This document shows positions 1 to 52,050 of a stretch of DNA of 52,050 nucleotides, in pieces. Made by a program: the position numbers and the translations under genes. The notes beneath the pieces are model-generated. The model ran no database searches, had not been told where the DNA came from, and saw only the letters and a program-made list of their open reading frames with translations. This stretch comes from an uncultured Pseudomonadales bacterium (GTDB taxonomy: Bacteria > Patescibacteriota > Microgenomatia > UBA1400 > MFAQ01), in NCBI GenBank assembly GCA_964487665.1, contig CAZARR010000006.1, positions 1 to 52,050 of the forward strand. The letters run 5' to 3'. Within the stretch, counting starts at the first letter, position 1; each line of letters starts with the position of its first letter.

Positions 1-2
1 CA

Positions 3-194
3 ACGAAAAAACAGAACCGATACCACGGCCTCTCAGGCCGTGTGAGGTTCATTAGGCTAAAAGAAAAAGGGCCGTGGGGGGCAAGATTGATCGATTGGTC
101 TGAGGAAGCGCGGAGGTTGATTGAGCTAGGATTGGCTAAGATCGAAGGGAACCTTATGGTACCAGTGCTGGAACCACAACCAACAGAACAATAA
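3..194 (+). CDS. 3' end of a hypothetical protein running in from the left edge (partial)
   Basis: Open frame from base 3 to TAA 192-194 (hand translation ...LIELGLAKIEGNLMVPVLEPQPTEQ*), followed by a terminator. Confidence 0.5.
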   Translation, partial: TKKQNRYHGLSGRVRFIRLKEKGPWGARLIDWSEEARRLIELGLAKIEGNLMVPVLEPQPTEQ

Positions 195-230
195 TAATTG
201 TTTGGGAGAAACAAGTTATGGTTAATCAGG

Positions 231-253
231 GGCCGGGGAAACCCGGCCTTTTG
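231..253 (+). terminator. Intrinsic terminator
   Basis: GGCCGGG-GAAA-CCCGGCC perfect 7-bp stem followed by TTTTT. Confidence 0.8.
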
Positions 254-355
254 GGTTGTGCGGCACATAAAGTGAAGCAGTGGGAATATTGACGGATGAG
301 TTTAATTGTTTTAGAATGACTTGTCTCGTGGATTGTGTTTTAATAATTTTTGTAA

Positions 356-604
356 TTGAGGCAAAAAAAAATGCCAGAACCAGGTAAAGATGGTCAAAGA
401 TTTTCTCCAGATCAGCTTAAAGCCGTCGTAAAAACAGTGTTTGATATAAATAGTCAAAAACCAATTGGTGCAAGCGTATTGGGGTTAACAGTTACCGAAG
501 CTGGGCAATTGTTACGAGAGGGGGAAATTGGTTTGGCAGTGTCCCCCGATAAAGATCTTCTTATAACTAAACCGCCTGAATCGAAAAAACCGACTGGAAA
601 ATAA
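356..604 (+). CDS. Hypothetical protein
   Basis: 82-aa ORF; alternative ATG at 371 preceded by GAGG. Confidence 0.6.
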   Translation: MRQKKMPEPGKDGQRFSPDQLKAVVKTVFDINSQKPIGASVLGLTVTEAGQLLREGEIGLAVSPDKDLLITKPPESKKPTGK

Positions 605-668
605 CTCATACCGTTGACGAAATTGGAAAGCTATAGTATGCTGCAGGGGTTAAAAATTTGGTAAAAAT

Positions 669-980
669 ATGCCTAGTATAAGAGAAATTGGGACCGACGG
701 AAATTGCGCAGGATGTGAGGAAGCTGGTGAGCAAGTTTGTAGCTGTGATAGGGTTTTGGCGCAGGTGGGTTATTTGTCGGTGGGAGCGGGTCTGTTTACT
801 GAGCGGGAGATTGTTCAAGCAACCAGCGTTAGAGGTGATTGGGATGTTAATCCTTCAGACGTCGCCACGGCACTTGGTCATTTTGTGGATATGGGGCTAT
901 TAGAGGTTGGGGCAGATGGTCGTTACACGGTTACGGATGAAGGACGTGAGTATATCCCGCTAGTACCACCTGACCGTTAG
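669..980 (+). CDS. Hypothetical protein, possible winged-helix C-terminal half
   Basis: 103-aa ORF; VATALGHFVDMGLLEV...YTVTDEG resembles the wHTH recognition helix plus wing. Confidence 0.55.
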   Translation: MPSIREIGTDGNCAGCEEAGEQVCSCDRVLAQVGYLSVGAGLFTEREIVQATSVRGDWDVNPSDVATALGHFVDMGLLEVGADGRYTVTDEGREYIPLVPPDR

Positions 981-995
981 GTCAAAAAACCGGGA

Positions 996-1880
996 TTATT
1001 GCTGGTCTAGGCTTAAGCGCAGGCTGGGAGAGTGGGTGGTTTTGGCAAAGGCGCTGACAATTTTCTTGACGCCGATAGAGTTTATCAAGGCCTTTAGGTT
1101 GGCGGTTAGCTGCTCTTTGTCTTGATCAGCCTTTCCAAGGGTGGTGTGAATGATGGGAAACTTCAGCTCCGTTTTGTACGAGAGTAGCGACCCCTCGGAC
1201 AATGTGGTGGCACGTTTTTCAGGGTCTTCGGTGATTGTGCCATTTTTTGGGTTTGGCATTAATCCCTTGGGACCAAGAACTTTGGCATATTTAGCCAGTT
1301 TGGGCATATCGGCGGGTCTAGCCAATAGAATATCAAAGTCAATTTTGTTGTCTTCAATTTTAGTAGCGGTGGCGACCGAAAAGACTTCGATCTTGGCTTG
1401 CTTGCCAGTGGAGAATGGCAGTTTGGCCTCACCACGAATACCTATCTCGACAGTGTTGATGTGAATTTCGAGTGTGTTTGGGTGGCCCGAGCGGCTGTGA
1501 GAATGAAGTATGTCGATGGCTTCGGAGATAGTGTGGGAAGGCTTTTGGGAAAAGCGTTTTTTGAAAGCCTGGTAACGTTTCGAATGTGTTTTTACCTTGG
1601 CAGATTCTTTTTTGGCGGGTGCGGCTTCTTTTTCTTTGGCTTCTTCGGCTTTTGCTTCACTCATCTCAATGACTTTGGCGTCCGCCTCGTCTTTGGCAAG
1701 GGCTGGGTACACAGCTCGAATGGCAGTCAGGGCGGTGTCGTTGATGCCTTCGATACTGAGAATCTCCCCATCGGTTTTGGCTTGTAATTGTTCCGGTCGC
1801 AGTCTGGCGGTGCGAAGTGCAGTGGCGACGTGGGCGGGTAATTCAGCGTAAATAGTTTTCCAACTGATTCTGGTGGCCAT
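996..1880 (-). CDS. rplA: 50S ribosomal protein uL1 with ~95-aa N-terminal extension
   Basis: VLGPKGLMPNPKNGT uL1 signature; directly downstream of rplK. Confidence 0.95.
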   Translation of the reverse strand: MATRISWKTIYAELPAHVATALRTARLRPEQLQAKTDGEILSIEGINDTALTAIRAVYPALAKDEADAKVIEMSEAKAEEAKEKEAAPAKKESAKVKTHSKRYQAFKKRFSQKPSHTISEAIDILHSHSRSGHPNTLEIHINTVEIGIRGEAKLPFSTGKQAKIEVFSVATATKIEDNKIDFDILLARPADMPKLAKYAKVLGPKGLMPNPKNGTITEDPEKRATTLSEGSLLSYKTELKFPIIHTTLGKADQDKEQLTANLKALINSIGVKKIVSAFAKTTHSPSLRLSLDQQ

Positions 1881-1882
1881 AT

Positions 1883-2317
1883 TTATTTTGTTTCTTCAAT
1901 AGTAACTCCCATGCTACGAGCGGTACCAATAACACTTTGCATGGCGCTTTCGAGTGAGGTGGTGTTCATATCCGGAAGTTTTTTTTCGGCAATTTCTTTG
2001 ACCTGGGCCATTGAAAGCGAGCCGACTTTGGTTTTGTCGGGCTCACCGGAACCTAGTTTGATGTTGATTTTTTGTTTGATCAATTCGGCTACGGGGGCTG
2101 TACGCAGGACAAAAGTAAAAGTACGATCTTCGTAAATAGTGACCTGAGCCGGAACAACTTGGCCACGCATATCCTGGGTTTTTTGGTTGTACTGGGTGAC
2201 AAACTCCATGATGTTGACACCATGTTGTCCCAGAGCTGGTCCGACAGGAGGAGCGGGGTTGGCAGCACCCGCGGGTAAGTTTAGTTTTAGGATTGCCTTG
2301 ATTTTTTTGGCAGCCAT
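1883..2317 (-). CDS. rplK: 50S ribosomal protein uL11
   Basis: [24 protein letters not shown]...GTARSMG signature. Confidence 0.98.
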
Positions 2318-2436
2318 ATTAAGTTTGGTTAATTATTACGTCTCAAAAACCTGTCCCGGGATAAGTTGATACTCAAAACTATCGCACCCGTGTTTTTCAG
2401 GCGCTGCCTCGATACTGCGAGGTAGCAGACCAGAGG

Positions 2437-2445
2437 ATTATAGCA
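2437..2445 (-). promoter_or_regulatory. Extended -10 promoter for rplK-rplA
   Basis: TGCTATAAT on the minus strand ~120 nt upstream of the rplK ATG. Confidence 0.55.
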
Positions 2446-2607
2446 TTATTTTTCCGGTTCTGACTCTGGTGGTGCCGATGGGGTGGGTGTGGGACCAGCC
2501 GAAGTGTTTGAATAACGGATATTAAATATATTTGGCGAAACGAATTCCCCACTAACTTCTTCGCTTGTGTATGCCGGGCCGGGAGTGTTGTTGCTGTCGT
2601 CTGCCAT
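2446..2607 (-). CDS. Small acidic Pro/Ser-rich protein (53 aa), not in the ORF track
   Basis: Hand translation MADDSNNTPGPAYTSEEVSGEFVSPNIFNIRYSNTSAGPTPTPSAPPESEPEK*; ATG 3 nt after the SPFH stop. Confidence 0.45.
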   Translation of the reverse strand: MADDSNNTPGPAYTSEEVSGEFVSPNIFNIRYSNTSAGPTPTPSAPPESEPEK

Positions 2608-2610
2608 AAA

Positions 2611-3453
2611 CTATTTATTTTTAAGCGGAATGATTTTGGGGTCGCCGTCCAGGTTGAGAACGCTGACCAACTGGCCGGTGGTGGGCATGACAAACTTGGC
2701 AGAGCCATCACCCAAAACTTTTTCACTGACCTCAAGGGTTTTCAATTGGGCCGCGCGCTGAGTAAAGTTTTTTTCAGCGGCTTTGGCGACCATTTCGATC
2801 GATTTGGCTCGGGCGTCGGCATTAAGAAGTGTTGCCTGCGCTTCACCTTCGGCTTCGAGAATGGCTGCTTCGCGAATTCCCTCTGCCTCGAGAATACGAG
2901 CGCGTTTTTCGCGTTCCGCTTTCATCTGTCGGCTCATAGCGTCGGTGATGTCTGCTGGTGGGTCAATTTTTTTCAGCTCGACCTTGGTGACCTTGACCCC
3001 CCAAGCGTTAGTTGATTCATCGAGAACTGCACGCAGGTTGTCGTTGATACTATCGCGTGCTGTCAGAGTTTCATCGAGTTGTTTATCGCCGATCAGGTTT
3101 CGCAGATTTGTTTGAGCTAGGGTGGTAGCAGCGTAATCAAAGTCCTCGATTTCGAATTCAGCTTTGACCGGGTCGACCACTTTGTAATAGATAACAGCAT
3201 CAACGATTACCGATACGTTGTCTTTGGTGATTACCTGTTGAGGTTCGACGTTCATCACTTGCTCGCGCATGTCAACTAGTATCAACTGGTCAACAAAAGG
3301 AACTAAGAAAATTAGGCCAGAGTCGGTGGTGGAATGGTATTTGCCCAAACGAATTATCAAACCTTTTTCAAATTGACGGACTATGCGCACACTGCGAGCC
3401 AGGGCGACAAAAGAGATAAAGAAGATGATAAGCAGAACGGTGGAGCTGAACAT
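2611..3453 (-). CDS. SPFH/band-7 (stomatin-like) membrane protein
   Basis: N-terminal TM, VITKDNVSV, AQTNLRNLIG, WGVKVTKVE, MKAEREKRA coiled coil. Confidence 0.93.
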   Translation of the reverse strand: MFSSTVLLIIFFISFVALARSVRIVRQFEKGLIIRLGKYHSTTDSGLIFLVPFVDQLILVDMREQVMNVEPQQVITKDNVSVIVDAVIYYKVVDPVKAEFEIEDFDYAATTLAQTNLRNLIGDKQLDETLTARDSINDNLRAVLDESTNAWGVKVTKVELKKIDPPADITDAMSRQMKAEREKRARILEAEGIREAAILEAEGEAQATLLNADARAKSIEMVAKAAEKNFTQRAAQLKTLEVSEKVLGDGSAKFVMPTTGQLVSVLNLDGDPKIIPLKNK

Positions 3454-3455
3454 AG

Positions 3456-3896
3456 TTATTTGTCTTTTGGTAATTTTTTAACTCGTAGCGTGACGCCTTC
3501 GATTGAGACCACTTCAATCTTGTCTTTTTCGTAGAGCAAGTCATCCGAGGTGGCGCGCCAGTCTTCGTCATCAAGGCGGACTAGACCGGCGGTGCTGGGG
3601 GTGATAGAACGAACTACAATTCCAGTTTTGCCTAGCAACTTATCTATATTAGTTTTGTGGGTGAGAACAATCAGTTGTTTTTTGATCCGGGTCCGGCCTA
3701 GGGCGATGTAGAGGAAACAAAGAACAGAAGCAGCTACTATTGCCAGTGGTTCATTTTCGAAAAACAATCCAATTGCTCCGCCAACTAGTAGGGTGGTGCC
3801 AATGAGTACCAGGTCAAAACCAGTGGAGAAGCCGGCGAATAGCTCGGCCAGGATGAGCAGCAAACCGACAATGATCAGAATCTGTGTCGGGTTCAT
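3456..3896 (-). CDS. NfeD family short membrane protein
   Basis: 3 TM segments plus C-terminal G.VRLDDEDWRA...VVSIEGVTLRV OB-fold; paired with SPFH. Confidence 0.9.
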   Translation of the reverse strand: MNPTQILIIVGLLLILAELFAGFSTGFDLVLIGTTLLVGGAIGLFFENEPLAIVAASVLCFLYIALGRTRIKKQLIVLTHKTNIDKLLGKTGIVVRSITPSTAGLVRLDDEDWRATSDDLLYEKDKIEVVSIEGVTLRVKKLPKDK

Positions 3897-3934
3897 GAGG
3901 CTATTTTACTCCCTAAAGTCAACAATGCTACCAA

Positions 3935-4540
3935 CTAGACTTTGGCGACTTGTAAAAAATCAAGCTCGACTGGGGTCTCACGGCCAAAAATAGACACCAA
4001 TACTTCCAGTTTGCCTTTGGCTTCGTCAATTTTGCTGATTGTGCCAAGCATGTCGGTAAATGGACCATCGGCGACGCGGATAGCCTCGCCAGTGCTAAAT
4101 GTCGACTGGAACTTGGGAGCGGCTTGCTGACTAAAAGCCATAATGCTTTGAACCTCGGACTTGGGTAACGGAGTGGGTCGGTTGGCTGCTCCGACAAAGC
4201 CAGTTATTCCTTGGGTTGTGCGTACTGCCAACCATGAGGCATCGGTGACGTTCATTCGAACCAGCATATAACCGGGGAAAATTTTCTCTTTGATGATACT
4301 TTTTTTGCCCTTGGCGATGCGGATCTTTTCTTGGGTGGGGATGAGAACCTCAAAGATGTCATCAACCAAACCCATGCTTTCGGCCCGTTGCTTAAGTGTG
4401 CCAGCTGTGGAGGCTTCGTGTCCTGAATAGGTGTGGACAACGTACCATTTCCCTTCGTCAGGTTTGTCAGGGTTGACAATGACGTGATTGACTGATGGAG
4501 TACTATTTTGGTTGTTACTTTCTACTGGGTCGTTTGGCAT
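3935..4540 (-). CDS. nusG: Transcription termination/antitermination factor NusG
   Basis: WYVVHTYSGHE, IFPGYMLV, KOW GEAIRVADGPF, IFGRETPVEL. Confidence 0.98.
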   Translation of the reverse strand: MPNDPVESNNQNSTPSVNHVIVNPDKPDEGKWYVVHTYSGHEASTAGTLKQRAESMGLVDDIFEVLIPTQEKIRIAKGKKSIIKEKIFPGYMLVRMNVTDASWLAVRTTQGITGFVGAANRPTPLPKSEVQSIMAFSQQAAPKFQSTFSTGEAIRVADGPFTDMLGTISKIDEAKGKLEVLVSIFGRETPVELDFLQVAKV

Positions 4541-4541
4541 G

Positions 4542-4724
4542 TTATTTGATGATTTGGCTAAAAATACTAAGGAACAGTGCGTCGAGGCCTCCGAGATATA
4601 GACCGCAAAGGAGGCTGGTGAATATCACCAGTCCGGTCAGTCGAACGGTCTCGTCACGTTTGGGCCAGCTGACTTTTTGCAGCTCCAATCGAGTTTCTTT
4701 GACAAATAAAATCGGATTGATCAT
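4542..4724 (-). CDS. secE: Preprotein translocase subunit SecE
   Basis: ELQKVSWP motif plus single TM, immediately upstream of nusG. Confidence 0.95.
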   Translation of the reverse strand: MINPILFVKETRLELQKVSWPKRDETVRLTGLVIFTSLLCGLYLGGLDALFLSIFSQIIK

Positions 4725-4753
4725 AGTCGGTGTTTATTTTAACATGAGCAAAG

Positions 4754-5644
4754 CTAAATTGGGCGAGGGTGTGGGGTGCGGTGAATTTTTTGTAGTTTCG
4801 ACTGTTCGTTTATTAGCCTTGCCTCGGAACCGTTTACTAGTTTTTTCTTGTCTTGGCTAACCAGTAGAACAAATGTTCTAAATAACTCGAGCCATTGTGC
4901 AAAAGTGATTTGGGTCGGAGTAGCCAAAGGTAAAAATTGATTGTCAGCGGCGAGACGCGCAAATTGTTTTGGGGTAAAGATGTGCTTAAGGCCACTTTTG
5001 ACATTGGGAATGGAGTGGGTAAATGCATAAGAGACAAAATCTCTAAACAAATGTTTTTCATTTTTGGAAAGCAGGGGTGTTGGACGTTGGGCGATTTTGA
5101 ACAAAACAACTTGAACATTGGGGACGGGTTCAAAGTCAGTTGGGCTAAATCGGTGCACAATGTCAAAGTCGAACCAGGGCTTGTGTAGTACCGAAAAGAG
5201 AGTTTCGTGACCCAGGGGGCCTCCGGAAAACTTCGTAGCAGCTTCTTGCTGCATTAGTAAATAGCTATCTATTGGTGGGGTGGGGGCGTTAAGAAGCTTC
5301 CTTACGATATCAGAGGTGATGTTAAACGGGATATTTGAAAAAACTTTATACCTAGTGTTGGGCAAATTGAAGATTAGAAAATTTTCTCTAACAATATTGG
5401 TGTTCTTATTTTCTTTGAATTTGTTAACTAGAATTAAAAATAGCTTGGGATCTGCTTCAATGGCGATTACATGTTTGCATCTTTTAACCAAGACAGAGGT
5501 AATTGTGCCTTTACCTGGACCAATTTCTACTACAAAGTCGTCCTTCCCAATGGTTGACTCATCAATAATTTTATCTATCGTAGTTGGATTTACTAGGAAA
5601 TTTTGCGATAGTGAAATGCTTTCCCGCGGAAATTTTAGTGACAC
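4754..5644 (-). CDS. Erm-like 23S rRNA adenine-N6 methyltransferase (RrnaAD family)
   Basis: SQNFL, EIGPGKG, IEAD, SNIPFNIT motifs; C-terminal HIFTPKQF...ITFAQWLELF is Erm-like and lacks the KsgA RRK tail; start reassigned to GTG 5644, 9 nt below TATAAT. Confidence 0.8.
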   Translation of the reverse strand: MSLKFPRESISLSQNFLVNPTTIDKIIDESTIGKDDFVVEIGPGKGTITSVLVKRCKHVIAIEADPKLFLILVNKFKENKNTNIVRENFLIFNLPNTRYKVFSNIPFNITSDIVRKLLNAPTPPIDSYLLMQQEAATKFSGGPLGHETLFSVLHKPWFDFDIVHRFSPTDFEPVPNVQVVLFKIAQRPTPLLSKNEKHLFRDFVSYAFTHSIPNVKSGLKHIFTPKQFARLAADNQFLPLATPTQITFAQWLELFRTFVLLVSQDKKKLVNGSEARLINEQSKLQKIHRTPHPRPI

Positions 5645-5695
5645 GTTAGAGATATTATAATGTGCACACTTGATTGGAGCGCTATAATGGTTGAT

Positions 5696-5849
5696 GCCCC
5701 TAGATAGGGCAAGGCTAACGGGAGGTTTTTCCTCCACAAGCTTAAAGTATACGGGAGGACAAGTGCCGCGTCTCTTCGGGGATGTGACCTGTTCACCCAC
5801 CTCGTTCACTCGGGGAAAAATCCTGTACGCTTCCTATCTGGGGGTTTTT
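5696..5849 (+). ncRNA. Candidate ~150-nt structured non-coding RNA, family not recognised
   Basis: TATAAT 5683-5688; 13-bp terminal helix 5697-5709/5832-5844; internal helix 5745-5756/5821-5832; cUUCGg hairpin 5767-5786; U5 tail 5845-5849. Confidence 0.65.
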
Positions 5850-5874
5850 GAAATCTATAGGGTAAAATACGCGT

Positions 5875-6381
5875 GTGAGAAAAGAGGGGTCAAATCAGAA
5901 GGCGTTTGCGAGGTGGGATATGGCTAATGCGGGCAAGGAGTTTTTGTCTTTGGTTGGGAGGGGTCCGATACCAGCTATGTCTGTTACGGATGTGAGGACG
6001 CTGTTTGCTATTGCATTCTCTGAAGCTAGATTAAAATACTTAGTGGGTGAGAATTCTGTAAATAGGATCATAGAACTGCTGTCTTCTGACCCTAGGATTG
6101 TGGGTGTGGAGGCGACTCGAAGGGGGTCAAGAGAGGACATGAAAGGGGTTGATTTACGTGTTCGAGTCAGTGGAGATGATGAACATCGAGGGAAGTATAA
6201 TGTGCAGGTAAAAACTGGTATGTGCGGTGCGAGGAGCTTTATGGAAAAGGCGGGGAGAATGTTTGACGCGGGTATAGTAGTGTTGGCCGCAGAGATGGAA
6301 GACCCATTGGCTTGTTTTTGGGGTCAGGTGAGTTTGATCAATTTATACCGGAACGGTGGCTCGCTGCTGTCTTGGGACTAA
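5875..6381 (+). CDS. PD-(D/E)XK restriction-endonuclease-fold protein (putative)
   Basis: EDMKGVDLRV...YNVQVKT motif; TAAAAT 6 nt before the GTG. Confidence 0.6.
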   Translation: MRKEGSNQKAFARWDMANAGKEFLSLVGRGPIPAMSVTDVRTLFAIAFSEARLKYLVGENSVNRIIELLSSDPRIVGVEATRRGSREDMKGVDLRVRVSGDDEHRGKYNVQVKTGMCGARSFMEKAGRMFDAGIVVLAAEMEDPLACFWGQVSLINLYRNGGSLLSWD

Positions 6382-6411
6382 TGGTACGATCAGCATCGGG
6401 TGGTGAGTTAA

Positions 6412-6924
6412 CTAAATCCTGTAGGCGTAGACGTTATCGACGGTTTTTATGATCTTGAGATGGGGTGGTTTGAACCGAGCAGAAATAATTATGGTTCCTC
6501 TCTTACACTCGCTGAGAATTTTGGTAATCAGTTTGGTGAACATTGCCGGCTGAACGTAAAAATAAACTATTTGGTATGGCGAAAGATCGTGCTTAAAAAT
6601 ATTTTGGTGGACAAAGCGCACGGATTTTTTGAAAAAAATCAGGTTAATCAGGCGAGAAAATAACACCAACAAGGGGTGGATCTCGACTCCTGTCGATTGC
6701 CATTTCATTTGGGTCGCGGCTAAAAAGACAATTCGCCCATCGCCTGAACCCAGATCTATAAACTTGCATTTTTGGGAAAGACCAAGTGCATGGAACATTC
6801 TTTCGACTTTTTTGGTGTCAAAGGGAGAGTAAAGCGCGCCAAAAAGGGATCCCCACCACAGTAAACTGCAAACAACTATTGCAGTCAGGGCACAAATAAT
6901 GCTGGCGGTAGTGGAAATGATCAC
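6412..6924 (-). CDS. Membrane-anchored class I SAM-dependent methyltransferase
   Basis: N-terminal TM, FIDLGSGDGRIV motif I, GVEIHP. Confidence 0.85.
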   Translation of the reverse strand: MIISTTASIICALTAIVVCSLLWWGSLFGALYSPFDTKKVERMFHALGLSQKCKFIDLGSGDGRIVFLAATQMKWQSTGVEIHPLLVLFSRLINLIFFKKSVRFVHQNIFKHDLSPYQIVYFYVQPAMFTKLITKILSECKRGTIIISARFKPPHLKIIKTVDNVYAYRI

Positions 6925-6961
6925 TGGTTAATTGTAAAGGGTTGGTCTAGAATCTGCGTAG

Positions 6962-8284
6962 ATGTCGGCAAATACTGAGTTTGGAAGCAGGTTAGCCAAC
7001 ATAGCCTCTTATGGGGCTCAACATCAGGGAGATGGGGGAAATAGGTTTGCGAGTTTGAGGTACGATTGGGAGGGTGGGACAGGCCACGATGCACGATCTC
7101 CGGATTATTCCTCGAAGGCCGAGCTGAGGGCTGAGGCAATGGAGCGCGTTTGCGCTATTTTTGGGCGGCTTCCGTGCATAAAGGTTGAAAAAGGACAAGA
7201 AACCGAACATTTGGGTAATATGGCGTGGCTACTTCGATATGGTTCTGTGGCAAAAGTCAAAGTGACTGATGGCGATGATCGCACAGACGGCGGTGGAACA
7301 AGATTCTTTGCATCCGTGTGCCCATCGGAGACTCACTTGAAATCGGTTGTCTGTGCAACCCCGAATAGTATCAATCGTCGTCAATTGGGGATGGCTTTCA
7401 ACGCAGGCAGAGGGTATTGTGATGAGGCACTAATGGCTGATTGTTTTGCTCAATGGGTGTTGTGGGTATGTAATTTTCCCAGTCTGCCTGGTTTTTCGAC
7501 GGAAACAGAATGGTGTAAATATTTTGGCGGTGACTCCGAGAGACTTGGCGTTCCTATTGAGTTTGTCGAGGCTTATGTTCACCAGTACGATTTGTTGACT
7601 GAGCGGCGTAAGAAGATTTGGGAAATGCTACAAATCAATCGACATTGTATTTGGCAGCAGCAAGTTGGGGGTGGAAATCCATATGAACCCGAGATCGCCG
7701 AGGCCAGAGGGTCGTTAGCGGTGGATAACGTAATAGCATTACTAGAGGGTTTAGATTTCTTTGGTGGAGTGGAGGAATCTATCGCAAACGAACCTGATGA
7801 TGTTTTGGGGCGTGATTTGATTGTTCGGTTGACAGAGGAGGTTATTTCCCGACTATCTAGTCGGGGGATGTTGCCTGATGGTGGCCAATCGCGTTTTTTT
7901 GTGCAAGTTAAGTCGTGCCCGCGGGCTGTAAAAAATTTTATGGGTGCTCGAGGTGGACCAATGTGGCGATGGCGACAAAGTATAGTGGTGGTCAACGGAC
8001 ATTCGGGTGACAGTACTCTAATGCTGGCAGATTTATTTGGTCAGATTGCCGCGGTTTTGGCAATAAGGGGGAGTGTTGGGAATGATGGAAGAACTTCGCG
8101 GATCCGAGATAAAGCAGCTATTAGTCCAATGGCTGTTCTGAAGATTATTGACGAAATTCAGCCGGGGGTGTTGGCTGCCTTCAATGCTCGCAAGGCTGAC
8201 TTACACCCAGAATTAGTTGCCTTATTTAATGATGGTGGAAGGTTTGGTGCCATTGCGCGATGTAGCGTGAGCCAATGGGGATGA
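6962..8284 (+). CDS. Hypothetical protein with C-terminal PD-(D/E)XK-like domain
   Basis: DDVLGRDLIV...FFVQVKS, alignable by eye to the 5875 protein. Confidence 0.6.
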   Translation: MSANTEFGSRLANIASYGAQHQGDGGNRFASLRYDWEGGTGHDARSPDYSSKAELRAEAMERVCAIFGRLPCIKVEKGQETEHLGNMAWLLRYGSVAKVKVTDGDDRTDGGGTRFFASVCPSETHLKSVVCATPNSINRRQLGMAFNAGRGYCDEALMADCFAQWVLWVCNFPSLPGFSTETEWCKYFGGDSERLGVPIEFVEAYVHQYDLLTERRKKIWEMLQINRHCIWQQQVGGGNPYEPEIAEARGSLAVDNVIALLEGLDFFGGVEESIANEPDDVLGRDLIVRLTEEVISRLSSRGMLPDGGQSRFFVQVKSCPRAVKNFMGARGGPMWRWRQSIVVVNGHSGDSTLMLADLFGQIAAVLAIRGSVGNDGRTSRIRDKAAISPMAVLKIIDEIQPGVLAAFNARKADLHPELVALFNDGGRFGAIARCSVSQWG

Positions 8285-8311
8285 TTTAGGATGGCAGGGA
8301 TATAGTATTAT

Positions 8312-9358
8312 TTGTTAATGCAACAAAGATCTGGTTTAAAAATCGCTCTTGCTTTTAACGTCAAAAAAAGTAAGCCATCAAAGGACATATCCAAACAGGT
8401 TGATTTGGAGTTCGATTCGATAGCGGTGATCGAGGGTATAAAGAGTGCCTTGGAGAAATTAGGACATAGTGTGGTATTGGTGGAAGCAGATGAAGAAGCT
8501 TTTTTGAAGCTTGGTCAGCTCAAGGGGAGGGTTGATATTGTTTTTAATATTGCCGAAGGTCTTGGAGGTGATGCCAGAGAGTCGCAGATACCAATGTTTT
8601 GCGAAATTCTGAACATTCCATATACTCATTCGAGTCCAACCGTTCATGCTATAACACTTAACAAAGCTTTCGCAAAATTAATATTGAAAGGAGCTGGGGG
8701 AATTCTCGTACCCGAGTCAAAAACGGTTCGGTCAAAAGATGATATTTTGGGTTTGTCACTAACGTTTCCGGTTATTGTAAAGCCAAACAAAGAAGGTTCT
8801 AGCAAAGGTATTCTGGACAAAAGTGTAGTAAGAAAACGAACGGATTTAGTGAAAATTGCCAAAGAAATATCCGAGAATTGGACCAAAGAAATATTGGTCG
8901 AGGAGTTCATTGATGGTAGGGAGTTTACCGTTGCGGTAATCGGTAACCAAAATCCACAAATTTTACCTATCGTGGAGCAAAAGTTTGGTTTTTTGCCAAA
9001 AGGAATGAACAATATTGCATCTTTTGAATTGAAATGGCTATACGAGGACGCAATAAAAGATTTGAGTCAGGCTTATGATTGCCCGGCAAAGTTGAGTGTG
9101 AAGAAGCGACGATTGATAGAGAAGGCCTCGAAAAGAATCTATCAGGTACTAGAGGTTCGCGATTGTGCGAGGGTAGATTATCGATTAAGGGGGGACGATT
9201 TGTATTTTATTGAAATAAACACTTTGCCCGGAATGAATCCGGACGAAAAAATAATATCGTATTTACCTCTGGCGGCAAGAATGGCTGGAATGAGTTTCGA
9301 CCAGTTGGTTCAGGTGATACTAGAGTCTGCGCTAAAAAGGTATAATCTGAAACGATGA
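8312..9358 (+). CDS. D-alanine--D-alanine ligase-like ATP-grasp enzyme
   Basis: FNIAEG, VIVKPNKEGSSKGI, VEEFIDGREFTV, RVDYRL, EINTLPGM. Confidence 0.88.
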   Translation: MLMQQRSGLKIALAFNVKKSKPSKDISKQVDLEFDSIAVIEGIKSALEKLGHSVVLVEADEEAFLKLGQLKGRVDIVFNIAEGLGGDARESQIPMFCEILNIPYTHSSPTVHAITLNKAFAKLILKGAGGILVPESKTVRSKDDILGLSLTFPVIVKPNKEGSSKGILDKSVVRKRTDLVKIAKEISENWTKEILVEEFIDGREFTVAVIGNQNPQILPIVEQKFGFLPKGMNNIASFELKWLYEDAIKDLSQAYDCPAKLSVKKRRLIEKASKRIYQVLEVRDCARVDYRLRGDDLYFIEINTLPGMNPDEKIISYLPLAARMAGMSFDQLVQVILESALKRYNLKR

Positions 9359-10095
9359 AAGGTCAGGTTGTTTTGGTTACTGGGGGTTCGAGCGGAATAG
9401 GCAAGTCGATTGTATTATTGTTCGCAAAGGGTGGGGCGAGGGTGATTTTTTCTTACAAGGATAACCTCGATGGGGCCAAAGGGGTGATTGGGGTGGCGAC
9501 TAAAGTGAAGGGGGAAATCTATTTTGAGCAGGCTGATTTGTGTAAGCAGGCAGATGGTTTAAGGTTGGTGGAAAGTGTGGTTAAGCGATTTGGTCGTATT
9601 GACATACTTGTTAATAATGCTGGTAGATATCTCGACGGGGACGAATGGGATGCGGACATGGCTATTTGGGTAGATAGTCTAAAACAAAATTTCTTGGGTG
9701 CTGTAAACGTATCAAAAAATGCGATCGAGATAATGAAAAGGCAGAAATCTGGAGTAATAGTCAACATTGCTTCGCGCTATTCGGTTTCGGGGCAATACGA
9801 TGCCTTGACCTATTCGGCAGCTAAGGCTGCGATTGTAAATATGACTCAGGCTCAGGCAAAATTGATGGCGCCATGGGGTCGGGCCAACGCAATTTCACCT
9901 GGGGTGGTTAGAACTGGATACTGGTTGACTGCGCCCAAAGAAGAATTGGATAGAAATTTTGCAAAGATACCAATGGGCAGGTTAGTGGAACCAGAAGAAG
10001 TAGCACAATTAGTCGTATTTTTGGCATCTGACAAGGCCAGGATGATCACTGGACAAAACATAATTATCGATGGTGGGTATACACAAAGTAGCTAG
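9355..10095 (+). CDS. SDR family oxidoreductase (FabG-like)
   Basis: TGGSSGIG, NNAG, YSAAK catalytic motif, ITGQNIIIDGG. Confidence 0.93.
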   Translation: MKGQVVLVTGGSSGIGKSIVLLFAKGGARVIFSYKDNLDGAKGVIGVATKVKGEIYFEQADLCKQADGLRLVESVVKRFGRIDILVNNAGRYLDGDEWDADMAIWVDSLKQNFLGAVNVSKNAIEIMKRQKSGVIVNIASRYSVSGQYDALTYSAAKAAIVNMTQAQAKLMAPWGRANAISPGVVRTGYWLTAPKEELDRNFAKIPMGRLVEPEEVAQLVVFLASDKARMITGQNIIIDGGYTQSS

Positions 10096-10096
10096 T

Positions 10097-10125
10097 TTGA
10101 CATAGTTAAAATGCGGATATAGAAT
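10097..10125 (+). promoter_or_regulatory. Sigma70 promoter for a probably leaderless mRNA
   Basis: TTGACA-17-TAGAAT, then 6 nt to ATG 10132. Confidence 0.7.
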
Positions 10126-10131
10126 CCGTTC

Positions 10132-10590
10132 ATGCCTGTAGAAATAAGTCGTGTGCCGAGCTCCAGAGATGATTCGTTCGATGTCCTTGCAGAGGTCTCG
10201 ATCGGTGGGTTGAATTTAGACCAGATACTAGATTTGCTCCACAGCCTTAGAGGGAAAAGTCGGGTGTCTGCTAGCGGATGGGAAGTGTCTACCACGCAGG
10301 GCGATTTAACACATGGTCGGGTTCGCTTGTCTCTTTTCCAGGCATGGCAAATCATTGAGATAGGAAAGTTATTTATGCGAATTCAGTGGCATGAGCAAGC
10401 TGGGTGGGTGGTGGAAGGCGATTTTAAGGACCTTCCGGTGGGTTATCGGCACTGTGAGAACCGCTGGGATTCAGCGCTTATTTTGGATACTAGTGAGACT
10501 TTTAATCCGCCATATGGAGAATTGAGTGATTGGGAGAGAATTTCAATGGCAGCTTTGTTTAACGAATTGGGTATCCATTTGCGAGGATAA
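10132..10590 (+). CDS. Hypothetical protein
   Basis: 152-aa ORF with its own consensus promoter. Confidence 0.7.
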   Translation: MPVEISRVPSSRDDSFDVLAEVSIGGLNLDQILDLLHSLRGKSRVSASGWEVSTTQGDLTHGRVRLSLFQAWQIIEIGKLFMRIQWHEQAGWVVEGDFKDLPVGYRHCENRWDSALILDTSETFNPPYGELSDWERISMAALFNELGIHLRG

Positions 10591-10599
10591 ACTAGCTTA

Positions 10600-11052
10600 T
10601 TACCCGTAGGGTGGGTGAAATCTTCCCTCCTGTTGGGCTAGTCGCTTGTCGAGAGCCCCGCTGACATTATCTTCGAAGGTACATTGGATGGCAAACCTAA
10701 GTGCTTTTGGAGTGACCAAGTTTGAGGTTTCTGCTCCGAATTGATACACGACATCCCCTACCAAAACCCAGAAACGTGAGAGGTCGAATGGCTGGCCTGG
10801 ATTCCGCTCTACTGGATTAGTTAGTGTAACTAATATTGCAGAATAATAGCCGGCACCCGATGCTACAAAAATATCCTTGACTGATAGTGCTCCTAGTTTA
10901 TCGTGAGTCGCTCTTTTGGCTACCGCGAAAATAATCTGGCGTTCTCTGGGCGTACATCTTGTCCAGCCCATTTCAACGCCTCGCGCGAGTGAACTTTCTT
11001 GATCTTCCCTAAGCTGGTGAGGGAAGTAATATTTTTTTTCTGCGTTTGGCAT
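10600..11052 (-). CDS. Hypothetical protein
   Basis: 150-aa ORF; TATAAT 7 nt before the ATG. Confidence 0.65.
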   Translation of the reverse strand: MPNAEKKYYFPHQLREDQESSLARGVEMGWTRCTPRERQIIFAVAKRATHDKLGALSVKDIFVASGAGYYSAILVTLTNPVERNPGQPFDLSRFWVLVGDVVYQFGAETSNLVTPKALRFAIQCTFEDNVSGALDKRLAQQEGRFHPPYG

Positions 11053-11111
11053 TTTCTGGATTATATACTACGTCTTGTTTTATACTCAAAAAGTAAGATA
11101 GTTTTATCTAG

Positions 11112-11705
11112 ATGAATATTGATAAGCAAAAGTCTGAGTTTCTCAGAATTGTAAAAACGAACCCAAATATCAGTTACGTGCTAAAAAACTTCGTTTTTCC
11201 AAATGGCAAAGTGTGGTATTTAGTTGGGGGTAGCGTAAACCAAACGGTTTGGAACTATTTAACCAAACGAAGTTGGGACTATGGAATAGGCGATTATGAT
11301 ATTCATTACTGGGACGAAGATCGGTCTGACCGGCAGGAAAAAAAGATCCAAGCTTTAGTGGCAAGTAAATTAGACAGACTAGGCGTTGAGATTGAGGTAA
11401 CTAATCAGGCGCGGGTACACGAATGGTTCGGGGGGTATTTTGGTGTAGACATGGTTGCATATACCAGTCTTGATCAAGCTATATCCACTCCACCATCAAC
11501 CGTTACTTGTATTGGAGTGACTAAAAGGAGTAACGAAGAAATGGTTTTTGCCCCGTATGGTCTTGACGATGTATTCTCGATGACTTTGAGATATAACCCC
11601 CAAACATATATTCCAGCCGATCATGTGTTAACAAAGGTTGCAAAGTGGAAATCTAAATGGCCTGAGTTGAATGTGATTGAGAGTAGTTATCCGAAACGGG
11701 GGTAA
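11112..11705 (+). CDS. Nucleotidyltransferase family protein (DUF925-like)
   Basis: LVGGSVNQTVWN, DYDIHYWD, EVTNQARVH, APYGLDD. Confidence 0.85.
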   Translation: MNIDKQKSEFLRIVKTNPNISYVLKNFVFPNGKVWYLVGGSVNQTVWNYLTKRSWDYGIGDYDIHYWDEDRSDRQEKKIQALVASKLDRLGVEIEVTNQARVHEWFGGYFGVDMVAYTSLDQAISTPPSTVTCIGVTKRSNEEMVFAPYGLDDVFSMTLRYNPQTYIPADHVLTKVAKWKSKWPELNVIESSYPKRG

Positions 11706-11727
11706 ACTTGGCTAGGATTTGTGTTTT

Positions 11728-12216
11728 ATGAAAAAGGTAATATTTGTTGGGCAGGCGATGCCCAGGCGAAAAAGAGACCCTCACGATTGGCCAAGTTTAA
11801 ATGTCTGGCTACGTTCAATCGACTTGTCTATTGAAGAAATTAGACAAAATTTTTGTTTTTCGGCCTTGGTCGATTACTTTCCCGGTTCAAATGGAGGCGG
11901 GCATCGGGTTCCTTCGGTAGAGGAAATTAAAAAACAGCGGAGTAGACTAGCAAGGACAATAGCAGGTTTCGGACCGGAATTGGTGATTCCGGTGGGCAAG
12001 TTGTCAATATCATATTGTTTAGATCGAAAGATAGATTCACTGAGTAATTATGTTGGCAAGTTTTTCGAAGCAGACCCGTATCGCTTACTTAGTTACAGTT
12101 TGCCAGTGATTCCGTTGCCACACCCTTCGGGGGCAAGTACTTGGCGACATATGAGCGAGAACAAAAAGTTGTTGCAACAGGCACTGAATGTTTTTAGGAG
12201 AGCCATTGTTAGTTAA
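11728..12216 (+). CDS. Uracil-DNA glycosylase superfamily protein
   Basis: FVGQAMP motif A and PLPHPSG motif B. Confidence 0.8.
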   Translation: MKKVIFVGQAMPRRKRDPHDWPSLNVWLRSIDLSIEEIRQNFCFSALVDYFPGSNGGGHRVPSVEEIKKQRSRLARTIAGFGPELVIPVGKLSISYCLDRKIDSLSNYVGKFFEADPYRLLSYSLPVIPLPHPSGASTWRHMSENKKLLQQALNVFRRAIVS

Positions 12217-12267
12217 TACTAGTGCAGGAGTGAAAGGTCTTACGTTATGGAGATGGTATAATGGGCA

Positions 12268-14211
12268 TTGATGCCAGAAAAAGCAGGCGGATCGGTGGAA
12301 CAAAATATTCCTGAAAAAGAAAGGACGGTGAATCGTCGTCAGTTGGTTATTGGGGGCAGCCTTGTCGCGGGTATTGGGGCAGCAAGCGCTTTGTTGGGTG
12401 GGGCATTTCGCACATTTGATGCTAATTTGAGAGGGTATGCTATCTATGGTAATAAAATTGAGGGACTTCGTAGAAAAGGGCTTGATCAATTGCAATCCGA
12501 GAACGGTTCGCTTGTTCGGGCTATTGGAGAAACGTGGGGTCTAAGTTGTGAAGGTATTGATATGGAGCCCGCGATGGCAAATTATGCATTAAACGAAATC
12601 TATAGAAAATGTCTACTTTTCCCCCCTAAATTGTTTGACCCATTTACGGTGGGGAGATATCAACGATCAATGGACTTACTTATGGGTGATATGAATCCAA
12701 AAGATCCTGTAAAGGAGAGTATAGGTCCAAAAGGGATCAGGTATCAGCTGGGTCAGCAGGGATACGCCTTGCCCGATGGGTTTATGGCGATTCCAGCTGG
12801 TAGGCAAGATTATGCTCCTCACCCAGGAGACTGTTTTATACACGAGTTGTCTCATCAGGTTGAAATGTTGACTCGACTGCCCCCAATTTCTACAAGAAAA
12901 GTAAGGTTTAATTGGTATTTAGGGGCTTATGGTGACCCTGAGGCTGATATTCCCGACAGCTTTGCGAGAAACACCAGGGTCTTACAAGGATTACTTGTTC
13001 GCACGTTGTACCCCGAATATCTAACTGATTATTCACTTTTGAATAGATTGGAGGATATTGCCGATACTTGCGAGTATGTAATTTTTGGTAATCCAAAGTT
13101 AGCGTGGTCGTGGGCGACCGGGGCGAATCGGGAGAAGCGCTACAAAGTGTGGACAGTGATGAAAACATTCGAGTTACTTTCTGGGGGTCGTATGGATAAG
13201 CAATATTGGCGTGATTTAGCTGATGGTCGGGTTACAGGATTGGATTATTGGGCGCAAAAGGAACCGACTCGGAGTGTTGCTGTTGTCCGCGGTCAGGAGG
13301 CAATTGTGGTAACCGATTTGTCGAAAAATCCAAAAAATAATCGCTATATTCCGGCAATGATTCGTATTCGGACTATGAGGAATGAGGAGCAACGACTTTT
13401 GGGTGGAGTAGAGAGTCTCAAAGGTTTTAGGCTGGCACAGTATCCGGATAATAGTGGAGCGGCTGTGGCTGATTACGATTCTTTAGCTAAGTTAAATGCA
13501 GATGCTAATATTGCTGGATTAAAAATAAATATTGTGGCAGGTAGACAGGGCGTGACGGCGATGCGACAAGAGTTTGCTGTTGTCGTCGATGGTTACCCTG
13601 GGACAATTTGTCAAATTGAACATGGTGATAGCGGTGAGGTAACGATTTTTACAGATTATGAAATCTTAACCATAGCATTGACTACGCGACTTGATACGGT
13701 GAGTAAACAGTGGCAGCCATATTACCGTGTGATCAACAAACGGAATCTTGGTAGAACAGAAATGGATGAATTGGGTTTGCCCGCTGATTTTATCGCGTCT
13801 AGGGATGGTCGTTTGTGGCAGATCGTTGTTGGTGCTGCTTCAGCAGCTGGTGCGGCGAGAACGCTGCAGATATTAAAAGATAGTTTTAAACAAAGACAAA
13901 TAGATGAAGAGTTACAACAGCTAGAGATTCGAAGTGTGCAGGAGGGAGTTGAAAAAACATCAGGCAAAATCTCTCGCAGAGTTTTTTTAAAGAGATTGGG
14001 GTTAATTGGTATCGGGGGGTTGTTGTTTTTAGCTGGACTATTAGACCTATCTCAAAAACCAGAAGATCAGTATATTGAGGGGATCAATCTGGAGCGAGCA
14101 AGGAGTACTTTCTTAAAAATTATGGCCGGTAAAGAAAGGTTTCCGATTCCGTTGGATGTTCTTCCTTGGTCACCAGATAATCACGAAGAAATCAGGCCAA
14201 TTTTTGAGTAG
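12268..14211 (+). CDS. Membrane-associated protein with zincin-like metallopeptidase motif
   Basis: FIHELSHQVE (HExxH), downstream YSLLNRLEDIADT; NRRQLV plus hydrophobic N-terminus. Confidence 0.65.
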   Translation: MMPEKAGGSVEQNIPEKERTVNRRQLVIGGSLVAGIGAASALLGGAFRTFDANLRGYAIYGNKIEGLRRKGLDQLQSENGSLVRAIGETWGLSCEGIDMEPAMANYALNEIYRKCLLFPPKLFDPFTVGRYQRSMDLLMGDMNPKDPVKESIGPKGIRYQLGQQGYALPDGFMAIPAGRQDYAPHPGDCFIHELSHQVEMLTRLPPISTRKVRFNWYLGAYGDPEADIPDSFARNTRVLQGLLVRTLYPEYLTDYSLLNRLEDIADTCEYVIFGNPKLAWSWATGANREKRYKVWTVMKTFELLSGGRMDKQYWRDLADGRVTGLDYWAQKEPTRSVAVVRGQEAIVVTDLSKNPKNNRYIPAMIRIRTMRNEEQRLLGGVESLKGFRLAQYPDNSGAAVADYDSLAKLNADANIAGLKINIVAGRQGVTAMRQEFAVVVDGYPGTICQIEHGDSGEVTIFTDYEILTIALTTRLDTVSKQWQPYYRVINKRNLGRTEMDELGLPADFIASRDGRLWQIVVGAASAAGAARTLQILKDSFKQRQIDEELQQLEIRSVQEGVEKTSGKISRRVFLKRLGLIGIGGLLFLAGLLDLSQKPEDQYIEGINLERARSTFLKIMAGKERFPIPLDVLPWSPDNHEEIRPIFE

Positions 14212-14218
14212 GTATTAG

Positions 14219-15067
14219 TCAGGTGGTTATTCTTTTGATGGAAATGGCGGTTAGATGATCATTTAAAGAAGACAATGCTCTTCCAAACGACGGGATCAGG
14301 TTTGATGGAAAGTGAACACCATCGTGTTGGTACGCAAAAGTATCGGTACACAAAAACACTTCCTGAATTGGCTCATTTATTAAATAGACATCTTTTTTAA
14401 TGCTGTCATTCTTTCTGTCTGCACCTAATGAGTATGTGATTGAACCTGTGGGGCTGGTGACATCAACATGAACCTTGGCCGATTCCACGTATTTGGGGGT
14501 AGCCCAGTATACGCGAGAGTCACCGCAGTTAATGGCTATACCCGTCGTGTCTTGCTCGGATACAGCCAGTAAAAATAAAGATAGGGTAGTCACCCCCAAC
14601 AGTGAGGGAGAGTGTTGTGCTCCATCGGCAATCCAGTGCCAAAGATCACCTGACAATTCTTCGATGTTAGAGTAGTTGGAAGTAATTTTGGAAAATTTGT
14701 CAACAGTATTTTCTACGACGGATTTTGAGGTATCCTCTGAGTTTTTTCGGGAACTGACTCCGTCTGCCACTAGTGCAAGAATTGTTGACCATTTGCGGTC
14801 AGCGATTGTGATGTCTTTTTGGGCTAGACCTGCAAAGTCCTGGTTGGGCAATCCCTTTTTACCGGCGGTAGTGCCAATAAATATGTGAAAGTGTTGTTGG
14901 CTTAATTGAATATTTCGGTCGACAAACTCTAGGTAAGCTTGTACTACTGATCCGTCAGGTAAGGTTGATTTCAGGTCGCTAACGTATATTTCTGTCTTGG
15001 GAGAAATTGTCAGGCGAGAATCGATGGCCCTACTAAATCCTTGGTCTTGTGGTGTGGAGGGTGTCAT
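14219..15067 (-). CDS. PP2C-like protein phosphatase
   Basis: LVADGVS, INCGDSRVY, FLCTD, C-terminal DHLTAI. Confidence 0.75.
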   Translation of the reverse strand: MTPSTPQDQGFSRAIDSRLTISPKTEIYVSDLKSTLPDGSVVQAYLEFVDRNIQLSQQHFHIFIGTTAGKKGLPNQDFAGLAQKDITIADRKWSTILALVADGVSSRKNSEDTSKSVVENTVDKFSKITSNYSNIEELSGDLWHWIADGAQHSPSLLGVTTLSLFLLAVSEQDTTGIAINCGDSRVYWATPKYVESAKVHVDVTSPTGSITYSLGADRKNDSIKKDVYLINEPIQEVFLCTDTFAYQHDGVHFPSNLIPSFGRALSSLNDHLTAISIKRITT

Positions 15068-15273
15068 TGTTCTTTGTGATAACCAACTAGATTGGTGAAA
15101 TCGTCTCGGGCGGTTTTCTTGCCGATTTGTTCATAGGCCGAAGCGAGGTCGGTAGCAGTAATTACTAAGGTTTCATGAGGTTTGAAACCTCGAAGTTCGA
15201 CGTTGTTTTCTTTGGGTCGGGCGACGTCTTCGGGGGGAGAGTCAAACTCGTACACGTTGTGAGTATATAACAT
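15064..15273 (-). CDS. Small hypothetical protein
   Basis: 69-aa ORF overlapping the PP2C start by 4 nt; possible GTG start at 15255. Confidence 0.5.
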   Translation of the reverse strand: MLYTHNVYEFDSPPEDVARPKENNVELRGFKPHETLVITATDLASAYEQIGKKTARDDFTNLVGYHKEQ

Positions 15274-15308
15274 TATTTTCTGCCGTATGTGTGTGAAACG
15301 CCAGCTCG

Positions 15309-15578
15309 TTATCTCTTATAGACTTGGTCGTGGGTTCCTAAGTCAAAGAAGTATGCGCCTAAATTGTCAAGAAAGAATAACATCCGCAGGCTTTTGTCAA
15401 TGGAAATACTCCACATGTTGTCCAAATTTCCAGAAAGCTTATGTGTTCTCAGAGAAGGGTGTTGATGATTCTGCTGAAACAGATTTAGTTGCTTTTCAAT
15501 TTTTTGGGCCAACTGTTTGTCCTTGGATCTAATTTCCCTTAACTCCTTGTCTAAATCGGGCGATATTTCAAAGTTCAT
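15309..15578 (-). CDS. Type II TA toxin, RelE/YafQ family
   Basis: HPSLRTHKLSG...WSISI...RMLF...LGTHDQVY; start reassigned to ATG 15578. Confidence 0.88.
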   Translation of the reverse strand: MNFEISPDLDKELREIRSKDKQLAQKIEKQLNLFQQNHQHPSLRTHKLSGNLDNMWSISIDKSLRMLFFLDNLGAYFFDLGTHDQVYKR

Positions 15579-15822
15579 TAAAATATTTAGTCGCGTCCTT
15601 GACTTTAATTGCATTTTTTCTGTCAGCTAATGCCTTACGAGCTTTTTTTTCGGCGGCCTCGGATATTCTAAACACGGGGAAGTCTAAATCGGCTACATCT
15701 TTAAGAATTAGGTGTTTGACATAGCTGGCAATGGGCATATCAAATTTCCTGGCTTTGCTCTCTAAATAATCCTTAAGGGTAACGGGAAGGTTAATCTTTA
15801 TCTGAGACTGCTGGGTAATCAT
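15568..15822 (-). CDS. Type II TA antitoxin (ribbon-helix-helix-like)
   Basis: IKINLPVTLKDYLESKARKFDMPIASYVKHLI; upstream of and overlapping the toxin. Confidence 0.8.
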   Translation of the reverse strand: MITQQSQIKINLPVTLKDYLESKARKFDMPIASYVKHLILKDVADLDFPVFRISEAAEKKARKALADRKNAIKVKDATKYFNEL

Positions 15823-15982
15823 GGGTCGATTGTAGCACCAACATCAGGACTTATCAAGGACTTTTGAGTATATCCACTTCAATCCTGGGTAGAAAGTATT
15901 CGAGCCTGGAATTTTACCCCTCTTACTTAAAAAATCTGAACCTCAAATATTTTAAAAGTTCGATGATAGTACATCAAGTATT

Positions 15983-16070
15983 TGCAAGCTTTGAAAGGGA
16001 GTCCGTCCCATTCCGAACAGGGTTGGAAACCTCTCTTGGCGGAGTGTGCGGTGAACCATGTTGGCTTGGA
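15983..16070 (+). rRNA. Short 5S rRNA-like element (divergent or degenerate)
   Basis: Loop C motif CCCATTCCGAAC 16007-16018, GGAAAC, helix II-like AAGGGAG/CTCTCTT, helix I-like CAAGC/GCTTG; intergenic; ~30 nt shorter than a typical 5S. Confidence 0.45.
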
Positions 16071-16087
16071 CTTTCAATCTAGCGATA

Positions 16088-16408
16088 TTATGGTGCGATT
16101 GGACTAAAAATGGCGTCCTGTAGTGATGCCCAAACGGTGATCAGGGGATATATAAGGAGGAGTAAACCGACAAACCAAAGAAGATATTGTTTTTTATGAA
16201 TATTCTTTACCACATGCAAAATCAAGATTATTGCTTGACTTAGTACAAGCACATCTAAAATAGTGAATGATAGGGGCCAAGAATGACCATTTGCAAGATT
16301 GATATCACCTAAAAATGTTGCAAGTGAGTTGTACGGTACTAGGAATATTATTGAATACCAAAACACCATGAATGCAAGAAAAATAATTTGGGATGTGTTA
16401 TTTTTCAT
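16088..16408 (-). CDS. Small membrane protein (3 TM)
   Basis: Hydrophobic 106-aa ORF; start reassigned to ATG 16408 because the longer ORF-track start lies inside tRNA-Trp. Confidence 0.7.
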   Translation of the reverse strand: MKNNTSQIIFLAFMVFWYSIIFLVPYNSLATFLGDINLANGHSWPLSFTILDVLVLSQAIILILHVVKNIHKKQYLLWFVGLLLLIYPLITVWASLQDAIFSPIAP

Positions 16409-16412
16409 ATTT

Positions 16413-16486
16413 TGGCAGGCCTGCCAGGACTCGAACCTGGAAGAAGGGTTTTGGAGACCCTCATGATACCGTTTCATCACAGGCCT
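16413..16486 (-). tRNA. trnW: tRNA-Trp (CCA)
   Basis: AGGCCTG/CAGGCCT acceptor, CT-CCA-AA loop, GGTTCGAGTCC T-arm, encoded CCA. Confidence 0.96.
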
Positions 16487-16570
16487 ACGGTGAGCTTATT
16501 TTATCGCAATTCTTTTGAGAAGTCCCTGATAGTTAGAACCGAGTGGAGACCATCAGGTGTGCCCTGCTAA

Positions 16571-16744
16571 TTACTTTAGTTTGGCCGACTCTTTGTGTGG
16601 GGTGTGTTTGCGGCACTTGCGACAGTACTTGTTTAGTTCAAGCTTGTCTGGGGTGTTGGTCTTGTTGCGTTCACTTAGATAATTGAAGTTGTTGCATACA
16701 GTACATTTGAGACCGATGTTTTGTCGGGGACCTTTTTTTGCCAT
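16571..16744 (-). CDS. rpmG: 50S ribosomal protein bL33 (Zn-binding form), not in the ORF track
   Basis: Hand translation MAKKGPRQNIGLKCTVCNNFNYLSERNKTNTPDKLELNKYCRKCRKHTPHKESAKLK*. Confidence 0.97.
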   Translation of the reverse strand: MAKKGPRQNIGLKCTVCNNFNYLSERNKTNTPDKLELNKYCRKCRKHTPHKESAKLK

Positions 16745-16811
16745 AGCGTGGGATATTTTAGCATCAAGGAAAGAGTGTGGCTAGTGTAAAATTGGGTGTT
16801 GTAGCTCTTAA

Positions 16812-16885
16812 GCCACCCTAGCTCAGCTGGCTAGAGCACCTGTTTTGTAAACAGGGGGTCTTGGGTTCGAATCCCAAGGGTGGCT
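16812..16885 (+). tRNA. trnT: tRNA-Thr (UGU)
   Basis: GCCACCC/GGGTGGC acceptor, TT-TGT-AA loop; CCA not encoded. Confidence 0.96.
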
Positions 16886-17529
16886 CACTTAATTCGACGA
16901 AACCAATCGTCTTGACCGAGTAACCATTGCTTGAGCTGGTAGATCGAGTAGAGGCCTATTGAATAGTGTTTCTGGTCATATGGATTTAATGAAAATCGTA
17001 GGAGTTCTTCTCCTGTATCTATAAAGGTTCCCTGTGGTCCGATTCCTTTCTTGGTATATGCCCAACTTGATCCTAAATCCCACCAGCCGAATTGTTGGTG
17101 GTTATTATTGGTGTTGGCTCTGTTGACCAAGGCTTGGTAGATACGTGCAAATTCAGCGAATCCAGCAAGCAGATAATTTCTGAAATGGTCTTCTTCGTTA
17201 CCCCAAGATTCCCAACTGCGACGGGCAATTAACATCGCCTGAACCGCCCCGTACCATACGTTGGGTTCAAGTCCATAATCATTGGGTTCTTTAGCTTTAA
17301 GTCTTATTCCCCCTGGGTCGCTAAACCATTGATAATCCTTATCCACAGCAAGTGGTGGCATTCCTCCCCATATACAATAGAACCTCAAGGTATCTATGCT
17401 TGGTCCAGGACCTTTACCTTTATGTAAAAGTGCCAGATGGTATAAAAATTCTCTTTGACCGGGATATCGGTAAAAGCCGAACTCATGTCTGGGCATTTCA
17501 TACATGTCTACAAGCTCAGGGCGTCTCAT
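16885..17529 (-). CDS. Hypothetical protein
   Basis: 214-aa aromatic-rich ORF convergent on tRNA-Thr. Confidence 0.65.
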   Translation of the reverse strand: MRRPELVDMYEMPRHEFGFYRYPGQREFLYHLALLHKGKGPGPSIDTLRFYCIWGGMPPLAVDKDYQWFSDPGGIRLKAKEPNDYGLEPNVWYGAVQAMLIARRSWESWGNEEDHFRNYLLAGFAEFARIYQALVNRANTNNNHQQFGWWDLGSSWAYTKKGIGPQGTFIDTGEELLRFSLNPYDQKHYSIGLYSIYQLKQWLLGQDDWFRRIK

Positions 17530-17635
17530 ATGTATCTAAATTTCGTGAATTATATTACTGTGCTAGAAAAATGCTATATTTTGATCCGGTAAAGTTAGGG
17601 GATAACTGATTGTGGCTATCTTGCCATTCTAAGGG

Positions 17636-17718
17636 TGCTGGAGGCAGGATTCGAACCTGCGAAGGCGTAAGCCAACAGATTTACAGTCTGTCCCCGTTGA
17701 CCACTTGGGTACCCCAGC
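17636..17718 (-). tRNA. trnY: tRNA-Tyr (GUA)
   Basis: CT-GTA-AA loop, long variable arm, GGTTCGAATCC; CCA not encoded. Confidence 0.96.
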
Positions 17719-17761
17719 AGAGACAGTGATGATTTTAGCAGGAAAAACGCCAGTAGTTGAT

Positions 17762-17974
17762 CTACTTTTTTTTATTGGTACTCGACTCGGAGCCAGATGA
17801 TTGTTTGCCGTCAAAAAAGTCTCCTACCAAGTTCCAAGTGCCTTTAACAAGTAAGACAATTAACCCAAAAATAATAGCATCACCAAGGCAGCCGTCGGGT
17901 GGGGTGCTATCATCGCCTTCGTGTCGCGTATTCAGCGGTACAATTTCTCCTCGAAGAAGTTCAGTGGGAATCAT
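17762..17974 (-). CDS. Small single-TM hypothetical protein (70 aa)
   Basis: TTGACA-18-TATAGT-7-ATG at 17974; one hydrophobic segment. Confidence 0.5.
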   Translation of the reverse strand: MIPTELLRGEIVPLNTRHEGDDSTPPDGCLGDAIIFGLIVLLVKGTWNLVGDFFDGKQSSGSESSTNKKK

Positions 17975-18014
17975 GGCGCGTACTATATACACCCTATAGT
18001 GTATTTGTCAAGTG

Positions 18015-18090
18015 TGGAGCCGATGTTGGGAATCGAACCCAAGACCTCGTTCTTACCAAGAACGCGCTCTGCCAACTGAGCTACATCGGC
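18015..18090 (-). tRNA. trnT: tRNA-Thr (GGU)
   Basis: GCCGATG/CATCGGC acceptor, TT-GGT-AA loop, encoded CCA. Confidence 0.97.
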
Positions 18091-18128
18091 TTGATTGTCA
18101 CCCGCAAGGGATATTTTAACTTAAATTG

Positions 18129-19361
18129 CTATTTTGACAGTCTCAAATTCGAATAGATGACATTTTTGGTACTAGCGTCAAGCTGAACCTTGACCTCCGG
18201 GCGGCCGGAAAATGAGTAAACTAGCTCCCAAATATTTTTGCTTTCGTTGGTGTTGCCAATTTTGGCCAAAATATACTTAGCGGTGACCGAATCGGGGGTG
18301 GTGGTGATGCCAGCGGGGACCAGAATCATTTGGTTGACCAAAGGAAGGACTTCGGGCAAATCCATTCCCAGAGTGCCTTTGTCAATCTGTATGTTGAGGG
18401 AGGGAATGTTGTTGTCGGGTGTGACGTAAACTTGTCGGTCGAAAAGAGTCAGGGCTCCTTGAGAGTCAGCTACGATCTTGAAGTAGCTTTTGCGACTGTC
18501 GGATTCGCGAAAAAAGTAGCTGGTACTAATCTTGTCCGACAGTTGGGGGTTGGAAACAATAATCATAATCAACTTGGCAGTGTCAATTTTTTCTTTGGCC
18601 ATTTTCATAATTGGTTCGAGTTTGGGAAAGGCGGCTGCCGTGCCGGTAACTGAGGCAGGAAGGGTGGGTGCGGGTGTGGAAGTGGGATTCTCTGGTGGCA
18701 TCGTCGGGCTGGTGTTGGCAATTTCGGGAGTTGTGGGAGTGGGGGTTGTTTCGTCAACGGTTTGGTTTGACTTGATACTTTGAAGGTTTTGTAGGTCTTT
18801 GCGAGTTTTGGCCAGCATGCCATAAAGCAGAACGCTTGCGGCGATGGCTGCTATGGTAATAATAAGGAGGAGCACGGTCAGTAACCTGCCTGCGCCTGTT
18901 GAGGAGTTTTCGGGTAGGGTAGCCGGGCGAGGCGATTCAACGACTGGCTCTGTTGGCACAGAAAAGTTGCTTGTTGAGGTATCGTGGATCTCTGGTGGGG
19001 CGGTAAATTCGGGAACAACCGGGTCAGTTAGTTCAACCTGGTCACTACTTTGATCACTCTCTGGCGATGATTCGGGTTGGTTGTAGACTGGCTCTTCAAT
19101 TGGCTCTTCCGGGGTTGGCTCAGGGGATGAAGTTTCAGAATATATTTGTTGGGGTTCGTAACTTAGATTGTTTGAATTGTCTGGTTGTGGGGACGGGGGG
19201 ATGTCGTCGTATTGTGGTTTGGGTTGGTTGTAGACCGGCTCTTCCGGGGATGGTTCCGGTTGGTCAGTCGCAGAAAGGTTGGGGGGGGAGTTAAATATGG
19301 GAGTGGAGTTTGCGGGCATCGGAAAATTGCCAAGTTTTTGGTTGGAATCATCACCGTTCAT
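18129..19361 (-). CDS. Single-pass membrane protein with Pro/Glu/Ser-rich disordered regions
   Basis: Low-complexity N-terminus, TM LLTVLLLIITIAAIAASVLLY, globular C-terminus. Confidence 0.8.
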   Translation of the reverse strand: MNGDDSNQKLGNFPMPANSTPIFNSPPNLSATDQPEPSPEEPVYNQPKPQYDDIPPSPQPDNSNNLSYEPQQIYSETSSPEPTPEEPIEEPVYNQPESSPESDQSSDQVELTDPVVPEFTAPPEIHDTSTSNFSVPTEPVVESPRPATLPENSSTGAGRLLTVLLLIITIAAIAASVLLYGMLAKTRKDLQNLQSIKSNQTVDETTPTPTTPEIANTSPTMPPENPTSTPAPTLPASVTGTAAAFPKLEPIMKMAKEKIDTAKLIMIIVSNPQLSDKISTSYFFRESDSRKSYFKIVADSQGALTLFDRQVYVTPDNNIPSLNIQIDKGTLGMDLPEVLPLVNQMILVPAGITTTPDSVTAKYILAKIGNTNESKNIWELVYSFSGRPEVKVQLDASTKNVIYSNLRLSK

Positions 19362-19418
19362 GAATATTAGTATGATGGCAGTTGAAGCGCGATGTCAAGT
19401 GCATTAGAATTATTTAAT

Positions 19419-20069
19419 ATGAGACTAAACAAGTTGCTCGGAGTGTTGGGGGCGGGTTTTTTATTTACGGTTTTATCGAGAGGAGAGATATTAGCAAACG
19501 AAGGGACAGTAGTTCTAAACCCCGAGGCTGGATATGTGGGGAAGTGTTATTTAGCCAGTGTGTATATTGATAGCAGTTACAGAGTGATCGGGTCATGTCG
19601 AGGTTTACCGGTGGCTTTGAGTGCTGAGCAAAATAAATATGTGTTGTGGCGACAGATGGGGGAATCGGCCTATCGGATGGTCCCGATAGAAAATGGAAAA
19701 TTTAACACTGCGGTGGCGGAAAAATTCGAAAATGTATTTATTACAGTGGAGTCGGATTCTTATACCAACAAACCGAGTGGGCCTGTAGTAGCTAGGGGAA
19801 CTTTGAGTCCGTTACCGCTAAACGTTTCTGGACAAGCTAGTGGGGGTACTTTTAGCAGCTCGCCTGGGGTTGCCCAGGGTGGCGTAACCGTTTCGCTCTC
19901 TCCGCGAAGTGCCTCAAATTCGTCGGTGAGTAGTAGTGCTAATACAACCGGGGCAGACAGATTGGGGGTGTTACTTCGCGGTGTGGGCCGGGCGTTGATT
20001 TACGGCTTTGTTTTGTTGCTGATAATTGTTGGGGTCTTGAGCTTTTTGTCTCGCAGAAAAAACTTGTAA
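19419..20069 (+). CDS. Exported membrane-anchored protein with RskA-like (anti-sigma-K C-terminal) domain
   Basis: Signal peptide, KYVLW, VFITVE...PSGPVVARG, C-terminal TM. Confidence 0.6.
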   Translation: MRLNKLLGVLGAGFLFTVLSRGEILANEGTVVLNPEAGYVGKCYLASVYIDSSYRVIGSCRGLPVALSAEQNKYVLWRQMGESAYRMVPIENGKFNTAVAEKFENVFITVESDSYTNKPSGPVVARGTLSPLPLNVSGQASGGTFSSSPGVAQGGVTVSLSPRSASNSSVSSSANTTGADRLGVLLRGVGRALIYGFVLLLIIVGVLSFLSRRKNL

Positions 20070-20075
20070 GGCGAT

Positions 20076-20693
20076 TCAAAAGATAATCAGTCTGGCAAAG
20101 AAGTTGATGATGGGGCTGATAAGTAGATTAGCTGCTGACCTTCCCGAAAATGACGGTAGAATGAGGAAAATTAGCAACAAAGTGCCATAACGGTTCATAA
20201 TTGACTCCCATTCGTAGGCCAGGTCACGGGGCAAGATGCCAGTGACAATTTTGGCACCGTCGAGGGGGTGAATGGGGATCAAATTGAAAATAGCTAGGGA
20301 AAGATTAATGATGATTATGGGGATCAGTATTGGGTAAAAATATGGCGGTAGGACAAGTTTACCGATAATTGAAATTGTTGTGGCCAAGAGTACATTGCTT
20401 ACTGGTCCGGCGAGTGAGATCAGGGCGGCATCACGGCGGGGTTGTTGCAGATTATAAGGGTCAAAGATCACTGGTTTACCCCATCCAAATCCGGCTAGTA
20501 ACAACATTAAACTTCCCAAGGGGTCCAGGTGTCTACGTGGATCTAGGCTTAATCGGTCCTGACTGCGGGGAGTGGGGTCACCCAAACGATCGGCGGCGAA
20601 AGCGTGAGAATACTCGTGAATAGTGATAGCCAAAACCAGGCCAATAATCGACAGAATAAATGAAATGGGTGATGAAAATAGGGTTGAGAGCAT
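20076..20693 (-). CDS. Site-2 protease family (peptidase M50)
   Basis: HEYSH and NLIPIHPLDG. Confidence 0.93.
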   Translation of the reverse strand: MLSTLFSSPISFILSIIGLVLAITIHEYSHAFAADRLGDPTPRSQDRLSLDPRRHLDPLGSLMLLLAGFGWGKPVIFDPYNLQQPRRDAALISLAGPVSNVLLATTISIIGKLVLPPYFYPILIPIIIINLSLAIFNLIPIHPLDGAKIVTGILPRDLAYEWESIMNRYGTLLLIFLILPSFSGRSAANLLISPIINFFARLIIF

Positions 20694-20754
20694 CGAAGGT
20701 AAATATTAGAGCTTGAGTAGTAATTAGTAAATAGGCGTGTTAGAATCTTTTCTT

Positions 20755-20985
20755 ATGAATTTCGTTTCAAATGGTTCTTGTGTGATGTGCGGCAAGGGAG
20801 TTCAGCATGCAAATCTGGTCAGTCACGCCAAAAACAGAGTAAAAATTTTGCGCAGGCCAAATTTACATAGCTACAAAATGCCCATCAATGGGGACAAAGT
20901 GAGGGTGATGTTGTGCACCAAATGCAAGAGGACGGTCAGGAAAAATGAAGTTCCGGGTGCCCAGCCAAAAGCTGCGACCAAGTAA
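20755..20985 (+). CDS. rpmB: 50S ribosomal protein bL28
   Basis: CVMCGK...NLVSHAKNRVKILRRPNLH...LCTKC. Confidence 0.9.
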   Translation: MNFVSNGSCVMCGKGVQHANLVSHAKNRVKILRRPNLHSYKMPINGDKVRVMLCTKCKRTVRKNEVPGAQPKAATK

Positions 20986-21838
20986 TAGGATTTTTTCCGG
21001 CTATTTGTATCGAGTTGATTGTTAGGTTTTTGTTTTGTACAGATACATCTAGAATTTTTATTTCTTTGCCATTGGGAAGAGTGGTCCAGGCTCCGGGGTC
21101 GGGATTAAGGGATCGGATCAACGCGGACATAGTTGCTGGATTGTTTCCGAGTAATGCTTGGTAGATATCGTGCCACGATACAAAGGCAGATTGTCGGGTG
21201 TGGGTTTTGAAGCTCGGGGTATATGTAGCTTGCTGGTGATTTTGGGGTTTTGCCATAAGTTTGCCTGCCAAAAATGGGGCTAGATCAGCTTGTAACATGT
21301 CAACGGCGAGTCGTGACAGACGATCGGTTAGGGTGAGGGTATTGTCATGGGGAGCGATGGATATGTTGCGTTGGCTGATGATGGGGCCTGCGTCCAGATC
21401 GTGAGCCATTTCCATCAAGCTAACTCCAGTGGTGGAGTCTTGATTTTTGATTGCTTCGCTGACGCAAAGTGCACCACGATATTTGGGTAAAAGAGAAAAA
21501 TGGACGTTGACGACATGATGGGGTGTTGACAGCCAGTCATCCGGGATGACTTTTCCATAAGATATTACTAGAAAGAGATCGGGTTTAAGTATTTTTATGT
21601 GAGATAGGTTATTGGTGTCTAGTTTTTCTGGCTTGAATGTGGGGAGGTGGTGTGAGGCGGCGACCAATGCTACCTCAGAAGGATTGACCACTTGCCCGCG
21701 TCCTTGTGGTTTGTCGGGTTTGGTAACAACTGCAGAAATTTGGAGGAAGGGAAACTGATTGGGGTTATCAAGGATGGTCTGGAGAATGTTGGCGGAAAAA
21801 CCGGGAGAACCGAAGTAAACAGTCTTGGCTATAATCAT
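20936..21838 (-). CDS. fmt: Methionyl-tRNA formyltransferase
   Basis: YFGSPGF, VVTKPDKPQGRG, NVHFSLLPKYRGA, LDAGPI. Confidence 0.95.
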   Translation of the reverse strand: MIIAKTVYFGSPGFSANILQTILDNPNQFPFLQISAVVTKPDKPQGRGQVVNPSEVALVAASHHLPTFKPEKLDTNNLSHIKILKPDLFLVISYGKVIPDDWLSTPHHVVNVHFSLLPKYRGALCVSEAIKNQDSTTGVSLMEMAHDLDAGPIISQRNISIAPHDNTLTLTDRLSRLAVDMLQADLAPFLAGKLMAKPQNHQQATYTPSFKTHTRQSAFVSWHDIYQALLGNNPATMSALIRSLNPDPGAWTTLPNGKEIKILDVSVQNKNLTINSIQIAGKNPITWSQLLAGHPELHFS

Positions 21839-22359
21839 ATTTCGAGTAGTTCCAAGCCATGGGGTGTGTCGCGATAGAGCTTGCCTTTTTGTTTCAGAAT
21901 GTGGTCAGTAAACAGGATACCGTTTAGGTGATCTGTCTCGTGCTGGACGTAACTGCAATCTGCGGGAGTGAAGTCAGCGATAACTGTCTCCATGGTGCGG
22001 GGTAGTTGGTATTGCAGTTTGACTTTGGCGGGGCGGTCGACAAAACCCCAGATGTTGGGGATCGACAGGCAACCTTCCAGATAGCGCTTTTTGGGGTTTT
22101 TGTAAACTTGTGAAAGCATTTGTGACGAAGTTTCCAGTATTACCGGGTTGATGAAAACGTCGATTCTTTTGCCTCGATCCAAGATAAAGAGTCGACGGTT
22201 CAGGCCGACTTGGGTGGCTGCCAGACCAACTCCTTCGGGAATAGCGCGGCGAAGTAGGGTAGTCATCTGAGCAATCTCTGACTCGATCTTTTTGTCCCAG
22301 GAAACTACCGGTTTGGCGGTGTGGCGCAGGTAGGGATGGGGAGTTACTAATATTTCCAT
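21835..22359 (-). CDS. def: Peptide deformylase
   Basis: GVGLAATQVG, EGCLS, QHETDHLNG; start reassigned to ATG 22359. Confidence 0.95.
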   Translation of the reverse strand: MEILVTPHPYLRHTAKPVVSWDKKIESEIAQMTTLLRRAIPEGVGLAATQVGLNRRLFILDRGKRIDVFINPVILETSSQMLSQVYKNPKKRYLEGCLSIPNIWGFVDRPAKVKLQYQLPRTMETVIADFTPADCSYVQHETDHLNGILFTDHILKQKGKLYRDTPHGLELLEI

Positions 22360-22372
22360 ATTAGGACGTATT

Positions 22373-24391
22373 TTACCTTTTTTCGAGCCCGGCAAGGGCG
22401 TTGATGGCAGCGTAGTAATCGTTTTTGAGCTCGATTGCCTGGCGGAAGTATTTTTTGGCCAGGTCTTTTTGATCGAGGCTTTGGAAAACAAGGCCTAAGT
22501 TATAGGGAACTTTGGGGTCGGTGGGAGCAATTTTGCCTAATTCTTGCAACGTATTGATGGCCTCTTGGGTGTGTTTGTCATCGAGGTTTGCCAGGGTAAG
22601 CTCGACTTTGGCCTTTGACTTGTAGTAATTGGTTTGGTAGCGGTTCATTTCGATAGAGCGGCTCGAATTGTCCAAGGCTTTTAGTGTGTAGTCAGCAATT
22701 AGCCTATCACCCCTGTCTTTTAGTTTGGCTGCTTCGGTAGCGGGGAGAGATTTCAGTTGAGAGCTGATTGTGAGGGCGGCCTGGGCCTGAGCCTCGGCTA
22801 GGTTCGAAAGAAATAATGGTTCTTTGGGGTTTAATAAAACAGCTTTTTCTAGATATTTTAATGAGTCGGCCAGGTAACCGGACTCAAGAAGGTTTTTTCC
22901 GTAATTGTAGGCAAGGTCCGATCGGAAAGACTTGCTGACGTTTAGGGCCGAGGCAACGAGAATGAACGCGGCAATAGTTTGAAAAATGATAGGTTGGGAA
23001 AGATGAAGACGGTAAAACTTGTGATTTTGATTGGACGAAGAAACAAGGGTGAAAGCGGGGTAAAGAAAAAATAGCAGAGCAACCGCTACTACACTAAAGC
23101 CAAAAAAGTTGGTAAACAGCAGTGAAGCGAAGCCAATAAGCAGCCCTTCGGTCAGATGATATTCACCCCTGCGCAGAGATTTGATAAACAGGACAATGAT
23201 TGTCGTTATCAGAATTAGATACGTTGTAAGGCCAATTAACCCGGAGTTGGCAAAAAAGTTTAGGTATTCATTGTGAGCTTTGTTGTAAAGAAATTCCCAT
23301 TCAGAGAGTTGGTTGTGGGCCAGAGGACGGACCCAATAATAAGTGTAGCCAAAGGTTTCTACGCCAGTACCGAATATTGGGTGAGTCAGACCCAAGTTGA
23401 TGGCTCCTTGCCAAACAACTTTACGAATATCCATCGAGTCGCTACCGCCGATTCGTTCCCCCCGGCGAGTGGCCTCAACTTCCTTGCGGACTTGAGGCTC
23501 GAGAAGGTCGAGGTTTAGTGGTTTGATTTGACTGGTCAGACCAACGTGATTTAGTTTGCTTTCGAGCTCAACCCAAAGTGGGCCACCCACTCGCAATCGA
23601 TAGGCGATCAAACTGGGGGTGGGAGTCCATGGGGTACCGGATGACAGAGCCAGGATGAGAATAGTCAAGGTGCTGAGTATCACCAGTTTGGTGGAATGCC
23701 TGAAATGAATCAGGAAAAGAACAGCTAACTCCAAAATTAGGGCTGTGACTCCGGAACGGGACTTTGTATACAAAATGGCCAGAATTGTAACAAAGAAAAA
23801 GATAAGATAGACCCTTTTGCGCGTACGGGTAAGAGTGTCTCTGGTGGCCAAATAAAATGGAATAGGAAGAACGGCCACTAGGTAGGCAGAGAGCCAGTTT
23901 GGTTGTCCTAGGGTGGAAAAGACCCTGTTTTGCACATCTTGGATCCACAGATTTTTGTCAATACCAAAGTGTTCGAGAATGGCGTAGGTGACGACCAGGG
24001 CTGTGGAAGCAAGAATCGAGTGGACAATGAAACCAAGGTCCTTGAGAGTAGTAATATTCGAAACAAAGGCATAAAAAAGAACAATGTAGCAAATTGTGGA
24101 GGCCAGACCACCGTGGAAACGAGAATAGTACCCCCATAGACTGGTGTGGGGATCAATAGAAAGAATGGTGGACAAAAGTTGAGAAAGAAAAAAAAGTAGA
24201 ATGGGAAGATCCAAGGGAGTGCGGCGAATTTGAAATTTGTTTTGTTTGCTATTTTGGTAGAGCCAGCTGGCCAGAATTAGGCCGGTACAAAGATAGACAA
24301 AAAGCATTTTGTTGAACTCGAAAACCTCTGAGGTCGAAGGCCATAGAATGAGCGGGGTGAAAAAGAAAAGGGCACTGAATAAATAGGTCAT
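22373..24391 (-). CDS. O-antigen ligase family polytopic membrane protein with C-terminal TPRs
   Basis: STLGQPNWL, TKSRSG, PIFGTG, KAHNEYL; TPR-like helices. Confidence 0.85.
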   Translation of the reverse strand: MTYLFSALFFFTPLILWPSTSEVFEFNKMLFVYLCTGLILASWLYQNSKQNKFQIRRTPLDLPILLFFLSQLLSTILSIDPHTSLWGYYSRFHGGLASTICYIVLFYAFVSNITTLKDLGFIVHSILASTALVVTYAILEHFGIDKNLWIQDVQNRVFSTLGQPNWLSAYLVAVLPIPFYLATRDTLTRTRKRVYLIFFFVTILAILYTKSRSGVTALILELAVLFLIHFRHSTKLVILSTLTILILALSSGTPWTPTPSLIAYRLRVGGPLWVELESKLNHVGLTSQIKPLNLDLLEPQVRKEVEATRRGERIGGSDSMDIRKVVWQGAINLGLTHPIFGTGVETFGYTYYWVRPLAHNQLSEWEFLYNKAHNEYLNFFANSGLIGLTTYLILITTIIVLFIKSLRRGEYHLTEGLLIGFASLLFTNFFGFSVVAVALLFFLYPAFTLVSSSNQNHKFYRLHLSQPIIFQTIAAFILVASALNVSKSFRSDLAYNYGKNLLESGYLADSLKYLEKAVLLNPKEPLFLSNLAEAQAQAALTISSQLKSLPATEAAKLKDRGDRLIADYTLKALDNSSRSIEMNRYQTNYYKSKAKVELTLANLDDKHTQEAINTLQELGKIAPTDPKVPYNLGLVFQSLDQKDLAKKYFRQAIELKNDYYAAINALAGLEKR

Positions 24392-24427
24392 GTTGTACTT
24401 TGTGAAATTGATTATAGAATATGGGCA

Positions 24428-25021
24428 ATGAAAGTTGATAAGTGGGGAGTAGCACTTCGCGGGTTGAGGGCTGAAATTGGGAATACAAGGACCGTCGACT
24501 GGGTAGAGGAGGGTGGGCTGAGTCAGGAAGAGAGATTAGAAGAATATTTCAAGGCTATCGCGTGGCATATTCGTTTAGCGGATGCTGGTCAGGGTCGACC
24601 GAATGGTGTAGAGGATCTTTTCCGGTTACTGGAACAAAATGGTGAATTTGGATTTGGATTCGCCTGGATTTTTTTGACGCATACTTTTGACCAGCAGGCA
24701 GGAAAAGAGGGTCTTACCGGGGGACGGGGATTGAAAATTGTTAGCGCTGATCTTATGAGAAAGGTAAATTTTTTGTTTGAGAAATTTTTACTTACTTCGT
24801 GCGATGATCAAGCGTTGGTGGCTTTGTCCGAACTGGGTGGGCGCGTGTTGACCAGCATGACATACATTGATGAACAAACATTCCTACGATGGGTGGATAT
24901 TATTTTTGTGCAGAGAAGTGGGGATTTTGGGGACCCCAAATTGCTTGAACAATTAAGACAATTGCGTGAGCAGGTTTTGGACAAAATATCCAGAAGGCCG
25001 GTGGGGACAATAAAGATGTGA
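24428..25021 (+). CDS. Hypothetical protein
   Basis: 197-aa ORF; TAGAAT 7 nt before the ATG. Confidence 0.65.
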   Translation: MKVDKWGVALRGLRAEIGNTRTVDWVEEGGLSQEERLEEYFKAIAWHIRLADAGQGRPNGVEDLFRLLEQNGEFGFGFAWIFLTHTFDQQAGKEGLTGGRGLKIVSADLMRKVNFLFEKFLLTSCDDQALVALSELGGRVLTSMTYIDEQTFLRWVDIIFVQRSGDFGDPKLLEQLRQLREQVLDKISRRPVGTIKM

Positions 25022-25794
25022 CGAATCTATCTTTGGAGGCAGAAATGAATGGGTGGGTTAACGATCCTCTTGTCGATTGTCTTTCTTACGCAGACGAGTC
25101 AGAAGGGGCAAGACGCAAAAGATATCGAGAGTGGTGGGCAGAGGCCAAAAAGACAATGAAGCAAGATCTTGCCGCTTTCAGACTGGGGAGGTTGGTAAAG
25201 ATGACAGGGACAGATATGGAATTGGTTTGGTCGCCGGATTTACAAGAAAGCTTGCAAAAAAAGGCCAGGGAGGTTGTGTGTTTAAAATTGGCCCGGGGGT
25301 TGTTTGCTACGTGGTTGTTGGGGAGCAGATTCGGCAAAGATGAGAGACGTAAATCGGTCGCGCTGCGTAGCCAGATGTTTAGTGATACACGCCTGGGGTT
25401 GGGGGTTCTTTTTCTTCTGCTCACGGAGGTAATTCCGGGTAGAGAGAGTGAGATGAGAGAACGGGATACAAAGCAGTTATGGTCTTTGATAACCCAATTG
25501 TGTCTTCGGGTCGAGGCGACTGACCCGGAAGAGGTAATGGAGGCGATCATAATAATAGAGCAAGTCGAAATGGGGAATACTATATTCGGGCGGGACTCGG
25601 CTCTCGGGTTGTTTGCCGTGCTTGAGGATTGTCTAATTTCTAAGGGCAAACCGCAAGAAGAAGTGGCCAGAATATTAGCTCATGTTCGATCATACTATTT
25701 TTCCCGGGTTGGGGAAGATGCTTTTGGCAATCGTGAAGATCCCGGCCTAGCTGTCTTTGTTGATCGGGATGACGTCGACGAGAGACTTTTATAG
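25018..25794 (+). CDS. Hypothetical protein
   Basis: 258-aa ORF overlapping the previous stop by 4 nt. Confidence 0.65.
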   Translation: MTNLSLEAEMNGWVNDPLVDCLSYADESEGARRKRYREWWAEAKKTMKQDLAAFRLGRLVKMTGTDMELVWSPDLQESLQKKAREVVCLKLARGLFATWLLGSRFGKDERRKSVALRSQMFSDTRLGLGVLFLLLTEVIPGRESEMRERDTKQLWSLITQLCLRVEATDPEEVMEAIIIIEQVEMGNTIFGRDSALGLFAVLEDCLISKGKPQEEVARILAHVRSYYFSRVGEDAFGNREDPGLAVFVDRDDVDERLL

Positions 25795-25913
25795 GTATCT
25801 GGCGAGGCTGCAGCCGTGGAAATAGCGCCAAAATTGGGTAATGTGAAGATTCGTGGCCTATAGAATTATTCTCAATAGGCCTATAAAGGTTAGAACGTGA
25901 GTCAACTTGTCAT

Positions 25914-25971
25914 TTGACAAAAACACCGTAATTGTTTAGTCTATAAGTAGATAGTCATTATAAACGGTTAC
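25914..25971 (+). promoter_or_regulatory. abiE promoter with inverted-repeat operator
   Basis: TTGACA-17-TAGTCT; GTAATTGTTTA (25928-25938) and TAAACGGTTAC (25961-25971) are 9/11 inverted. Confidence 0.55.
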
Positions 25972-25980
25972 TTACGCTAT

Positions 25981-26763
25981 ATGAAAAAAACAATTCTGTC
26001 TACCCAACAAAGCGCCCTTCTTGAGGATTTAATCGTCAAGTATGGCCAGATTGTCACTTCCGAGCAGATCTATGCCCAAGGAAAGGACGTGTGGGATCAA
26101 CAAGTGGCTAAAAACGTTGTAACCAGGCTCACTCGCAATGGGTGGCTGATTCGGGTAAAGCGCGGCTTATATGCTATTTCTGATCTAAGCAACCGCGGGT
26201 TTTTGTCTCTCTCGCCCTCTGTAGTGGCCCATCTTCTGGTTCGTGACTCCTACGTCTCTTTTGAGTCAGCTTTGGCTTATCACGGCATGTTTGACCAGCT
26301 TACCAACAAAACTATCTCTATTTCTCAGGTTCAACATAAGTCAGTTCAACTGCAATCAGTTGAGTACAGCTTTGTGAAAGTGCTGGACAAGTGGTTTTTT
26401 GGTTGGGAAGAGGTGGGTATTGATAATAAGACGGTGCGGATGGCCACTGCCGAAAAAGCCTTAATTGACATGATCCAGTTCCATAAAAGTAAATACACCG
26501 TTGATTTAGTGGTGGAAAAGCTCTCTTTGTATAAAGGCTCACTTGACCTACAAAAAATGATTGAGTACTTGGGCAAGATGTCTTTGGCCACCATTAAGAC
26601 ATTTGGTTTCCTGTTTGACCTTTTAGGGATTGATTCTGGTGATATTTATAATCAAGTTAAGTTGAAAGGCACCCACTTGATGTTTTCTGGAGATGCCAAG
26701 TTTAACCCCAAGTGGCGACTCTATTACGACGAATACTTTGATAAATATCAGTCAGTCAAATAG
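25981..26763 (+). CDS. abiEi: Type IV TA antitoxin AbiEi family
   Basis: N-terminal wHTH (LTRNGWLIRVKRGLY), YVSFESALAYHG, ATAEKALID. Confidence 0.88.
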   Translation: MKKTILSTQQSALLEDLIVKYGQIVTSEQIYAQGKDVWDQQVAKNVVTRLTRNGWLIRVKRGLYAISDLSNRGFLSLSPSVVAHLLVRDSYVSFESALAYHGMFDQLTNKTISISQVQHKSVQLQSVEYSFVKVLDKWFFGWEEVGIDNKTVRMATAEKALIDMIQFHKSKYTVDLVVEKLSLYKGSLDLQKMIEYLGKMSLATIKTFGFLFDLLGIDSGDIYNQVKLKGTHLMFSGDAKFNPKWRLYYDEYFDKYQSVK

Positions 26764-26768
26764 TCCCT

Positions 26769-27527
26769 ATGCTTACAAGGCAACAACTCGAAATCATCAA
26801 TCGTAAAAGCTTGCGTTATCCCTTACACATTGCCGAAAAGGATTATTTTCTGGCTCTGGTCATGCAGATTATCGCGGCTTCCTCGACTGGCAAAACTCTT
26901 ATTTTCAAGGGTGGCACCGCCTTGCATCACTGTTACTTGGACCAGTACCGTTTTTCTGAGGACTTGGACTTTTCTTCGAACAAAACGCCATTACCTATCG
27001 AAGATGTGCATAAGATCTTTGAAACAACCGATTATTTGAGTATCAAGAAGGACTATCTTTCCAATGCCACCATCAAACTCGAGAAACTCCAATACACCGG
27101 ACCATTAATCCAGCCCAACTCTCTGAAAGTTGAAATTGATTTCTTGCAAAACGTTTTACTGCCTCCTCGAACCTTGGCTTATCACAACGTTTGGGGTGTG
27201 GATTTTATGGTGGTCGTCATGGATATCAAAGAAATCTGTGCCGAGAAAATCCGAGCTATGAGCGATCGGGCTCGTTACCGTGATTTCTACGATATCTACT
27301 TACTTTTGGAAAAGTACCAGTTGGACTTGGGTGAAATTGTTTCCTATGTTAAGCAAAAAGAGGTCCGTCGACCAATTACCAAAGCCAGCATCCAAACCAA
27401 CTGGCAGGTGATTGCTACCGAAAAAAAGCAGGAAATGGGTCAGATTTACTACTCCAAGCAGGTTGAGGATAGTCAGATGGAAGCACTAATTAAAAGTCTA
27501 CCTTTTGATAGTATTATGGCTGCTTAA
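26769..27527 (+). CDS. abiEii: Type IV TA toxin AbiEii nucleotidyltransferase
   Basis: AEKDY, FKGGTAL, RFSEDLDF, EKIRA...RYRDFYDI. Confidence 0.92.
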   Translation: MLTRQQLEIINRKSLRYPLHIAEKDYFLALVMQIIAASSTGKTLIFKGGTALHHCYLDQYRFSEDLDFSSNKTPLPIEDVHKIFETTDYLSIKKDYLSNATIKLEKLQYTGPLIQPNSLKVEIDFLQNVLLPPRTLAYHNVWGVDFMVVVMDIKEICAEKIRAMSDRARYRDFYDIYLLLEKYQLDLGEIVSYVKQKEVRRPITKASIQTNWQVIATEKKQEMGQIYYSKQVEDSQMEALIKSLPFDSIMAA

Positions 27528-27636
27528 TATTTATGCCAGTAACATAAATCTCGCTTTGGTGAAGACTTAAGTCCGTCTGTTCGATTCGTCGATACAAATC
27601 CCAGTTTCGCCAGTGGGCGACTCGTTGTAAGGGGAT

Positions 27637-28494
27637 TTATAAACCGCCCAGGCCGCCGTGATATGGGTGGGTGAGGTTTCTGGCTTTGGCTTTCTTGGCT
27701 CGGGCTGAACTTGCCTGGTCTGACACTGCGATCTGGTTGAGCACACCTTGTAGACTTTGGTCTGGATCTGTCCAGGTGAGTCCGGTGACTACCCAGATGG
27801 GGTTTACCCCACCACCCTGTCTTCCGCCTTTGCTAAGGGTCGCATATCTGAGCATATGGAGGACGAAGCCCGGTGCTTCGCCTTTGGCAATTTGGGCGGC
27901 CAAGGCGTTCTGGCCGATTATCCCTTCTAGCTCTAGTACCTCGAAAGGTGTCTTTAGTAGTACGCCTGGTCCGGTTATGGATCGGAGATCTGTCTTGAGA
28001 GGTGAGCCAGCTGCATTGTTGAAATCAATTAACTCTGAGGCTGGTACTAACCTGTGACTGCTCGGACCCACTTTGACCCGTCGGATGTCGCGTGACGGGA
28101 GACCGGTCCGGTCGTGGGGGTTGGTTTCCCAGACCTGTGGCATTCCACTCCTAGAGCGTGGGCACTGATGCAGAAGAGTGATGATTCTCTGAACGCTATC
28201 GGGATTGTGAGGAATTTGGAGCCAATCTAGTGCTTGCGCAACTATGCCCGCCAAGTCGGGAAGTTCCAGAACTGCTCTTGCCAGAAGAGCTTCGTTGGCC
28301 CGTGCCAAAACTTCCGTGGCCACTTTGATACCATTTTTGGGAGGATCAGGGTTGGTGAGCTCCCCCAGGGGGAGGGCTATGGTACGGCCGTCGGGACTGG
28401 TTACTGTGGAGATTGGTGCGAACGCAACTTCCTGCCTGGCAACAGGGCCTGTTCTGGCTTCTAAATGGGGTTCGTCTGCGCCTGCTTCAGGCAT
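27637..28494 (-). CDS. Hypothetical protein
   Basis: 285-aa ORF, no recognised motif. Confidence 0.65.
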   Translation of the reverse strand: MPEAGADEPHLEARTGPVARQEVAFAPISTVTSPDGRTIALPLGELTNPDPPKNGIKVATEVLARANEALLARAVLELPDLAGIVAQALDWLQIPHNPDSVQRIITLLHQCPRSRSGMPQVWETNPHDRTGLPSRDIRRVKVGPSSHRLVPASELIDFNNAAGSPLKTDLRSITGPGVLLKTPFEVLELEGIIGQNALAAQIAKGEAPGFVLHMLRYATLSKGGRQGGGVNPIWVVTGLTWTDPDQSLQGVLNQIAVSDQASSARAKKAKARNLTHPYHGGLGGL

Positions 28495-28589
28495 TTTGGC
28501 AATTAAGAGATTTAAATCTGTATCGTGATTTGTAGATATTGTATCATAGTTTATATATTAGAAATCGTTGGGTAGAATTGGTGAAGTTT

Positions 28590-29684
28590 ATGCAACAAAG
28601 TGATATGGGTGAAGACACCCTTAGGTTTGTGGTCACAGAGGGGGATACAATTTATCAGGAGCCTCGGGGGGTGGCAAACGGTGTGGCTGTTGTGGCATAC
28701 GGGTTGCGAGATTCAGAGGCGGAAAAATCTGCCCTGGCGGTTCGTGAAGAGCCGGGATTGGAGTGGTTCGGTAATGCCGGTGCGGCCATTGCAGAAAACA
28801 GTGGTGTCTACTTGCCGGGGGTCAACGACGAATTTGGCGAAGATGATGGTGATCTAGTACAAATACCGGGAGGATATAAATTAATGTTGATGCCGCCAGT
28901 AGGTGATGTGAGAGACAATCAGTTCCCGGTTACGTTTGCGGTAAGGGATCGAAGGGTCGACTGTCTCTTGGATTTGGCTCAGGCGGCCAGCCAGTTTCCT
29001 AAAAAGCCTGAGAGTATCAGTTTAGAAAGTACGGATTCAATTTTGGGTTATTTTGATGGAATTGACAGGCTGGTAAAAGCATCGCCAGGTGTCGAAGGAG
29101 ATCGTCTTAAATTGAGATTGATGCGGGAACTCGAGTGGGTATGGGCGAGTTTGGGAGAGAAGAATAGGTTGGGTCATTTGGACAAAGTAATGACTGAAAT
29201 TTTGGGCCAGCCGGATCATTTAGATATTGGACGCACAACACTACAAGGATGGACAGATTGGGCGCGTGATGGCACAAAGGGCGGGATGGGGGAACTTCTG
29301 GGAGATGTGCACGGCGTCTTCCACTATTGGGCGGCTGAATTGGTCGTGAGGGAAGTAATGAAACTGGTCGAGAGTGAGTTGGAACCGTTGGTTCAGACTG
29401 AGGAAAAGAAGGTCTATGAAGGCAAAGTATTGACGACTTTGGGCCCTATTTTTACTAGGTTGACAGAGACTATCGCGGCTGACGATAGGGTGACTGCGGC
29501 GATATTGTTTCCTTTGGCTAGGGAACTTGACCGGTATGGAGATGGGGTCGCTTTTTGGGTTAATCAAGGGGGTTTTGTTGCAGGGGCAGAAGTGCGAGAG
29601 TATTGGAGCCGTTGGGGGCTGGATTTGTCTGATGTGCAAGCAGAGAGCTGGGTTGGTGAGCCCCCCGAGGATAAATTTTTCTAA
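28590..29684 (+). CDS. Hypothetical acidic protein
   Basis: Long ORF; likely ATG 28590 downstream of TAGAAT. Confidence 0.65.
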   Translation: MQQSDMGEDTLRFVVTEGDTIYQEPRGVANGVAVVAYGLRDSEAEKSALAVREEPGLEWFGNAGAAIAENSGVYLPGVNDEFGEDDGDLVQIPGGYKLMLMPPVGDVRDNQFPVTFAVRDRRVDCLLDLAQAASQFPKKPESISLESTDSILGYFDGIDRLVKASPGVEGDRLKLRLMRELEWVWASLGEKNRLGHLDKVMTEILGQPDHLDIGRTTLQGWTDWARDGTKGGMGELLGDVHGVFHYWAAELVVREVMKLVESELEPLVQTEEKKVYEGKVLTTLGPIFTRLTETIAADDRVTAAILFPLARELDRYGDGVAFWVNQGGFVAGAEVREYWSRWGLDLSDVQAESWVGEPPEDKFF

Positions 29685-29710
29685 AAGATTAATTTTTGGT
29701 TTTACAGCTG

Positions 29711-29748
29711 AAGCCGAGAACGAGATGTGAAATCCCCGTCCTCGGCTT
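29711..29748 (-). terminator. Long hairpin downstream of the GC-rich gene (terminator-like, no clear U-tract)
   Basis: Minus strand AAGCCGAG GACGGGGAT TTCAC ATCTCGTT CTCGGCTT folds with G-U pairs. Confidence 0.5.
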
Positions 29749-29755
29749 CTGGCCG

Positions 29756-30931
29756 CTAAAACGCGGCGAAAACGAAAACGAGCCCGGCGCCGCCGCCCGT
29801 GAGGGCGACGACGCCGACGAAAACGAGGACGCCGGCGGTCACGAGGCCGGCGACCTCGAAGTCAGAAAGCTCCCGAAGGGCCTCGGGGACGAAGATGCTC
29901 CCGGCACGCACCGACCCCTCGGGGGGGGTCGTAAAGATGGGGAACGGTGCCGGTTCGGGGACCGGCACGAATCGGGAGTTGTTGTGGTACTCTCGGTCGG
30001 CCAAGGCCCGCGCCTCGGCCCACTCCCCCGTCGTTGTCGGTTTGTTTTTCTGGAGGCACTGGAAAAACTCCAGCACCTCCTTGCTTGCGGGGTTTCTTTT
30101 GGTGGCGCCGCGAAGTTCGCGGGCCACGCGATCCGCGGGGGCATCGAACGCTGTCGGCGGGGCCCCGATCCCCGTCAACAGCAGGATATGAACCCCCTTT
30201 ACGGTGATTTTCATCACCGTTCGGGTTCCTCCTCCCCGGGTGGCGTAAATGTCAACGCCGTAGGCGGCGGCTGCCGCCACGGCTTCCTCGATCAGGGGGT
30301 AGACGTCCTCTGGGCGTCTACCTCGAACGTGGGCCCAGAAGGCTTTCGCCAACTGGCCCGCCGGGCAGTAGCCCGGCATGATTGTTGTTCCCAGGCTCAC
30401 CACGGTGACGGGGTCACCGGGGTTGAACCCCCAATCCCGGAGGTCGTCCGGGTCGGCCGGCTGGGGTGTCCCCAGCGGGGGGGTGGGCAGGGGGACCGCG
30501 ACGGGGGCGAGGGTGGTGGGGGTGGGTGCATCCGCTCCCTCGAAACGGATGCACCAGAACAGGAACCACTCGACGCAGACGCGTCCTGTGGTTTCGGCGG
30601 TTGTCTGCGCTGCTGCCGGAGCGGCGGTGGGTGGCTCGGGGGGCCGCTCTGGTTGTGGGGGAACGGCCGTGGGGGCCGCGGTGCCCCCGGCAGTTTCCGT
30701 CTCGTTGCTGGCCGGGGCGCTCAGGGCACAGGAGCCCTTCACCACCCAGGCCAGGGGGAGGCCCGTTGTTTTTTTGCAGGAACTGGAGCACAACAGGCTC
30801 CGGCCCTGCGAGTCGGTGGCGGCCTGCCCGCGCGTTTGGCACGCGACGGGCGAGTCCGCCGAAGCGGCGGTCGGCAGCCCTCCGAAGAGGACCGCCGTGA
30901 TCAAAAATACTACGACTAACTTGCTGCGCAT
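29756..30931 (-). CDS. GC-rich exported protein: signal peptide, Cys-containing domain, Pro/Thr linkers, C-terminal hydrophobic anchor
   Basis: AGGAGG 6 nt before ATG 30931; MRSKLVVVFLITAVLFGG...ASA signal; 44/60 G+C at 29761-29820 by hand count. Confidence 0.7.
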   Translation of the reverse strand: MRSKLVVVFLITAVLFGGLPTAASADSPVACQTRGQAATDSQGRSLLCSSSCKKTTGLPLAWVVKGSCALSAPASNETETAGGTAAPTAVPPQPERPPEPPTAAPAAAQTTAETTGRVCVEWFLFWCIRFEGADAPTPTTLAPVAVPLPTPPLGTPQPADPDDLRDWGFNPGDPVTVVSLGTTIMPGYCPAGQLAKAFWAHVRGRRPEDVYPLIEEAVAAAAAYGVDIYATRGGGTRTVMKITVKGVHILLLTGIGAPPTAFDAPADRVARELRGATKRNPASKEVLEFFQCLQKNKPTTTGEWAEARALADREYHNNSRFVPVPEPAPFPIFTTPPEGSVRAGSIFVPEALRELSDFEVAGLVTAGVLVFVGVVALTGGGAGLVFVFAAF

Positions 30932-31317
30932 GGTTTTCCTCCTTTGCGCATTCATGGCCCCGATGGGCCGGCGATGCCAGGTAATGTTTAGTGTCCCCCT
31001 GGTTGGGACGATAGTTTCCTGCAAGCGTAGTTGCCGCAGGCTCGAGTGGGGGTCGGGGAGACCAACCCTCTTTCGAGCCCGTGGCTAAAACACTATAGGT
31101 TTGACTACACAGTAAACTCGTTCTCGGCTTGTCAAAGTACATCCCGCACTAAGATGCGGGGTTATTTATACAAAAAAACCGTGCGGGGGATTGGCTATTG
31201 GTCAATCGGCACAGTCAGGTTGTATATGGGTATGTATTTATTACATACTTGGGGGAAAAAGTCAAGTGGAAGTTACAGGCTAGTTCCCCAGAACACTTTA
31301 GCATATTCGAACAGTCA

Positions 31318-31366
31318 AATATATTGGGGGGTTCAAGCATAAAACCATAGAATATACTGGGGGGTT
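31318..31366. repeat. 16-bp direct repeat pair with 33-bp period
   Basis: AATATATTGGGGGGTT 31318-31333 and AATATACTGGGGGGTT 31351-31366. Confidence 0.75.
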
Positions 31367-31431
31367 AAGGCCTGAAGCTCTGTCTGTGTCGCTTCGCTAA
31401 AGTCAGTTTTCTTGGGGGCTGATATTTTAGG

Positions 31432-31743
31432 CTAAAGAAGTTTGACTCCGGTTGCCTTTATTTGCTTAGCGAGCAGGTTGTTTGCGTCGTCGAAGTCACG
31501 AGGAGAGAAGGGGTGTGGCTCGATTAGCTCTGATATGTGGTGGGTAAGATGGAGTAATCGGACTCTTTCGGATTGTCTATCGTGACCAAATTGAGTCGAG
31601 ACAATACATGTGTCGATATCGCTAAAGCGATGCTGCGTCCCCCTTACGCGAGAGCCAAAAACATACGCCGATTGGACTTTGATGCCAGAATCAATAACAG
31701 CCTTGAGATATTTCTGGGCAGTAACCAGATCGGTTTTGTTCAT
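31432..31743 (-). CDS. Minimal nucleotidyltransferase (MNT)
   Basis: YVFGSRVRG...SDIDT motif. Confidence 0.9.
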   Translation of the reverse strand: MNKTDLVTAQKYLKAVIDSGIKVQSAYVFGSRVRGTQHRFSDIDTCIVSTQFGHDRQSERVRLLHLTHHISELIEPHPFSPRDFDDANNLLAKQIKATGVKLL

Positions 31744-32129
31744 ATACTCAGACTAGAAGTAAAGATTTTATAAAAGTGTTTGCACACAGCGATCCAGATG
31801 GTGGCGTATGTCTTGGTGGCCTTGTTGTGAAAGGAAAATTTGTAGTCGTCGTAACGGGCTTCAATGTTGAAGGTTTTAATTTCGTCTAATTGGTTCGTTT
31901 CATCTTCTTTTAGTTTAATTCCAGCTTGTTTTGTTAGTAAGGTGAGGTTGTGGATCCAAGGAATTTCTTTTCCAAGTTGGGCGATCCTTGCCTTTAGGGT
32001 CTTTTCCAATACTAAATGCCATAAAAACAGGCACCAATCGTATCTACCTGAGTCGAATAAAAGCATGGCCGTTTCAAGATCTGCTTTTGCGCTATCTAGC
32101 CAGTATTTTGCTTTCTCTTCGCGATTCAT
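31740..32129 (-). CDS. HEPN domain protein
   Basis: AKADLETA...YDWCLF...VLEKTLKA, IHNL, ARYDD; paired with MNT. Confidence 0.88.
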   Translation of the reverse strand: MNREEKAKYWLDSAKADLETAMLLFDSGRYDWCLFLWHLVLEKTLKARIAQLGKEIPWIHNLTLLTKQAGIKLKEDETNQLDEIKTFNIEARYDDYKFSFHNKATKTYATIWIAVCKHFYKIFTSSLSI

Positions 32130-32353
32130 CCTCGTTAATTTTATCACGACGATTTGGATAAAAAGGTCGGGGAACAGCTGTTTTTGTCCTGCCGGTAGGA
32201 CAATAATATGCTGAAATCGTCCTATGGACAGTTTTCCCAGAACACTTTTGTTGGAGTAAACGGAAAGTAAGTTGTCCGCTGTGAAAGTTAGCGCGTTGTT
32301 GTTTGACCCTCTTCTTGTGTATTGTGATCTAGTCTGGGAAAATTGGCCCGCTA

Positions 32354-33418
32354 ATGTTTGATAAATTTTGGAAATTAATCACTATGGATGTGGGCATCGA
32401 TTTGGGGACGGCCAATACGGTGGTGCATGTCAGGGGAAAGGGGGTAGTGATTCGCCAGCCAAGTGTGGTGGCCAGGGGAGCAAAAAACAAAGAAATATTG
32501 GCTATTGGGGACGAGGCCAAAAAGATGCTAGGTAAAAACCCCGTGGGGATAGAGGTGGTTCGCCCCTTGCGCGATGGTGTGATCGCTGATTTTGATGCTG
32601 CAGAGGCAATGTTGAAGCACTATATCAGACAGGTTCATGACTTGTACAAAGGTTGGGGGTTCAAGGTGTCTCGGCCTACCGTGGCTATTGGGATCCCCTC
32701 TGGGGTGACCGAGGTAGAGAGGCGAGCGGTTCAAGAGGCGGCTTTGACCGCAGGAGCTAGGCGGGCATTTTTGATCGAGGAACCAATGGCAGCGGCAATC
32801 GGTGCTGGTTTGCCAGTAGAAAAAGCCGAAGGGCAGATGATTATTGATATTGGCGGGGGGACAACAGAAATCGGAGTAATTTCTCTGGGTGGGCTGGTGC
32901 TGAACAAAAGTTTACGGATTGCCGGGGACGAACTGACCGAGGTGGTGTCGAATTATGTGCGCATGAAACACGAATTGCTTTTGGGCGAGGCGACGTCTGA
33001 GGAGGTAAAGATCGAGGTAGGGTCAGCTCACGAGCTAAAGACCGAGATCGAGGGCAAACCCTTGCTGGTAGTTGTGCGGGGTAGAAGCCTGCGAGATGGA
33101 CTACCGAAGTCTCTCAAGCTGAACAGTGTGGAAATCCGCGAGGCGCTGATGCCGGTAATACAGCAAATATTGTCCGAGATTACTCTAATTATCGAAGAAA
33201 CTCCGCCAGAGTTGGTGTCGGACATCTTGGCTAAAGGTATCGTGATGGCTGGGGGTGGAAGTTTAATCAGGGGGTTAGACAAGCTGATCAGCGAAGAAAC
33301 GGGAATGCCTGTTTGGGTCACTGACAAGCCAATGGAGGCGGTGGTGCGAGGCTGCGCCAAGGTGCTAGAGGACGAAAGTTTGTTGAAAAAAGTGCGCGTG
33401 ACCGGGGGATTAAGATAA
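32354..33418 (+). CDS. mreB: Rod shape-determining protein MreB
   Basis: GIDLGTANT, IEEPMAAAIGAG, DIGGGTTE, AGGGSL. Confidence 0.97.
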   Translation: MFDKFWKLITMDVGIDLGTANTVVHVRGKGVVIRQPSVVARGAKNKEILAIGDEAKKMLGKNPVGIEVVRPLRDGVIADFDAAEAMLKHYIRQVHDLYKGWGFKVSRPTVAIGIPSGVTEVERRAVQEAALTAGARRAFLIEEPMAAAIGAGLPVEKAEGQMIIDIGGGTTEIGVISLGGLVLNKSLRIAGDELTEVVSNYVRMKHELLLGEATSEEVKIEVGSAHELKTEIEGKPLLVVVRGRSLRDGLPKSLKLNSVEIREALMPVIQQILSEITLIIEETPPELVSDILAKGIVMAGGGSLIRGLDKLISEETGMPVWVTDKPMEAVVRGCAKVLEDESLLKKVRVTGGLR

Positions 33419-33440
33419 CCTATAGTTGTATAATAGGGGT

Positions 33441-34676
33441 ATGTCTAGGGAGTTTTTCATTTCTGCGTTGGCAGGCACACGACAACGACTCGACGGACCC
33501 GAGTTTAGACGTCTGGCATTGAAAGACCAATCCGGCTTACTGTTGGGATTGTTCTCCCGGGAATCGACCGTGTTGGCGCACCTTAGTGGGGAGTCTCTGG
33601 GTTCCATAGCACCACTGGCTAATAGTTTACCGACTCCATTTTGGACAGGTATTCACCCATTAGTTGAGGAGAAGTTGTGGCACGAGAGTGCTCTGTCTGG
33701 CGGTAAAGAAAGATTGGGAAGGGAGGTCAGGCGCGCAGTGAGGACAAAAATCGTTGAGGTGGAACCGGGGGTTGATAAAAATTCAATGAATGCTCAAGTT
33801 CACTTGCTTGAGGAGTTGTTGCCCTCCGGAAGTTTGTGGGGAGTGTTTTTTACTAAAGGGACAAGATCTATTTGGAAGAGTGTTCCTCTGGTAAACGCCT
33901 TTTGCGCTAATGCGCACCAGATGAGTTTGCCAGACATTGTTGGGAGAAATATGGGAGGCTTTAACATGGTTTTGTTGACAGATAATCGTTCTGAGTTATA
34001 TCCGGAGGAATGGGAGAAGCCGTTTTTATTTAATTTTAAAGGTTGCCAGGGGGAGGTGGACCCAACTAATTTGTGGATAGTACTTCACCAGGTTGGCCAT
34101 TGCTTAGTATTACCGACTTGTTGGGAATACATAGATAGAACTTACAGCTTAATTTCGGCTGAAGAATTAGTGAAGCTAACCGAAATGCGACTACGGTGTT
34201 TGAATATGTGGTTACTAGATTATTATCAATTGAATGGCCGAAGCTATAATCCTGACTCGGCATCGTTTTTGTATGAGGTAAAGGTCGCGGAAAGGGCATT
34301 AATGACGGCAAAGCATTATAGACTAGACCCACTTGCACCCGGTGATCTAAATTTGGACGAGCTCTATTGGTTTCGAGGTTTACATCTGGAAAGGCTAAGC
34401 AGGATGATGGGGGTAGAGAAGGGCTTGTTGTTGGCTGGTGTGATGAAAATGGATGGGTATCTTGTAAGTAACCATACAACGCCACCGACTGATGGTTGGC
34501 AAAATAGTGTTTGTTTTTCAACTGATATTGGAACTCATCCACTTGAGGAAGTTGTGGTCGATATGTTGATGAAGAGAAGGTGCGGGGTATTACCTGGCAG
34601 ATATCAATACTGGAACGAATATTTGGAAATGGTTTTGGGCTTCTGGAAAAGATGGGATTCAACTTTTGAATTTTAA
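33441..34676 (+). CDS. Hypothetical protein (HQxxH motif)
   Basis: TATAAT 6 nt before ATG 33441; IVLHQVGH. Confidence 0.65.
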   Translation: MSREFFISALAGTRQRLDGPEFRRLALKDQSGLLLGLFSRESTVLAHLSGESLGSIAPLANSLPTPFWTGIHPLVEEKLWHESALSGGKERLGREVRRAVRTKIVEVEPGVDKNSMNAQVHLLEELLPSGSLWGVFFTKGTRSIWKSVPLVNAFCANAHQMSLPDIVGRNMGGFNMVLLTDNRSELYPEEWEKPFLFNFKGCQGEVDPTNLWIVLHQVGHCLVLPTCWEYIDRTYSLISAEELVKLTEMRLRCLNMWLLDYYQLNGRSYNPDSASFLYEVKVAERALMTAKHYRLDPLAPGDLNLDELYWFRGLHLERLSRMMGVEKGLLLAGVMKMDGYLVSNHTTPPTDGWQNSVCFSTDIGTHPLEEVVVDMLMKRRCGVLPGRYQYWNEYLEMVLGFWKRWDSTFEF

Positions 34677-34701
34677 TTATTTCGTCTGTTACTATTATGT
34701 G

Positions 34702-35274
34702 GTGAAGAAGCTGGCGTACGTAATTTCTAGGGTTTTTGACCCGGTTTTTCTGATTCCGCTGATGTTGACAGCGGCGGTGTATTACGCTTTGACAAATGGT
34801 CTCAGGTTTAGATTTTTGATGTTTTTGCTGTTTACGGATGCTCTGTTGCCTGCGGCCTATTTTGTTTGGGGTATTGTCACCAAGCGAATCTCAGACTGGG
34901 ACATGACCAAAAGAGAGGAACGGTACGGATTGTATATTTTCGTGGCTATTACCCACGCAGTGGGAGTGGTCTACGCGTATTTGCTGGGCAAGACCGAGAT
35001 GGCGGCGATTTTGTTTGTATTCTGGTCGTTGGCAGTGGTGTTTGCCTTAATCACGAACTATTGGAAGATATCGGTTCACGCCGGGGTGAATGGATTGATG
35101 GTGGCTTTTTTTAACCACTTTTGGGGTTGGGACAAGTACTGGTGGCTAGTGTTGCTGTTGCTTCTGGTTTTGTGGGCCAGGGTAGAAATCAAAAAGCATA
35201 CTTGGGCCCAGGTGGTTGCGGGGTCGGTTCTGGCAATTGCCTGGACTCAGGTGGGCCTGAGTTGGTTGGTGTAG
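34702..35274 (+). CDS. Polytopic membrane protein, PAP2-like
   Basis: Several TM segments, WKISVHA, ARVEIKKHTWAQV. Confidence 0.7.
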   Translation: MKKLAYVISRVFDPVFLIPLMLTAAVYYALTNGLRFRFLMFLLFTDALLPAAYFVWGIVTKRISDWDMTKREERYGLYIFVAITHAVGVVYAYLLGKTEMAAILFVFWSLAVVFALITNYWKISVHAGVNGLMVAFFNHFWGWDKYWWLVLLLLLVLWARVEIKKHTWAQVVAGSVLAIAWTQVGLSWLV

Positions 35275-35284
35275 TATTTGTCTT

Positions 35285-36772
35285 GTGCCGGGTCGAATGA
35301 AATTATTGTGGTTGCTATTCCTGGTGGCTTTTTGCTTGGTATTGTCACGTCTATTTTTTTTACAAGTGGTGATGGGAAACTACTACAGAGATTTGGCCAG
35401 TGAAAATAGAACCAGGCAAATAAAAATTCCAGTAGAAAGGGGAAAGATATTGGATCAAAGAGGCGAGATATTGGCGCAGAACAAAAACAATGGCGAGAGA
35501 GACTATCGATATTATCCAGACGGGGAAATCGTGGCAAGTGTAGTGGGGTTTTTTCAAAACGGGTTGGGAGTGACCGGTTTGGAAAAAAGTTACAATGCGA
35601 GTCTGGCAGGAACCGAGGGGAATAAACTGGTAGAGTTTGACGCTTTTGGGAAACAAACAAATGTTCTGGCAGAACAGCCGGGAAGCCAGGGGGAGGACTT
35701 GCAAACCAACCTCGATCTACGTTTGCAAAAATTTGTTTATGGGGTCTTGCGCGATGTTTTGCGTCACAGCGGGGTATCAGCAAGCAGTGTGATCGAGCGG
35801 GTGGATGGAAGGGTCGTCTCTTTGATCAGTCTTCCTTCTTTTGACCCAAACTTGTTTGTGGGCAGATTTGAAAGGGGGAGCGCAGGGGGTGATTACGCAT
35901 CGGTCGAGAGTGTTCTTGGTGATACCAACAAAAAACCATTATTCAACAGGACAATTTCTGGTGTTTTTCCGCCGGGCTCGGTTTATAAATTGATTGTAGC
36001 TACGGCTGGTCTCGAAGAAGGGAAAGTATCAAAGGATACCCTGATCGAAGATACTGGCGAGATACGTTTGGACAAATATCGTTTCGGAAATTGGTACTTT
36101 GATCAATATGGGCGAACCGAGGGGGAGATAAATTTGGTTAGGGCGCTGGCCCGCTCTAACGATATTTATTTTTATCGTCTGGGCGAAAAACTGGGTGTAG
36201 ATAACCTGGTTGGTTGGTCAAAAAAGTTTGGACTAGGCAAAAAAACGGGAATTGATTTACCCGGGGAGTCAGCTGGGCTTGTTCCCGATCCACTTTGGAG
36301 CGAGCGAAACAAGGGTGAAAAATGGTTCTTGGGAAACACGTATCACTTAAGCATCGGACAAGGTGACTTGTTGGTTACCCCTTTGCAGATAAATAGGGCT
36401 ACGGCCAGTATTGTCAGTGGTAAGCTTTGTATCCCGAGGTTGGTGGGGACTGGTAAATGTGAGGCGATCAACACCAAGGCACAAAACAGGGAATTAATTT
36501 TGGCGGGCATGAAAGCGGCCTGTACCACAGGAGGAACTGCTTTCCCTTTTTTTGACTTTGATGGGGTCGTTTACTGCAAAACAGGTACGGCGCAGCATGG
36601 GGGTGAAGACAACAAACCTCATGCGTGGATCAGTGTGGTAATACCCGACCAGAAAGGGTCCATCGGGGATGGTTATGTGATTACTGTAATGATAGAAGAT
36701 GGGGGTGAGGGAAGCGAGGTAGCTGGGGGGGTTGCGCGCAAAATTGTTGACTATTTAGCGGAGTCTTTTTGA
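35285..36772 (+). CDS. mrdA: Class B penicillin-binding protein 2 (shortened pedestal domain)
   Basis: PGSVYK (SxxK), SNDIYF (SxD), KTGTAQ, RGKILD. Confidence 0.9.
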   Translation: MPGRMKLLWLLFLVAFCLVLSRLFFLQVVMGNYYRDLASENRTRQIKIPVERGKILDQRGEILAQNKNNGERDYRYYPDGEIVASVVGFFQNGLGVTGLEKSYNASLAGTEGNKLVEFDAFGKQTNVLAEQPGSQGEDLQTNLDLRLQKFVYGVLRDVLRHSGVSASSVIERVDGRVVSLISLPSFDPNLFVGRFERGSAGGDYASVESVLGDTNKKPLFNRTISGVFPPGSVYKLIVATAGLEEGKVSKDTLIEDTGEIRLDKYRFGNWYFDQYGRTEGEINLVRALARSNDIYFYRLGEKLGVDNLVGWSKKFGLGKKTGIDLPGESAGLVPDPLWSERNKGEKWFLGNTYHLSIGQGDLLVTPLQINRATASIVSGKLCIPRLVGTGKCEAINTKAQNRELILAGMKAACTTGGTAFPFFDFDGVVYCKTGTAQHGGEDNKPHAWISVVIPDQKGSIGDGYVITVMIEDGGEGSEVAGGVARKIVDYLAESF

Positions 36773-36782
36773 AAAATAAAAA

Positions 36783-37556
36783 ATGCTAGACAGGTGGGAG
36801 ATCGTACAGATGGTTGAGCGAGGAGTGAAAAGAAAAGTGATCCTAAGTTACGTGGTAAATTCGGGTATCCAGCAGCGGATTAAAATATCTAGTACCCCGA
36901 GTAATATTTGTGATCGCTATCAAAAAGAAGGGGTTGAGGTTGTCGTCTATGGGGAAGAGGGTTATCCACAAGCGCTGATGGAAATTGATGACCCTCCGGT
37001 GGTGATTTTTTATCGAGGAAAATTACCCAAACAAGATGAAAAGTTGTTGGCGGTAGTTGGGTCTCGGGCTGCCAGCTGGCAAGGGATTAGAAATTGTCAA
37101 AAGTTTGTAAGGGGTTTGGTGAAAAAAGATGTTGTAGTCGTTTCGGGTTTGGCTGTCGGAATTGATCAAGAAGCCCACCGGACTTGCCTGGAAATGGGAG
37201 GAAAGGCGGTTGCAGTGGTGGCTACCGGGTTGGAGCGAATTTATCCTGCTAGTGCAGCGGATCTTTCGAAAAGAATTATCCAAACAGGCGGATGCATAAT
37301 GACCGAGCAACCACTGGGGGCAAAAGTCGAAAGGTGGCATTTTTTGGCTAGGAACAGAATTGTGGTGGGTCTGGCTATTGGTGTATTGGTGGTTGAGGCG
37401 AGCAGATTTTCGGGCAGCACCAGTACTCCAAATTTTGCTCTGGATCAGGGCAAAGAGGTGTGGTGTGTGAAAGATAGGCCACTGTCTAGTGGACTGGAAG
37501 AGCTAATTGAGGACGGGGCAATTGCGGTTGAAGGTCCAGAGCAGATGATATATTAG
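36783..37556 (+). CDS. dprA: DNA-processing protein DprA
   Basis: AVVGSR, VSGLAVGIDQEAH, FLARNRIV, VVEA...SGS. Confidence 0.95.
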   Translation: MLDRWEIVQMVERGVKRKVILSYVVNSGIQQRIKISSTPSNICDRYQKEGVEVVVYGEEGYPQALMEIDDPPVVIFYRGKLPKQDEKLLAVVGSRAASWQGIRNCQKFVRGLVKKDVVVVSGLAVGIDQEAHRTCLEMGGKAVAVVATGLERIYPASAADLSKRIIQTGGCIMTEQPLGAKVERWHFLARNRIVVGLAIGVLVVEASRFSGSTSTPNFALDQGKEVWCVKDRPLSSGLEELIEDGAIAVEGPEQMIY

Positions 37557-37563
37557 ATCTTTA

Positions 37564-39561
37564 ATGAAACTGCTAATAGTCGAGTCACCAACGAAAACAA
37601 AAAGTATTTCAAAATACTTGGGTAACGGTTACGAGGTTCTGGCTACCATGGGGCATATGCGTGATTTACCCAAAAGCAAGATGGGGATCACCATTGAGGA
37701 AGAAAAGTTTGTGCCCGATTACCAAATTGTTCAGGGTCGGGACAAACAAGTAAAAAAAATTATTGCGGCGGCAAAAAAAGCGGAGCAGGTGGTGCTGTCA
37801 ACCGATCCTGACCGCGAAGGAGAGGCAATTGCTTGGCACGTGTCTGAGGTGTTGATAGACAAGGATAAAAAAATAGAAGACAAGTTGGTAAGGGTGGTGT
37901 TTCACTCAATTACCAAGGAGGCTATTCAGGACGCAATAAAAAATCCACGTAAGATCGATATGAACTTGGTTGACGCACAGCAAGCGCGGCGGATTTTAGA
38001 TCGATTGGTGGGTTACAAGTTATCGCCTTTATTGTGGCAGAAAGTACGTCGAGGCTTGTCGGCTGGTCGGGTGCAAAGCGTGGCCGTAAGATTGGTTGTT
38101 GATCGGGAGCGTGAGATCGAGGCGTTTAAGAGTGAAGAGTATTGGGAGGTTAGTGTTGAGGTTGTTTGTAAGAATGGTCAATTTTGGGTCGAATTGGTCA
38201 AAGTTGGGGGTAAAAAGGCAACGGTTGTAAGTGCAGAGCAGGCTAGGGAAATTGAAATTGATTTAAAACAAGCATCTTTGTGTGTTGATGAGGTATTGCG
38301 AAAAGAAAGAAAAAGCGATCCCTATCCACCATTCAAGACTTCAACTCTTCAGCAGGCAGCGGCAAACGTTTTGGGTTGGTCAAGCAAAAAGTCGATGAGT
38401 GTGGCTCAAAAGCTATATGAGCTTGGACATATTACCTATCATCGAACCGACTCGTTGAATTTAGCGGGCAGTGCGCTGGAGGGAATTAGGGAATTTATAA
38501 ATAAAGAATGGGGGGCAGAGTATCTTCCAATAAAAGCAAGGTTTTACAAAACTTCGGGCAAGGTCGTGGCTCAGGAAGCCCATGAGGCGATTCGGCCAAC
38601 AAATTTTACAGTCGGCCCTAATAGCTTTGTTGGTGAAGGTCTGATGGGAAAGGATCTGGAAAAACTTTATGGTCTGGTCTGGCGGAGAACGATTGCTTGC
38701 CAGATGGCTCAGGCGGTATTTGATGTTACCAAGGTGACGGTGGTAGCGGATAAATATCAACTGCAGGTGATTGGCGAAACTGTCAAGTTCGATGGCTGGC
38801 GCAAACTTTACAAAAAGAATGACGAACAGGTGTTGCTACCCGAGGTAGAAAAAGGCGAGGTTTTGACGCAGAAACAGATCAAGACAGTTCAGAAGTTTAC
38901 CCAACCGCCACCACGTTACAATGATGCCTCGCTGGTGAAAGAGATGGAAAAACGGGGAATCGGTAGGCCCAGCACATATGCACCAACCATCAGCACAATT
39001 ATCGACAGACGGTATGTTGAGCGAAAAGATCGAAAGTTTTTTCCGACAGCGATAGGGATTGCTGTCAACGATTATCTGACCAAAAACTTTATTGAAGAGA
39101 TGGAATATTCGTTTACGGCGGACATGGAAGGGCGCCTGGATGATATTGCCAAAGGGAAACTGGGATGGATGAAGATGCTGGCAAAGTTTTATCAACCGTT
39201 CGAAAAAAAGGTAAAGTTGGCAGGAAAGAATTCAGAACGGGTTGGGGTAGAGACAGAAAAAACAGGCAGACCCTGTCCTGATTGTGGTAGTGAACACAAA
39301 GGCGAAATTGTTATTCGTGAAGGTAGATTTGGTAAGTTTTATAGTTGTAGCAGGTTCCCGGAATGCAAGTATACAGCGCGATTAATTTTGTATGTCGAAG
39401 GGGCCAAATGTGAGAAGTGTAAAAGTAAGGTTGTAATAAAGAGAACAAAGACTGGTAGGGAATTTTACGGTTGCGAAAAGTATCCCAAATGTGATTGGGC
39501 GAGTTGGAAGATGCCTAAACGAGCTGGGGTGGATGAGGAGTCTGGGGATCGTGAGGCTTAA
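37564..39561 (+). CDS. topA: DNA topoisomerase I
   Basis: IVESP, TDPDREGE, ITYHRTDS, GIGRPSTYA, C-terminal Zn ribbons. Confidence 0.98.
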   Translation: MKLLIVESPTKTKSISKYLGNGYEVLATMGHMRDLPKSKMGITIEEEKFVPDYQIVQGRDKQVKKIIAAAKKAEQVVLSTDPDREGEAIAWHVSEVLIDKDKKIEDKLVRVVFHSITKEAIQDAIKNPRKIDMNLVDAQQARRILDRLVGYKLSPLLWQKVRRGLSAGRVQSVAVRLVVDREREIEAFKSEEYWEVSVEVVCKNGQFWVELVKVGGKKATVVSAEQAREIEIDLKQASLCVDEVLRKERKSDPYPPFKTSTLQQAAANVLGWSSKKSMSVAQKLYELGHITYHRTDSLNLAGSALEGIREFINKEWGAEYLPIKARFYKTSGKVVAQEAHEAIRPTNFTVGPNSFVGEGLMGKDLEKLYGLVWRRTIACQMAQAVFDVTKVTVVADKYQLQVIGETVKFDGWRKLYKKNDEQVLLPEVEKGEVLTQKQIKTVQKFTQPPPRYNDASLVKEMEKRGIGRPSTYAPTISTIIDRRYVERKDRKFFPTAIGIAVNDYLTKNFIEEMEYSFTADMEGRLDDIAKGKLGWMKMLAKFYQPFEKKVKLAGKNSERVGVETEKTGRPCPDCGSEHKGEIVIREGRFGKFYSCSRFPECKYTARLILYVEGAKCEKCKSKVVIKRTKTGREFYGCEKYPKCDWASWKMPKRAGVDEESGDREA

Positions 39562-39964
39562 ATTCAGCAATAGTTTGTGGTAAGTAGGCACGCAAACGGC
39601 TTTGCACTCTGTTAAAAAGATTGTCCATTCGAGACACAGATGGGGGTAGGTTTTGAGGGCGTTGTTCTAAAATTATTTTGCTACTCAGGCCAAAAATGTG
39701 GTGGAATAAAAAAGCAATTAGAATTTCAGGTTTTAAATCAACTCCCCAGGCATGAGGTCCAGATTGTTCGAGGTGTCGTAATAATAATCTACGAACAATT
39801 TCTTTGGCGTGAGGGGACAAGTCAGATTGACGAGTCATCCCCGACAAAAATGTCTGCCACACTTTGGCATCGATTGTGTTGATCATAAGCTCAACTGTTT
39901 TTTCGGGCCCCAAATTTTGGGAAATTAGTGCAAGCCCAGCATCAGCGAGTTCTTTGTTGGCCAT
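39515..39964 (-). CDS. Hypothetical protein
   Basis: 149-aa ORF; TATAAT 7 nt before the ATG; 3' end overlaps topA. Confidence 0.55.
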   Translation of the reverse strand: MANKELADAGLALISQNLGPEKTVELMINTIDAKVWQTFLSGMTRQSDLSPHAKEIVRRLLLRHLEQSGPHAWGVDLKPEILIAFLFHHIFGLSSKIILEQRPQNLPPSVSRMDNLFNRVQSRLRAYLPQTIAEFKPHDPQTPHPPQLV

Positions 39965-40018
39965 CGAGCGAATTATACTGGTTGACTGACAGTTCTGAAG
40001 GGGTTATTCTCACCTGAA

Positions 40019-41653
40019 ATGATTCCTATCGAGGCAAGAGATCGTGTGGTTTTTAGGAATGGGGATGCACAGTATGTGATGCCTGGGTTTGAAGGTCTTG
40101 TCGCCGGCATTCTGTCGCGTGAAAAGATGGGGACATTAGGGGCAATTTTGACTAACCCCGGTGGAAGTATTTCAGCTATTAGACCAGGGGTGCCCGAAGA
40201 ATTGGCGGCGGCAATAATTGCCAGAGTTAGTCGGTCTCCGTGGGATGATCTGACTGAACTGATTTGGAGAGAGTTTGTTCCATCTCTGGGTGACTTTGGT
40301 GTCAGCCACAGTCTTGGCAGTGCGGATTTATCTAGGGTTAGGAGAATGATTGCGAGGGTGGTTGATGGGTATGGTGACGATTCGGTGAGGGAAGCTTCGA
40401 CAAGTAGAGTGTTGCTCTCGGGCCAACTGCTGCCGTTGCTTTCGGGAGTTTTTGGTCCGCTGGTTGGTGGAATCGAAAGATCAACTCGATATGTAAAGTG
40501 GGACGAGCGAATTAATGGTAAGTATCGATACAGTCAGCCAAATGAAATTATGCAGTCTCGGTTTGCTGAAGGATATGTGGCAACAATGGATAGTTTATTT
40601 GAAACGTATTCACAACTTTGGCCATCTGTTTGGAAGTATGTTGAGGAAAATCATCCCAATATTAGTGGTTTGTCTGAGGTTGGTTACCGTCAAGCTATTC
40701 ACGCAAAAGTTTGTGATATTTTGCGTAAATTGTTGCCTTTGGGAATTACCACGTCATATGGTTTGGTGGCCTCGGCCAGGACGTTTTCGGAGGTAGTTTT
40801 AAATCTGCGAGCGAGTCCAATTGGTGAGGTGCGTAGAATGGCCGATGAAATGGCTAGGGAACTGTTGATAGTTAACCCATCGTTTTATCAGATATTAGAA
40901 TCAGAAAGTGAAAACGGTCGAGGTTGGACAGCTCATCAAATTCATTTACGGTCCCTAGTAAAAAAGACTCCTCAGCAAAGTCAGGGTGGGTGGGGGTTTG
41001 ACAGTAGTGTTCAATTGGAGGTGCTTAACGCTGATTATCGGCAGGATTTGCAGAGAGCGTTGGGCGTAGATTACGGAATTGAGGATGGTGATGTTGTCGA
41101 GTTTCTGGCTGCAGTAGGCAGGGGGAGGACAAATCGTAGACATAAATTACCGGAGGGGTTAAGTAACGTTATCGCAAGGGTGTCTTTGCATGACGTGTCG
41201 TTTAGCGTACTTAAGGACTTTCTAAGACATAGAAATAGGGTGTGGTTGGGAGAACCAAGCTGGGAGGGGATGGGGTATTATGTGCCTCATGAAATTAAAG
41301 AGATGGGTGGAGAAGTTTTGTTGGCGTATACCCAGGCACAACAAATGGCAATTGACACTTACCTTGAAATGGTTCCCGAATTAGGGGCGGAAGCAAGAAG
41401 AATGTTGACTCACGGTAGCCTGACAGACGTGAATTGGACCTTGACCTTGGGGAACTTGTATTGGATATGCGAACTAAGGTCTCAGGCGGGTGGTGATATC
41501 GAGTACGTTCGGTTGGCGCAACAAATGTGGCGAGAGGCAGTGCGGGAAATACCAGAAATAGAACATCTCGGGAGTTTTGTTAACTTAGGGGAGGTGGGTT
41601 TGGGGAGAACAGGGGAAATAAAAAGAAGAGAAGCGAGAGCACAAAAAAACTAA
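40019..41653 (+). CDS. thyX: Two-domain FAD-dependent thymidylate synthase (ThyX-like)
   Basis: ERSTRYV and DILRKLLP in the N-domain; DFLRHR and CELRSQAGG in the C-domain. Confidence 0.75.
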   Translation: MIPIEARDRVVFRNGDAQYVMPGFEGLVAGILSREKMGTLGAILTNPGGSISAIRPGVPEELAAAIIARVSRSPWDDLTELIWREFVPSLGDFGVSHSLGSADLSRVRRMIARVVDGYGDDSVREASTSRVLLSGQLLPLLSGVFGPLVGGIERSTRYVKWDERINGKYRYSQPNEIMQSRFAEGYVATMDSLFETYSQLWPSVWKYVEENHPNISGLSEVGYRQAIHAKVCDILRKLLPLGITTSYGLVASARTFSEVVLNLRASPIGEVRRMADEMARELLIVNPSFYQILESESENGRGWTAHQIHLRSLVKKTPQQSQGGWGFDSSVQLEVLNADYRQDLQRALGVDYGIEDGDVVEFLAAVGRGRTNRRHKLPEGLSNVIARVSLHDVSFSVLKDFLRHRNRVWLGEPSWEGMGYYVPHEIKEMGGEVLLAYTQAQQMAIDTYLEMVPELGAEARRMLTHGSLTDVNWTLTLGNLYWICELRSQAGGDIEYVRLAQQMWREAVREIPEIEHLGSFVNLGEVGLGRTGEIKRREARAQKN

Positions 41654-41691
41654 GTGATTGACCTTGGCAATTTTTCTGGTATGTTCGTGGG

Positions 41692-42936
41692 GTGGCAATA
41701 CGAGAGGGTGAAAGAGCTAGATATATAAGGGAGTTTCAAAACGCGAGAATATTTAAGGATCCGTGGTTTTGCCAGCCAATTGCACCCCTTGATAATCTTC
41801 CTGAAGATCTAAGACCAATATTTCCAAATGTTAAACGTGTAATACTTGAGGGTCCCAACGGAATTGGAAAATCGTCTATTAGCGGAGGTGTCTTGCGACT
41901 ATATCATGCTTTGGGAATTGCACTCGGGGGTTTGAATTCTGGTGAGAAGGCACCTTGCCTGGTGGGGTACGCTGAACCACCTCCAATACCATTAATCCCT
42001 GGACTACCGGGAACAACATATCGTGGAATGGCCAAATCGGGGTTTGACCCCGAAGGGATCACCAATGGGAGAAACGCACAGGTGGCGGAGGGAGACCCCG
42101 CAGTCCAATTCTATTATTTTATGCAAGGTAGAAGGTTGATGCAAGAGGAATGGTTGCAACAACTGGTTGGGCCAGGCGATCCGTATGCTAGAAACAATCG
42201 GTTATTTAATTATGCAAGTTGGTATACAAGGGCTCTATCCAAATGGCCATTAGACGCTTATCAATGGCAAAATGGACTTTCTGGCGTAGAAAAAGCAATT
42301 GCAGTGTCGGACCGTGAAATCATATCTACCATCTATTACCAGGGGAGAGGTGTTCGCTGGGGAGGGCGCCTGATAGACGAGACACAACGGATTTATTCAA
42401 CGGGTTATTTGTTACCAAGTGACCTAGCTTTGATGATTGTGCCACACAAACCGGATGATTTTAGAGTCAATCCAGAGCGCGACCCTGGGGATCTTTATTC
42501 CCGTCACGATTACAAGATGCGCGAGGCAGTGGGGGGTTATATCTGGGCTGCAAGGAAGGCGATAGAGATGGGTGCCGTGCGTGATGTGATTTATCTGGAG
42601 AATGATCCATCGGGGCATCGTCACGATGTCTCTGAATCGAGTTTTGCGGCAGCATGGTTGATCTACGTGCTAGAGCGTATAGGCAAAATAGAACGAGACA
42701 CAGTTTATTCATTACCGTGCAATCTGTATGTGTTGATTAATCTACTACATCGGTCTATTTACGGTATTCCTTATTCAAGGAATTTGGGTAGATTTTTTGC
42801 TAGGGTTGCTGAGTGGGATATAAATTCTGCATGTTGGTCAAAAACATTACAATTTGGTCAATTAGAATTTCTTGGTATGAAAGATACGAATCTGTCCTTT
42901 CGAGTTAACAGTAGCATGGATTTTTTGGAAAATTAG
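41692..42936 (+). CDS. Thymidylate/dNMP kinase-like P-loop protein with large insertions
   Basis: VILEGPNGIGKS Walker A, VSDREIISTIYYQG; follows thyX. Confidence 0.6.
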   Translation: MAIREGERARYIREFQNARIFKDPWFCQPIAPLDNLPEDLRPIFPNVKRVILEGPNGIGKSSISGGVLRLYHALGIALGGLNSGEKAPCLVGYAEPPPIPLIPGLPGTTYRGMAKSGFDPEGITNGRNAQVAEGDPAVQFYYFMQGRRLMQEEWLQQLVGPGDPYARNNRLFNYASWYTRALSKWPLDAYQWQNGLSGVEKAIAVSDREIISTIYYQGRGVRWGGRLIDETQRIYSTGYLLPSDLALMIVPHKPDDFRVNPERDPGDLYSRHDYKMREAVGGYIWAARKAIEMGAVRDVIYLENDPSGHRHDVSESSFAAAWLIYVLERIGKIERDTVYSLPCNLYVLINLLHRSIYGIPYSRNLGRFFARVAEWDINSACWSKTLQFGQLEFLGMKDTNLSFRVNSSMDFLEN

Positions 42937-42956
42937 TGGGGGTGTAGAATCGTTTT

Positions 42957-44264
42957 GTGAGGGATGTAATACTGGATCTTATCAAAAAGGAAGAAAAGCG
43001 GCAGGATCAGACGTTGATGATGATTCCGTCGGAAAATTATACTTATCCCGAGGTGCGAGAAGCTGTGGGTAGTGTTTTGATGCACAAATATGCTGAGGGG
43101 ACGCCGGGAAAACGATATTATCAGGGCAATGGTGTGGTCGACGAGGTAGAGCGATTGTGTCAACAGAGGGCGGTTGAGGCGTTTGAATTGGGTGATGAGT
43201 GGGGGGTGAATGTTCAGCCACATTCAGGAGCGGAAGCAAATCTAATAGCGATAAGTGCCTTGCTAAATCCAGGGGAAAAGATTATGTCAATGTATTTACC
43301 CGACGGTGGACATCTGTCGCACGGATGGCAGAGTGGAGGGAAAAAGTTTCATTTGGTATCTCGTTTTTTTGAGGTCGATTTCTATCGAGTAGACGAGAAG
43401 ACCAGATTATTTGATTACGAACAAGTTGACAAGCAGGCAAAAATATTTAAACCAAAGCTGATTATTTCGGGAGGGACTGCCTACCCTAGGGAAATAGATT
43501 ACCAAAAAATGGCGGGAATTGCTCGTAGTGTGGGGGCGTTTTATTTGGCTGATGTCGCTCACGAGGCGGGATTAATTGCTGGCGGGGTGTGTAGATCGCC
43601 ATTCCCGTATGCAGACGTGGTGACATTGACCACACACAAGACGTTACGGGGGCCACGAGGGGCACTGATATTTGGAAAAAAGGGATTGATGGACAAAATT
43701 GACTTTGCTGTCACTCCTGGTTTTCAGGGTGGGCCTCATTTGAATACTATTGCTGGTATTGCTATTGCTCTAGAAAAAACAAAGTTGTCTGAATTTAAAC
43801 AGTATGCGGCCACAACGGTTGAAAATGCGCAAGAACTGGCCAAGGAGTTGATGGCGAATGGTTTTGATGTAGTCTCGGGGGGCACAGACAAGCATCTGGT
43901 GCTAGTAGATTTGCGCAGCAAAAAAGTGTCAGGGTGGGCTATGGCTTGGGCGGCCGAAAGTGGGAATATTGTAATAAATAGAAATACAGTGCCGAACGAA
44001 ACTGCTTCGGCATACTTTCCTTCGGGGATCAGATTGGGGACACCAGCGTTGACAGTTCGGGGTATGGGCAAAATAGAACTGAAAAAGATCGCTCGTTGGT
44101 TGATAGAGATTGTCAATTTACTATCCAAAGATAAATACAGTTTGGAGGTTACCGATCCGGCAGCGCGGAAGGACTTTCGTGACCGAATCGCGGATGATAA
44201 AGTGATTACTGATATTCGCGAAAAAGTCGTTGACCTATGCAAACAGTTTCCAATTCCCAAGTAA
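42957..44264 (+). CDS. glyA: Serine hydroxymethyltransferase
   Basis: IPSENY, YAEGTPGKRYY, GGHLSHG, THKTLRGPRG. Confidence 0.98.
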   Translation: MRDVILDLIKKEEKRQDQTLMMIPSENYTYPEVREAVGSVLMHKYAEGTPGKRYYQGNGVVDEVERLCQQRAVEAFELGDEWGVNVQPHSGAEANLIAISALLNPGEKIMSMYLPDGGHLSHGWQSGGKKFHLVSRFFEVDFYRVDEKTRLFDYEQVDKQAKIFKPKLIISGGTAYPREIDYQKMAGIARSVGAFYLADVAHEAGLIAGGVCRSPFPYADVVTLTTHKTLRGPRGALIFGKKGLMDKIDFAVTPGFQGGPHLNTIAGIAIALEKTKLSEFKQYAATTVENAQELAKELMANGFDVVSGGTDKHLVLVDLRSKKVSGWAMAWAAESGNIVINRNTVPNETASAYFPSGIRLGTPALTVRGMGKIELKKIARWLIEIVNLLSKDKYSLEVTDPAARKDFRDRIADDKVITDIREKVVDLCKQFPIPK

Positions 44265-45019
44265 CAATATTTGACGGGCGCTCTTTTGCACAAGGTATCG
44301 AGGCAGAGCTGGCCTTGGGAGGCAGACTAAAGGGCAAACAACTGGTGATTATCCAGGCTGACGGTAGCGAGGAGGAAAGTACTTATGTGAGACTAAAACG
44401 GGAGATGGGAGAAAGGTTGGGGGTAAGGGTGGTAGTAAAAATTGTCAAAGGAGGTGGCGAGGTTAAGCGTGAGATAGTTGAGGGGAACAAGGACTCGAAA
44501 GTGTCGGGCGTGTTGGTGCAGTTGCCTATCGATGGTTTGGACAAGACTGAAACTCAAAAAATTGTTGACGAGATCGAACCGGAAAAAGATGTCGATGGTT
44601 TAGGTAGAAATGCAAAGTATTTACCGGCGGCAGTGGTGGCGATAGAAAAAATTTTGGATTTTGCCAAAGACCGTGGGACGTTTGTTAATGATATATTTTG
44701 CACCATAGGGGTGGTGGGTAGTCGAGGTGCTGTGGGTCGCCAGCTGGTAGAGCGTCTGCGAGATATCGGCTATGTAGTGGCTGGATTTGACCAGGGAGAT
44801 GATTTAGGCAAGCTAAAGATGTGCGACGTGGTAATTTCTGTCACTGGTGTAGCGGAGTTAATCAAACCAGAGATGGTAATGGAGGGCGTGGTGGCAATCG
44901 ATGTGGGGTATCCAAAAGGAGATTTTGAGCAAGGGGTAATGAGAAAGGCAAAGTTTTTTTCTCCGGTTCCGGGTGGCGTCGGGCCGGTGACAGTGGCTTG
45001 CCTGTTTACCAAAATGTGA
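44237..45019 (+). CDS. folD: Methylene-THF dehydrogenase/cyclohydrolase
   Basis: VLVQLP, KDVDG, SPVPGGVGPVTV. Confidence 0.93.
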   Translation: MQTVSNSQVTIFDGRSFAQGIEAELALGGRLKGKQLVIIQADGSEEESTYVRLKREMGERLGVRVVVKIVKGGGEVKREIVEGNKDSKVSGVLVQLPIDGLDKTETQKIVDEIEPEKDVDGLGRNAKYLPAAVVAIEKILDFAKDRGTFVNDIFCTIGVVGSRGAVGRQLVERLRDIGYVVAGFDQGDDLGKLKMCDVVISVTGVAELIKPEMVMEGVVAIDVGYPKGDFEQGVMRKAKFFSPVPGGVGPVTVACLFTKM

Positions 45020-45034
45020 TAGTATTGATTGGTT

Positions 45035-45325
45035 ATGACCGAACAAGTAGAAGATAAACAACCATATGTTGTACTTGATATTCGCAAAGAAAGTGGGGTT
45101 GCCAAAATTATCGATTTAGCTAAAGGTAAAACTTTGGCTACTGTTACAAATAAAGGGTCGGGTCGATCATTAGAAGAATTAGCTCGTGAATCAGCGGGAG
45201 AGGCTGGGAAAGTCCCGGTTCGTATCGTAAGAGACGGAATTACTACAGAAAGCCGTGCGACCAGAGAAGAACTTAGGAAAGCTGTTGGGCCTCCTGTGTT
45301 TACCAGAGGAACCGATAGGAAGTGA
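45035..45325 (+). CDS. Hypothetical protein
   Basis: 96-aa ORF. Confidence 0.6.
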   Translation: MTEQVEDKQPYVVLDIRKESGVAKIIDLAKGKTLATVTNKGSGRSLEELARESAGEAGKVPVRIVRDGITTESRATREELRKAVGPPVFTRGTDRK

Positions 45326-45388
45326 TTAGAGGTGGTGTGTGTTTTGCCGGTAGGGGGTTTTTGAGTTATAATCTAGCCATTATTTGAT

Positions 45389-45432
45389 CACACATCTGGG
45401 GGGGATCTCCTGACAAAAACCCGCCAGAGAGG
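45389..45432 (+). promoter_or_regulatory. rpsB leader (uS2 autoregulatory element, putative)
   Basis: CACAC-TCTGG...CCAGA-GAGG architecture resembling known rpsB leaders; TATAAT at 45367-45372. Confidence 0.55.
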
Positions 45433-45446
45433 ATAAAGGAGACAAA

Positions 45447-46262
45447 ATGGCTACCAAAAAGGTTGCAGCAAAGACCGCGGTTAAAGCGGTTAAAAAAGAA
45501 GTTAAGGAAGTAAAGAAGAAAGTTACCAAGAAGGTGTTGGTAGAGAAAAAGCCCGAGGGGGTAATGGGATTGATGGAACAGCTACTAGAAAGTGGTGCCC
45601 ATTTTGGTCACACCGTGAAACGTTGGAACCCCAAAATGAAAAGGTTTGTATGGCAAGAACGGGGTGGGGTGCATATATTCGATCTCGAAAAAACAGCTAA
45701 GCAATTGGAACTGGCAGAGCAAAAATTAAGGGAGTTTGCAGCTGTAGGAAAGAGAATGGTAATGGTGGGGACCAAAAGACAAGCTCGAGATGCTGTTTTG
45801 GAAGCTGCACAGCGGATAGGAATTGCCCGAGTCACTGAGCGGTGGTTGGGTGGGACGATCACCAACTGGGGTCAGATAAAGTCTCGTTTAAATAGATTGG
45901 CAAAACTCAAGGACGACCGAGATACTGGCAAACTTTCTAAATATGTCAAAAAAGAGAGGGTTCTATTTGATAAAGAAATTGAAAAGCTCGAAAGATTTTT
46001 TGGCGGTATTTCTAGTCTCAAAGATTTTCCAGAGGTGGCCATAATTGTTGATACCCACAAAGAAAAGGTGGCGGTTCGTGAAGCAAAGGCTAGGGGAGTG
46101 TTTGTGATTGGGGTGGTTGATACCAATGCAGATCCAGACCTAGTTGATTTGCCGATACCGATGAATGACGATTCAATCGCAGCTATTAAACTAGTTGTTG
46201 ACAGGCTCGCTTTGGCAATCGAAGAGGGTAAAAAAGCAGAGAAAAAGGAGATCAAAAAATGA
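45447..46262 (+). CDS. rpsB: 30S ribosomal protein uS2
   Basis: GAHFGHTVKRWNPKM, VGTKRQA, RWLGGTITN, VDTNADP. Confidence 0.98.
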   Translation: MATKKVAAKTAVKAVKKEVKEVKKKVTKKVLVEKKPEGVMGLMEQLLESGAHFGHTVKRWNPKMKRFVWQERGGVHIFDLEKTAKQLELAEQKLREFAAVGKRMVMVGTKRQARDAVLEAAQRIGIARVTERWLGGTITNWGQIKSRLNRLAKLKDDRDTGKLSKYVKKERVLFDKEIEKLERFFGGISSLKDFPEVAIIVDTHKEKVAVREAKARGVFVIGVVDTNADPDLVDLPIPMNDDSIAAIKLVVDRLALAIEEGKKAEKKEIKK

Positions 46263-46708
46263 TGGACAAAATAGTCAAGTTACGAGAGAAAACCGGAGCA
46301 GGAGTGATGGATGCAAAAAAGGCACTGGAGGAGGCCAAAGGGGATTTGGGTCAGGCTGAGCTGATAATCAAAGAAAAGGGGATTATTAAGGCCGCCAAGA
46401 GGTCAGAAAGGGCTGCTTCTTGTGGCAGAATATATTCTTATTTGCACCAGACCGGTAAGGTGGGGGCGATGGTGGAACTGGCCTGTGAGACAGATTTTGT
46501 GGCCAAAAACGACGATTTTATTCTGTTGTGCAAGGAAATTGCCATGCAGGTGGCCAGTATGAATCCTGAGTCGGTAGAGGTTTTATTGCAACAGGATTAC
46601 ATTCGTGATGGTAGTAAAAAAATCGCCGATTTGGTATCAGAATCAAGCGCCAAAACGGGTGAAAACACCAAGGTGGTGCGATTCGTGCGTTACCAGTTGG
46701 GGGAGTAG
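46259..46708 (+). CDS. tsf: Elongation factor Ts (short form)
   Basis: LREKTGAGVMDAKKAL, CETDFVAK. Confidence 0.95.
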   Translation: MMDKIVKLREKTGAGVMDAKKALEEAKGDLGQAELIIKEKGIIKAAKRSERAASCGRIYSYLHQTGKVGAMVELACETDFVAKNDDFILLCKEIAMQVASMNPESVEVLLQQDYIRDGSKKIADLVSESSAKTGENTKVVRFVRYQLGE

Positions 46709-46768
46709 AGATTGTAAATAATAAATGTTGTGATTTGAAGATAAATAGGGTTGTTGTATAATGCGCGC

Positions 46769-47338
46769 GTGGGGAAAGAGTTTAGTCCGATCGGTTTTGT
46801 ACCGTTAGAATTACGCGATCAAGAGGGTCAAGTGGTGCTGGCTGAGAAAAATTTTCCTGCTCTGGAAAAGATTATCGAGTCTGGTTTGCTGCCACCAAAA
46901 GAGATTTGGAGGTTGTTTCATGGGGTTCACAACTCAGTTTGGGGTAGTATATTTTTCCCTCATTTTCGTGTTGATACCGCATTAGACATTGTGGGAATTC
47001 GATTGTCAATGGCTTATGATGATATACGAAGAGATCGAAAACGAGCTTTACATATAGAACGCACAAATAATTATTTGGCTGCCTGCAAGCAAGCATTCGG
47101 TGCTTTTGTCTGGGTAGAGATTGGGCACGGGGGCTTTGAAAGGTTCGATGGTGAGCATAATTACGAATTTGACCTTGGTCGGATAACAGCACAAGGTTTT
47201 CGTGTTTCCGGGCCAGACAATTACAAAGAGACATTACGTTATTTTGCAGAATATAGACGCAAGATGGAAATTAAAAAAGATTTATTTACTAGATACCATC
47301 TGGCCTGGTTTTTGAATCGGTTGGCTGGTGTAAGATAG
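46769..47338 (+). CDS. Hypothetical protein
   Basis: TATAAT 6 nt before GTG 46769. Confidence 0.65.
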   Translation: MGKEFSPIGFVPLELRDQEGQVVLAEKNFPALEKIIESGLLPPKEIWRLFHGVHNSVWGSIFFPHFRVDTALDIVGIRLSMAYDDIRRDRKRALHIERTNNYLAACKQAFGAFVWVEIGHGGFERFDGEHNYEFDLGRITAQGFRVSGPDNYKETLRYFAEYRRKMEIKKDLFTRYHLAWFLNRLAGVR

Positions 47339-47345
47339 TGGTTAT

Positions 47346-47906
47346 ATGGATCAACAGATAAGAGATTCGTTGACAAGTAAGTTAGAAAAAGTTGTTGAGA
47401 TAGTTCGCGAGGACTTGGCATCGATAAGGACCAGCCGTGCAAAGCCAGATTTGCTCAGCGGGATTGATGTCATAGCCTATGGTGGACAAAAAATGAAGTT
47501 GTTTGAGCTGGCTACTATTACTGCTCCTGATAATAATATGCTGATTATTTCTCCTTGGGACAAAGGAGTAATACAGGATATTGAGAAAGCAATTACCGTC
47601 AGTAACTTGCAGTTGAACCCGACTGTAAGCGGGGATTCGATCAGGGTGGTTATACCGGCTTTGACCGAAGAAAGGCGTCGCGATTTTGTCAAATTGCTGC
47701 ACCAAAAGTTGGAAGCTGGCCGGGTAATGCTTAGGCAGGTTCGCCAGGATGTAAAGGAAGAGGTCGAGGCTAGTGAAAAAAAGGATGGGGTTAGCGAAGA
47801 CGATGTCGAAAGGGTGTTGGAACTAATGGAAAAGACGGTTCACGATTATGGGACAAAGCTGGATGAGATGGGGCGAGTGAAAGAATCAGAGATAATGCAG
47901 GTGTAG
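47346..47906 (+). CDS. frr: Ribosome recycling factor
   Basis: IRTSRA, IEKAI..SNLQLNP, PALTEERRRDFVK. Confidence 0.96.
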   Translation: MDQQIRDSLTSKLEKVVEIVREDLASIRTSRAKPDLLSGIDVIAYGGQKMKLFELATITAPDNNMLIISPWDKGVIQDIEKAITVSNLQLNPTVSGDSIRVVIPALTEERRRDFVKLLHQKLEAGRVMLRQVRQDVKEEVEASEKKDGVSEDDVERVLELMEKTVHDYGTKLDEMGRVKESEIMQV

Positions 47907-47961
47907 GGCCAAATTCGAGGTCTGGAAATTTTTTTCGAGGGATATTATAATGCAGGTTATT

Positions 47962-48003
47962 GTCCGCGGTCGCGTTATGGCGACGCGATTGGCGGACTTT
48001 TTT
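47962..48003 (+). terminator. Long hairpin plus U6 (frr terminator or attenuator of the tRNA-like locus)
   Basis: GTCCGC/GCGGAC outer and GTCGCGTT/GACGCGAT inner stems, then TTTTTT; lies just downstream of TATAAT 47946-47951. Confidence 0.6.
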
Positions 48004-48006
48004 CGT

Positions 48007-48077
48007 GAACACCAACGCCGAATGGAGGCGGCCGGGCATCGTATGCCGGTGGGCTGGTTCGATTCCAGCTGGTGTTC
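48007..48077 (+). tRNA. Non-canonical tRNA-like RNA, anticodon-position CGU (Thr-reading) with atypical acceptor stem
   Basis: GAACACCA/TGGTGTTC 8-bp acceptor, D-loop GG, AT-CGT-AT loop, GCTGG-TTCGATT-CCAGC T-arm. Confidence 0.6.
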
Positions 48078-48155
48078 CTTCCCGCGAAAGCGGGCGTGCG
48101 GGGCAAACCCGTCTGCGTGACAACGATGTACACGCGGGGGTTTGCCCCAAATTAG

Positions 48156-48233
48156 TGGGGGGTCGTCTAAACGGCCTAGGACGGGCGGGCATCTGGTTGT
48201 CTGCCTATTAGGGTTCGAATCCCTACTCCCCAG
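48156..48233 (+). tRNA. tRNA-Gln(CUG)-like RNA with elongated anticodon arm
   Basis: T1-A72, G73, AT-CTG-GT loop on a 7-bp stem with a bulge, 3-nt variable region, TAGGG-TTCGAAT-CCCTA. Confidence 0.7.
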
Positions 48234-48236
48234 TCA

Positions 48237-48280
48237 GTCCCTCCTTCGCGCCTTTGGGCGTGGGGGAGGGACATTTTCTT
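48237..48280 (+). terminator. Intrinsic terminator closing the tRNA-like locus
   Basis: 16-bp stem GTCCCTCCTTCGCGCC/GGCGTGGGGGAGGGAC followed by ATTTTCTT. Confidence 0.75.
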
Positions 48281-48302
48281 TGTGCTAGAATTACTCGAGT
48301 AA

Positions 48303-49388
48303 ATGCAGATTTTGATTTTTTTGTTGATATTGTCAGTATTGGTTTTGATTCATGAGCTAGGTCATTTTGCTGCTGCCAGGATTTTTGGTATTAATGTTGA
48401 GGAGTTTGGGATCGGCTTACCCCCTCGGGCACGAAAGTTATTCAGTCAGGGGGGGACGATTTTTAGTTTGAATTGGTTACCGATAGGTGGTTTTGTCAGG
48501 CTAAAAGGAGAAGATGTAGAAGAAGAGCTGGCGGGAAATGACGTATTTTACAAAAAGAAATTGTGGCAAAAAATGACGGTGGTTTTGGCAGGAGTAGTTA
48601 TGAACTTTTTGTTGGGGGTGGCAATTTTTGGGGCTATTTATTCGTATTTAGGAATACCGACAAAAGTTGATCGAGTACGCATTACCGAGATTGTGCCCGG
48701 TAGTCCGGCCGATGAAGCTAAAATAAAGCCTGAGACTTATGTCTTTCGATTTGTCGGACCGAGTGGGGCGGGGGTTGATGTCAAAGACACAAAGTCGTTA
48801 GTTGAACTGATTAACGAGAACAAAGGAAAAAAGATTACGTTATTGGTATCGGGTGAAAAAAATCCGCAAGAATATCAATCGGTGATGCTTGTAGCACGTG
48901 AGAATCCTCCTGCGGGGCAAGGAGCGTTGGGGGTGGTTTTGTCCGATGTGGAACTGGTCAAATATCCATGGTGGCAGATGCCTTTTCGGGGAGCAAAAAT
49001 TGGTTTATCAGAGGCCATCGCCTGGGGCAAGGAAATTGCTCAGGGTTTGGGGGGGTTGGTGGTCAGGATTTTGTCGGGCAAAGGAATTGGCTCGGACGTG
49101 GCTGGACCAATAGGAATTTATCAGGTTAGTGGGCAGGTGACCAAGTTTGGATTGCTTGCTACTTTGCAGTTTGTAGCAGTGTTGAGCATCAATTTGGCGA
49201 TATTAAACATAATGCCCTTTCCTGCCCTAGACGGCGGAAGAGGAGTGTTTATGCTACTCGAAGGGCTACTCCACAAGGATGTCCGGCGCAAGGTTGAGGC
49301 AAAAATCAATATGGTGGGTATGGCGGCACTAATTGGCCTGATGGTACTGATTACCATGAGAGATATATATAAATTGGTGGTGAAATAA
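48303..49388 (+). CDS. rseP: RIP metalloprotease RseP with PDZ domain
   Basis: IHELGH, NWLPIGGFV, GSPADEA, NIMPFPALDGGR. Confidence 0.93.
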   Translation: MQILIFLLILSVLVLIHELGHFAAARIFGINVEEFGIGLPPRARKLFSQGGTIFSLNWLPIGGFVRLKGEDVEEELAGNDVFYKKKLWQKMTVVLAGVVMNFLLGVAIFGAIYSYLGIPTKVDRVRITEIVPGSPADEAKIKPETYVFRFVGPSGAGVDVKDTKSLVELINENKGKKITLLVSGEKNPQEYQSVMLVARENPPAGQGALGVVLSDVELVKYPWWQMPFRGAKIGLSEAIAWGKEIAQGLGGLVVRILSGKGIGSDVAGPIGIYQVSGQVTKFGLLATLQFVAVLSINLAILNIMPFPALDGGRGVFMLLEGLLHKDVRRKVEAKINMVGMAALIGLMVLITMRDIYKLVVK

Positions 49389-49393
49389 AAGTT

Positions 49394-49741
49394 ATGGCGG
49401 ATGAGAGTTGTGTCTTTTGTCAAATAATAGCTGGTAGGTCTCCTGCTGAGATTGTGTGGGAGAGTGATGAATTTATAGCGATTAAAAATAAGTTTCCCAA
49501 GGCACCCGTCCATTTGTTGGTAATGCCAAAAGCGCACATTGAGAAAAAAAAGTTGGTAGGTAGCAATAATGAGGAATTTTGGGGTAAAATACTCAGATCA
49601 GCATTTGAGGTCATCCGCCAGGAGGGGCTCGACAAATCTGGCTACAAGTTGGTAAATAATGGAGCCGGATACAATCACCTAGAACACGAGCACCTGCACA
49701 TCTTGGGTGGAACTAGCTCAGAACCAGGTGGGGAAACCTGA
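49394..49741 (+). CDS. HIT family nucleotide hydrolase
   Basis: CVFCQII, PKAPVHLLVMPK, HEHLHILGG. Confidence 0.92.
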   Translation: MADESCVFCQIIAGRSPAEIVWESDEFIAIKNKFPKAPVHLLVMPKAHIEKKKLVGSNNEEFWGKILRSAFEVIRQEGLDKSGYKLVNNGAGYNHLEHEHLHILGGTSSEPGGET

Positions 49742-49776
49742 AAAAAATGCACAAGAAAGAGAGGTGTCAAAAGTAA

Positions 49777-49995
49777 ATGAGTTTAGTAGTACAGAAAAAA
49801 AGCGGACAAAGTCAACAACAATTAATAAACGAGTTTAGGCGCTTAACTTTCGAAGACAAGGGTTTGGAAAAGGTAAAGGAAGTAGCCATGGGTGGTTATT
49901 TGAAACCTTCAGCCAAAAAAAATATTAAAAACAGAGAGTGGCGAAAGGAAAACGAGAAGATACGCCGCCGTAATCGCCGAGAAAGGGGTAAATAG
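49777..49995 (+). CDS. rpsU: 30S ribosomal protein bS21 (divergent)
   Basis: LINEFRR, YLKPSAKK, basic tail; upstream of yqeY. Confidence 0.7.
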   Translation: MSLVVQKKSGQSQQQLINEFRRLTFEDKGLEKVKEVAMGGYLKPSAKKNIKNREWRKENEKIRRRNRRERGK

Positions 49996-50420
49996 TGTTG
50001 ATTGATCAAATTCGAACCGATATGGTGGTAGCCCAAAAAAGCCGGGACGTTCGTTTGCTCGGGGTTCTAAGGTTACTGTTGTCAGCTCTAAACTATCGAC
50101 AAATTGATGTTGGGGTAGAGAAGTTCGACCAAGAGATGCAGTTAGCAGTGTTACGTACTGAGGCAAAAAAACGTCAGGAAAGTATTGATATTTTTTCGCA
50201 GGTTGGTGATGCTGCCAGAACCGAACAGGAACAATACGAGCTGACAATCATCATGGGCTATTTACCCGCTCCGATTGGTGAAGAAGTGGTGCGAAAAACT
50301 ATACAGGAGGTAGCAGCAGAAACAGGTAAAACAGGTGGGCCATTGATTGGCGAAGTGGTAAAACGCTTGGGGAGTGGAGTTGATGGGAAACTGGTTGCCA
50401 AACTTGTAGCTTTGTTGTGA
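49995..50420 (+). CDS. GatB/YqeY domain protein
   Basis: EAKKRQESIDIF, YLPAPIGEE, DGKLVAKLV. Confidence 0.88.
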   Translation: MLIDQIRTDMVVAQKSRDVRLLGVLRLLLSALNYRQIDVGVEKFDQEMQLAVLRTEAKKRQESIDIFSQVGDAARTEQEQYELTIIMGYLPAPIGEEVVRKTIQEVAAETGKTGGPLIGEVVKRLGSGVDGKLVAKLVALL

Positions 50421-50821
50421 GTGGACCTATCCAGAAATTATCTTTAGACCTACCCATCAGAGCTGACGCGAAGTTCAAGTTTGATCGTAATAGGGTGCGA
50501 AAGGCGGTGGAACAGCTACTAGTTGAACACAAATTATGGGGAAAGGTGATTGTGTCTTTGTCTGTGGTTGGCGATAGAAAGATGCGGGAACTCAAGCGAA
50601 AATATTATGGAGTAGATGAAACGACTGATGTGTTGTCATTTTCGCAGTCCGAAGGAGAAATGCTTCCGGCAGACACAGATGATTTGATCTTGGGGGACGT
50701 GGTGGTCAGTTATCCGCAGGCAAAAAGACAGGCATTAGAGTATTACAAGTCGTTGGATGAGGAAATTGAGTTTCTGGTTTGCCATGGTGTTTTGCATTTG
50801 TTGGGGATCCATCACGATTAA
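50417..50821 (+). CDS. ybeY: rRNA maturation endoribonuclease YbeY
   Basis: TDVLSF, GDVVVS, HGVLHLLGIHH. Confidence 0.95.
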   Translation: MSGPIQKLSLDLPIRADAKFKFDRNRVRKAVEQLLVEHKLWGKVIVSLSVVGDRKMRELKRKYYGVDETTDVLSFSQSEGEMLPADTDDLILGDVVVSYPQAKRQALEYYKSLDEEIEFLVCHGVLHLLGIHHD

Positions 50822-50847
50822 CCTGATTTGTGATCAATTTGTCGCTA

Positions 50848-50876
50848 TTGACAGCCGGTCTAAATGAAAATAGGTT
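50848..50876 (+). promoter_or_regulatory. dnaX promoter, probably leaderless
   Basis: TTGACA-17-TAGGTT, then 6 nt to GTG 50883. Confidence 0.6.
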
Positions 50877-50882
50877 AGTAGT

Positions 50883-52050
50883 GTGAGTTATTACCAAAAG
50901 TATCGACCGCAACTAATTGACGAGTTGGACCTCGATAGCGTTCGTGATGCCCTAAGCCAGTTTATTGGTAAAAAAGACTTTCCTCATGCGTTTTTGTTTT
51001 TGGGTCCGCGCGGGGCAGGGAAAACCAGTGCTGCAAGGATTTTAGCACGGGTGGTAAATTGCGAAAAAAGTTCTCGTGGTGGTATTTTGGGGGAACCTTG
51101 TAACCAGTGTGATCCTTGCAAATCAATTTTGGGGCAGAGTAGTGTGGATGTGATCGAAATGGATGCGGCTAGTCACAGGGGAATTGATGATATTCGCGAT
51201 TTGCGCGAAAAGATACGTTTGTCTCCCAGTGTGTTGCGTCGCAAGGTGTACATAATCGATGAGGTTCACATGTTGACCAACGAGGCCTTCAATGCCCTGC
51301 TAAAGACCCTCGAAGAGCCCCCCGCACACGCGATGTTTGTCCTTTGCACCACAGAGGAAGGCAAAGTCCCCGAGACGGTTCAGAGCCGTTGTACGAGAAT
51401 TTTTTTTCAAAAAGGGAGCAAAGCAGAGGTGGTGCGCTCGCTAAAAAAAGCTGTCAAGGGAGAAAGTTTGGACATTACTCCTGGGGCGATTGATTTATTG
51501 GCTGATAGCGTAGATGGAAGTTTTCGCGAGGGGCACAAATTGCTAGAGCAGCTGTCGCAACGCGAGGGTAAGATCGACGAACAGTCGGTTCAAAAGATAA
51601 TCGGTTTGGTGGGTCTGGGAGACGCGGAAAAAATTGTCGAATGGTCTTTGTCAAAACAGGGAGTATTGATCAGCGAAAAGCTCGAACAGTTGGCCCAAAA
51701 TGGCACAGACGCTGTTTTACTGTTAAAAGAAATATTAGAAGTATTACAAAAACGACTGCACTCGGGGGTTACCCACGGAAATGTGGACATTGAGGTTGTC
51801 AGGTTAATAACGAGGTTAACGGAAATTGCTGCTTTGGTAAAAACATCCCCATTACCACTGTTGCCATTGGAAGTAGTTTTACTTTCGGGCTGTTGGGATA
51901 GCAAGCCAGAGAAGTTGGTGGAAAAGGTAGCAGCACAAGAATTAACAACGGCGGTTGAGGGTGATAGGGCGGCAGATATAGAAAAAATACTAGATGAGTG
52001 GCCTGTTTTACTAAAAAATTTAGCACCAAAGAACCATTCAGTGGCAGGGT
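50883..52050 (+). CDS. dnaX: DNA polymerase III gamma/tau subunit (partial, runs off the right edge; not in the ORF track)
   Basis: Hand translation MSYYQKYRPQ...GPRGAGKTSAARILA...EMDAASHRGIDDIR...DEVHML...ALLKTLEEPP. Confidence 0.96.
   Translation, partial: MSYYQKYRPQLIDELDLDSVRDALSQFIGKKDFPHAFLFLGPRGAGKTSAARILARVVNCEKSSRGGILGEPCNQCDPCKSILGQSSVDVIEMDAASHRGIDDIRDLREKIRLSPSVLRRKVYIIDEVHMLTNEAFNALLKTLEEPPAHAMFVLCTTEEGKVPETVQSRCTRIFFQKGSKAEVVRSLKKAVKGESLDITPGAIDLLADSVDGSFREGHKLLEQLSQREGKIDEQSVQKIIGLVGLGDAEKIVEWSLSKQGVLISEKLEQLAQNGTDAVLLLKEILEVLQKRLHSGVTHGNVDIEVVRLITRLTEIAALVKTSPLPLLPLEVVLLSGCWDSKPEKLVEKVAAQELTTAVEGDRAADIEKILDEWPVLLKNLAPKNHSVAG

Follow-up and report, generated by a model that had tools for sequence, protein, structure and literature searches.

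The 6S RNA sequesters RNA polymerase. According to the literature, nearly all bacteria have such an RNA (PMC8414754, PMC8998176), and it is defined by a rod with a central bubble between a closing and an apical arm (PMC8876501). For the 6S RNAs of Escherichia coli and Bacillus subtilis, a 3'-bubble hairpin and a bubble-collapse helix have been described as well (PMC8876501). A literature search for a 6S RNA of CPR/Patescibacteria found no paper discussing one. Here, we report a stand-alone gene (positions 5696-5845, + strand) that, with a probability of about 0.7, encodes a divergent 6S-type RNA (an SsrS analogue) of a Microgenomates-group CPR bacterium. Positions are those of the window, that is, the whole stretch of DNA analyzed (52,050 nucleotides).

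The RNA gene and its relatives

The sequence was read and its fold computed, and every element listed in the original prediction, made from the letters alone, was present at 5683-5850. The features of the locus, with the helices of the minimum-energy fold, were as follows.

3935-4724, - strand: secE (4542-4724) and nusG (3935-4540), conserved divergent neighbors of the RNA family
4754-5644, - strand: erm-like 23S rRNA adenine dimethyltransferase (Pfam, 1e-49), oriented divergently to the RNA; probable start codon, GTG 5644
5661-5666, + strand: weak -35-like hexamer TGTGCA, with a 16-nt spacer to the -10 hexamer
5683-5688, + strand: -10 hexamer TATAAT, with the first paired base 7 nt downstream
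5696-5845, + strand: RNA body, predicted 6S-type RNA, ~150 nt (covariance model R1, 193.8 bits [self]; model R2, 96 bits; fold z, -4.84)
5696-5708 / 5833-5845, + strand: terminal helix of the window's minimum-energy fold
5721-5735, + strand: GGAGG-U5-CCUCC hairpin of the minimum-energy fold
5745-5756 / 5821-5832, + strand: 12-position helix of the minimum-energy fold, with one bulge pair (5749/5828)
5767-5786, + strand: UUCG-capped hairpin, 8 bp
5800-5815, + strand: CCUCG/CGGGG hairpin of the minimum-energy fold
5846-5850, + strand: U5 tail directly 3' of closing stem P1, a possible terminator or 3' end
5920-6381, + strand: 153-amino-acid (aa) open reading frame (ORF), ATG 5920, with a good Shine-Dalgarno (SD) sequence; member of the D...(Q/E)xK-S protein family
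6962-8284, + strand: 440-aa ORF, with a paralogue of this family as its C-terminal half

The + strand folded to -67.9 kcal/mol, which none of 200 shuffles equaled (z, -4.84), versus -48.7 kcal/mol for the - strand (z, -1.51 in the shuffle test). The minimum-energy fold of the + strand comprised 54 pairs, 10 of them G.U; as originally argued, the G-U pairs are compatible with the + strand only, and an invariant U.G is among them. When all 7,984 windows of 156 nt on the contig were ranked by GC-corrected folding, the RNA window came 17th, with just two other loci above it. The folded module was self-contained (adding flanks gave no extra structure), no second copy was found across the 52-kb window, and blastn against phage and plasmid collections gave no match. 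Rfam 15 gave no match on the RNA at the gathering score or at E<=10, and its matches in the whole window were four tRNAs only; RNase P, tmRNA, Y RNA, and ribozyme candidates, none with a model match, were dropped.

The NusG of the window, encoded 1.2 kb from the RNA, was 77 to 82% identical to proteins of Microgenomates-group CPR bacteria, Collierbacteria and Woesebacteria among them. The covariance model R1, for which the window sequence was the sole input, gave full-length matches (27 to 76 bits) in four NusG loci of relatives (L046, L047, L050, and L053), found without a search pattern and all on the strand opposite to secE-nusG. Common to these matches were three blocks at fixed spacing, GGGAGGUUUUUCCUC(C/U)ACA, CCCACC, and GGGGAAA(G/A)AUCC, from which a pattern was made and used to scan metagenomes (CCACC was part of the pattern for L054-L088); the scan gave 35 loci, with 24 unique sequences. 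The second covariance model, R2, had 41 matches at 85 to 134 bits and none in 45 unrelated loci. It also found pattern-free homologues in more NusG loci (L095-97, 82.7 bits, with CAGGAAAGAUCC as block 3) and a match of 42.6 bits with divergent blocks in L093, from a metagenome-assembled genome labelled Saccharimonadia. The invariance of the blocks was imposed by the pattern within L054-L088 and is independent in L046, L047, L050, L053, L095, and partly L093; CCACC was also present in the pattern-free homologues L046, L047, L050, and L053. The family so assembled, which supplied covarying homologues both from NusG loci of relatives and from metagenomes, comprised ~30 distinct related sequences with RNA lengths of ~145 to 175 nt, and each locus (scanned over 15 kb or less) held one RNA.

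In most members, a sigma70-type promoter ended 4 to 8 nt before P1, in the form TTGAC[AT]-17-TAGAAT/TTAAAT (TAnAAT) or with TATAAT, the -35 element being usually TTGAC[AT]. A strict 9/12 promoter test was passed by 13 of 29 members versus 1.1% of random anchors. A U-run followed P1 in some homologues only and was missing from most. The RNA was divergent from secE-nusG in most loci, often at 69 to 104 nt from secE; the erm-like gene lay between the RNA and secE in this genome only, and in relatives the RNA adjoined secE without erm. Since the erm-like gene probably starts near GTG 5644, the 348-aa gene model in the database is wrong in overlapping the RNA. As a guide to relatives, erm-based synteny was rejected (best homologue only ~53% identical; loci without room for, or a copy of, the RNA), and the RNA was absent from the nearest reference genome (L001) and the other erm loci in which it was looked for. 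Exact-match look-ups of the window's proteins returned no record. The RNA is a real, conserved, promoter-driven gene and represents a new RNA family outside Rfam 15. The original view of a stand-alone + strand gene was borne out by homologues with their own promoters and differing downstream genes.

The conserved fold and its resemblance to 6S RNA

From a sequence-only MAFFT alignment, RNAalifold predicted a rod, which runs from closing stem P1 through an invariant helix (GGGAGGUUUUUCCUC : GGGGAAAGAUCC) and a central bubble to an apical stem-loop. The invariant part is a long helix of block 1 with block 3 (GGGA:UCCY, a GG bulge, UUUUU:AAAGA, and CCUC:GGGG), and beyond the unpaired bubble follow a GGGxGxC : GxxC(A)CCC helix and a variable hairpin. 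In the window, the rod was composed as follows.

5696-5709 with 5832-5845, + strand: 5' and 3' strands of closing stem P1 (rod fold, covariation)
5718-5734, + strand: block B1, ACGGGA-GG-UUUUUCCUC, 5' strand of the bubble-proximal helix, the counterpart of 6S helix P2 / downstream duplex; in the minimum-energy fold, it folds on itself into the GGAGG-U5-CCUCC hairpin
5812-5826, + strand: block B3, GGGGAAAAAUCCUGU, 3' strand of the bubble-proximal helix (flank-pair covariation)
5718-5723 with 5821-5826 and 5726-5734 with 5812-5820, + strand: pairing of the bubble-proximal helix (rod fold)
5735-5752, + strand: 5' strand of the central bubble, CACAAGCUUAAAGUAUAC, starting with the conserved (C/U)ACAAG
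5753-5798, + strand: apical arm, with GGG:CCC plus GGACA:UGUUC (P3), an internal loop, the 8-bp hairpin P4, and a UUCG loop
5799-5811, + strand: 3' strand of the central bubble, ACCUCGUUCACUC, which with the preceding CCC gives the CCCACCU motif

Covariation supported the rod. In the R2 alignment, 95.0% of its cells were paired versus 79.8% in shuffles (0 of 500 as high), with 149 double-change cells versus 49 in shuffles, and slid controls of the rod had 49 to 69% of cells paired. For P1, the corresponding values were 87% versus 51% (0 of 500 as high) and 93 double changes versus 32, and hairpin P4 had compensatory changes at all 7 pairs. The pairs flanking the invariant blocks covaried too (columns 31 to 35 with 159 to 163 of alignment A4, equivalent to columns 31 to 35 with 177 to 181 of A5), and in almost all sequences variable bases on the 5' side of block 1 paired with variable bases on the 3' side of block 3; pairing of the bases 5' of the second GGG with those 3' of block 3 occurred in the window and L046 only. 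The central bubble measured 14 to 18 nt on its 5' side (24 sequences tabulated) and, in the window, 13 nt on its 3' side. Variability within the family was greatest at the apex, which differed in sequence, length, and loop. The bubble-proximal helix was unusually invariant, in part because the pattern imposed this within L054-L088.

The branched fold originally described for this RNA survived in part. Its P1 and UUCG-capped arm covaried, but covariation was lacking in the 12-bp helix (65.9% paired versus 65.5% in shuffles; 223 of 500 as high), the helix around the GGAGG hairpin (34.5% versus 33.5%), and the CCUCG hairpin (74.5% versus 73.8%). In the window, the branched fold is favored over the rod by 4.2 kcal/mol (-67.9 versus -63.7 kcal/mol); across the family, the rod dominated the ensemble in 17 of 24 sequences, with alternative conformers 0 to 5 kcal/mol from it in most members. 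A 3'-bubble hairpin of 5 to 6 bp formed in about half of the members, and fixed-column tests of the alternative helices (3'-bubble hairpin, collapse-type helix) found no covariation. The branched minimum-energy fold of the window is a near-isoenergetic alternative conformer and not the evolutionarily conserved one; a single-sequence fold can be convincing and still be of this kind.

Given this conserved rod and its central bubble, the RNA is most likely the so far unannotated 6S RNA of Microgenomates. A divergent 6S-like RNA was one of the two identities first suggested, and it is now the best supported, through the rod consensus and the top, sub-threshold Rfam 6S matches and not through the branched fold, which is not 6S-like. 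The family shares the architecture that defines 6S RNA (a rod with a central bubble, supported by covariation), and its members, at ~145 to 175 nt and with their own sigma70-type promoters, compare with the 150 to 200 nt of stand-alone 6S RNAs. With homologues scanned singly, the Rfam 6S model RF00013 was the top match in two of them, L067 at 23.0 bits (E, 0.005) and L078 at 15.9 bits (E, 0.21); each alignment ran from end to end of the model (positions 1 to 187) at the exact coordinates and strand of the RNA. The best family score of 23.0 bits is well below the RF00013 gathering score of 46.4 bits, so formal membership of the Rfam 6S family is not established. No 6S match was obtained with RF00013 in the window (E<=10), L058, L095, or L093, and R2 with filters off did not match E. 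coli ssrS (L098, 1501-1684).

In the RF00013 alignments, the GGG...CCCACCUGG of the family was placed on the 6S consensus GGG...CCCACCUgga and its invariant helix on the 6S bubble-adjacent helix. GGG and CCCACC, which lie at RF00013 consensus positions, were near-invariant in the family, CCACC having been part of the search pattern for L054-L088. From the architecture and this shared motif, we infer that the RNA probably belongs to the 6S functional class; binding to RNA polymerase and synthesis of a product RNA are predicted by analogy.

If the RNA works like E. coli 6S and B. subtilis 6S-1, the rod would mimic an open promoter and bind the housekeeping sigma70-type RNA polymerase holoenzyme, with the 3' bubble strand (CCC-ACCUGG...) acting as a -10-like element. 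After a nutrient upshift, transcription of the proximal 5' bubble strand and of block B1, the predicted template, by this polymerase would yield a short product RNA (approximately 5'-..GGAGGAAAAACCUCC-3', containing about GAGGAAAAACCUCC). Its synthesis would unzip the invariant helix, and the freed block 3 could then refold into a 3'-bubble hairpin (CC...GGGG) and a GGGR:UCCY helix resembling the bubble collapse. These pairings are those of the window's branched minimum-energy fold, and the RNA would then be released.

The co-located protein family and alternative readings

The original prediction had also offered a partnership with the adjacent protein, to which it had given a nuclease fold. 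One domain is common to the 153-aa and 440-aa ORFs (E, 6e-4). Both were orphans when searched as single sequences against 5.8 and 1.84 billion proteins; no viral relatives were found, there was no usable match in Pfam, PDB, PHROGs, or PADLOC, and the family profile found no relative in Pfam or PDB. A single-sequence AlphaFold model of the 153-aa ORF (pLDDT, 41) was too poor for a fold search. Within the family, D78, K98, and Q136 are invariant, and there is a (V/I)(Q/E)(V/I)KS motif, which is compatible with a PD-(D/E)XK fold and is no proof of it. Of the nuclease assignment, the conserved D...(Q/E)xK motif stands, but neither the databases nor the model (pLDDT, 41) gave the fold itself.

By iterative and profile searches of the ORFs of the loci, members of this family were located on the strand of the RNA within ~3 kb in ~12 of ~26 lineages: the window (two copies), L046, L047, L050, L054/L069/L089, L057/L066, L063, L076, L078, L080, and L086. 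The profile found no members in 45 unrelated loci. The protein gene was 21 to 170 nt up- or downstream of the RNA in most and 1.4 to 2.8 kb away in L050, L080, and L086; it was upstream in L078 and L089 and downstream elsewhere, and the order of RNA, sometimes a U-run, and gene was seen in the window, L046, L047, L057, L063, and L076. In about half of the lineages (L055/L059, L073, L068/L074, the L056 group, L095, and L093), the family was absent within the available flank. The 153-aa ORF as such is not a conserved neighbor, and its family is often near the RNA.

On these data, the PD-(D/E)XK-like family could have the RNA as its partner, in the role of guide, scaffold, substrate, or antitoxin, and the two would form one module. 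In favor are the confinement of profile matches to loci of the RNA (~12 lineages versus none of the 45 unrelated loci), the short distances of several protein genes (21 to 170 nt), the invariant D78, K98, and Q136, and the RNA-(U-run)-gene order, which in six loci resembles type III toxin-antitoxin layouts. However, about half of the lineages with enough flank are without the protein, the position of its gene varies (upstream, downstream, or 1.4 to 2.8 kb off), a bias toward the same strand is expected on one flank of a divergent junction, no tandem-repeat array was found, and the RNA is conserved far beyond the protein linkage. Synteny of a 6S RNA with an unrelated gene also has a precedent in E. 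coli, where ssrS lies by the 5-formyl-THF cyclo-ligase gene. What speaks for the partnership is co-location, with these many exceptions; we consider it unlikely and treat the linkage as conserved synteny. It is equally doubtful that the bistable RNA and the D...(Q/E)xK-S protein make up a new CPR RNA-nuclease module by secE-nusG, or a 6S-type RNA with a dedicated turnover or release nuclease.

Improbable to a similar degree is an RNA of another kind with a lineage-specific housekeeping or regulatory function (a ribonucleoprotein scaffold or a trans-acting base-pairing RNA), whose resemblance to 6S would be coincidental. Base pairing is conceivable through the single-stranded ACAAG / ACC or through SD-like and anti-SD-like blocks: the invariant GGGAGG / CCUCC / CCCACCUC look like such sequences, and the SD region of the 153-aa ORF (5909-5917) has its complement at 5796-5804. 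The Rfam 6S scores, moreover, are sub-threshold and absent in most members tested, and E. coli ssrS was missed by R2. Against this, any CACCUC matches any strong SD, which largely explains the SD complementarity, and the 153-aa ORF has no constant place beside the RNA. A rod that combines a central bubble with variable arms and a conserved bubble border is what defines 6S RNA, the CCCACCUGG motif is common to both at the equivalent position, and we know of no other widespread bacterial RNA class with a rod-central-bubble layout.

A cis-regulatory leader (riboswitch or attenuator) of the 153-aa gene, with the two conformers as the switch and P1 plus U5 as the terminator, is very improbable. The alternative conformers, the U5 run after P1, and the anti-SD-like 5796-5804 opposite the SD at 5909-5917 would fit such a role, but the genes downstream of the RNA vary among loci and lie on the other strand in L050 and L053, which excludes it. 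The U-run is missing in most members, the SD is not sequestered in the minimum-energy fold of the extended transcript, and no riboswitch family was matched (Rfam, E<=10). The riboswitch candidate was rejected on the last of these grounds and the variable downstream genes.

Two erm-related readings, antisense regulation of erm and a - strand leader or attenuator of the erm-like gene, are practically refuted; that the RNA is no erm leader was also the original view. The RNA does lie directly upstream of that gene, and structured leaders are frequent in inducible erm genes. Nevertheless, the folding energy of the - strand does not stand out from that of shuffles (z, -1.5), the covariance-model match on the reverse strand is 19.7 bits versus 193.8 bits, and the G.U pairs, including the invariant U.G, fit the + strand only. 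The closest erm homologues elsewhere have upstream spacers of 75 to 88 nt without such an RNA, and relatives carry the RNA by secE but have no erm there. Covariation and synteny refute both a chance palindrome and a miniature inverted-repeat element, in which the 13-bp "helix" would be the terminal inverted repeats: although the terminal repeat has just 2 mismatches at the DNA level, the RNA is single copy in the window, keeps its syntenic position, shows compensatory changes at the RNA level, and has its own promoter.

Two further candidates were rejected. For a type III antitoxin RNA, there were no tandem repeats, only an 8-mer duplicated 33 nt apart, and no ToxN/AbiQ match; for a retron msr-msd, there was no RVT domain in the neighboring ORFs or in the called genes of the homologous loci.

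Comparison with known systems

Rfam 15 carries no annotation at this locus, which exposes a blind spot of its 6S model. The ~30 covariation-supported sequences and their usable covariance model provide a candidate global RNA polymerase regulator for Microgenomates, of possible relevance to the entry into and exit from dormancy of ultra-small, probably host-dependent cells. They also offer a prediction, the nearly invariant sequence of the product RNA, and flag an uncharacterized protein family that travels with the RNA. If the 6S reading is true, an annotation gap in CPR bacteria is filled.

Like bacterial signal recognition particle (SRP) RNA (4.5S; RF00169 / RF01854), the RNA is small and hairpin shaped, with internal loops and its own promoter. 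The conserved part of SRP RNA is its apex (GNAR tetraloop, symmetric and asymmetric loops), whereas the apex of this family varies; with no SRP model match even at E<=10, that candidate was rejected. Several loci resemble type III toxin-antitoxin RNAs (ToxI) in that a gene for a small protein follows immediately downstream of the structured RNA, in some cases after a U-run; unlike in ToxI systems, the family RNA has no tandem-repeat array, and many lineages lack the protein or have it in another position. Ms1 RNA is ~300 nt long and known only from Actinobacteria. Going by its description (PMC9130861), Ms1 is a 6S-related, rod-like RNA that binds RNA polymerase (core).

The closest systems are the 6S RNAs themselves (E. 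coli 6S, B. subtilis 6S-1, and Aquifex aeolicus 6S). The family differs from E. coli 6S in its shorter apical arm (~46 nt) and in being divergent from secE-nusG, whereas E. coli ssrS is followed by the 5-formyl-THF cyclo-ligase gene. A further difference from 6S RNAs lies in the bubble-proximal helix, a near-invariant block of 15 nt whose self-complementarity (GGAGG-U5-CCUCC) would make the free RNA bistable. Shared with 6S RNAs are the nature of a stand-alone noncoding RNA of ~150 to 185 nt, the rod with its closing stem, large central bubble, and apical stem-loop, the variable arm sequences beside conserved bubble borders, and the GGG...CCCACCUGG at the base of the apical stem and the start of the 3' bubble strand. 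A 3'-bubble hairpin and a collapse-type helix like those described for 6S RNAs (PMC8876501) may form here once the bubble-proximal helix opens.

Genes beside the RNA

A protein family without known function recurs near the predicted 6S-type RNA, on the RNA's strand, in about 12 lineages. Its invariant residues are D, K and Q, with the motif (V/I)(Q/E)(V/I)KS, and no relatives were found in Pfam or the PDB.

Members of the (V/I)(Q/E)(V/I)KS family in the window and at other loci carrying RNA homologues (all on the RNA's strand)
Window: 5920-6381 and 6962-8284
L046: 8416-9366
L047: 479-1249
L050: 3985-4686
L057: 30-719
L063: 612-1259
L078: 307-897
L080: 6575-7150
L086: 8418-9041
L089: 5191-5793

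The two members in the window, paralogous orphan ORFs, flank a gene for a small, DOT1-like methyltransferase (6412-6924, - strand; 170 aa; Pfam, 1.8e-9), which has a hydrophobic segment at its N-terminus and a weak PADLOC match to 'mad2' (4e-8).

On the other side of the RNA, the database model of the erm-like gene (4754-5809, - strand; 348 aa) overruns into the RNA. Because homologous proteins are only about 293 to 305 aa long, the true start is probably GTG 5644. This codon has a - strand TATAAT (5659-5654) upstream and lacks a Shine-Dalgarno sequence, so the erm-like transcript may be leaderless. In comparison with related genomes, the gene is an insertion between the RNA and secE.

Repeated 11-mer and a second structured region

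The 11-mer ATATTATAATG has exactly two exact copies in the contig (5652-5662 and 47942-47952, + strand) and four matches when variants with one mismatch are included, a number reached in 0 of 100 shuffles. Structured non-coding RNA regions begin shortly downstream of both exact copies, which makes the 11-mer a candidate for a strong extended -10 element. Between the ORFs at 47346-47906 and 48303-49388, the stretch 47942-48290 (+ strand), which includes the second copy, holds a group of highly stable non-coding structures.

Features of the cluster (all on the + strand)
About 47963-48005: hairpin followed by a U-run
48008-48078: tRNA-Thr(cgt), called by ARAGORN and not matched by Rfam's tRNA model
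Within 47942-48290: two hairpins
About 48155-48232: tRNA-like cloverleaf with T-arm GGGUUCGAAUCCC, 9-bp 'anticodon' stem and 6-nt loop
Within 47942-48290: terminator-like hairpin

Folding of 48079-48305 gave -117.7 kcal/mol (z, -7.4).

Base composition

In the region 29700-31000, a 391-aa ORF (30931 to 29759, - strand) has a GC content of 67 to 74%, versus about 45% for the contig, and this composition explains why the window's most stable folds are found there. The ORF has a signal-peptide-like N-terminus and no Pfam match, and stems either from horizontal transfer or from a chimeric assembly. GC skew of the + strand, (G-C)/(G+C), was strongly positive (+0.1 to +0.36) across nearly all 52 kb, independent of gene orientation.

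Variation within the RNA family

The 8-mer ACGGGAGG occurs twice in the window RNA, 33 nt apart (5718-5725 and 5751-5758), and 5821-5826 is a possible pairing partner for either copy. This choice of partners makes the branched conformer (the minimum-energy fold of the window RNA) unusually stable in the window genome and L046, but not in other family members. A strongly diverged homologue (L093, 125-279, - strand; 42.6 bits) has GGAU:AUCC in place of GGG:CCC at the base of its apical stem and GGGGGAACA as block 3, the 3' strand of the bubble-proximal helix. As its host is a metagenome-assembled genome with a NusG labelled Candidatus Saccharimonadia, the RNA family may reach beyond Microgenomates.

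Follow-up and report, generated by a model that had tools for sequence, protein, structure and literature searches.

Read from its sequence, the interval between frr and rseP in this CPR bacterium is a compact operon of its own, with genes for two tRNA-shaped RNAs whose bodies are intact but whose anticodon arms are malformed. We refer to these two units as TL1 and TL2, and to the whole stretch of DNA analysed (52,050 nucleotides) as the window. From 47923 to 48291, a promoter-like site is followed by a hairpin with U6, then by TL1, two hairpins, TL2 and a terminator with a 16-bp stem. The first-pass annotation had listed a promoter, hairpins, two tRNA-like units and a terminator here, and each of these elements is in place:

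47923..47951, + strand: sigma-70-type promoter-like site, TGGAAA-17-TATAAT (motif scan, 10/12 consensus matches)
47962..48003, + strand: leader hairpin with a 15-bp stem containing one bulge (47962–47997), followed by U6 (47998–48003) (MFE and centroid structures, sequence)
48007..48078, + strand: TL1, tRNA-like gene (cloverleaf; called by ARAGORN as tRNA-Thr(cgt) at 48008–48078, default settings)
48081..48094, + strand: short hairpin CCCGC-GAAA-GCGGG with a GNRA tetraloop and without a U tract (sequence, fold)
48100..48148, + strand: 49-nt spacer hairpin with 11 perfect bp (GGGGCAAACCC/GGGUUUGCCCC) and an inner helix (sequence, fold)
48156..48233, + strand: TL2, tRNA-Gln(CUG)-derived tRNA-like gene (cloverleaf checked by hand)
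48237..48281, + strand: intrinsic terminator with a 16-bp stem (48237–48272), a 4-nt loop and the tail AUUUUCUUU (terminator scan, fold)
48283..48291, + strand: extended −10 element TGCTAGAAT, 12 nt 5′ of the rseP start codon at 48303 (motif TGnTA(G/A)(A/G)AT)

The locus has a GC content of 0.56–0.63, compared with about 0.44 in its flanks. A 336-nt stretch folds with −177 kcal/mol, against −137 ± 5.5 kcal/mol for shuffled sequences (z = −7.35), and the native fold was equalled by none of 100 shuffles. Searching the locus against Rfam 15 (4227 models), at gathering thresholds and at E ≤ 10, returned weak matches to the tRNA clan and otherwise only chance-level ones, and no phage or plasmid record was matched by the locus in blastn. 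Two T-loop-like motifs elsewhere in the window, at 17036 and 17264, both lie within an ORF and were discarded as chance matches. The similarity of TAATGCAGGTTATTG (47948) to TAAATGCAGATTTTG at the start of rseP could suggest a target-site duplication, but it is too short and imperfect to support an insertion.

The hairpin at 48237–48272 together with AUUUUCUUU was identified by the terminator scan as an intrinsic (Rho-independent) terminator. By fold and sequence, the leader hairpin at 47962–47997 also combines a GC-rich hairpin with a following U tract; the scan missed it because its stem is bulged. This element looks like an intrinsic terminator, serving either as the frr terminator or as an attenuator before TL1. 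The initial proposal that it forms part of a single RNA is unsupported, as either role accounts for it equally easily. Given the TGCTAGAAT element at 48283–48291, rseP has its own predicted promoter, and the tRNA-like unit would therefore be a separate transcription unit.

TL1 and TL2 are not ordinary tRNAs. The four other tRNAs in the window score 58–69 bits in Rfam, whereas TL1 stays below 30 bits and TL2 below 18 bits, and neither is matched by RF00005 at its gathering threshold (29 bits). Their best matches within the tRNA clan are to tRNA-Sec, at 29.7 bits for TL1 and 17.2 bits for TL2; because these scores are an upper limit, the RF00005 scores of the two units lie below them. A true tRNA-Sec (RF01852; gathering 47 bits) is ruled out by the same scores, by the absence of a long variable arm and by the triplets CGU and CUG, which stand in place of UCA. 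Together with the failure of ARAGORN to call TL2 at default settings, these scores uphold the reading of both units as non-canonical tRNAs in the first-pass annotation. Their bodies are canonical, with 7/7 acceptor, 4/4 D-stem and 5/5 T-stem pairs, GG in the D loop, and T loops (UUCGAUU in TL1, UUCGAAU in TL2) that fit UUCRANY. Neither has the canonical anticodon arm (5-bp stem, 7-nt loop with U33 and a purine at 37) together with a 4–5-nt variable loop. Closer inspection also bears out the cloverleaf traits that had been described for the pair, namely canonical T loops, D-loop GG, C34 triplets, A32, U33 and U38, and 3-nt variable regions. Evaluated as a cloverleaf, TL1 reaches −25.9 to −30.5 kcal/mol (MFE −34.4) and TL2 −30.5 kcal/mol (MFE −35.9).

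In TL1, 20 of 21 stem pairs are intact and the T arm is canonical (GCUGG-UUCGAUU-CCAGC). The anticodon loop, AUCGUAU, has the canonical 7 nt with U33, the triplet CGU (48040–48042) and A37, and is carried on a stem of 5 bp plus a G·G mismatch or bulged G. Nucleotide 26 is unclear, being either missing or paired, the variable loop has 3 nt, and CCA is not encoded. Position 8 is A in either register instead of the U8 that pairs with A14, as it is in three units from related genomes (L001a, L309 and L318_2). Set against the compact-core pattern of a 6-bp anticodon stem, a 3-nt variable loop and one nucleotide between acceptor and D stem (PMC7609411), TL1 can be drawn with a 1-nt connector, a 6-layer stem broken by one G and a 2–3-nt variable loop. 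Its anticodon has the NGU form of the Thr isoacceptors of this genome, but G1-C72, C2-G71 and U73 are missing: the acceptor reads (G)AACACC and the discriminator is C, in contrast to the GCC start and U73 of the Thr(UGU) and Thr(GGU) tRNAs of the window. An 8-bp acceptor with G-1:C73 is possible; a His-like identity based on this pair was rejected, as a single occurrence in about 18 units is expected by chance. A loss of decoding geometry is doubtful for TL1.

In TL2, all stem pairs are intact (23/23). It carries U1-A72, G73, a Glu/Gln-type D arm (GUCU-AAACGGCCUA-GGAC) and a canonical T arm, and keeps U8, A14, A21 and A15-U48; the acceptor-D connector has 2 nt, the variable loop has 3 nt, and CCA is not encoded. 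The anticodon stem comprises 7 bp, or 8–9 bp if G48183·U48206 and A48191-U48198 pair as well, and it supports an 8-nt loop, AUCUGGUU, with CUG at 48193–48195. Removing 5 nt in silico (two stem pairs and one loop base) turns TL2 into a default ARAGORN call of tRNA-Gln(ctg). TL2 thus corresponds to a tRNA-Gln(CUG) whose anticodon arm has been enlarged by 5 nt. It displays the sequence features of a tRNA-Gln of the GluRS/GatCAB route, including U1-A72, a U13·G22-type D arm, a short variable loop and a YUG anticodon, a choice of elements that follows established knowledge of Gln identity. In TL2, D arm and T loop are 29 nt apart; in a pilot scan of viral contigs, this spacing was 25–26 nt for nearly all Glu/Gln-type D arms, and at least 28 nt in only 1 of 122. 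For the metagenome pattern AGGAC..TYTG..GGGTTCRAATCC, tRNA-Leu anticodon arms were among the matches listed.

Of the sequence CGGGCATC, the window contains four copies where 1.27 are expected, and two of them lie at the equivalent place in the anticodon arms of TL1 and TL2. A scan of viral contigs for CGGGCATC followed by a T loop yielded unrelated tRNAs and tRNA-like elements, none resembling TL1 or TL2. The shared CGGGCAUC motif had been put forward as a common recognition element; it is missing from all seven arrays that we found in related genomes (0/7), and the proposal does not stand. We further considered spacer-hairpin or anticodon-arm sequences as virus-matching spacers: three 19–21-mers, including one from an arm of the 48100–48148 hairpin, had no exact match in viral contigs.

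To place the locus in context, we define an array as a unit located directly 5′ of rseP that has its own promoter, GC-rich hairpins, a terminator before the rseP promoter, and 1–4 cloverleaves in which the body is intact and the anticodon arm mostly aberrant. The window shows this organization, and of the 17 other Collierbacteria-like genomes that we examined, 7 have a comparable array directly 5′ of rseP (8 of 18 with the window). These seven are L001, L309/L310, L311, L313/L314, L316, L317 and L318. The idea of a dedicated class therefore holds in the sense of something recurrent, with aberrant-arm tRNA-like units and hairpins occupying the same slot in seven other genomes. At the place equivalent to the promoter-like site, the relatives carry a near-consensus TTGACA-17/18-TATATT; in L309/L310, a structured U-rich leader likewise separates the promoter from the tRNA-like gene; and TGnTA(G/A)(A/G)AT lies 15–20 nt 5′ of the rseP start in 6 of the 8 array-bearing loci. 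GC-rich hairpins are found between or after the tRNA-like units in all other arrays. At the sequence level, the only homology between the window and these arrays is a 17-nt match of the TL1 T arm to L001a, and a TL2 homologue is absent from all of them.

Because MAFFT misaligned TL2, the slot units (n = 17) were segmented manually, without alignment-based covariation counts. The acceptor stem is complete (7/7) in 16 units, the D stem (4/4) in all 17 and the T stem (5/5) in 13, while a canonical anticodon arm is present in only 6–7 of the 17. The aberrant arms have 6-, 8- or 9-nt loops, 6–7-bp stems, G33 or A33, or a pyrimidine at position 37; in L313, a unit at 2776–2872 has a hairpin inserted into its anticodon arm. 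NGU(A) triplets occur in 7 slot units. The array of L311 contains the canonical tRNAs Phe(GAA) (67 bits) and Thr(CGU) (69 bits), which makes the slot a genuine tRNA operon as well. An Ala-like identity of L318_1, based on G3·U70 and A73, was rejected, as the combination is seen once among about 18 units and is thus at chance level.

The nearest database sequences are 65% (Frr) and 61% (RseP) identical. As no close relative is available, constraint on TL1 and TL2 themselves is read by analogy from the arrays of other genomes. The comparison of body and arm rates covers one orthologous pair, L313/L317, whose 4-fold degenerate sites differ by 25–46%. We count 2 differences in 56 positions for one tRNA body of this pair (P about 3e-6) and 10 in 57 for the other (P about 0.01–0.02). 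The corresponding anticodon arms show 6 differences in 19 positions and about 10 in 18, length changes included. The first-pass annotation had spoken of a dedicated class, and purifying selection on the bodies of this one pair, relative to 4-fold sites, agrees with it. The promoters and terminators of L313 and L317 are 98–100% conserved; their hairpins are unalignable, in contrast to the conserved bodies, and their triplets stay in the Thr and Ile boxes. Across the orthologues L313_2, L317_2 and L001b, the cloverleaf is kept by compensatory changes, and the anticodon arm takes the forms 5 bp/7 nt, 6 bp/7 nt and 7 bp/6 nt, respectively.

Our analysis shows the anatomy of the locus, its departure from canonical tRNA, the recurrence of the arrays, and constrained bodies next to unconstrained anticodon arms. 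We propose, with a probability of about 0.4, that TL1 and TL2 are tRNA mimics that are expressed and processed like tRNAs but do not decode; we infer their transcription and processing, the lack of decoding and the role as mimics. The arrays at the same site in relatives point to maintained, probably non-decoding tRNA mimics rather than to ordinary tRNAs or junk. According to this proposal, the frr-rseP interval would act as an independent mini-operon with its own promoter and terminator, producing two tRNA-derived RNAs. Its transcript would be cleaved by RNase P at the 5′ ends and by RNase Z at the CCA-less 3′ ends, with CCA added afterwards, which would free two stable L-shaped RNAs and very stable spacer hairpins. 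Selection would act on the tRNA body, comprising the acceptor/T-arm stack and the D/T-loop elbow, while the anticodon arm would be a freely evolving strut without decoding geometry, most clearly so in TL2. The mimics could then engage a partner that binds the tRNA body, acting as competitor, decoy or carrier, not as codon readers. Among about 36 ORFs of the window that were scanned, Pfam revealed none of the partner candidates sought (aminoacyl-tRNA transferase, Ro60, RtcB, reverse transcriptase).

A broader version of this proposal, which we consider possible but doubtful, is that the clade maintains, at a fixed slot, strongly transcribed tRNA-shaped RNAs with conserved bodies and with arms freed from decoding, as natural mimics or scaffolds. 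Such mimics might serve as decoys or competitors for enzymes that target or bind tRNA, or as scaffolds that present variable hairpins. Several points run counter to the proposal of non-decoding mimics. The recurrence of NGU(A) and the retention of Thr and Ile boxes in L313/L317 would be odd if the triplet were entirely free to vary. TL1 has a canonical loop, and its long or broken stem, 3-nt variable loop and short connector may resemble those of the decoding tRNA-Pyl and mt-tRNA-Ser(UCN) (PMC7609411). The canonical tRNAs in the L311 slot and the lack of an array in 10 of 18 genomes also count against it.

Alternatively, TL1 and TL2 could be decaying redundant duplicates, that is, pseudogenes in a birth-and-death tRNA operon, without a present function in this genome. 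The array is missing in 10 of 18 genomes, so any function is dispensable, and a C34 isoacceptor can be dispensed with beside its U34 counterpart, of which Thr(UGU) is present in the window. The lesions are idiosyncratic and differ from genome to genome, TL1 and TL2 score lowest of all units, and single mismatches extend to the bodies, in the acceptors of L316_1 and L317_1 and the T stems of L001a and L318_1. Despite several indels, however, 43 of the 44 stem pairs of TL1 and TL2 are intact, and such near-complete stems, combined with canonical T loops and G18G19, disfavour free decay. The L313/L317 bodies, far more conserved than 4-fold sites, and the nearly invariant promoters and terminators of that pair argue in the same direction, and we regard decay as unlikely.

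We consider it quite unlikely that the two units are unusual working tRNAs, TL1 being a compact-core tRNA-Thr(CGU) and TL2 an expanded-arm tRNA-Gln(CUG) that supply C34 isoacceptors for ACG and CAG. To our knowledge, the architecture of the TL2 anticodon arm, with two extra loop-side stem pairs and an 8-nt loop, goes beyond any known decoding one, although TL2 retains the Gln identity set (U1-A72, G73, G10, Glu/Gln-type D arm, CUG). TL1 is called by ARAGORN at default settings and its AUCGUAU loop has U33 and A37, but its acceptor deviates from those of the two Thr tRNAs of the genome at G1-C72, C2-G71 and U73, and it carries A8. Conservation in the relatives is lowest in the anticodon arm, where U33 or R37 is often missing, the opposite of what is seen in decoders. 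Codon use in the window would provide substrates, with CAG making up 43% of Gln and ACG 13% of Thr codons, and the strong predicted promoter and the canonical tRNAs of the L311 slot are also consistent with decoding. Precedents exist for the individual deviations: an elongated stem and a 3-nt variable loop occur in functional tRNA-Pyl and mt-tRNA-Ser(UCN) (PMC7609411), and 8-nt loops are known from frameshift-suppressor tRNAs (PMC4238358). The 8-nt loop of TL2 might possibly favour +1 or quadruplet reading.

It is improbable that the tRNA-like units serve only in processing or stability, with the co-transcribed hairpins or a composite ncRNA of about 320 nt as the functional product, which would resemble gammaherpesvirus tRNA-miRNA units or tRNA-spacer sRNAs: very stable hairpins do lie 3–7 nt from each cloverleaf, cuts at the tRNA ends would release a 77-nt two-hairpin spacer, and all other arrays have GC-rich hairpins between or after their tRNA-like units, but hairpin sequences are not conserved even between L313 and L317, there is no Rfam match, the hairpin arms are unmatched in viral contigs, and the tRNA-like units of L311 and L313/L317 are spaced by only 2–14 nt.

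If TL1 and TL2 are indeed expressed and non-decoding, they would provide a chromosomal, clade-wide example of bacterial tRNA-shaped RNAs kept outside translation, of which we know only scattered cases. They would also form a natural data set that separates the parts of a tRNA needed for processing and stability from those needed for decoding. If they decode, they would extend the limits of anticodon-arm geometry to a 7-bp stem with an 8-nt loop, next to a 3-nt variable loop. In both cases, standard tRNA finders miss or mis-score such units, with consequences for the tRNA inventories of these genomes, for inference of their genetic code and for estimates of their completeness.

Several known systems share features with the slot RNAs. 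Staphylococcus cell-wall tRNA-Gly and Bacillus cereus tRNA-Other are retained chromosomal tRNA paralogues that are used little or not at all for decoding. Their anticodon arm is canonical and the changes lie elsewhere, EF-Tu contacts being one example, whereas the slot RNAs are altered in the anticodon arm; a linked transferase or T-box was not seen in the window. Compact-core tRNA-Pyl and mammalian mt-tRNA-Ser(UCN) decode with an anticodon stem of exactly 6 bp and a 7-nt loop (PMC7609411). TL1 and TL2 may resemble both in their elongated or interrupted anticodon stem, 3-nt variable loop and short acceptor-D connector, and mt-tRNA-Ser(UCN) also keeps G18G19 and the T loop, as they do. They differ in that TL2 has 7–9 bp and an 8-nt loop and TL1 has 5 bp and a bulged or mismatched G; moreover, a dedicated synthetase is not evident and the anticodons are ordinary sense triplets. 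Frameshift suppressors such as SufJ (PMC4238358) carry an 8-nt loop on a normal body, as do TL2 and L311_2, but they are mutants of essential tRNAs with a 5-bp stem, unlike the extended stem and short variable loop of TL2.

Allo-tRNAs and the transposon-associated allo-tRNA-like pseudogenes are comparable to the slot RNAs as non-canonical bacterial tRNA families from metagenomes, with many anticodons on a single body type and with some members that do not function in translation (PMC7609411). The variable arm of allo-tRNAs is long and their acceptor/T stems are 8/4 or 9/3, whereas the slot RNAs have 7/5 stems and short variable loops. Phage tRNAs evade anticodon nucleases through substitutions in the anticodon loop (PMC10264068), and they share with the slot RNAs a variation concentrated in the loop and a status as accessory genes. 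They are phage-borne, however, and keep 7-nt loops and working anticodons, whereas the slot RNAs are chromosomal, show no phage or plasmid similarity and vary in both loop and stem length. As for YrlA (PMC4201824) and the tRNA-like domain of tmRNA, we found no Ro60/Rsr among the scanned ORFs, and the locus gave no tag reading frame, no Rfam match to these families and no ARAGORN tmRNA call; what these RNAs have in common with TL1 and TL2 is an elbow of acceptor, T arm and D loop that is kept while another helix takes the position of the anticodon arm.

The bacterium from which the window comes belongs to the candidate phyla radiation and has a small genome. The genes around the locus run in the order rpsB, tsf, an ORF without known identity, frr, the locus, rseP, a HIT protein gene, a small basic ORF, yqeY and ybeY. 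Between frr and rseP lie two tRNA-like cloverleaves, TL1 and TL2, and all the elements named by the first-pass annotation were found in place. The features are as follows (window positions):

47346-47906, frr
47923-47951, promoter-like site, TGGAAA-17-TATAAT
47962-47997, bulged leader hairpin of 15 bp, followed by U6
48007-48078, TL1 cloverleaf
48081-48094, hairpin with a GAAA tetraloop
48100-48148, 49-nt hairpin with 11 perfect pairs
48156-48233, TL2 cloverleaf
48237-48272, terminator of 16 bp with a U-rich tail
48283-48291, rseP extended -10, TGCTAGAAT
48303-49388, rseP, Peptidase_M50
49777-49995, small basic ORF of 72 aa, between the HIT protein gene and yqeY

The locus is unusual. Its fold energy lies 7.35 standard deviations below shuffled controls, and GC content peaks at 0.56-0.63, compared with ~0.44 in the flanks. 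Just after the promoter, TAATGCAGGTTATTG (47948-47962) resembles the start of rseP, TAAATGCAGATTTTG (48300-48314), which could be a duplication trace at an insertion point or chance. The place between tsf and frr, usually occupied by pyrH, holds a 195-aa ORF (46751-47338, plus strand) without a Pfam match, and unannotated ORFs are also found there in the relatives L310 and L311. Besides the full-length rseP, a second, short ORF (204 aa; 20076-20690, minus strand) matches the C-terminal part of Peptidase_M50 only. In a search of a 5.8-billion-protein collection, the best Frr and RseP matches were 65 and 61% identical, the nearest sequences came from Collierbacteria or 'Patescibacteria group' assemblies, and no close relative for direct comparison was found.

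ARAGORN called five tRNAs in the window: Trp, Thr-UGU, Tyr, Thr-GGU and TL1. With the Rfam tRNA model the first four score 58-69 bits, whereas TL1 falls below the 29-bit threshold, its top clan match being tRNA-Sec (29.7 bits), and TL2, which received no ARAGORN call at default settings, reaches 17.2 bits at most; these scores bear out the initial view that neither is an ordinary tRNA. The acceptor, D and T stems of TL1 are perfect, its T loop is canonical, and the 7-nt loop AUCGUAU is canonical as well. Position 8 is A, the anticodon stem contains a G.G mismatch or bulged G, nucleotide 26 is not free, and the variable loop has 3 nt. The TL1 acceptor reads (G)AACACC with discriminator C, as opposed to GCC.../U73 in the window's two genuine Thr tRNAs. 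TL2 carries the features typical of a bacterial tRNA-Gln: U1-A72, G73, CUG and a D arm of the Glu/Gln type. Its core (U8, A14, G18G19, A21 and A15-U48) is intact, its variable loop has 3 nt, and its anticodon arm is formed by a 7-bp helix, extendable to 8-9 bp, and an 8-nt loop. Once two pairs of this stem and one base of the loop are removed, ARAGORN calls TL2 as tRNA-Gln(CUG) at default settings. CCA is encoded by neither element, and in the window CAG accounts for 43% of the codons for Gln and ACG for 13% of those for Thr.

The frr-rseP interval, to which the first-pass annotation had pointed, was inspected in 17 further genomes reached via Frr or RseP homologues. In seven of them (L001, L309/L310, L311, L313/L314, L316, L317 and L318), tRNA-like arrays occupy the slot directly upstream of rseP. 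The array is absent in ten; in several of these, among them the Collierbacteria reference GCA_001774675.1, frr lies next to rseP. An array has from one to four cloverleaves, together with a terminator and with GC-rich hairpins that lie between the cloverleaves or follow them, and several have near-consensus promoters (TTGACA-17/18-TATATT). Canonical tRNAs also occur in the slot (Phe-GAA, 67 bits, and Thr-CGU, 69 bits, in L311). A8, otherwise very rare among bacterial tRNAs, is present in four arrays (TL1, L001a, L309 and L318_2), and the 17-nt T arm is identical between TL1 and L001a; no TL2 homologue was found in the other arrays compared. Unrelated opposite-strand genes lie between frr and the array in L310 (1907-2374, minus strand; RNHCP domain) and L001 (1707-3215, minus strand; NAGPA phosphodiester glycosidase), so the interval is a variable region in this clade.

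In six of the eight array-bearing loci, rseP has its own extended -10 (TGnTAGAAT-like) 15-20 nt before the start codon. At 48283-48291 in the window and at the equivalent sites in L001, L309, L313, L317 and L318, the conserved element (TGnTAGAAT / TGnTAAGAT) is just 12-15 nt from the start codon, so close that the 5' leader would be very short or absent. Because rseP keeps this element, the array is probably a separate transcription unit.

The proposed class of non-canonical tRNAs is borne out in part, as regards the unusual units and the recurrent arrays; its common motif CGGGCAUC, put forward as a shared recognition element, is absent from every other array and hence not conserved as such an element. 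By chance, motif scans found a conserved tRNA-like family in IMG/VR viral contigs (...CCTGACTGAAACGGGCATCGAGTACGTGG..GAAGGTTCGATTCCTTC..AATTTCAGT.., with nested helices and a T arm) at L009, L011, L016, L018, L021 and about 20 more loci, e.g. L009 7981-8021 (minus strand). Among the matches listed, many of the metagenome contigs L189-L308 carry a near-identical tRNA-Leu(UAA)-like 3' part (AGGACTTAAGATCCTCTGGCG.AGGCC..GTGGGTTCRAATCCCACCCCCCGCACC; e.g. L192 13895-13939, minus strand), with a CTAAGACAAGGGGG-type sequence 5' of it that is unlike a normal 5' half.

Manual segmentation of 17 slot units shows complete pairing of the acceptor stem in 16, of the D stem in every unit and of the T stem in 13; just six or seven units have a canonical anticodon arm. 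Aberrant loops have 6, 8 or 9 nt (UCGUAA, UUUGUACC, AUCUGGUU, UUAACC); other deviations are 6- or 7-bp stems, G33 or A33, pyrimidine 37 and unusual triplets (ACA, AGU and UCA among them). In one further unit (L313 2776-2872), the D loop is 17 nt long and the anticodon arm contains an inserted hairpin. The slot unit at L318 1607-1679 carries G3.U70, the alanine identity pair, together with A73, a UGGGAGAGC D loop and the aberrant loop UAGGUUA (A33, U37). At L001 3407-3474, a 48-bit tRNA of the array has UCA in a canonical anticodon arm, A8A9, and a variable loop that is very short. It would be a possible UGA-reading or suppressor tRNA in a lineage for which the standard code is assumed.

Constraint was gauged in a single pair of orthologous loci, L313 and L317, both from relatives, and would extend to TL1 and TL2 by analogy. 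Between these loci, 4-fold degenerate sites differ by 25-46%; identity is 98-100% in the promoter, the terminator and the leader of rseP. Of the two tRNA bodies, one has changed at 2 of 56 positions (P about 3e-6 under the 4-fold rate) and the other at 10 of 57 (P about 0.01-0.02); the changes in the latter include a compensatory one in the D stem. In the anticodon arms, 6/19 and about 10/18 positions are different, and lengths have changed. Along the series L313_2, L317_2 and L001b, the acceptor GCGCAUY and the cloverleaf are kept through compensatory changes, and the anticodon arm measures, in turn, 5 bp/7 nt, 6 bp/7 nt and 7 bp/6 nt. In these relatives, therefore, the bodies are maintained but the anticodon arm is not. 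This is the reverse of the pattern of a decoder, and it is also unlike free decay. NGU(A) triplets recur among slot units, and in the L313/L317 pair each triplet remains in its codon box, which hints at some residual anticodon constraint, such as synthetase recognition.

The best-supported reading is that the slot is a tRNA operon, several members of which would have been freed from decoding yet kept as tRNA-shaped RNAs. The window array would be transcribed from the 47923-47951 promoter, and the hairpin and U6 at 47962-48003 would terminate frr transcription, act as an attenuator, or do both. Cleavage by RNase P and RNase Z, followed by CCA addition, would leave stable L-shaped products that act through the acceptor, T arm and elbow. 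By analogy with tRNA-Pyl and mt-tRNA-Ser(UCN), TL1 might still decode; TL2, judged by its predicted anticodon arm, cannot plausibly do so. A single composite RNA is a less likely alternative, with no support from Rfam or from the hairpins, which are not conserved: the hairpin region between the tRNA units of L313 cannot be aligned with that of L317.

Pfam scans of about 36 window ORFs gave no pointer to an interaction partner of TL1 or TL2; they showed neither an aminoacyl-tRNA transferase nor Ro60 or a reverse transcriptase. Two ORFs at 25981-27524 (plus strand), 21 kb from the locus, match the two parts of a type IV toxin-antitoxin/abortive-infection pair, the AbiEi antitoxin (PF13338) and the AbiEii nucleotidyltransferase toxin (PF08843). 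Modification of tRNA 3' ends is known from relatives of this toxin family; no link between the pair and the tRNA-like locus was found.

In joining a broken or elongated stem to a 3-nt variable loop, TL1 recalls tRNA-Pyl and mt-tRNA-Ser(UCN) (PMC7609411).

Follow-up and report, generated by a model that had tools for sequence, protein, structure and literature searches.

A tRNA-derived gene between frr and rseP of an uncultivated Patescibacteria lineage, probably a pseudo-tRNA and not a regular decoder

What is the role of a tRNA-like RNA whose anticodon points to threonine but whose acceptor stem does not? The question is raised by the 396-nt gap between frr and rseP in a 52,050-nt stretch of DNA, the whole of which we analyzed and call the window, from an uncultivated Patescibacteria lineage of the Microgenomates type that occurs in sludge and wastewater metagenomes. 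The upstream neighbor, frr (47346..47906, plus strand), is a 186-aa open reading frame for ribosome recycling factor whose homologues match Pfam PF01765; the closest Frr homologue is only 65% identical, and the relatives include a Collierbacteria genome. The downstream neighbor, rseP (48303..49388, plus strand), encodes a site-2 protease of the Peptidase_M50 family (Pfam PF02163, E = 1.3e-50), and the genes for HIT, YqeY, and YbeY as well as dnaX belong to the same neighborhood. We found no Fem-type transferase, extra synthetase, or integrase among the ORFs of the window. A 330-nt stretch of the gap is GC-rich and hairpin-rich and holds two damaged tRNA-derived units. The first, which carries CGU and is referred to here as element 1 (48007..48078, plus strand), was characterized with ARAGORN, Rfam, our own covariance model R1, and shuffle controls. 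From the evidence below, element 1 is a genuine tRNA-derived gene, and we consider it somewhat more probable than otherwise that it is a supernumerary pseudo-tRNA and not a regular decoder.

ARAGORN calls element 1 a tRNA-Thr(cgt) at 48008-48078, with 20 of 21 stem pairs standard. The acceptor stem is formed by AACACCA (48008-14) and TGGTGTT (48070-76), which gives 7 bp as RNA (AACACCA/UGGUGUU), and one further pair is possible between G-1 (48007) and the discriminator C73 (48077); in the centroid fold, the resulting 8-bp acceptor stem is continuous and the four arms are the same as in the ARAGORN fold. The D arm (48017-48032) has a loop, AAUGGAGG, with the elbow GG (G18 and G19) present, and a stem of GCCG/CGGC versus the usual GCUC/GAGC, so the changes are paired, which suggests that the structure has been kept. 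The anticodon arm (48033-48049) presents CGU at 48040-42 in a perfect 7-nt loop, AUCGUAU, with U33 and A37; its stem, CGGGC/GCCGG, contains a G.G mismatch at 48034:48048. The T arm (48053-69) is canonical (GCUGG-UUCGAUU-CCAGC). At positions 8-9, element 1 has A8 and C9 (48015-16), the A replacing a U that is near-universal in tRNAs. No nucleotide separates the D stem from the anticodon stem, i.e., position 26 is absent, and the variable loop, UGG (48050-52), has 3 nt versus the normal 4-5 nt. Since the stems and the elbow bases are intact and the core bases are lost, element 1 has retained the top half of a tRNA on a remodeled core. Its GC content is 64%, that of the genome 45%. An earlier sequence-only reading had described a tRNA-like RNA at 48007-48077, and its coordinates and listed features all agree with the sequence and with the ARAGORN fold; its list left out A8, the absent position 26, the upstream hairpin with its T6 run, and a second unit at 48156-48233.

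The cloverleaf of element 1 is more than a chance match, because shuffled sequences almost never yield a call and its folding stability matches that of real tRNAs: ARAGORN made 1 tRNA call when the whole window was dinucleotide-shuffled 60 times and none on 3000 shuffles of 47955-48285, and the fold z-score is -3.1, with real tRNAs at -2.2 to -3.3. As a tRNA, element 1 scores low. It is not listed at the gathering threshold of the Rfam tRNA family (RF00005, 29 bits), and the four other tRNAs of the window score 58-69 bits. On R1, which we built from tRNAs of the clade, it reaches 19.9 bits in a local match only; on the same model, the Trp and Tyr tRNAs of the window reach 33 bits, and Thr tRNAs that were not part of the seed reach 88-89 bits. 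In a permissive Rfam search, the best match of element 1 within the clan was tRNA-Sec, with 29.7 bits. We rejected this assignment (RF01852), as the score is under the threshold of 47 bits, there is neither a UCA nor a long variable arm, and the D stem has 4 bp, not 6 bp. A tmRNA or two-piece tmRNA was rejected as well, given that ARAGORN made no such call, that G3.U70 is absent, and that the size is wrong.

The flanking signals, all on the plus strand, are unusual for a tRNA gene of this window. Just past the frr stop lies a promoter-like site (TGGAAA, 17 nt, TATAAT; 47923..47951), which scores 10/12 in a consensus scan. It is followed, at 47962..48003, by a 15-bp GC-rich hairpin (47962-47997) and then TTTTTT (47998-48003); this unit, seen in the sequence and in both MFE and centroid folds, resembles a strong intrinsic terminator and ends 4 nt upstream of element 1. 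The -10 box nearest to element 1 is thus 56 nt upstream, with the terminator-like hairpin in between. By contrast, a TAAAAT box lies within 30 nt upstream of every canonical tRNA in the window. Three nucleotides past element 1, folding predicts a short hairpin, CCCGC-GAAA-GCGGG (48081..48094), and beyond it a long one (48100..48148) with arms GGGGCAAACCC / GGGTTTGCCCC and an inner stem; the latter was also found as an inverted repeat (I2) of 11 nt with 100% complementarity.

The second unit, element 2 (48156..48233), starts 80 nt downstream of element 1 and is tRNA-Gln(CUG)-like. Its first acceptor pair is U1-A72 and its discriminator G73; the D arm is of the Gln type, enlarged by 3 bases in the loop, and the T arm is intact. 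The CUG (48193-95) sits in an over-long arm, with 12 nt between the strands of a 5-bp anticodon stem, and ARAGORN misses the unit unless the intron option is on. Positions 48200-48234 resemble, with 2-7 mismatches, the 3' halves of canonical tRNA-Gln from other organisms in the same samples, and the 5' flanks of those matching halves read ...GGACUGCAGAUUCUGGA. Judged by these features, element 2 is a damaged tRNA-Gln. Of additional note, a 12-mer, CGG[C/G]CGGGCATC, is common to elements 1 and 2 at an equivalent relative position; gene conversion could account for it.

Element 2 is followed by an intrinsic terminator identified by terminator scan and fold (48237..48282; a 16-bp stem, then ATTTTCTTTG), and the sequence TGcTAGAAT (48282..48290), 12 nt before the ATG at 48303, would serve as an extended -10 box for rseP. 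Five relatives (L004, L006, L007, L082, and L084) have TAGAAT 6-10 nt ahead of the rseP start codon, and in two more (L003 and L005) its place is taken by other hexamers that resemble a -10 box. Since rseP has its own extended -10 box, its transcription would be independent of the tRNA-like units. A target-site duplication was considered, in view of the resemblance between AATGCAGGTT (47949-58) and the rseP start AATGCAGATT (48302-11), and was not adopted: rseP has its own -10 box, and by our own estimate (repeat D5) some 2-3 such 9/10 matches are expected by chance in the region. We also rejected a phage or viral origin, since phage records match only the generic T arm; a search of viral contigs with two patterns gave no exact match.

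In several sludge runs, contigs of this species carry element 1 without any change, and only one contig, X16, from a soil run, differs. This low-depth contig is 98.7% identical to the window over 47943-48094 (152 nt), and its 2 changes both fall in the anticodon arm: T>C at 48042, which turns CGU into CGC, and C>T at 48047, which turns a G-C pair into G.U. The anticodon of element 1 is therefore not fixed, as far as two substitutions in one low-depth contig can tell. X16 keeps the hairpin at 48081-48094 alongside element 1 and differs from the window directly after it, past 48094. In a relative that is ~94% identical in the rseP start, the sequence before 48237 is the 3' end of another tRNA (…CGGGGTTCGAATCCCCGCCCTCC), which replaces element 2. 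Because X16 and this relative diverge in this manner, the units seem to be swapped as modules between close strains, although the contigs concerned are of low depth. None of the RNA runs searched holds element 1, and the lone metatranscriptome with the organism lacks a contig over 47069-48317.

Comparison with 171 related loci around frr homologues places element 1 in a hot spot. Elements 1 and 2 themselves are absent from these 171 loci by both BLAST and covariance model, and what follows frr differs widely among relatives. The gap is empty in L005, L007, and L008, where frr and rseP are 4-77 nt apart, and in other relatives it carries argS with HTH_17, an antitoxin/PemK pair, PIN, Fic, or RNHCP. 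In about a dozen relatives, tRNA genes follow frr; they have a -10 box 25-30 nt upstream, at a place equivalent to the promoter-like site after frr in the window, and a hairpin terminator behind. Aberrant tRNAs between frr and the next conserved gene occur in the window and in L081, L082-85, L084, L086-88, L097, L104, L106, L136, and L165-167. L081 is the closest syntenic relative, with a gene order identical to that of the window, and its frr-rseP gap holds four tRNAs: a Phe tRNA, a Thr-like UGU tRNA with an 8-nt loop, a Thr-like CGU tRNA with a 6-nt loop, and a canonical tRNA-Thr(CGU). Since the gap of L081 holds Thr-CGU genes, element 1 occupies a site where relatives keep Thr-CGU, and its ancestor was probably a Thr-CGU gene of this locus, as in L081.

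Most of the tRNA genes found after frr are themselves odd. Only four or five of the ~20 distinct genes in relatives are normal-looking. In the others, the anticodon loops range from 6 to ~40 nt, and the stems are intact in most; the abnormal loops have 6, 8, 10, 11, or 15 nt, one has a ~35-nt insert, and some 7-nt loops lack U33. Other oddities are one 20-nt D loop, one 6-bp acceptor stem, and one abnormal T arm. Most of the bodies nevertheless score well, with 52-61 bits in Rfam (four of them) and 38-78 bits on R1. Loops are normal in the Thr-GGU, Tyr, Trp, and Thr-UGU genes that lie at other places in the window and in these loci. Taking these comparisons together, the locus is one at which tRNA and accessory genes are quickly gained, altered, and lost in this Patescibacteria lineage.

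Based on these findings, regular decoding by element 1 is unlikely, because its tRNA scores are low, its core is damaged, and its acceptor stem is foreign; because a terminator-like hairpin stands between the promoter and the unit; and because the anticodon is variable, a damaged tRNA-Gln is adjacent, and the locus turns over rapidly. We propose the following scheme for a supernumerary pseudo-tRNA at this site. Element 1 would be present in read-through transcripts only. Such transcripts could fold into the tRNA-like top half, and trimming by RNase P and RNase Z would be possible. The remodeled core and the foreign acceptor stem would make the product a poor substrate for both ThrRS and the ribosome, and ACG would be decoded either by wobble, with the tRNA-Thr(UGU) of 16812-16885, or by a normal CGU tRNA from another part of the genome. 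A pseudogene that has long been abandoned is expected to drift. Long neglect of element 1 is disfavored, since its stems are intact, its GC content is 64%, and its D-stem changes are paired. The pseudo-tRNA may be merely decaying, or it may be retained for a non-decoding job.

That element 1 is indeed a tRNA-shaped RNA retained for a non-decoding job, as a divergent member of a clade-wide post-frr set, seems to us possible but unlikely. Such an RNA could donate its aminoacyl group in a non-ribosomal transfer, regulate or act as a decoy, or be the site that a tRNA-binding enzyme recognizes, and regulatory pseudo-tRNAs are known, for example, tRNAOther of Bacillus cereus (PMC3399842). The idea draws on the relatives, whose post-frr tRNAs have their own promoters and terminators and good scores in spite of loops of 6 to ~40 nt. 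In six Thr-like members, 99% of the acceptor and T pairs are kept, 9 pairs are changed on both sides, and none of 500 shuffles attains this. L165 and L167 belong to closely related genomes, in which Frr (P0013 and P0012) shares in both cases 85-90% identity with the Frr of L082 and of L084; their tRNAs have identical acceptor stems and entirely different loops (UUGUUUUAAA versus AUAUUAA). This pattern suggests that the bodies of the post-frr tRNAs are under selection and their anticodon loops are not. Stem covariation, however, is a lead and not proof of a shared function, since any real or freshly inactivated tRNA set shows it. Element 1 itself, with its intact stems and high GC, would suit a retained RNA, but it is far more divergent than the set (19.9 versus 38-78 bits), lacks the -10 box that the members have 25-30 nt upstream, and combines a loop of normal length (7 nt) with a damaged core, which is the opposite of their pattern; nor does the window offer a candidate partner enzyme.

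It is less probable still, and we regard it as improbable, that element 1 works as a tRNA-Thr(CGU) of unusual structure, is charged by the organism's own ThrRS, and reads ACG. Its ARAGORN call, the AUCGUAU loop with G35 and U36, the canonical T loop, and the GG of the D loop would all be in keeping with this. ACG is in use, with 102 codons in the window (6.7 per 1000 codons; 13% of those for Thr), and it encodes universally conserved Thr in GlyA (THK[T]LRGPRG), MreB (DLG[T]), and a PBP (KTG[T]); therefore, there is no recoding, as the sequence-only reading had rightly held. ARAGORN called no other CGU tRNA in the 52-kb window. With no normal tRNA-Thr(CGU) in the available 52 kb, element 1 could be the sole ACG-specific tRNA, and L081 has Thr-CGU genes at the locus. 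Under wobble rules, however, a tRNA-Thr(UGU) is usually able to read ACG, and one is present. The bacterial Thr identity set consists of G1-C72, C2-G71, G4-C69, and G5-C68 together with G35 and U36 (PMC9976931). Element 1 has only the anticodon part of it: its acceptor pairs are A1-U72, A2-U71, A4-U69, and C5-G68, so that no Thr acceptor determinant is present, and the two real Thr tRNAs of the window (16812-16885 and 18018-18090) start with GCC... and end with ...GGC-U, which bears out what had been said of the stem from the sequence. Further points against a working Thr tRNA are A8, the missing position 26, the 3-nt variable loop, the G.G mismatch, the 19.9 bits on R1 versus 88-89 for Thr tRNAs outside its seed, the terminator-like hairpin directly upstream, and the CGC variant in a near-identical strain.

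The sequence-only reading had also raised the possibility of a mistranslator, in which RNase P would leave G-1 in place, HisRS would charge the RNA through G-1:C73, and His would be inserted at ACG. We consider this very improbable. In bacteria, the His identity set comprises G-1 and C73, the major determinants, and the GUG anticodon, and minihelices bearing G-1 and C73 suffice for charging by HisRS (PMC9976931). G48007 and C48077 of element 1 supply the acceptor part of this set, in an 8-bp stem that the centroid fold makes continuous, and as such may permit charging with His, but GUG is absent. Since each of the four canonical tRNAs in the window can likewise pair position -1 with 73 (A:U, A:U, U.G, and U:A), such a pair is the local norm and G-1:C73 is weak evidence for His; among the odd tRNAs after frr in relatives, -1:73 pairing is inconsistent and comes and goes. 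In addition, the anticodon varies between strains, with CGC in X16; the score is far below that of working tRNAs, and the damaged core makes use on the ribosome doubtful; no dedicated synthetase or partner is encoded nearby; and ACG stands at universally conserved Thr positions. What holds of the earlier interpretation is a non-standard, probably non-translational tRNA, which fits the data; a His-accepting mistranslator of ACG is unsupported.

We give hardly any weight to the absence of an RNA gene, with the cloverleaf a by-product of clustered terminator hairpins or of a 56-aa ORF (47950-48120), for although the region is hairpin-rich and that ORF, preceded by a Shine-Dalgarno-like GAGGGA, overlaps element 1, the local shuffles gave no ARAGORN call, the T and D loops bear conserved tRNA bases, relatives have tRNAs at the locus, and a protein-coding reading was rejected because the overlapping ORFs have no Pfam match.

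The supernumerary pseudo-tRNA thus remains our preferred reading, and it has a practical consequence. Annotation pipelines based on ARAGORN would list element 1 as tRNA-Thr(CGU) and so overstate the tRNA complement of a reduced genome; we suggest the label pseudo-tRNA or tRNA-like gene instead. Taken alone, element 1 is ordinary. Of greater interest is the post-frr hot spot, with its sound tRNA bodies and broken anticodon loops. We tentatively raise the idea, which we hold to be rather unlikely, that these genes form a class of promoter-driven tRNA bodies that are charged but kept off the ribosome for aminoacyl donation or regulation. This class would be mostly Thr-like, some members having the Ala-type G3:U70 pair; its acceptor, D, and T arms would be under purifying selection, and its anticodon loop would be free to vary in length, in either direction, and in sequence. 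Element 1 would then be a divergent member, and its CGU/CGC change would reflect the freedom of the loop. If selection maintains the bodies, these symbiotic bacteria put tRNA-shaped RNAs to a use beyond decoding; otherwise, the locus clearly exemplifies how tRNA genes can arise and die rapidly at a hot spot for cargo.

How does element 1 compare with known systems? Its closest counterpart by position is the canonical tRNA-Thr(CGU) of L081 (5043-5115), with which it shares the locus, the anticodon, a 7-nt loop with U33 and A37, acceptor and T stems of 7/5, a canonical T loop, and the GG of the D loop. The two differ in the acceptor strand (AACACCA versus GCGCCAG/GCC...) and the discriminator (C versus U), and element 1 further departs from the L081 gene in its A8, the lack of nucleotide 26, the short variable loop of 3 nt, and the G.G mismatch; on R1, they score 19.9 and 87.7 bits, the L081 gene being within the seed. 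With bacterial tRNA-His, element 1 shares a genome-encoded G-1 that is able to pair with C73, but the anticodon differs (GUG versus CGU) and the body is unrelated. The non-proteinogenic tRNA-Gly species of Staphylococcus are cell-wall donors with a normal cloverleaf and loop and altered EF-Tu contacts. As extra copies for non-ribosomal use, they are a possible model for the clade-wide post-frr set; they differ in their normal cloverleaf and anticodon loop, and the ORFs of the window include no Fem-type enzyme.

Integration-derived partial tRNA genes, in which one half is duplicated beside an integrated element that carries an integrase (PMC9897764), are, like element 1, low-scoring predictions at places where foreign genes insert. 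Element 1 is not such an integration fragment, since it is of full length and has no integrase near it; element 2 is of full length too, and each of the two units retains both strands of the acceptor stem. Soil metatranscriptomes contain polycistrons of irregular tRNAs and allo-tRNAs (Mukai et al. 2017, reviewed in PMC7609411). Some of these irregular tRNAs have G-1, their purpose is obscure, and E. coli enzymes fail to charge them (PMC7609411). Like the units between frr and rseP, they are irregular tRNA-like units in tandem from uncultivated bacteria. The allo-tRNAs proper have acceptor/T stems of 8/4 or 9/3 and a long variable arm (PMC7609411), and we rejected this class for element 1, which has 7/5 (or 8/5), i.e., a 5-bp T stem, and a 3-nt variable loop. 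Finally, tRNAOther of B. cereus has a deletion phenotype and no translation role (PMC3399842). It recalls element 1 in being a predicted tRNA with deviant features, located beside a variable region and not expected to act in translation; the two have no sequence relationship, and it is tRNAOther that is backed by experiment. By analogy, therefore, the nearest known kinds to element 1 are pseudo-tRNAs such as tRNAOther (PMC3399842) and the irregular tRNAs of the soil polycistrons (PMC7609411).

Transfer RNA genes lie directly downstream of frr in related genomes as well, and their anticodon loops are frequently aberrant. Among our loci around frr homologues (L-numbers; coordinates within each locus), such genes are found singly in L082 (4614-4687), L084 (4611-4689), L104 (3121-3194), L136 (3241-3315), L165 (3264-3338), L167 (3277-3347) and L170 (4072-4141), and in twos in L081 (4872-4945 and 4955-5027) and L106 (1073-1148 and 1164-1241). 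The stems of these tRNAs are intact and they have promoters of their own, and covariation of the acceptor and T stems was seen across six of them; their anticodon loops have 6, 8, 10, 11 or 15 nt, or lack U33. Several of them are Thr-like.

Other unusual tRNAs were observed in these loci. Of two tRNAs in L136 (3112-3217) and L170 (4147-4231), one has its anticodon loop extended by an insert of about 35 nt that looks intron-like, although the host is a bacterium; in the other, the D loop is 20 nt long and a second loop reads GGGGGUG. In L001, a tRNA with a UCA anticodon (3407-3474; 48 bits on Rfam tRNA), which would read UGA, is followed by one with an 8-nt anticodon loop (3534-3609); these L001 genes adjoin a masked run of N in that related genome. 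Two further tRNAs, in L098 (4028-4099) and L097 (3095-3166), stand behind the same promoter and leader in related genomes, and both carry the alanine G3:U70 pair; the loop is normal in one of them (GGC) and reads UAGGUUA in the other (GGU, lacking U33).

The post-frr gap also holds protein genes: argS with HTH_17 in L082, L084 and L165; an antitoxin with PemK, argS and PIN in L168/L169; RNHCP in L170; and Fic in one JGI contig. In this lineage, accessory genes have a hot spot in this gap; toxin-antitoxin genes are among them, as is arginyl-tRNA synthetase.

In the window, the gap between frr and rseP contains a second tRNA-sized unit (element 2, 48156-48233), which lies 80 nt after the CGU unit (element 1) and resembles tRNA-Gln(CUG). 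Its Gln-type features are U1-A72, G73 and a D arm of the Gln type; the D loop has 3 extra bases, the strands of the anticodon stem are 12 nt apart, and ARAGORN makes no call here without the intron option. Both units contain CGG[C/G]CGGGCATC (48029-48040 and 48182-48193) at the same placement, covering the end of the D stem, the 5' strand of the anticodon stem and the beginning of the loop. Gene conversion could account for the shared motif, as could a common binding site. All four canonical tRNAs of the window (Trp, Thr-UGU, Tyr and Thr-GGU; 16416-18090) have a -1 base that can pair with the discriminator, and a TAAAAT box within 30 nt upstream.

At the far end of the gap, the rseP ATG lies 12 nt after a TAGAAT -10 box (48282-48303). 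In five relatives (L004, L006, L007, L082 and L084) a TAGAAT -10 box stands only 6-10 nt before the ATG of rseP, and L003 and L005 have different -10-like hexamers just before rseP. These distances suggest that rseP mRNAs are leaderless or nearly so. After the frr promoter-like site, AATGCAGGTT (47949-47958) is similar to the rseP start, AATGCAGATT (48302-48311). Preceded by a Shine-Dalgarno-like GAGGGA, it begins a 56-aa ORF that spans element 1. The resemblance is probably due to chance, but an insertion could also have separated an earlier rseP start from its gene and left this remnant.

Elsewhere in the window, GC content rises to 52-56% at 28001-32000, versus a background of 45%. Pfam gives no match for the ORFs 28539-29684, 29756-31024 and 31031-31342, so the stretch may be of foreign origin. 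The tsf-frr slot (46751-47338), which in many bacteria holds pyrH, is occupied by a 195-aa ORF that matches no Pfam family, and in relatives by ORFs of about 215-290 aa that carry no annotation. Two toxin-antitoxin-type pairs (25981-27527 and 31432-32147) are AbiEi/AbiEii and a minimal nucleotidyltransferase with HEPN; relatives of AbiEii have been reported to modify the 3' end of tRNA.

Follow-up and report, generated by a model that had tools for sequence, protein, structure and literature searches.

Polycistrons of irregular tRNA genes have been described whose members include G-1 tRNAs with Thr anticodons that are charged by HisRS and are not used in translation; the published examples have mostly 8/4 structures, come from soil metatranscriptomes, are attributed to acidobacteria, and often lie beside toxin-antitoxin genes (PMC5389517). 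Another RNA of tRNA descent, the pseudo-tRNA tRNAOther of Bacillus cereus, is nontranslational and acts inside a larger structured transcript (PMC3399842). Anticodon stems of 2, 3, 6, or 7 bp account for 0.2% of the tRNAs predicted in 42,109 bacterial genomes (PMC13092985), and stems of 6 bp work in nature in tRNA-Pyl, tRNA-Sec, and mt-tRNA-Ser(UCN) (PMC7609411). Among these, tRNA-Pyl combines the anticodon CUA with a 6-bp stem and a 7-nt loop, a 3-nt variable region, 0 to 1 nt between the acceptor and D-stems, and a small D-loop without G18G19 (PMC7609411).

Here we describe two irregular tRNA-like elements, called A and B, in a bacterial genome of Patescibacteria type and 979 kb (44 contigs, 97% complete). 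The locus lies on contig C6, and the window, by which we mean the whole stretch of DNA that was analyzed, is 52,050 nucleotides long. Both elements are encoded on the same strand, 77 nt apart with B downstream, and they interrupt the gene run rpsB-tsf-hypothetical-frr-[block]-rseP-HIT-...-YqeY-...-dnaX. The features of the locus are as follows.

47346-47906, plus strand: frr (ribosome recycling factor), the upstream flank; Pfam RRF, E = 3e-49.
47923-47951, plus strand: promoter-like site TGGAAA-17-TATAAT, a 10/12 match in a consensus scan, overlapping the putative relic start codon.
47950-47964, plus strand: ATGCAGGTTATTGTC = MQVIV, probably a relic of the start that rseP originally had, judged from the starts of relatives and a repeat.
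47962-48003, plus strand: 15-bp hairpin followed by U6, intrinsic-terminator-like, presumably belonging to frr, or else the opening module of the block, from the block fold and sequence.
48007-48078, plus strand: irregular tRNA-like gene A, called tRNA-Thr(cgt) by ARAGORN and missed by the Rfam tRNA model.
48081-48094, plus strand: small GC hairpin CCCGC-GAAA-GCGGG, from folding.
48100-48148, plus strand: very stable long hairpin (49 nt) between A and B, with 11-bp arms that are 100% complementary.
48156-48233, plus strand: element B, a tRNA-Gln(CUG)-derived tRNA-like gene with an expanded D-loop and anticodon arm, from sequence, fold, and alignment.
48184-48205, plus strand: anticodon arm of B, with stem 48184-48190/48199-48205, loop 48191-48198, and CTG at 48193-48195.
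48237-48281, plus strand: 16-bp GC-rich hairpin and T-run, an intrinsic terminator after B, from a terminator scan.
48303-49388, plus strand: rseP (M50 site-2 protease), the downstream flank; Pfam Peptidase_M50, E = 1e-50.

The full sequence of B (48156-48233, plus strand) is TGGGGGGTCGTCTAAACGGCCTAGGACGGGCGGGCATCTGGTTGTCTGCCTATTAGGGTTCGAATCCCTACTCCCCAG. From the sequence and its folding, a cloverleaf could be drawn in which 23 of 23 pairs were standard and no stem contained a mismatch. The acceptor stem, UGGGGGG/CUCCCCA, had 7 bp with one G.U pair and was followed by G73; U8 was retained; the D-stem, GUCU/GGAC, enclosed a 10-nt D-loop with GG; and the T-arm, UAGGG-UUCGAAU-CCCUA, had the 5-bp stem and 7-nt loop of a canonical tRNA. 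An earlier note on this DNA had reported 26 nt between the D- and T-stems, and measurement gave exactly that distance (48183-48208). U1-A72, G73, and the CUG triplet, also claimed there, are all read directly from the sequence. Within the 26 nt, GGCGGGC (48184-48190) and GTCTGCC (48199-48205) formed 7 bp, two of them G.U, around an 8-nt anticodon loop, AUCUGGUU, in which the CTG triplet at 48193-48195 is immediately preceded by T. If the A-U pair also forms, the arm has 8 bp and a 6-nt loop. The observation made in the earlier note is confirmed. ViennaRNA zipped the arm further, to 9 bp with a 6-nt loop (z = -3.9 for the arm alone and -2.4 for the whole 78-mer). B thus does not have the canonical anticodon arm of a 5-bp stem and a 7-nt loop, and both U33 and G37 are present.

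To place B among tRNAs, it was aligned with canonical genes, and its closest canonical relatives were the resident tRNA-Gln(CUG) (G000:C22:12990-13063) and the 71-nt tRNA-Gln of the order. B was identical to the resident gene at 57 of 71 positions, a resemblance that, judged by alignment, is far beyond chance. Shared with canonical tRNA-Gln were U1-A72, GUCU/GGAC, UCUGC, UAU, UUCGAAU, and CUG after U33, whereas B differed in seven inserted nucleotides, in carrying G73 for A73, and in being missed by both ARAGORN and the Rfam tRNA model RF00005. Three of the seven extra nucleotides relative to the resident gene fell in the D-loop (AAACGGCCUA in B versus AAUGGUA), one was a G between C25 and position 26, and three fell in the anticodon loop, the region of which reads C-A-U-C-U-G-G-U-U-G (10 nt) in B and U-U-C-U-G-G-A in the resident gene. 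The 3′ anticodon-stem strand, UCUGC, aligned without gaps between the two genes, as did the variable region, (C/U)UAU. Because the variable region of B therefore has the usual length by homology, the extra nucleotides of the arm are assigned to one before position 26 and three in the loop. By the same homology, the "7-bp stem" comprises a G26-C44 pair, the normal five pairs, and a C32-G38 pair, and two A-U pairs of the normal anticodon stem have become G.U in B. We conclude from the alignment that B is confirmed as a derivative (paralogue) of tRNA-Gln(CUG).

The homology also refines how B is to be described. The 3-nt variable region of the earlier note holds as drawn, but by homology the region has the usual 4 nt (C44 U45 A46 U48). 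G73, cited there as a Gln-type feature, is present in B, but the resident tRNA-Gln genes carry A73; the G73 of B is found instead in tRNA-Gln genes from other families and from a viral contig. The description as a tRNA-Gln(CUG)-like RNA with an oversized arm is borne out by the alignment, but the CAG-decoding architecture proposed with it is not. Moreover, B resembles tRNA-Pyl in its elongated anticodon stem and, as drawn, its very short variable region (PMC7609411), but differs from it in the CUG triplet, the combination of 7 bp with an 8-nt loop, two nucleotides (UC) behind the acceptor stem, and a D-loop of 10 nt that contains GG. Compared with other tRNA-Gln genes, B has changed on both sides of pairs in its acceptor stem, in its T-stem, and at 26:44; in the T-stem, U-A and A-U replace the Y-G and G.U pairs of those genes.

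Detectors of tRNA did not recover the cloverleaf of B. ARAGORN at default settings did not call B, and when relaxed to -ps80 it called B with a different fold. RF00005 gave no match to B even at E values up to 10 (371 nt searched). In a permissive Rfam search in which overlapping matches within the tRNA clan were reduced to the best one, B matched only tRNA-Sec, with 17.2 bits in another register, and scans at gathering and E-value thresholds assigned neither element, nor any of the hairpins, to a family. Rfam matches in the block to tRNA-Sec, SpF41, and mascRNA were weak and were set aside as chance or T-arm driven. ARAGORN also offered an intron-containing reading of B, a low-quality "tRNA-Ala" with a 4-nt intron that borrowed an upstream hairpin as its acceptor; this reading was rejected on the ground that the stable hairpin upstream, in a segment that folds at -45.5 kcal/mol, competes with it.

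Folding predictions pointed to a second structure in the 5′ part of B. The D-loop insert creates a competing 6-bp hairpin, GGUCGU/ACGGCC, that pairs G6-U11 with A16-C21. Its predicted probability was ~0.73 versus ~0.21 for the D-stem, and the cloverleaf was predicted to lie 5.4 kcal/mol above the minimum free energy, values to be read with the knowledge that energy models are unreliable for tRNAs. If formed, the competing hairpin is predicted to sequester U8, G10, and G18G19 and thereby displace the D-arm.

Element A is irregular in other ways. Its acceptor stem extends to 8 bp through G-1:C73, with G48007 pairing C48077 in an 8-bp inverted repeat, and a G-1:C73 pair is also found in the tRNA-His of the same genome. 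The T-arm is canonical; in the anticodon stem, either one G is bulged or a G.G mismatch is present; and the anticodon loop reads AUCGUAU, with the triplet CGU. Against Rfam, A matched only tRNA-Sec (29.7 bits versus a threshold of 47), and the tRNA model gave no match. As read from its sequence, A is a combination of a histidine-type G-1:C73 end with a threonine-type CGU triplet. A and B also have in common the motif CGGnCGGGCAUC, which matches at 11 of 12 positions, occupies the same relative place in the anticodon arm, and spans the end of the D-stem into the triplet; 11 of 2,000 shuffles reached this match between A and B.

The two elements are modules of a longer structured block. The order is the 15-bp hairpin with U6, A, the small hairpin, the 49-nt hairpin, B, and the 16-bp terminator hairpin with its T-run. 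The segment that contains both hairpins between A and B (48079-48155) folded at -45.5 kcal/mol (z = -5.6), the hairpin at 48237-48281 folded at -33.9 kcal/mol (z = -6.5), and the whole 331-nt block folded as a string of modules (z = -6.1). The GC content of the block is 56 to 63%, versus ~44% in its flanks. A promoter scan returned three sites versus 1.8 expected, such that the promoter-like site upstream of the block is weak evidence of transcription, and the U6 hairpin stands between that site and A. Within the block, a search for a complementary (antisense) partner RNA found none, as the one 11-nt match was a by-product of the motif shared by A and B; a partner protein was likewise not found near the block. 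A reading of the block as a repeat or MITE was rejected, as the block and its hairpins are single copy in the genome.

In layout, A and B resemble the polycistrons of Mukai et al. 2017 (PMC5389517), being irregular tRNA-like genes in tandem on one strand, and A further resembles members of those polycistrons in joining G-1 to a Thr-type anticodon. The structures are 8/5 for A and 7/5 for B versus mostly 8/4 in the published polycistrons, and the likeness is one without established sequence homology. No toxin-antitoxin gene was seen adjoining the block, the neighbors being frr, rseP, HIT, and YqeY. By analogy, the block may also be likened to tRNAOther, in that a tRNA-derived element is embedded in a longer structured RNA; tRNAOther, however, flanks a genomic island and is experimentally supported, whereas B is known from sequence and bears no sequence relation to it.

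The position of the block suggests how it arrived. The frr-rseP synteny is kept across the family, and the rseP genes of relatives begin with MQ[LIV][IV]VF, a start that the MQVIV encoded at 47950 resembles. The real rseP start at 48303 is ATGCAGATTTTG; the putative relic is a near repeat of 48303-48315, and ATGCAGnTTnTTG from the relic start recurs at 48303. Between them, the two junction regions could be aligned locally, though weakly (p of ~0.04). A TAGAAT box of rseP itself is located at 48284-48289. We infer that the block was inserted into the first codons of rseP and that the start of the gene was duplicated or replaced in the process.

To determine how widely the block is distributed, relatives and public collections were searched. 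The ~340-nt block was absent from the frr-rseP spacers of 29 syntenic relatives, and none of those spacers contained a tRNA or a T-loop. The 29 spacers either were 10 to 100 nt long, or held a reverse-strand ORF, or were longer with other content; the ORF encodes a 110- to 131-amino-acid coiled-coil protein, has a GC content of 0.34 to 0.40, and is unstructured and unrelated to the block. A covariance model built from B (R1) and run on 150 genomes of the order and 150 of the class recovered only the canonical 71-nt tRNA-Gln and ordinary tRNAs, and a model built from A (R2) and run on 150 genomes of the order recovered ordinary tRNAs and no homologue. Covariance-model matches of 83 to 89 nt were tRNA-Ser and tRNA-Leu and were discarded. 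A BLAST-level DNA search of 61 relatives and a phage collection gave only T-arm-length matches, and an exact 19-mer from the arm of B had no match in viral contigs. In a pattern scan of public genome contigs, the matches listed were mostly tRNA-Leu and tRNA-Tyr, and in pattern scans of metagenomes and viruses the matches listed were mostly chance and included no homologue of B. The closest ribosome recycling factor among 5.8 billion proteins was 65% identical, which leaves no sister genome for comparison, and the RRF protein of this locus was found on one contig only. On sequence comparison, the block appears to be a lineage-specific insertion, seen only in this genome among those compared.

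Some features of B do have parallels. At least three tRNA-Gln genes carry the extra nucleotide along with an anticodon stem of 6 bp and a variable loop of 3 nt (UAU); they lie in tRNA arrays on a viral contig (L408) and on two metagenomic contigs (L280 and L291). These genes share the junction layout of B, in which the D-stem is followed by a single extra nucleotide, a Watson-Crick pair of the 26:44 type, and 5 bp, with UAU ahead of the T-stem, and the gene on L408 additionally shares G73 and CUG with B. Their anticodon loop, however, is of the normal 7 nt, ARAGORN calls them as tRNA-Gln, and they stand in arrays, whereas the loop region of B spans 10 nt and its D-loop is enlarged. The matches listed also included at least two genes resembling tRNA-Gln(CUG) whose anticodon loops are odd, one of them 8 nt long. 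Part of the oddity of B may be compatible with function, given that 6-bp-stem tRNA-Gln genes pass ARAGORN.

The interpretation that we favor, to which we give a probability of roughly one-half, is that A and B are a pair of nondecoding tRNA-like RNAs or a recently acquired pair of irregular tRNAs. B keeps the upper half of a tRNA, namely, the acceptor stem, the T-arm, U8, and G18G19, while its anticodon region has grown from 7 to 10 nt and so would close into a long hairpin, and the D-loop insert may let the 5′ part refold into a different hairpin. Together, A and B are irregular modules parted by very stable hairpins in a ~340-nt GC-rich block at the start of rseP. Under this interpretation, the block would be made as a structured RNA, and RNase P, RNase Z, and perhaps further proteins that bind tRNA may still recognize its tRNA-like modules. 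A and B might then serve as processing marks or as tRNA mimics, without delivering an amino acid at CAG or ACG, codons for which the genome has canonical tRNAs: among the 43 tRNAs called by ARAGORN are tRNA-Gln(CUG) on contig C22, tRNA-Gln(UUG) on C12, and tRNA-Thr(CGU) on C10.

A second interpretation is that the pair is a neutral relic, that is, A and B are functionless copies of foreign tRNAs, possibly of phage type, that either are decaying or never worked and that arrived in a small insertion where rseP begins. The single-copy, lineage-specific nature of the block, its elevated GC content relative to the flanks, and the repeat of the rseP start that flanks it count in favor of this interpretation. 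G73 of B, as in the tRNA-Gln of other families and of L408 rather than the resident A73, also counts in its favor; a phage-like contig with other tRNA-like elements is present in the same bin; and B duplicates anticodons already present in the genome. Set against this, 340 nt of junk would rarely be kept in a streamlined genome of 1 Mb, the hairpins are near perfect, A and B have a specific motif in common, and all stems of B are intact, with its changes relative to other tRNA-Gln genes compensated, although well-paired stems could simply reflect recent insertion. We regard a neutral relic as unlikely without being far-fetched.

A third interpretation is that B is a working tRNA-Gln isoacceptor, charged via ND-GluRS and GatCAB, that reads CAG despite its arm. 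The genome encodes GatB (C10:8488-9354) and a single GluRS-type enzyme (C3:4163-5050), and consequently Gln-tRNA is made by the indirect route. GluRS requires the anticodon, which appears from the alignment to be displaced in B, and we count this against decoding. B keeps Gln-type marks (U1-A72, G2-C71, G3-C70, G10, U33, C34-U35-G36, and G37) as well as intact acceptor and T-arms. Bacterial GatCAB recognizes U1-A72 and does not accept tRNAs in which G18G19 is followed by an additional base (PMC2811023). After the GG of the D-loop, B has CCUA whereas the resident tRNA-Gln has UA, and the two extra bases would amount to a GatCAB antideterminant (PMC2811023). In favor of decoding, 6-bp anticodon stems are natural in tRNA-Pyl, tRNA-Sec, and mt-tRNA-Ser (PMC7609411) and occur in the array-borne tRNA-Gln genes of the one viral and two metagenomic contigs. 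The loop region of B, however, is 10 nt by homology and is still 8 nt after the C32-G38 pair. We know of no natural triplet decoder that joins an 8-nt loop to a 6- to 7-bp stem.

Other results also speak against the alternative CAG-decoding architecture that the earlier note had inferred. B is redundant with a canonical tRNA-Gln(CUG) gene, beside which a tRNA-Gln(UUG) is present; it fails the ARAGORN and Rfam tRNA models; one nucleotide too many sits where its D- and anticodon arms meet; a competing hairpin is predicted; no counterpart was found in relatives; and it stands in tandem with A in a lineage-specific insertion. We conclude that B is more likely a nondecoding tRNA-shaped RNA than a new way to read CAG, and that its use as an isoacceptor is improbable.

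A fourth interpretation is that the odd arm arose through an error in sequencing or in assembling the genome from a metagenome. The genome is indeed a 44-contig metagenome-assembled genome, and the locus is in no second assembly, its RRF protein being on one contig only. A single indel cannot produce B, however, because its differences from normal tRNA-Gln are spread over five places, and those differences include complementary changes on both strands. Moreover, the contig is 52 kb long with syntenic genes on both flanks of the block, and A and three perfect hairpins would need to be artifacts too. We consider an artifact very improbable.

Finally, the earlier note had pointed out that enlarged arms can promote frameshifting. 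Frameshift-suppressor tRNAs with 8-nt anticodon loops include the sufD/sufB-type suppressors and laboratory quadruplet decoders, and B is like them in having, if C32-G38 pairs, an anticodon loop of 8 nt in which U33 and the triplet are intact. Those suppressors have a 5-bp stem and a normal D-arm, whereas in B the stem and the D-arm are abnormal and nucleotides are added on both sides of the triplet. A crude scan of 146 pairs of +1-overlapping ORFs for CAGN/CCAG found no convincing frameshift target. Just one pair (C2:5776-7933) combined such a site with the lack of a start codon nearby, and Pfam did not indicate that its two pieces form a single gene. That B is an expanded-loop tRNA, charged by the Glu/Gln machinery, that reads CAGA/CCAG or shifts +1 at CAG, or that carries unamidated Glu to CAG because its enlarged D-loop escapes GatCAB, is scarcely credible, although if true, a B that is nontriplet or Glu delivering would be a built-in recoding device for a minimal bacterium.

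An annotation should count neither B as a tRNA-Gln gene nor A as a tRNA-Thr(CGU) gene. The combination of Gln marks with a predicted GatCAB antideterminant would make B a handy substrate with which to test what tRNA-handling enzymes still accept it. As one molecule, B may illustrate how a working tRNA-Gln can be converted to a nondecoding element by three small insertions. If A and B are expressed, they would be a further case of tRNA-shaped RNAs that do not read codons, beside the published polycistrons and the pseudo-tRNA.

Unusual tRNA-Gln genes were found in other contigs, including arrays that each contained two or three tRNA-Gln genes:

L408 6943-7097, tRNA-Gln array on an IMG/VR viral contig
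L280 675-900, tRNA-Gln array
L291 8049-8275, tRNA-Gln array

One copy in each array had one additional nucleotide after the D-stem, and the same copy combined a 6-bp anticodon stem with a 3-nt variable loop. The odd copies are thus Gln tRNAs laid out in a Pyl-like way. At another locus, L315, a gene resembling tRNA-Gln(CUG) had an 8-nt anticodon loop, and for a similar gene at L295, ARAGORN gave an abnormal anticodon loop in which just two anticodon bases were left.

ARAGORN called no tRNA on C1, a 95-kb contig with 49% GC that belongs to the same genome as the window and lies outside it. The 20 kb of C1 examined (30001-50000) looks phage-like, with RusA, PHROG matches, and mostly unknown ORFs, and its intergenic gaps contained tRNA-like elements, examples of which (locus L427) are as follows:

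C1 36263-36353, tRNA-like element
C1 38497-38572, tRNA-like element
C1 44935-45012, tRNA-like element

The element at 38497-38572 combined a canonical T-arm with an anticodon-type stem of 7 bp closed by an 8-nt loop (UGAUGAUA), and was reported by ARAGORN as tRNA-?(His|Ser)(atga) only under the relaxed -ps80 setting. A tRNA-like T-arm (…AGGTTCGAATCCCACTCCCTCCGCC) also ended each copy of a tandem element in an Acidimicrobiia MAG:

L140 7123-7511, three tandem copies with a period of 172 nt

Elsewhere in the genome that carries the window, just one tRNA with a CAU anticodon, and no tRNA-Asn, turned up in the assembly. Three further features were located on contigs C2 and C23:

C2 32878-32952, tRNA-Ile with anticodon UAU (ARAGORN call)
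C23 9715-10131, tmRNA (ARAGORN prediction)
C2 5776-8417 (locus L453 776-3417), three successive ORFs, each shifted +1 relative to the preceding ORF

The predicted tmRNA tag was unusually long at 33 residues (VKKQTDRLANMTVEGFNALFGALATQRPTYAFA), and the resume codon may be mispredicted. The second and third ORFs on C2 lacked a nearby start codon, and Pfam gave only weak BNR/Ig-like matches, in the first piece. The series may represent either a broken gene or some problem in the sequencing.

Within the window, two genes lie 1.2 to 1.8 kb 3′ of the tRNA-like pair:

49394-49741, HIT-family hydrolase
49995-50420, stand-alone YqeY

The GatB tail, which binds the tRNA D-loop, is homologous to YqeY. 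The closeness of the two genes to the pair is probably ordinary synteny.

Around the GC-rich RNA block that carries the pair, the rseP start (48303-48315) had a relic-like second copy upstream of the block (MQVIV; 47950-47964), and an exact 11-mer, ATAATGCAGGT, was common to the frr 3′ end (47892-47902) and the relic-like copy (47947-47957). The duplicated start and the common 11-mer resemble repeats at the junctions of an insertion. In six relatives (L045, L051, L053, L058, L059, and L060), the frr-rseP spacer contained a reverse-strand gene for a coiled-coil-like product of 110 to 131 aa (MITDADVKKL...). The frr-rseP gap therefore seems to gain and lose inserts of different kinds.
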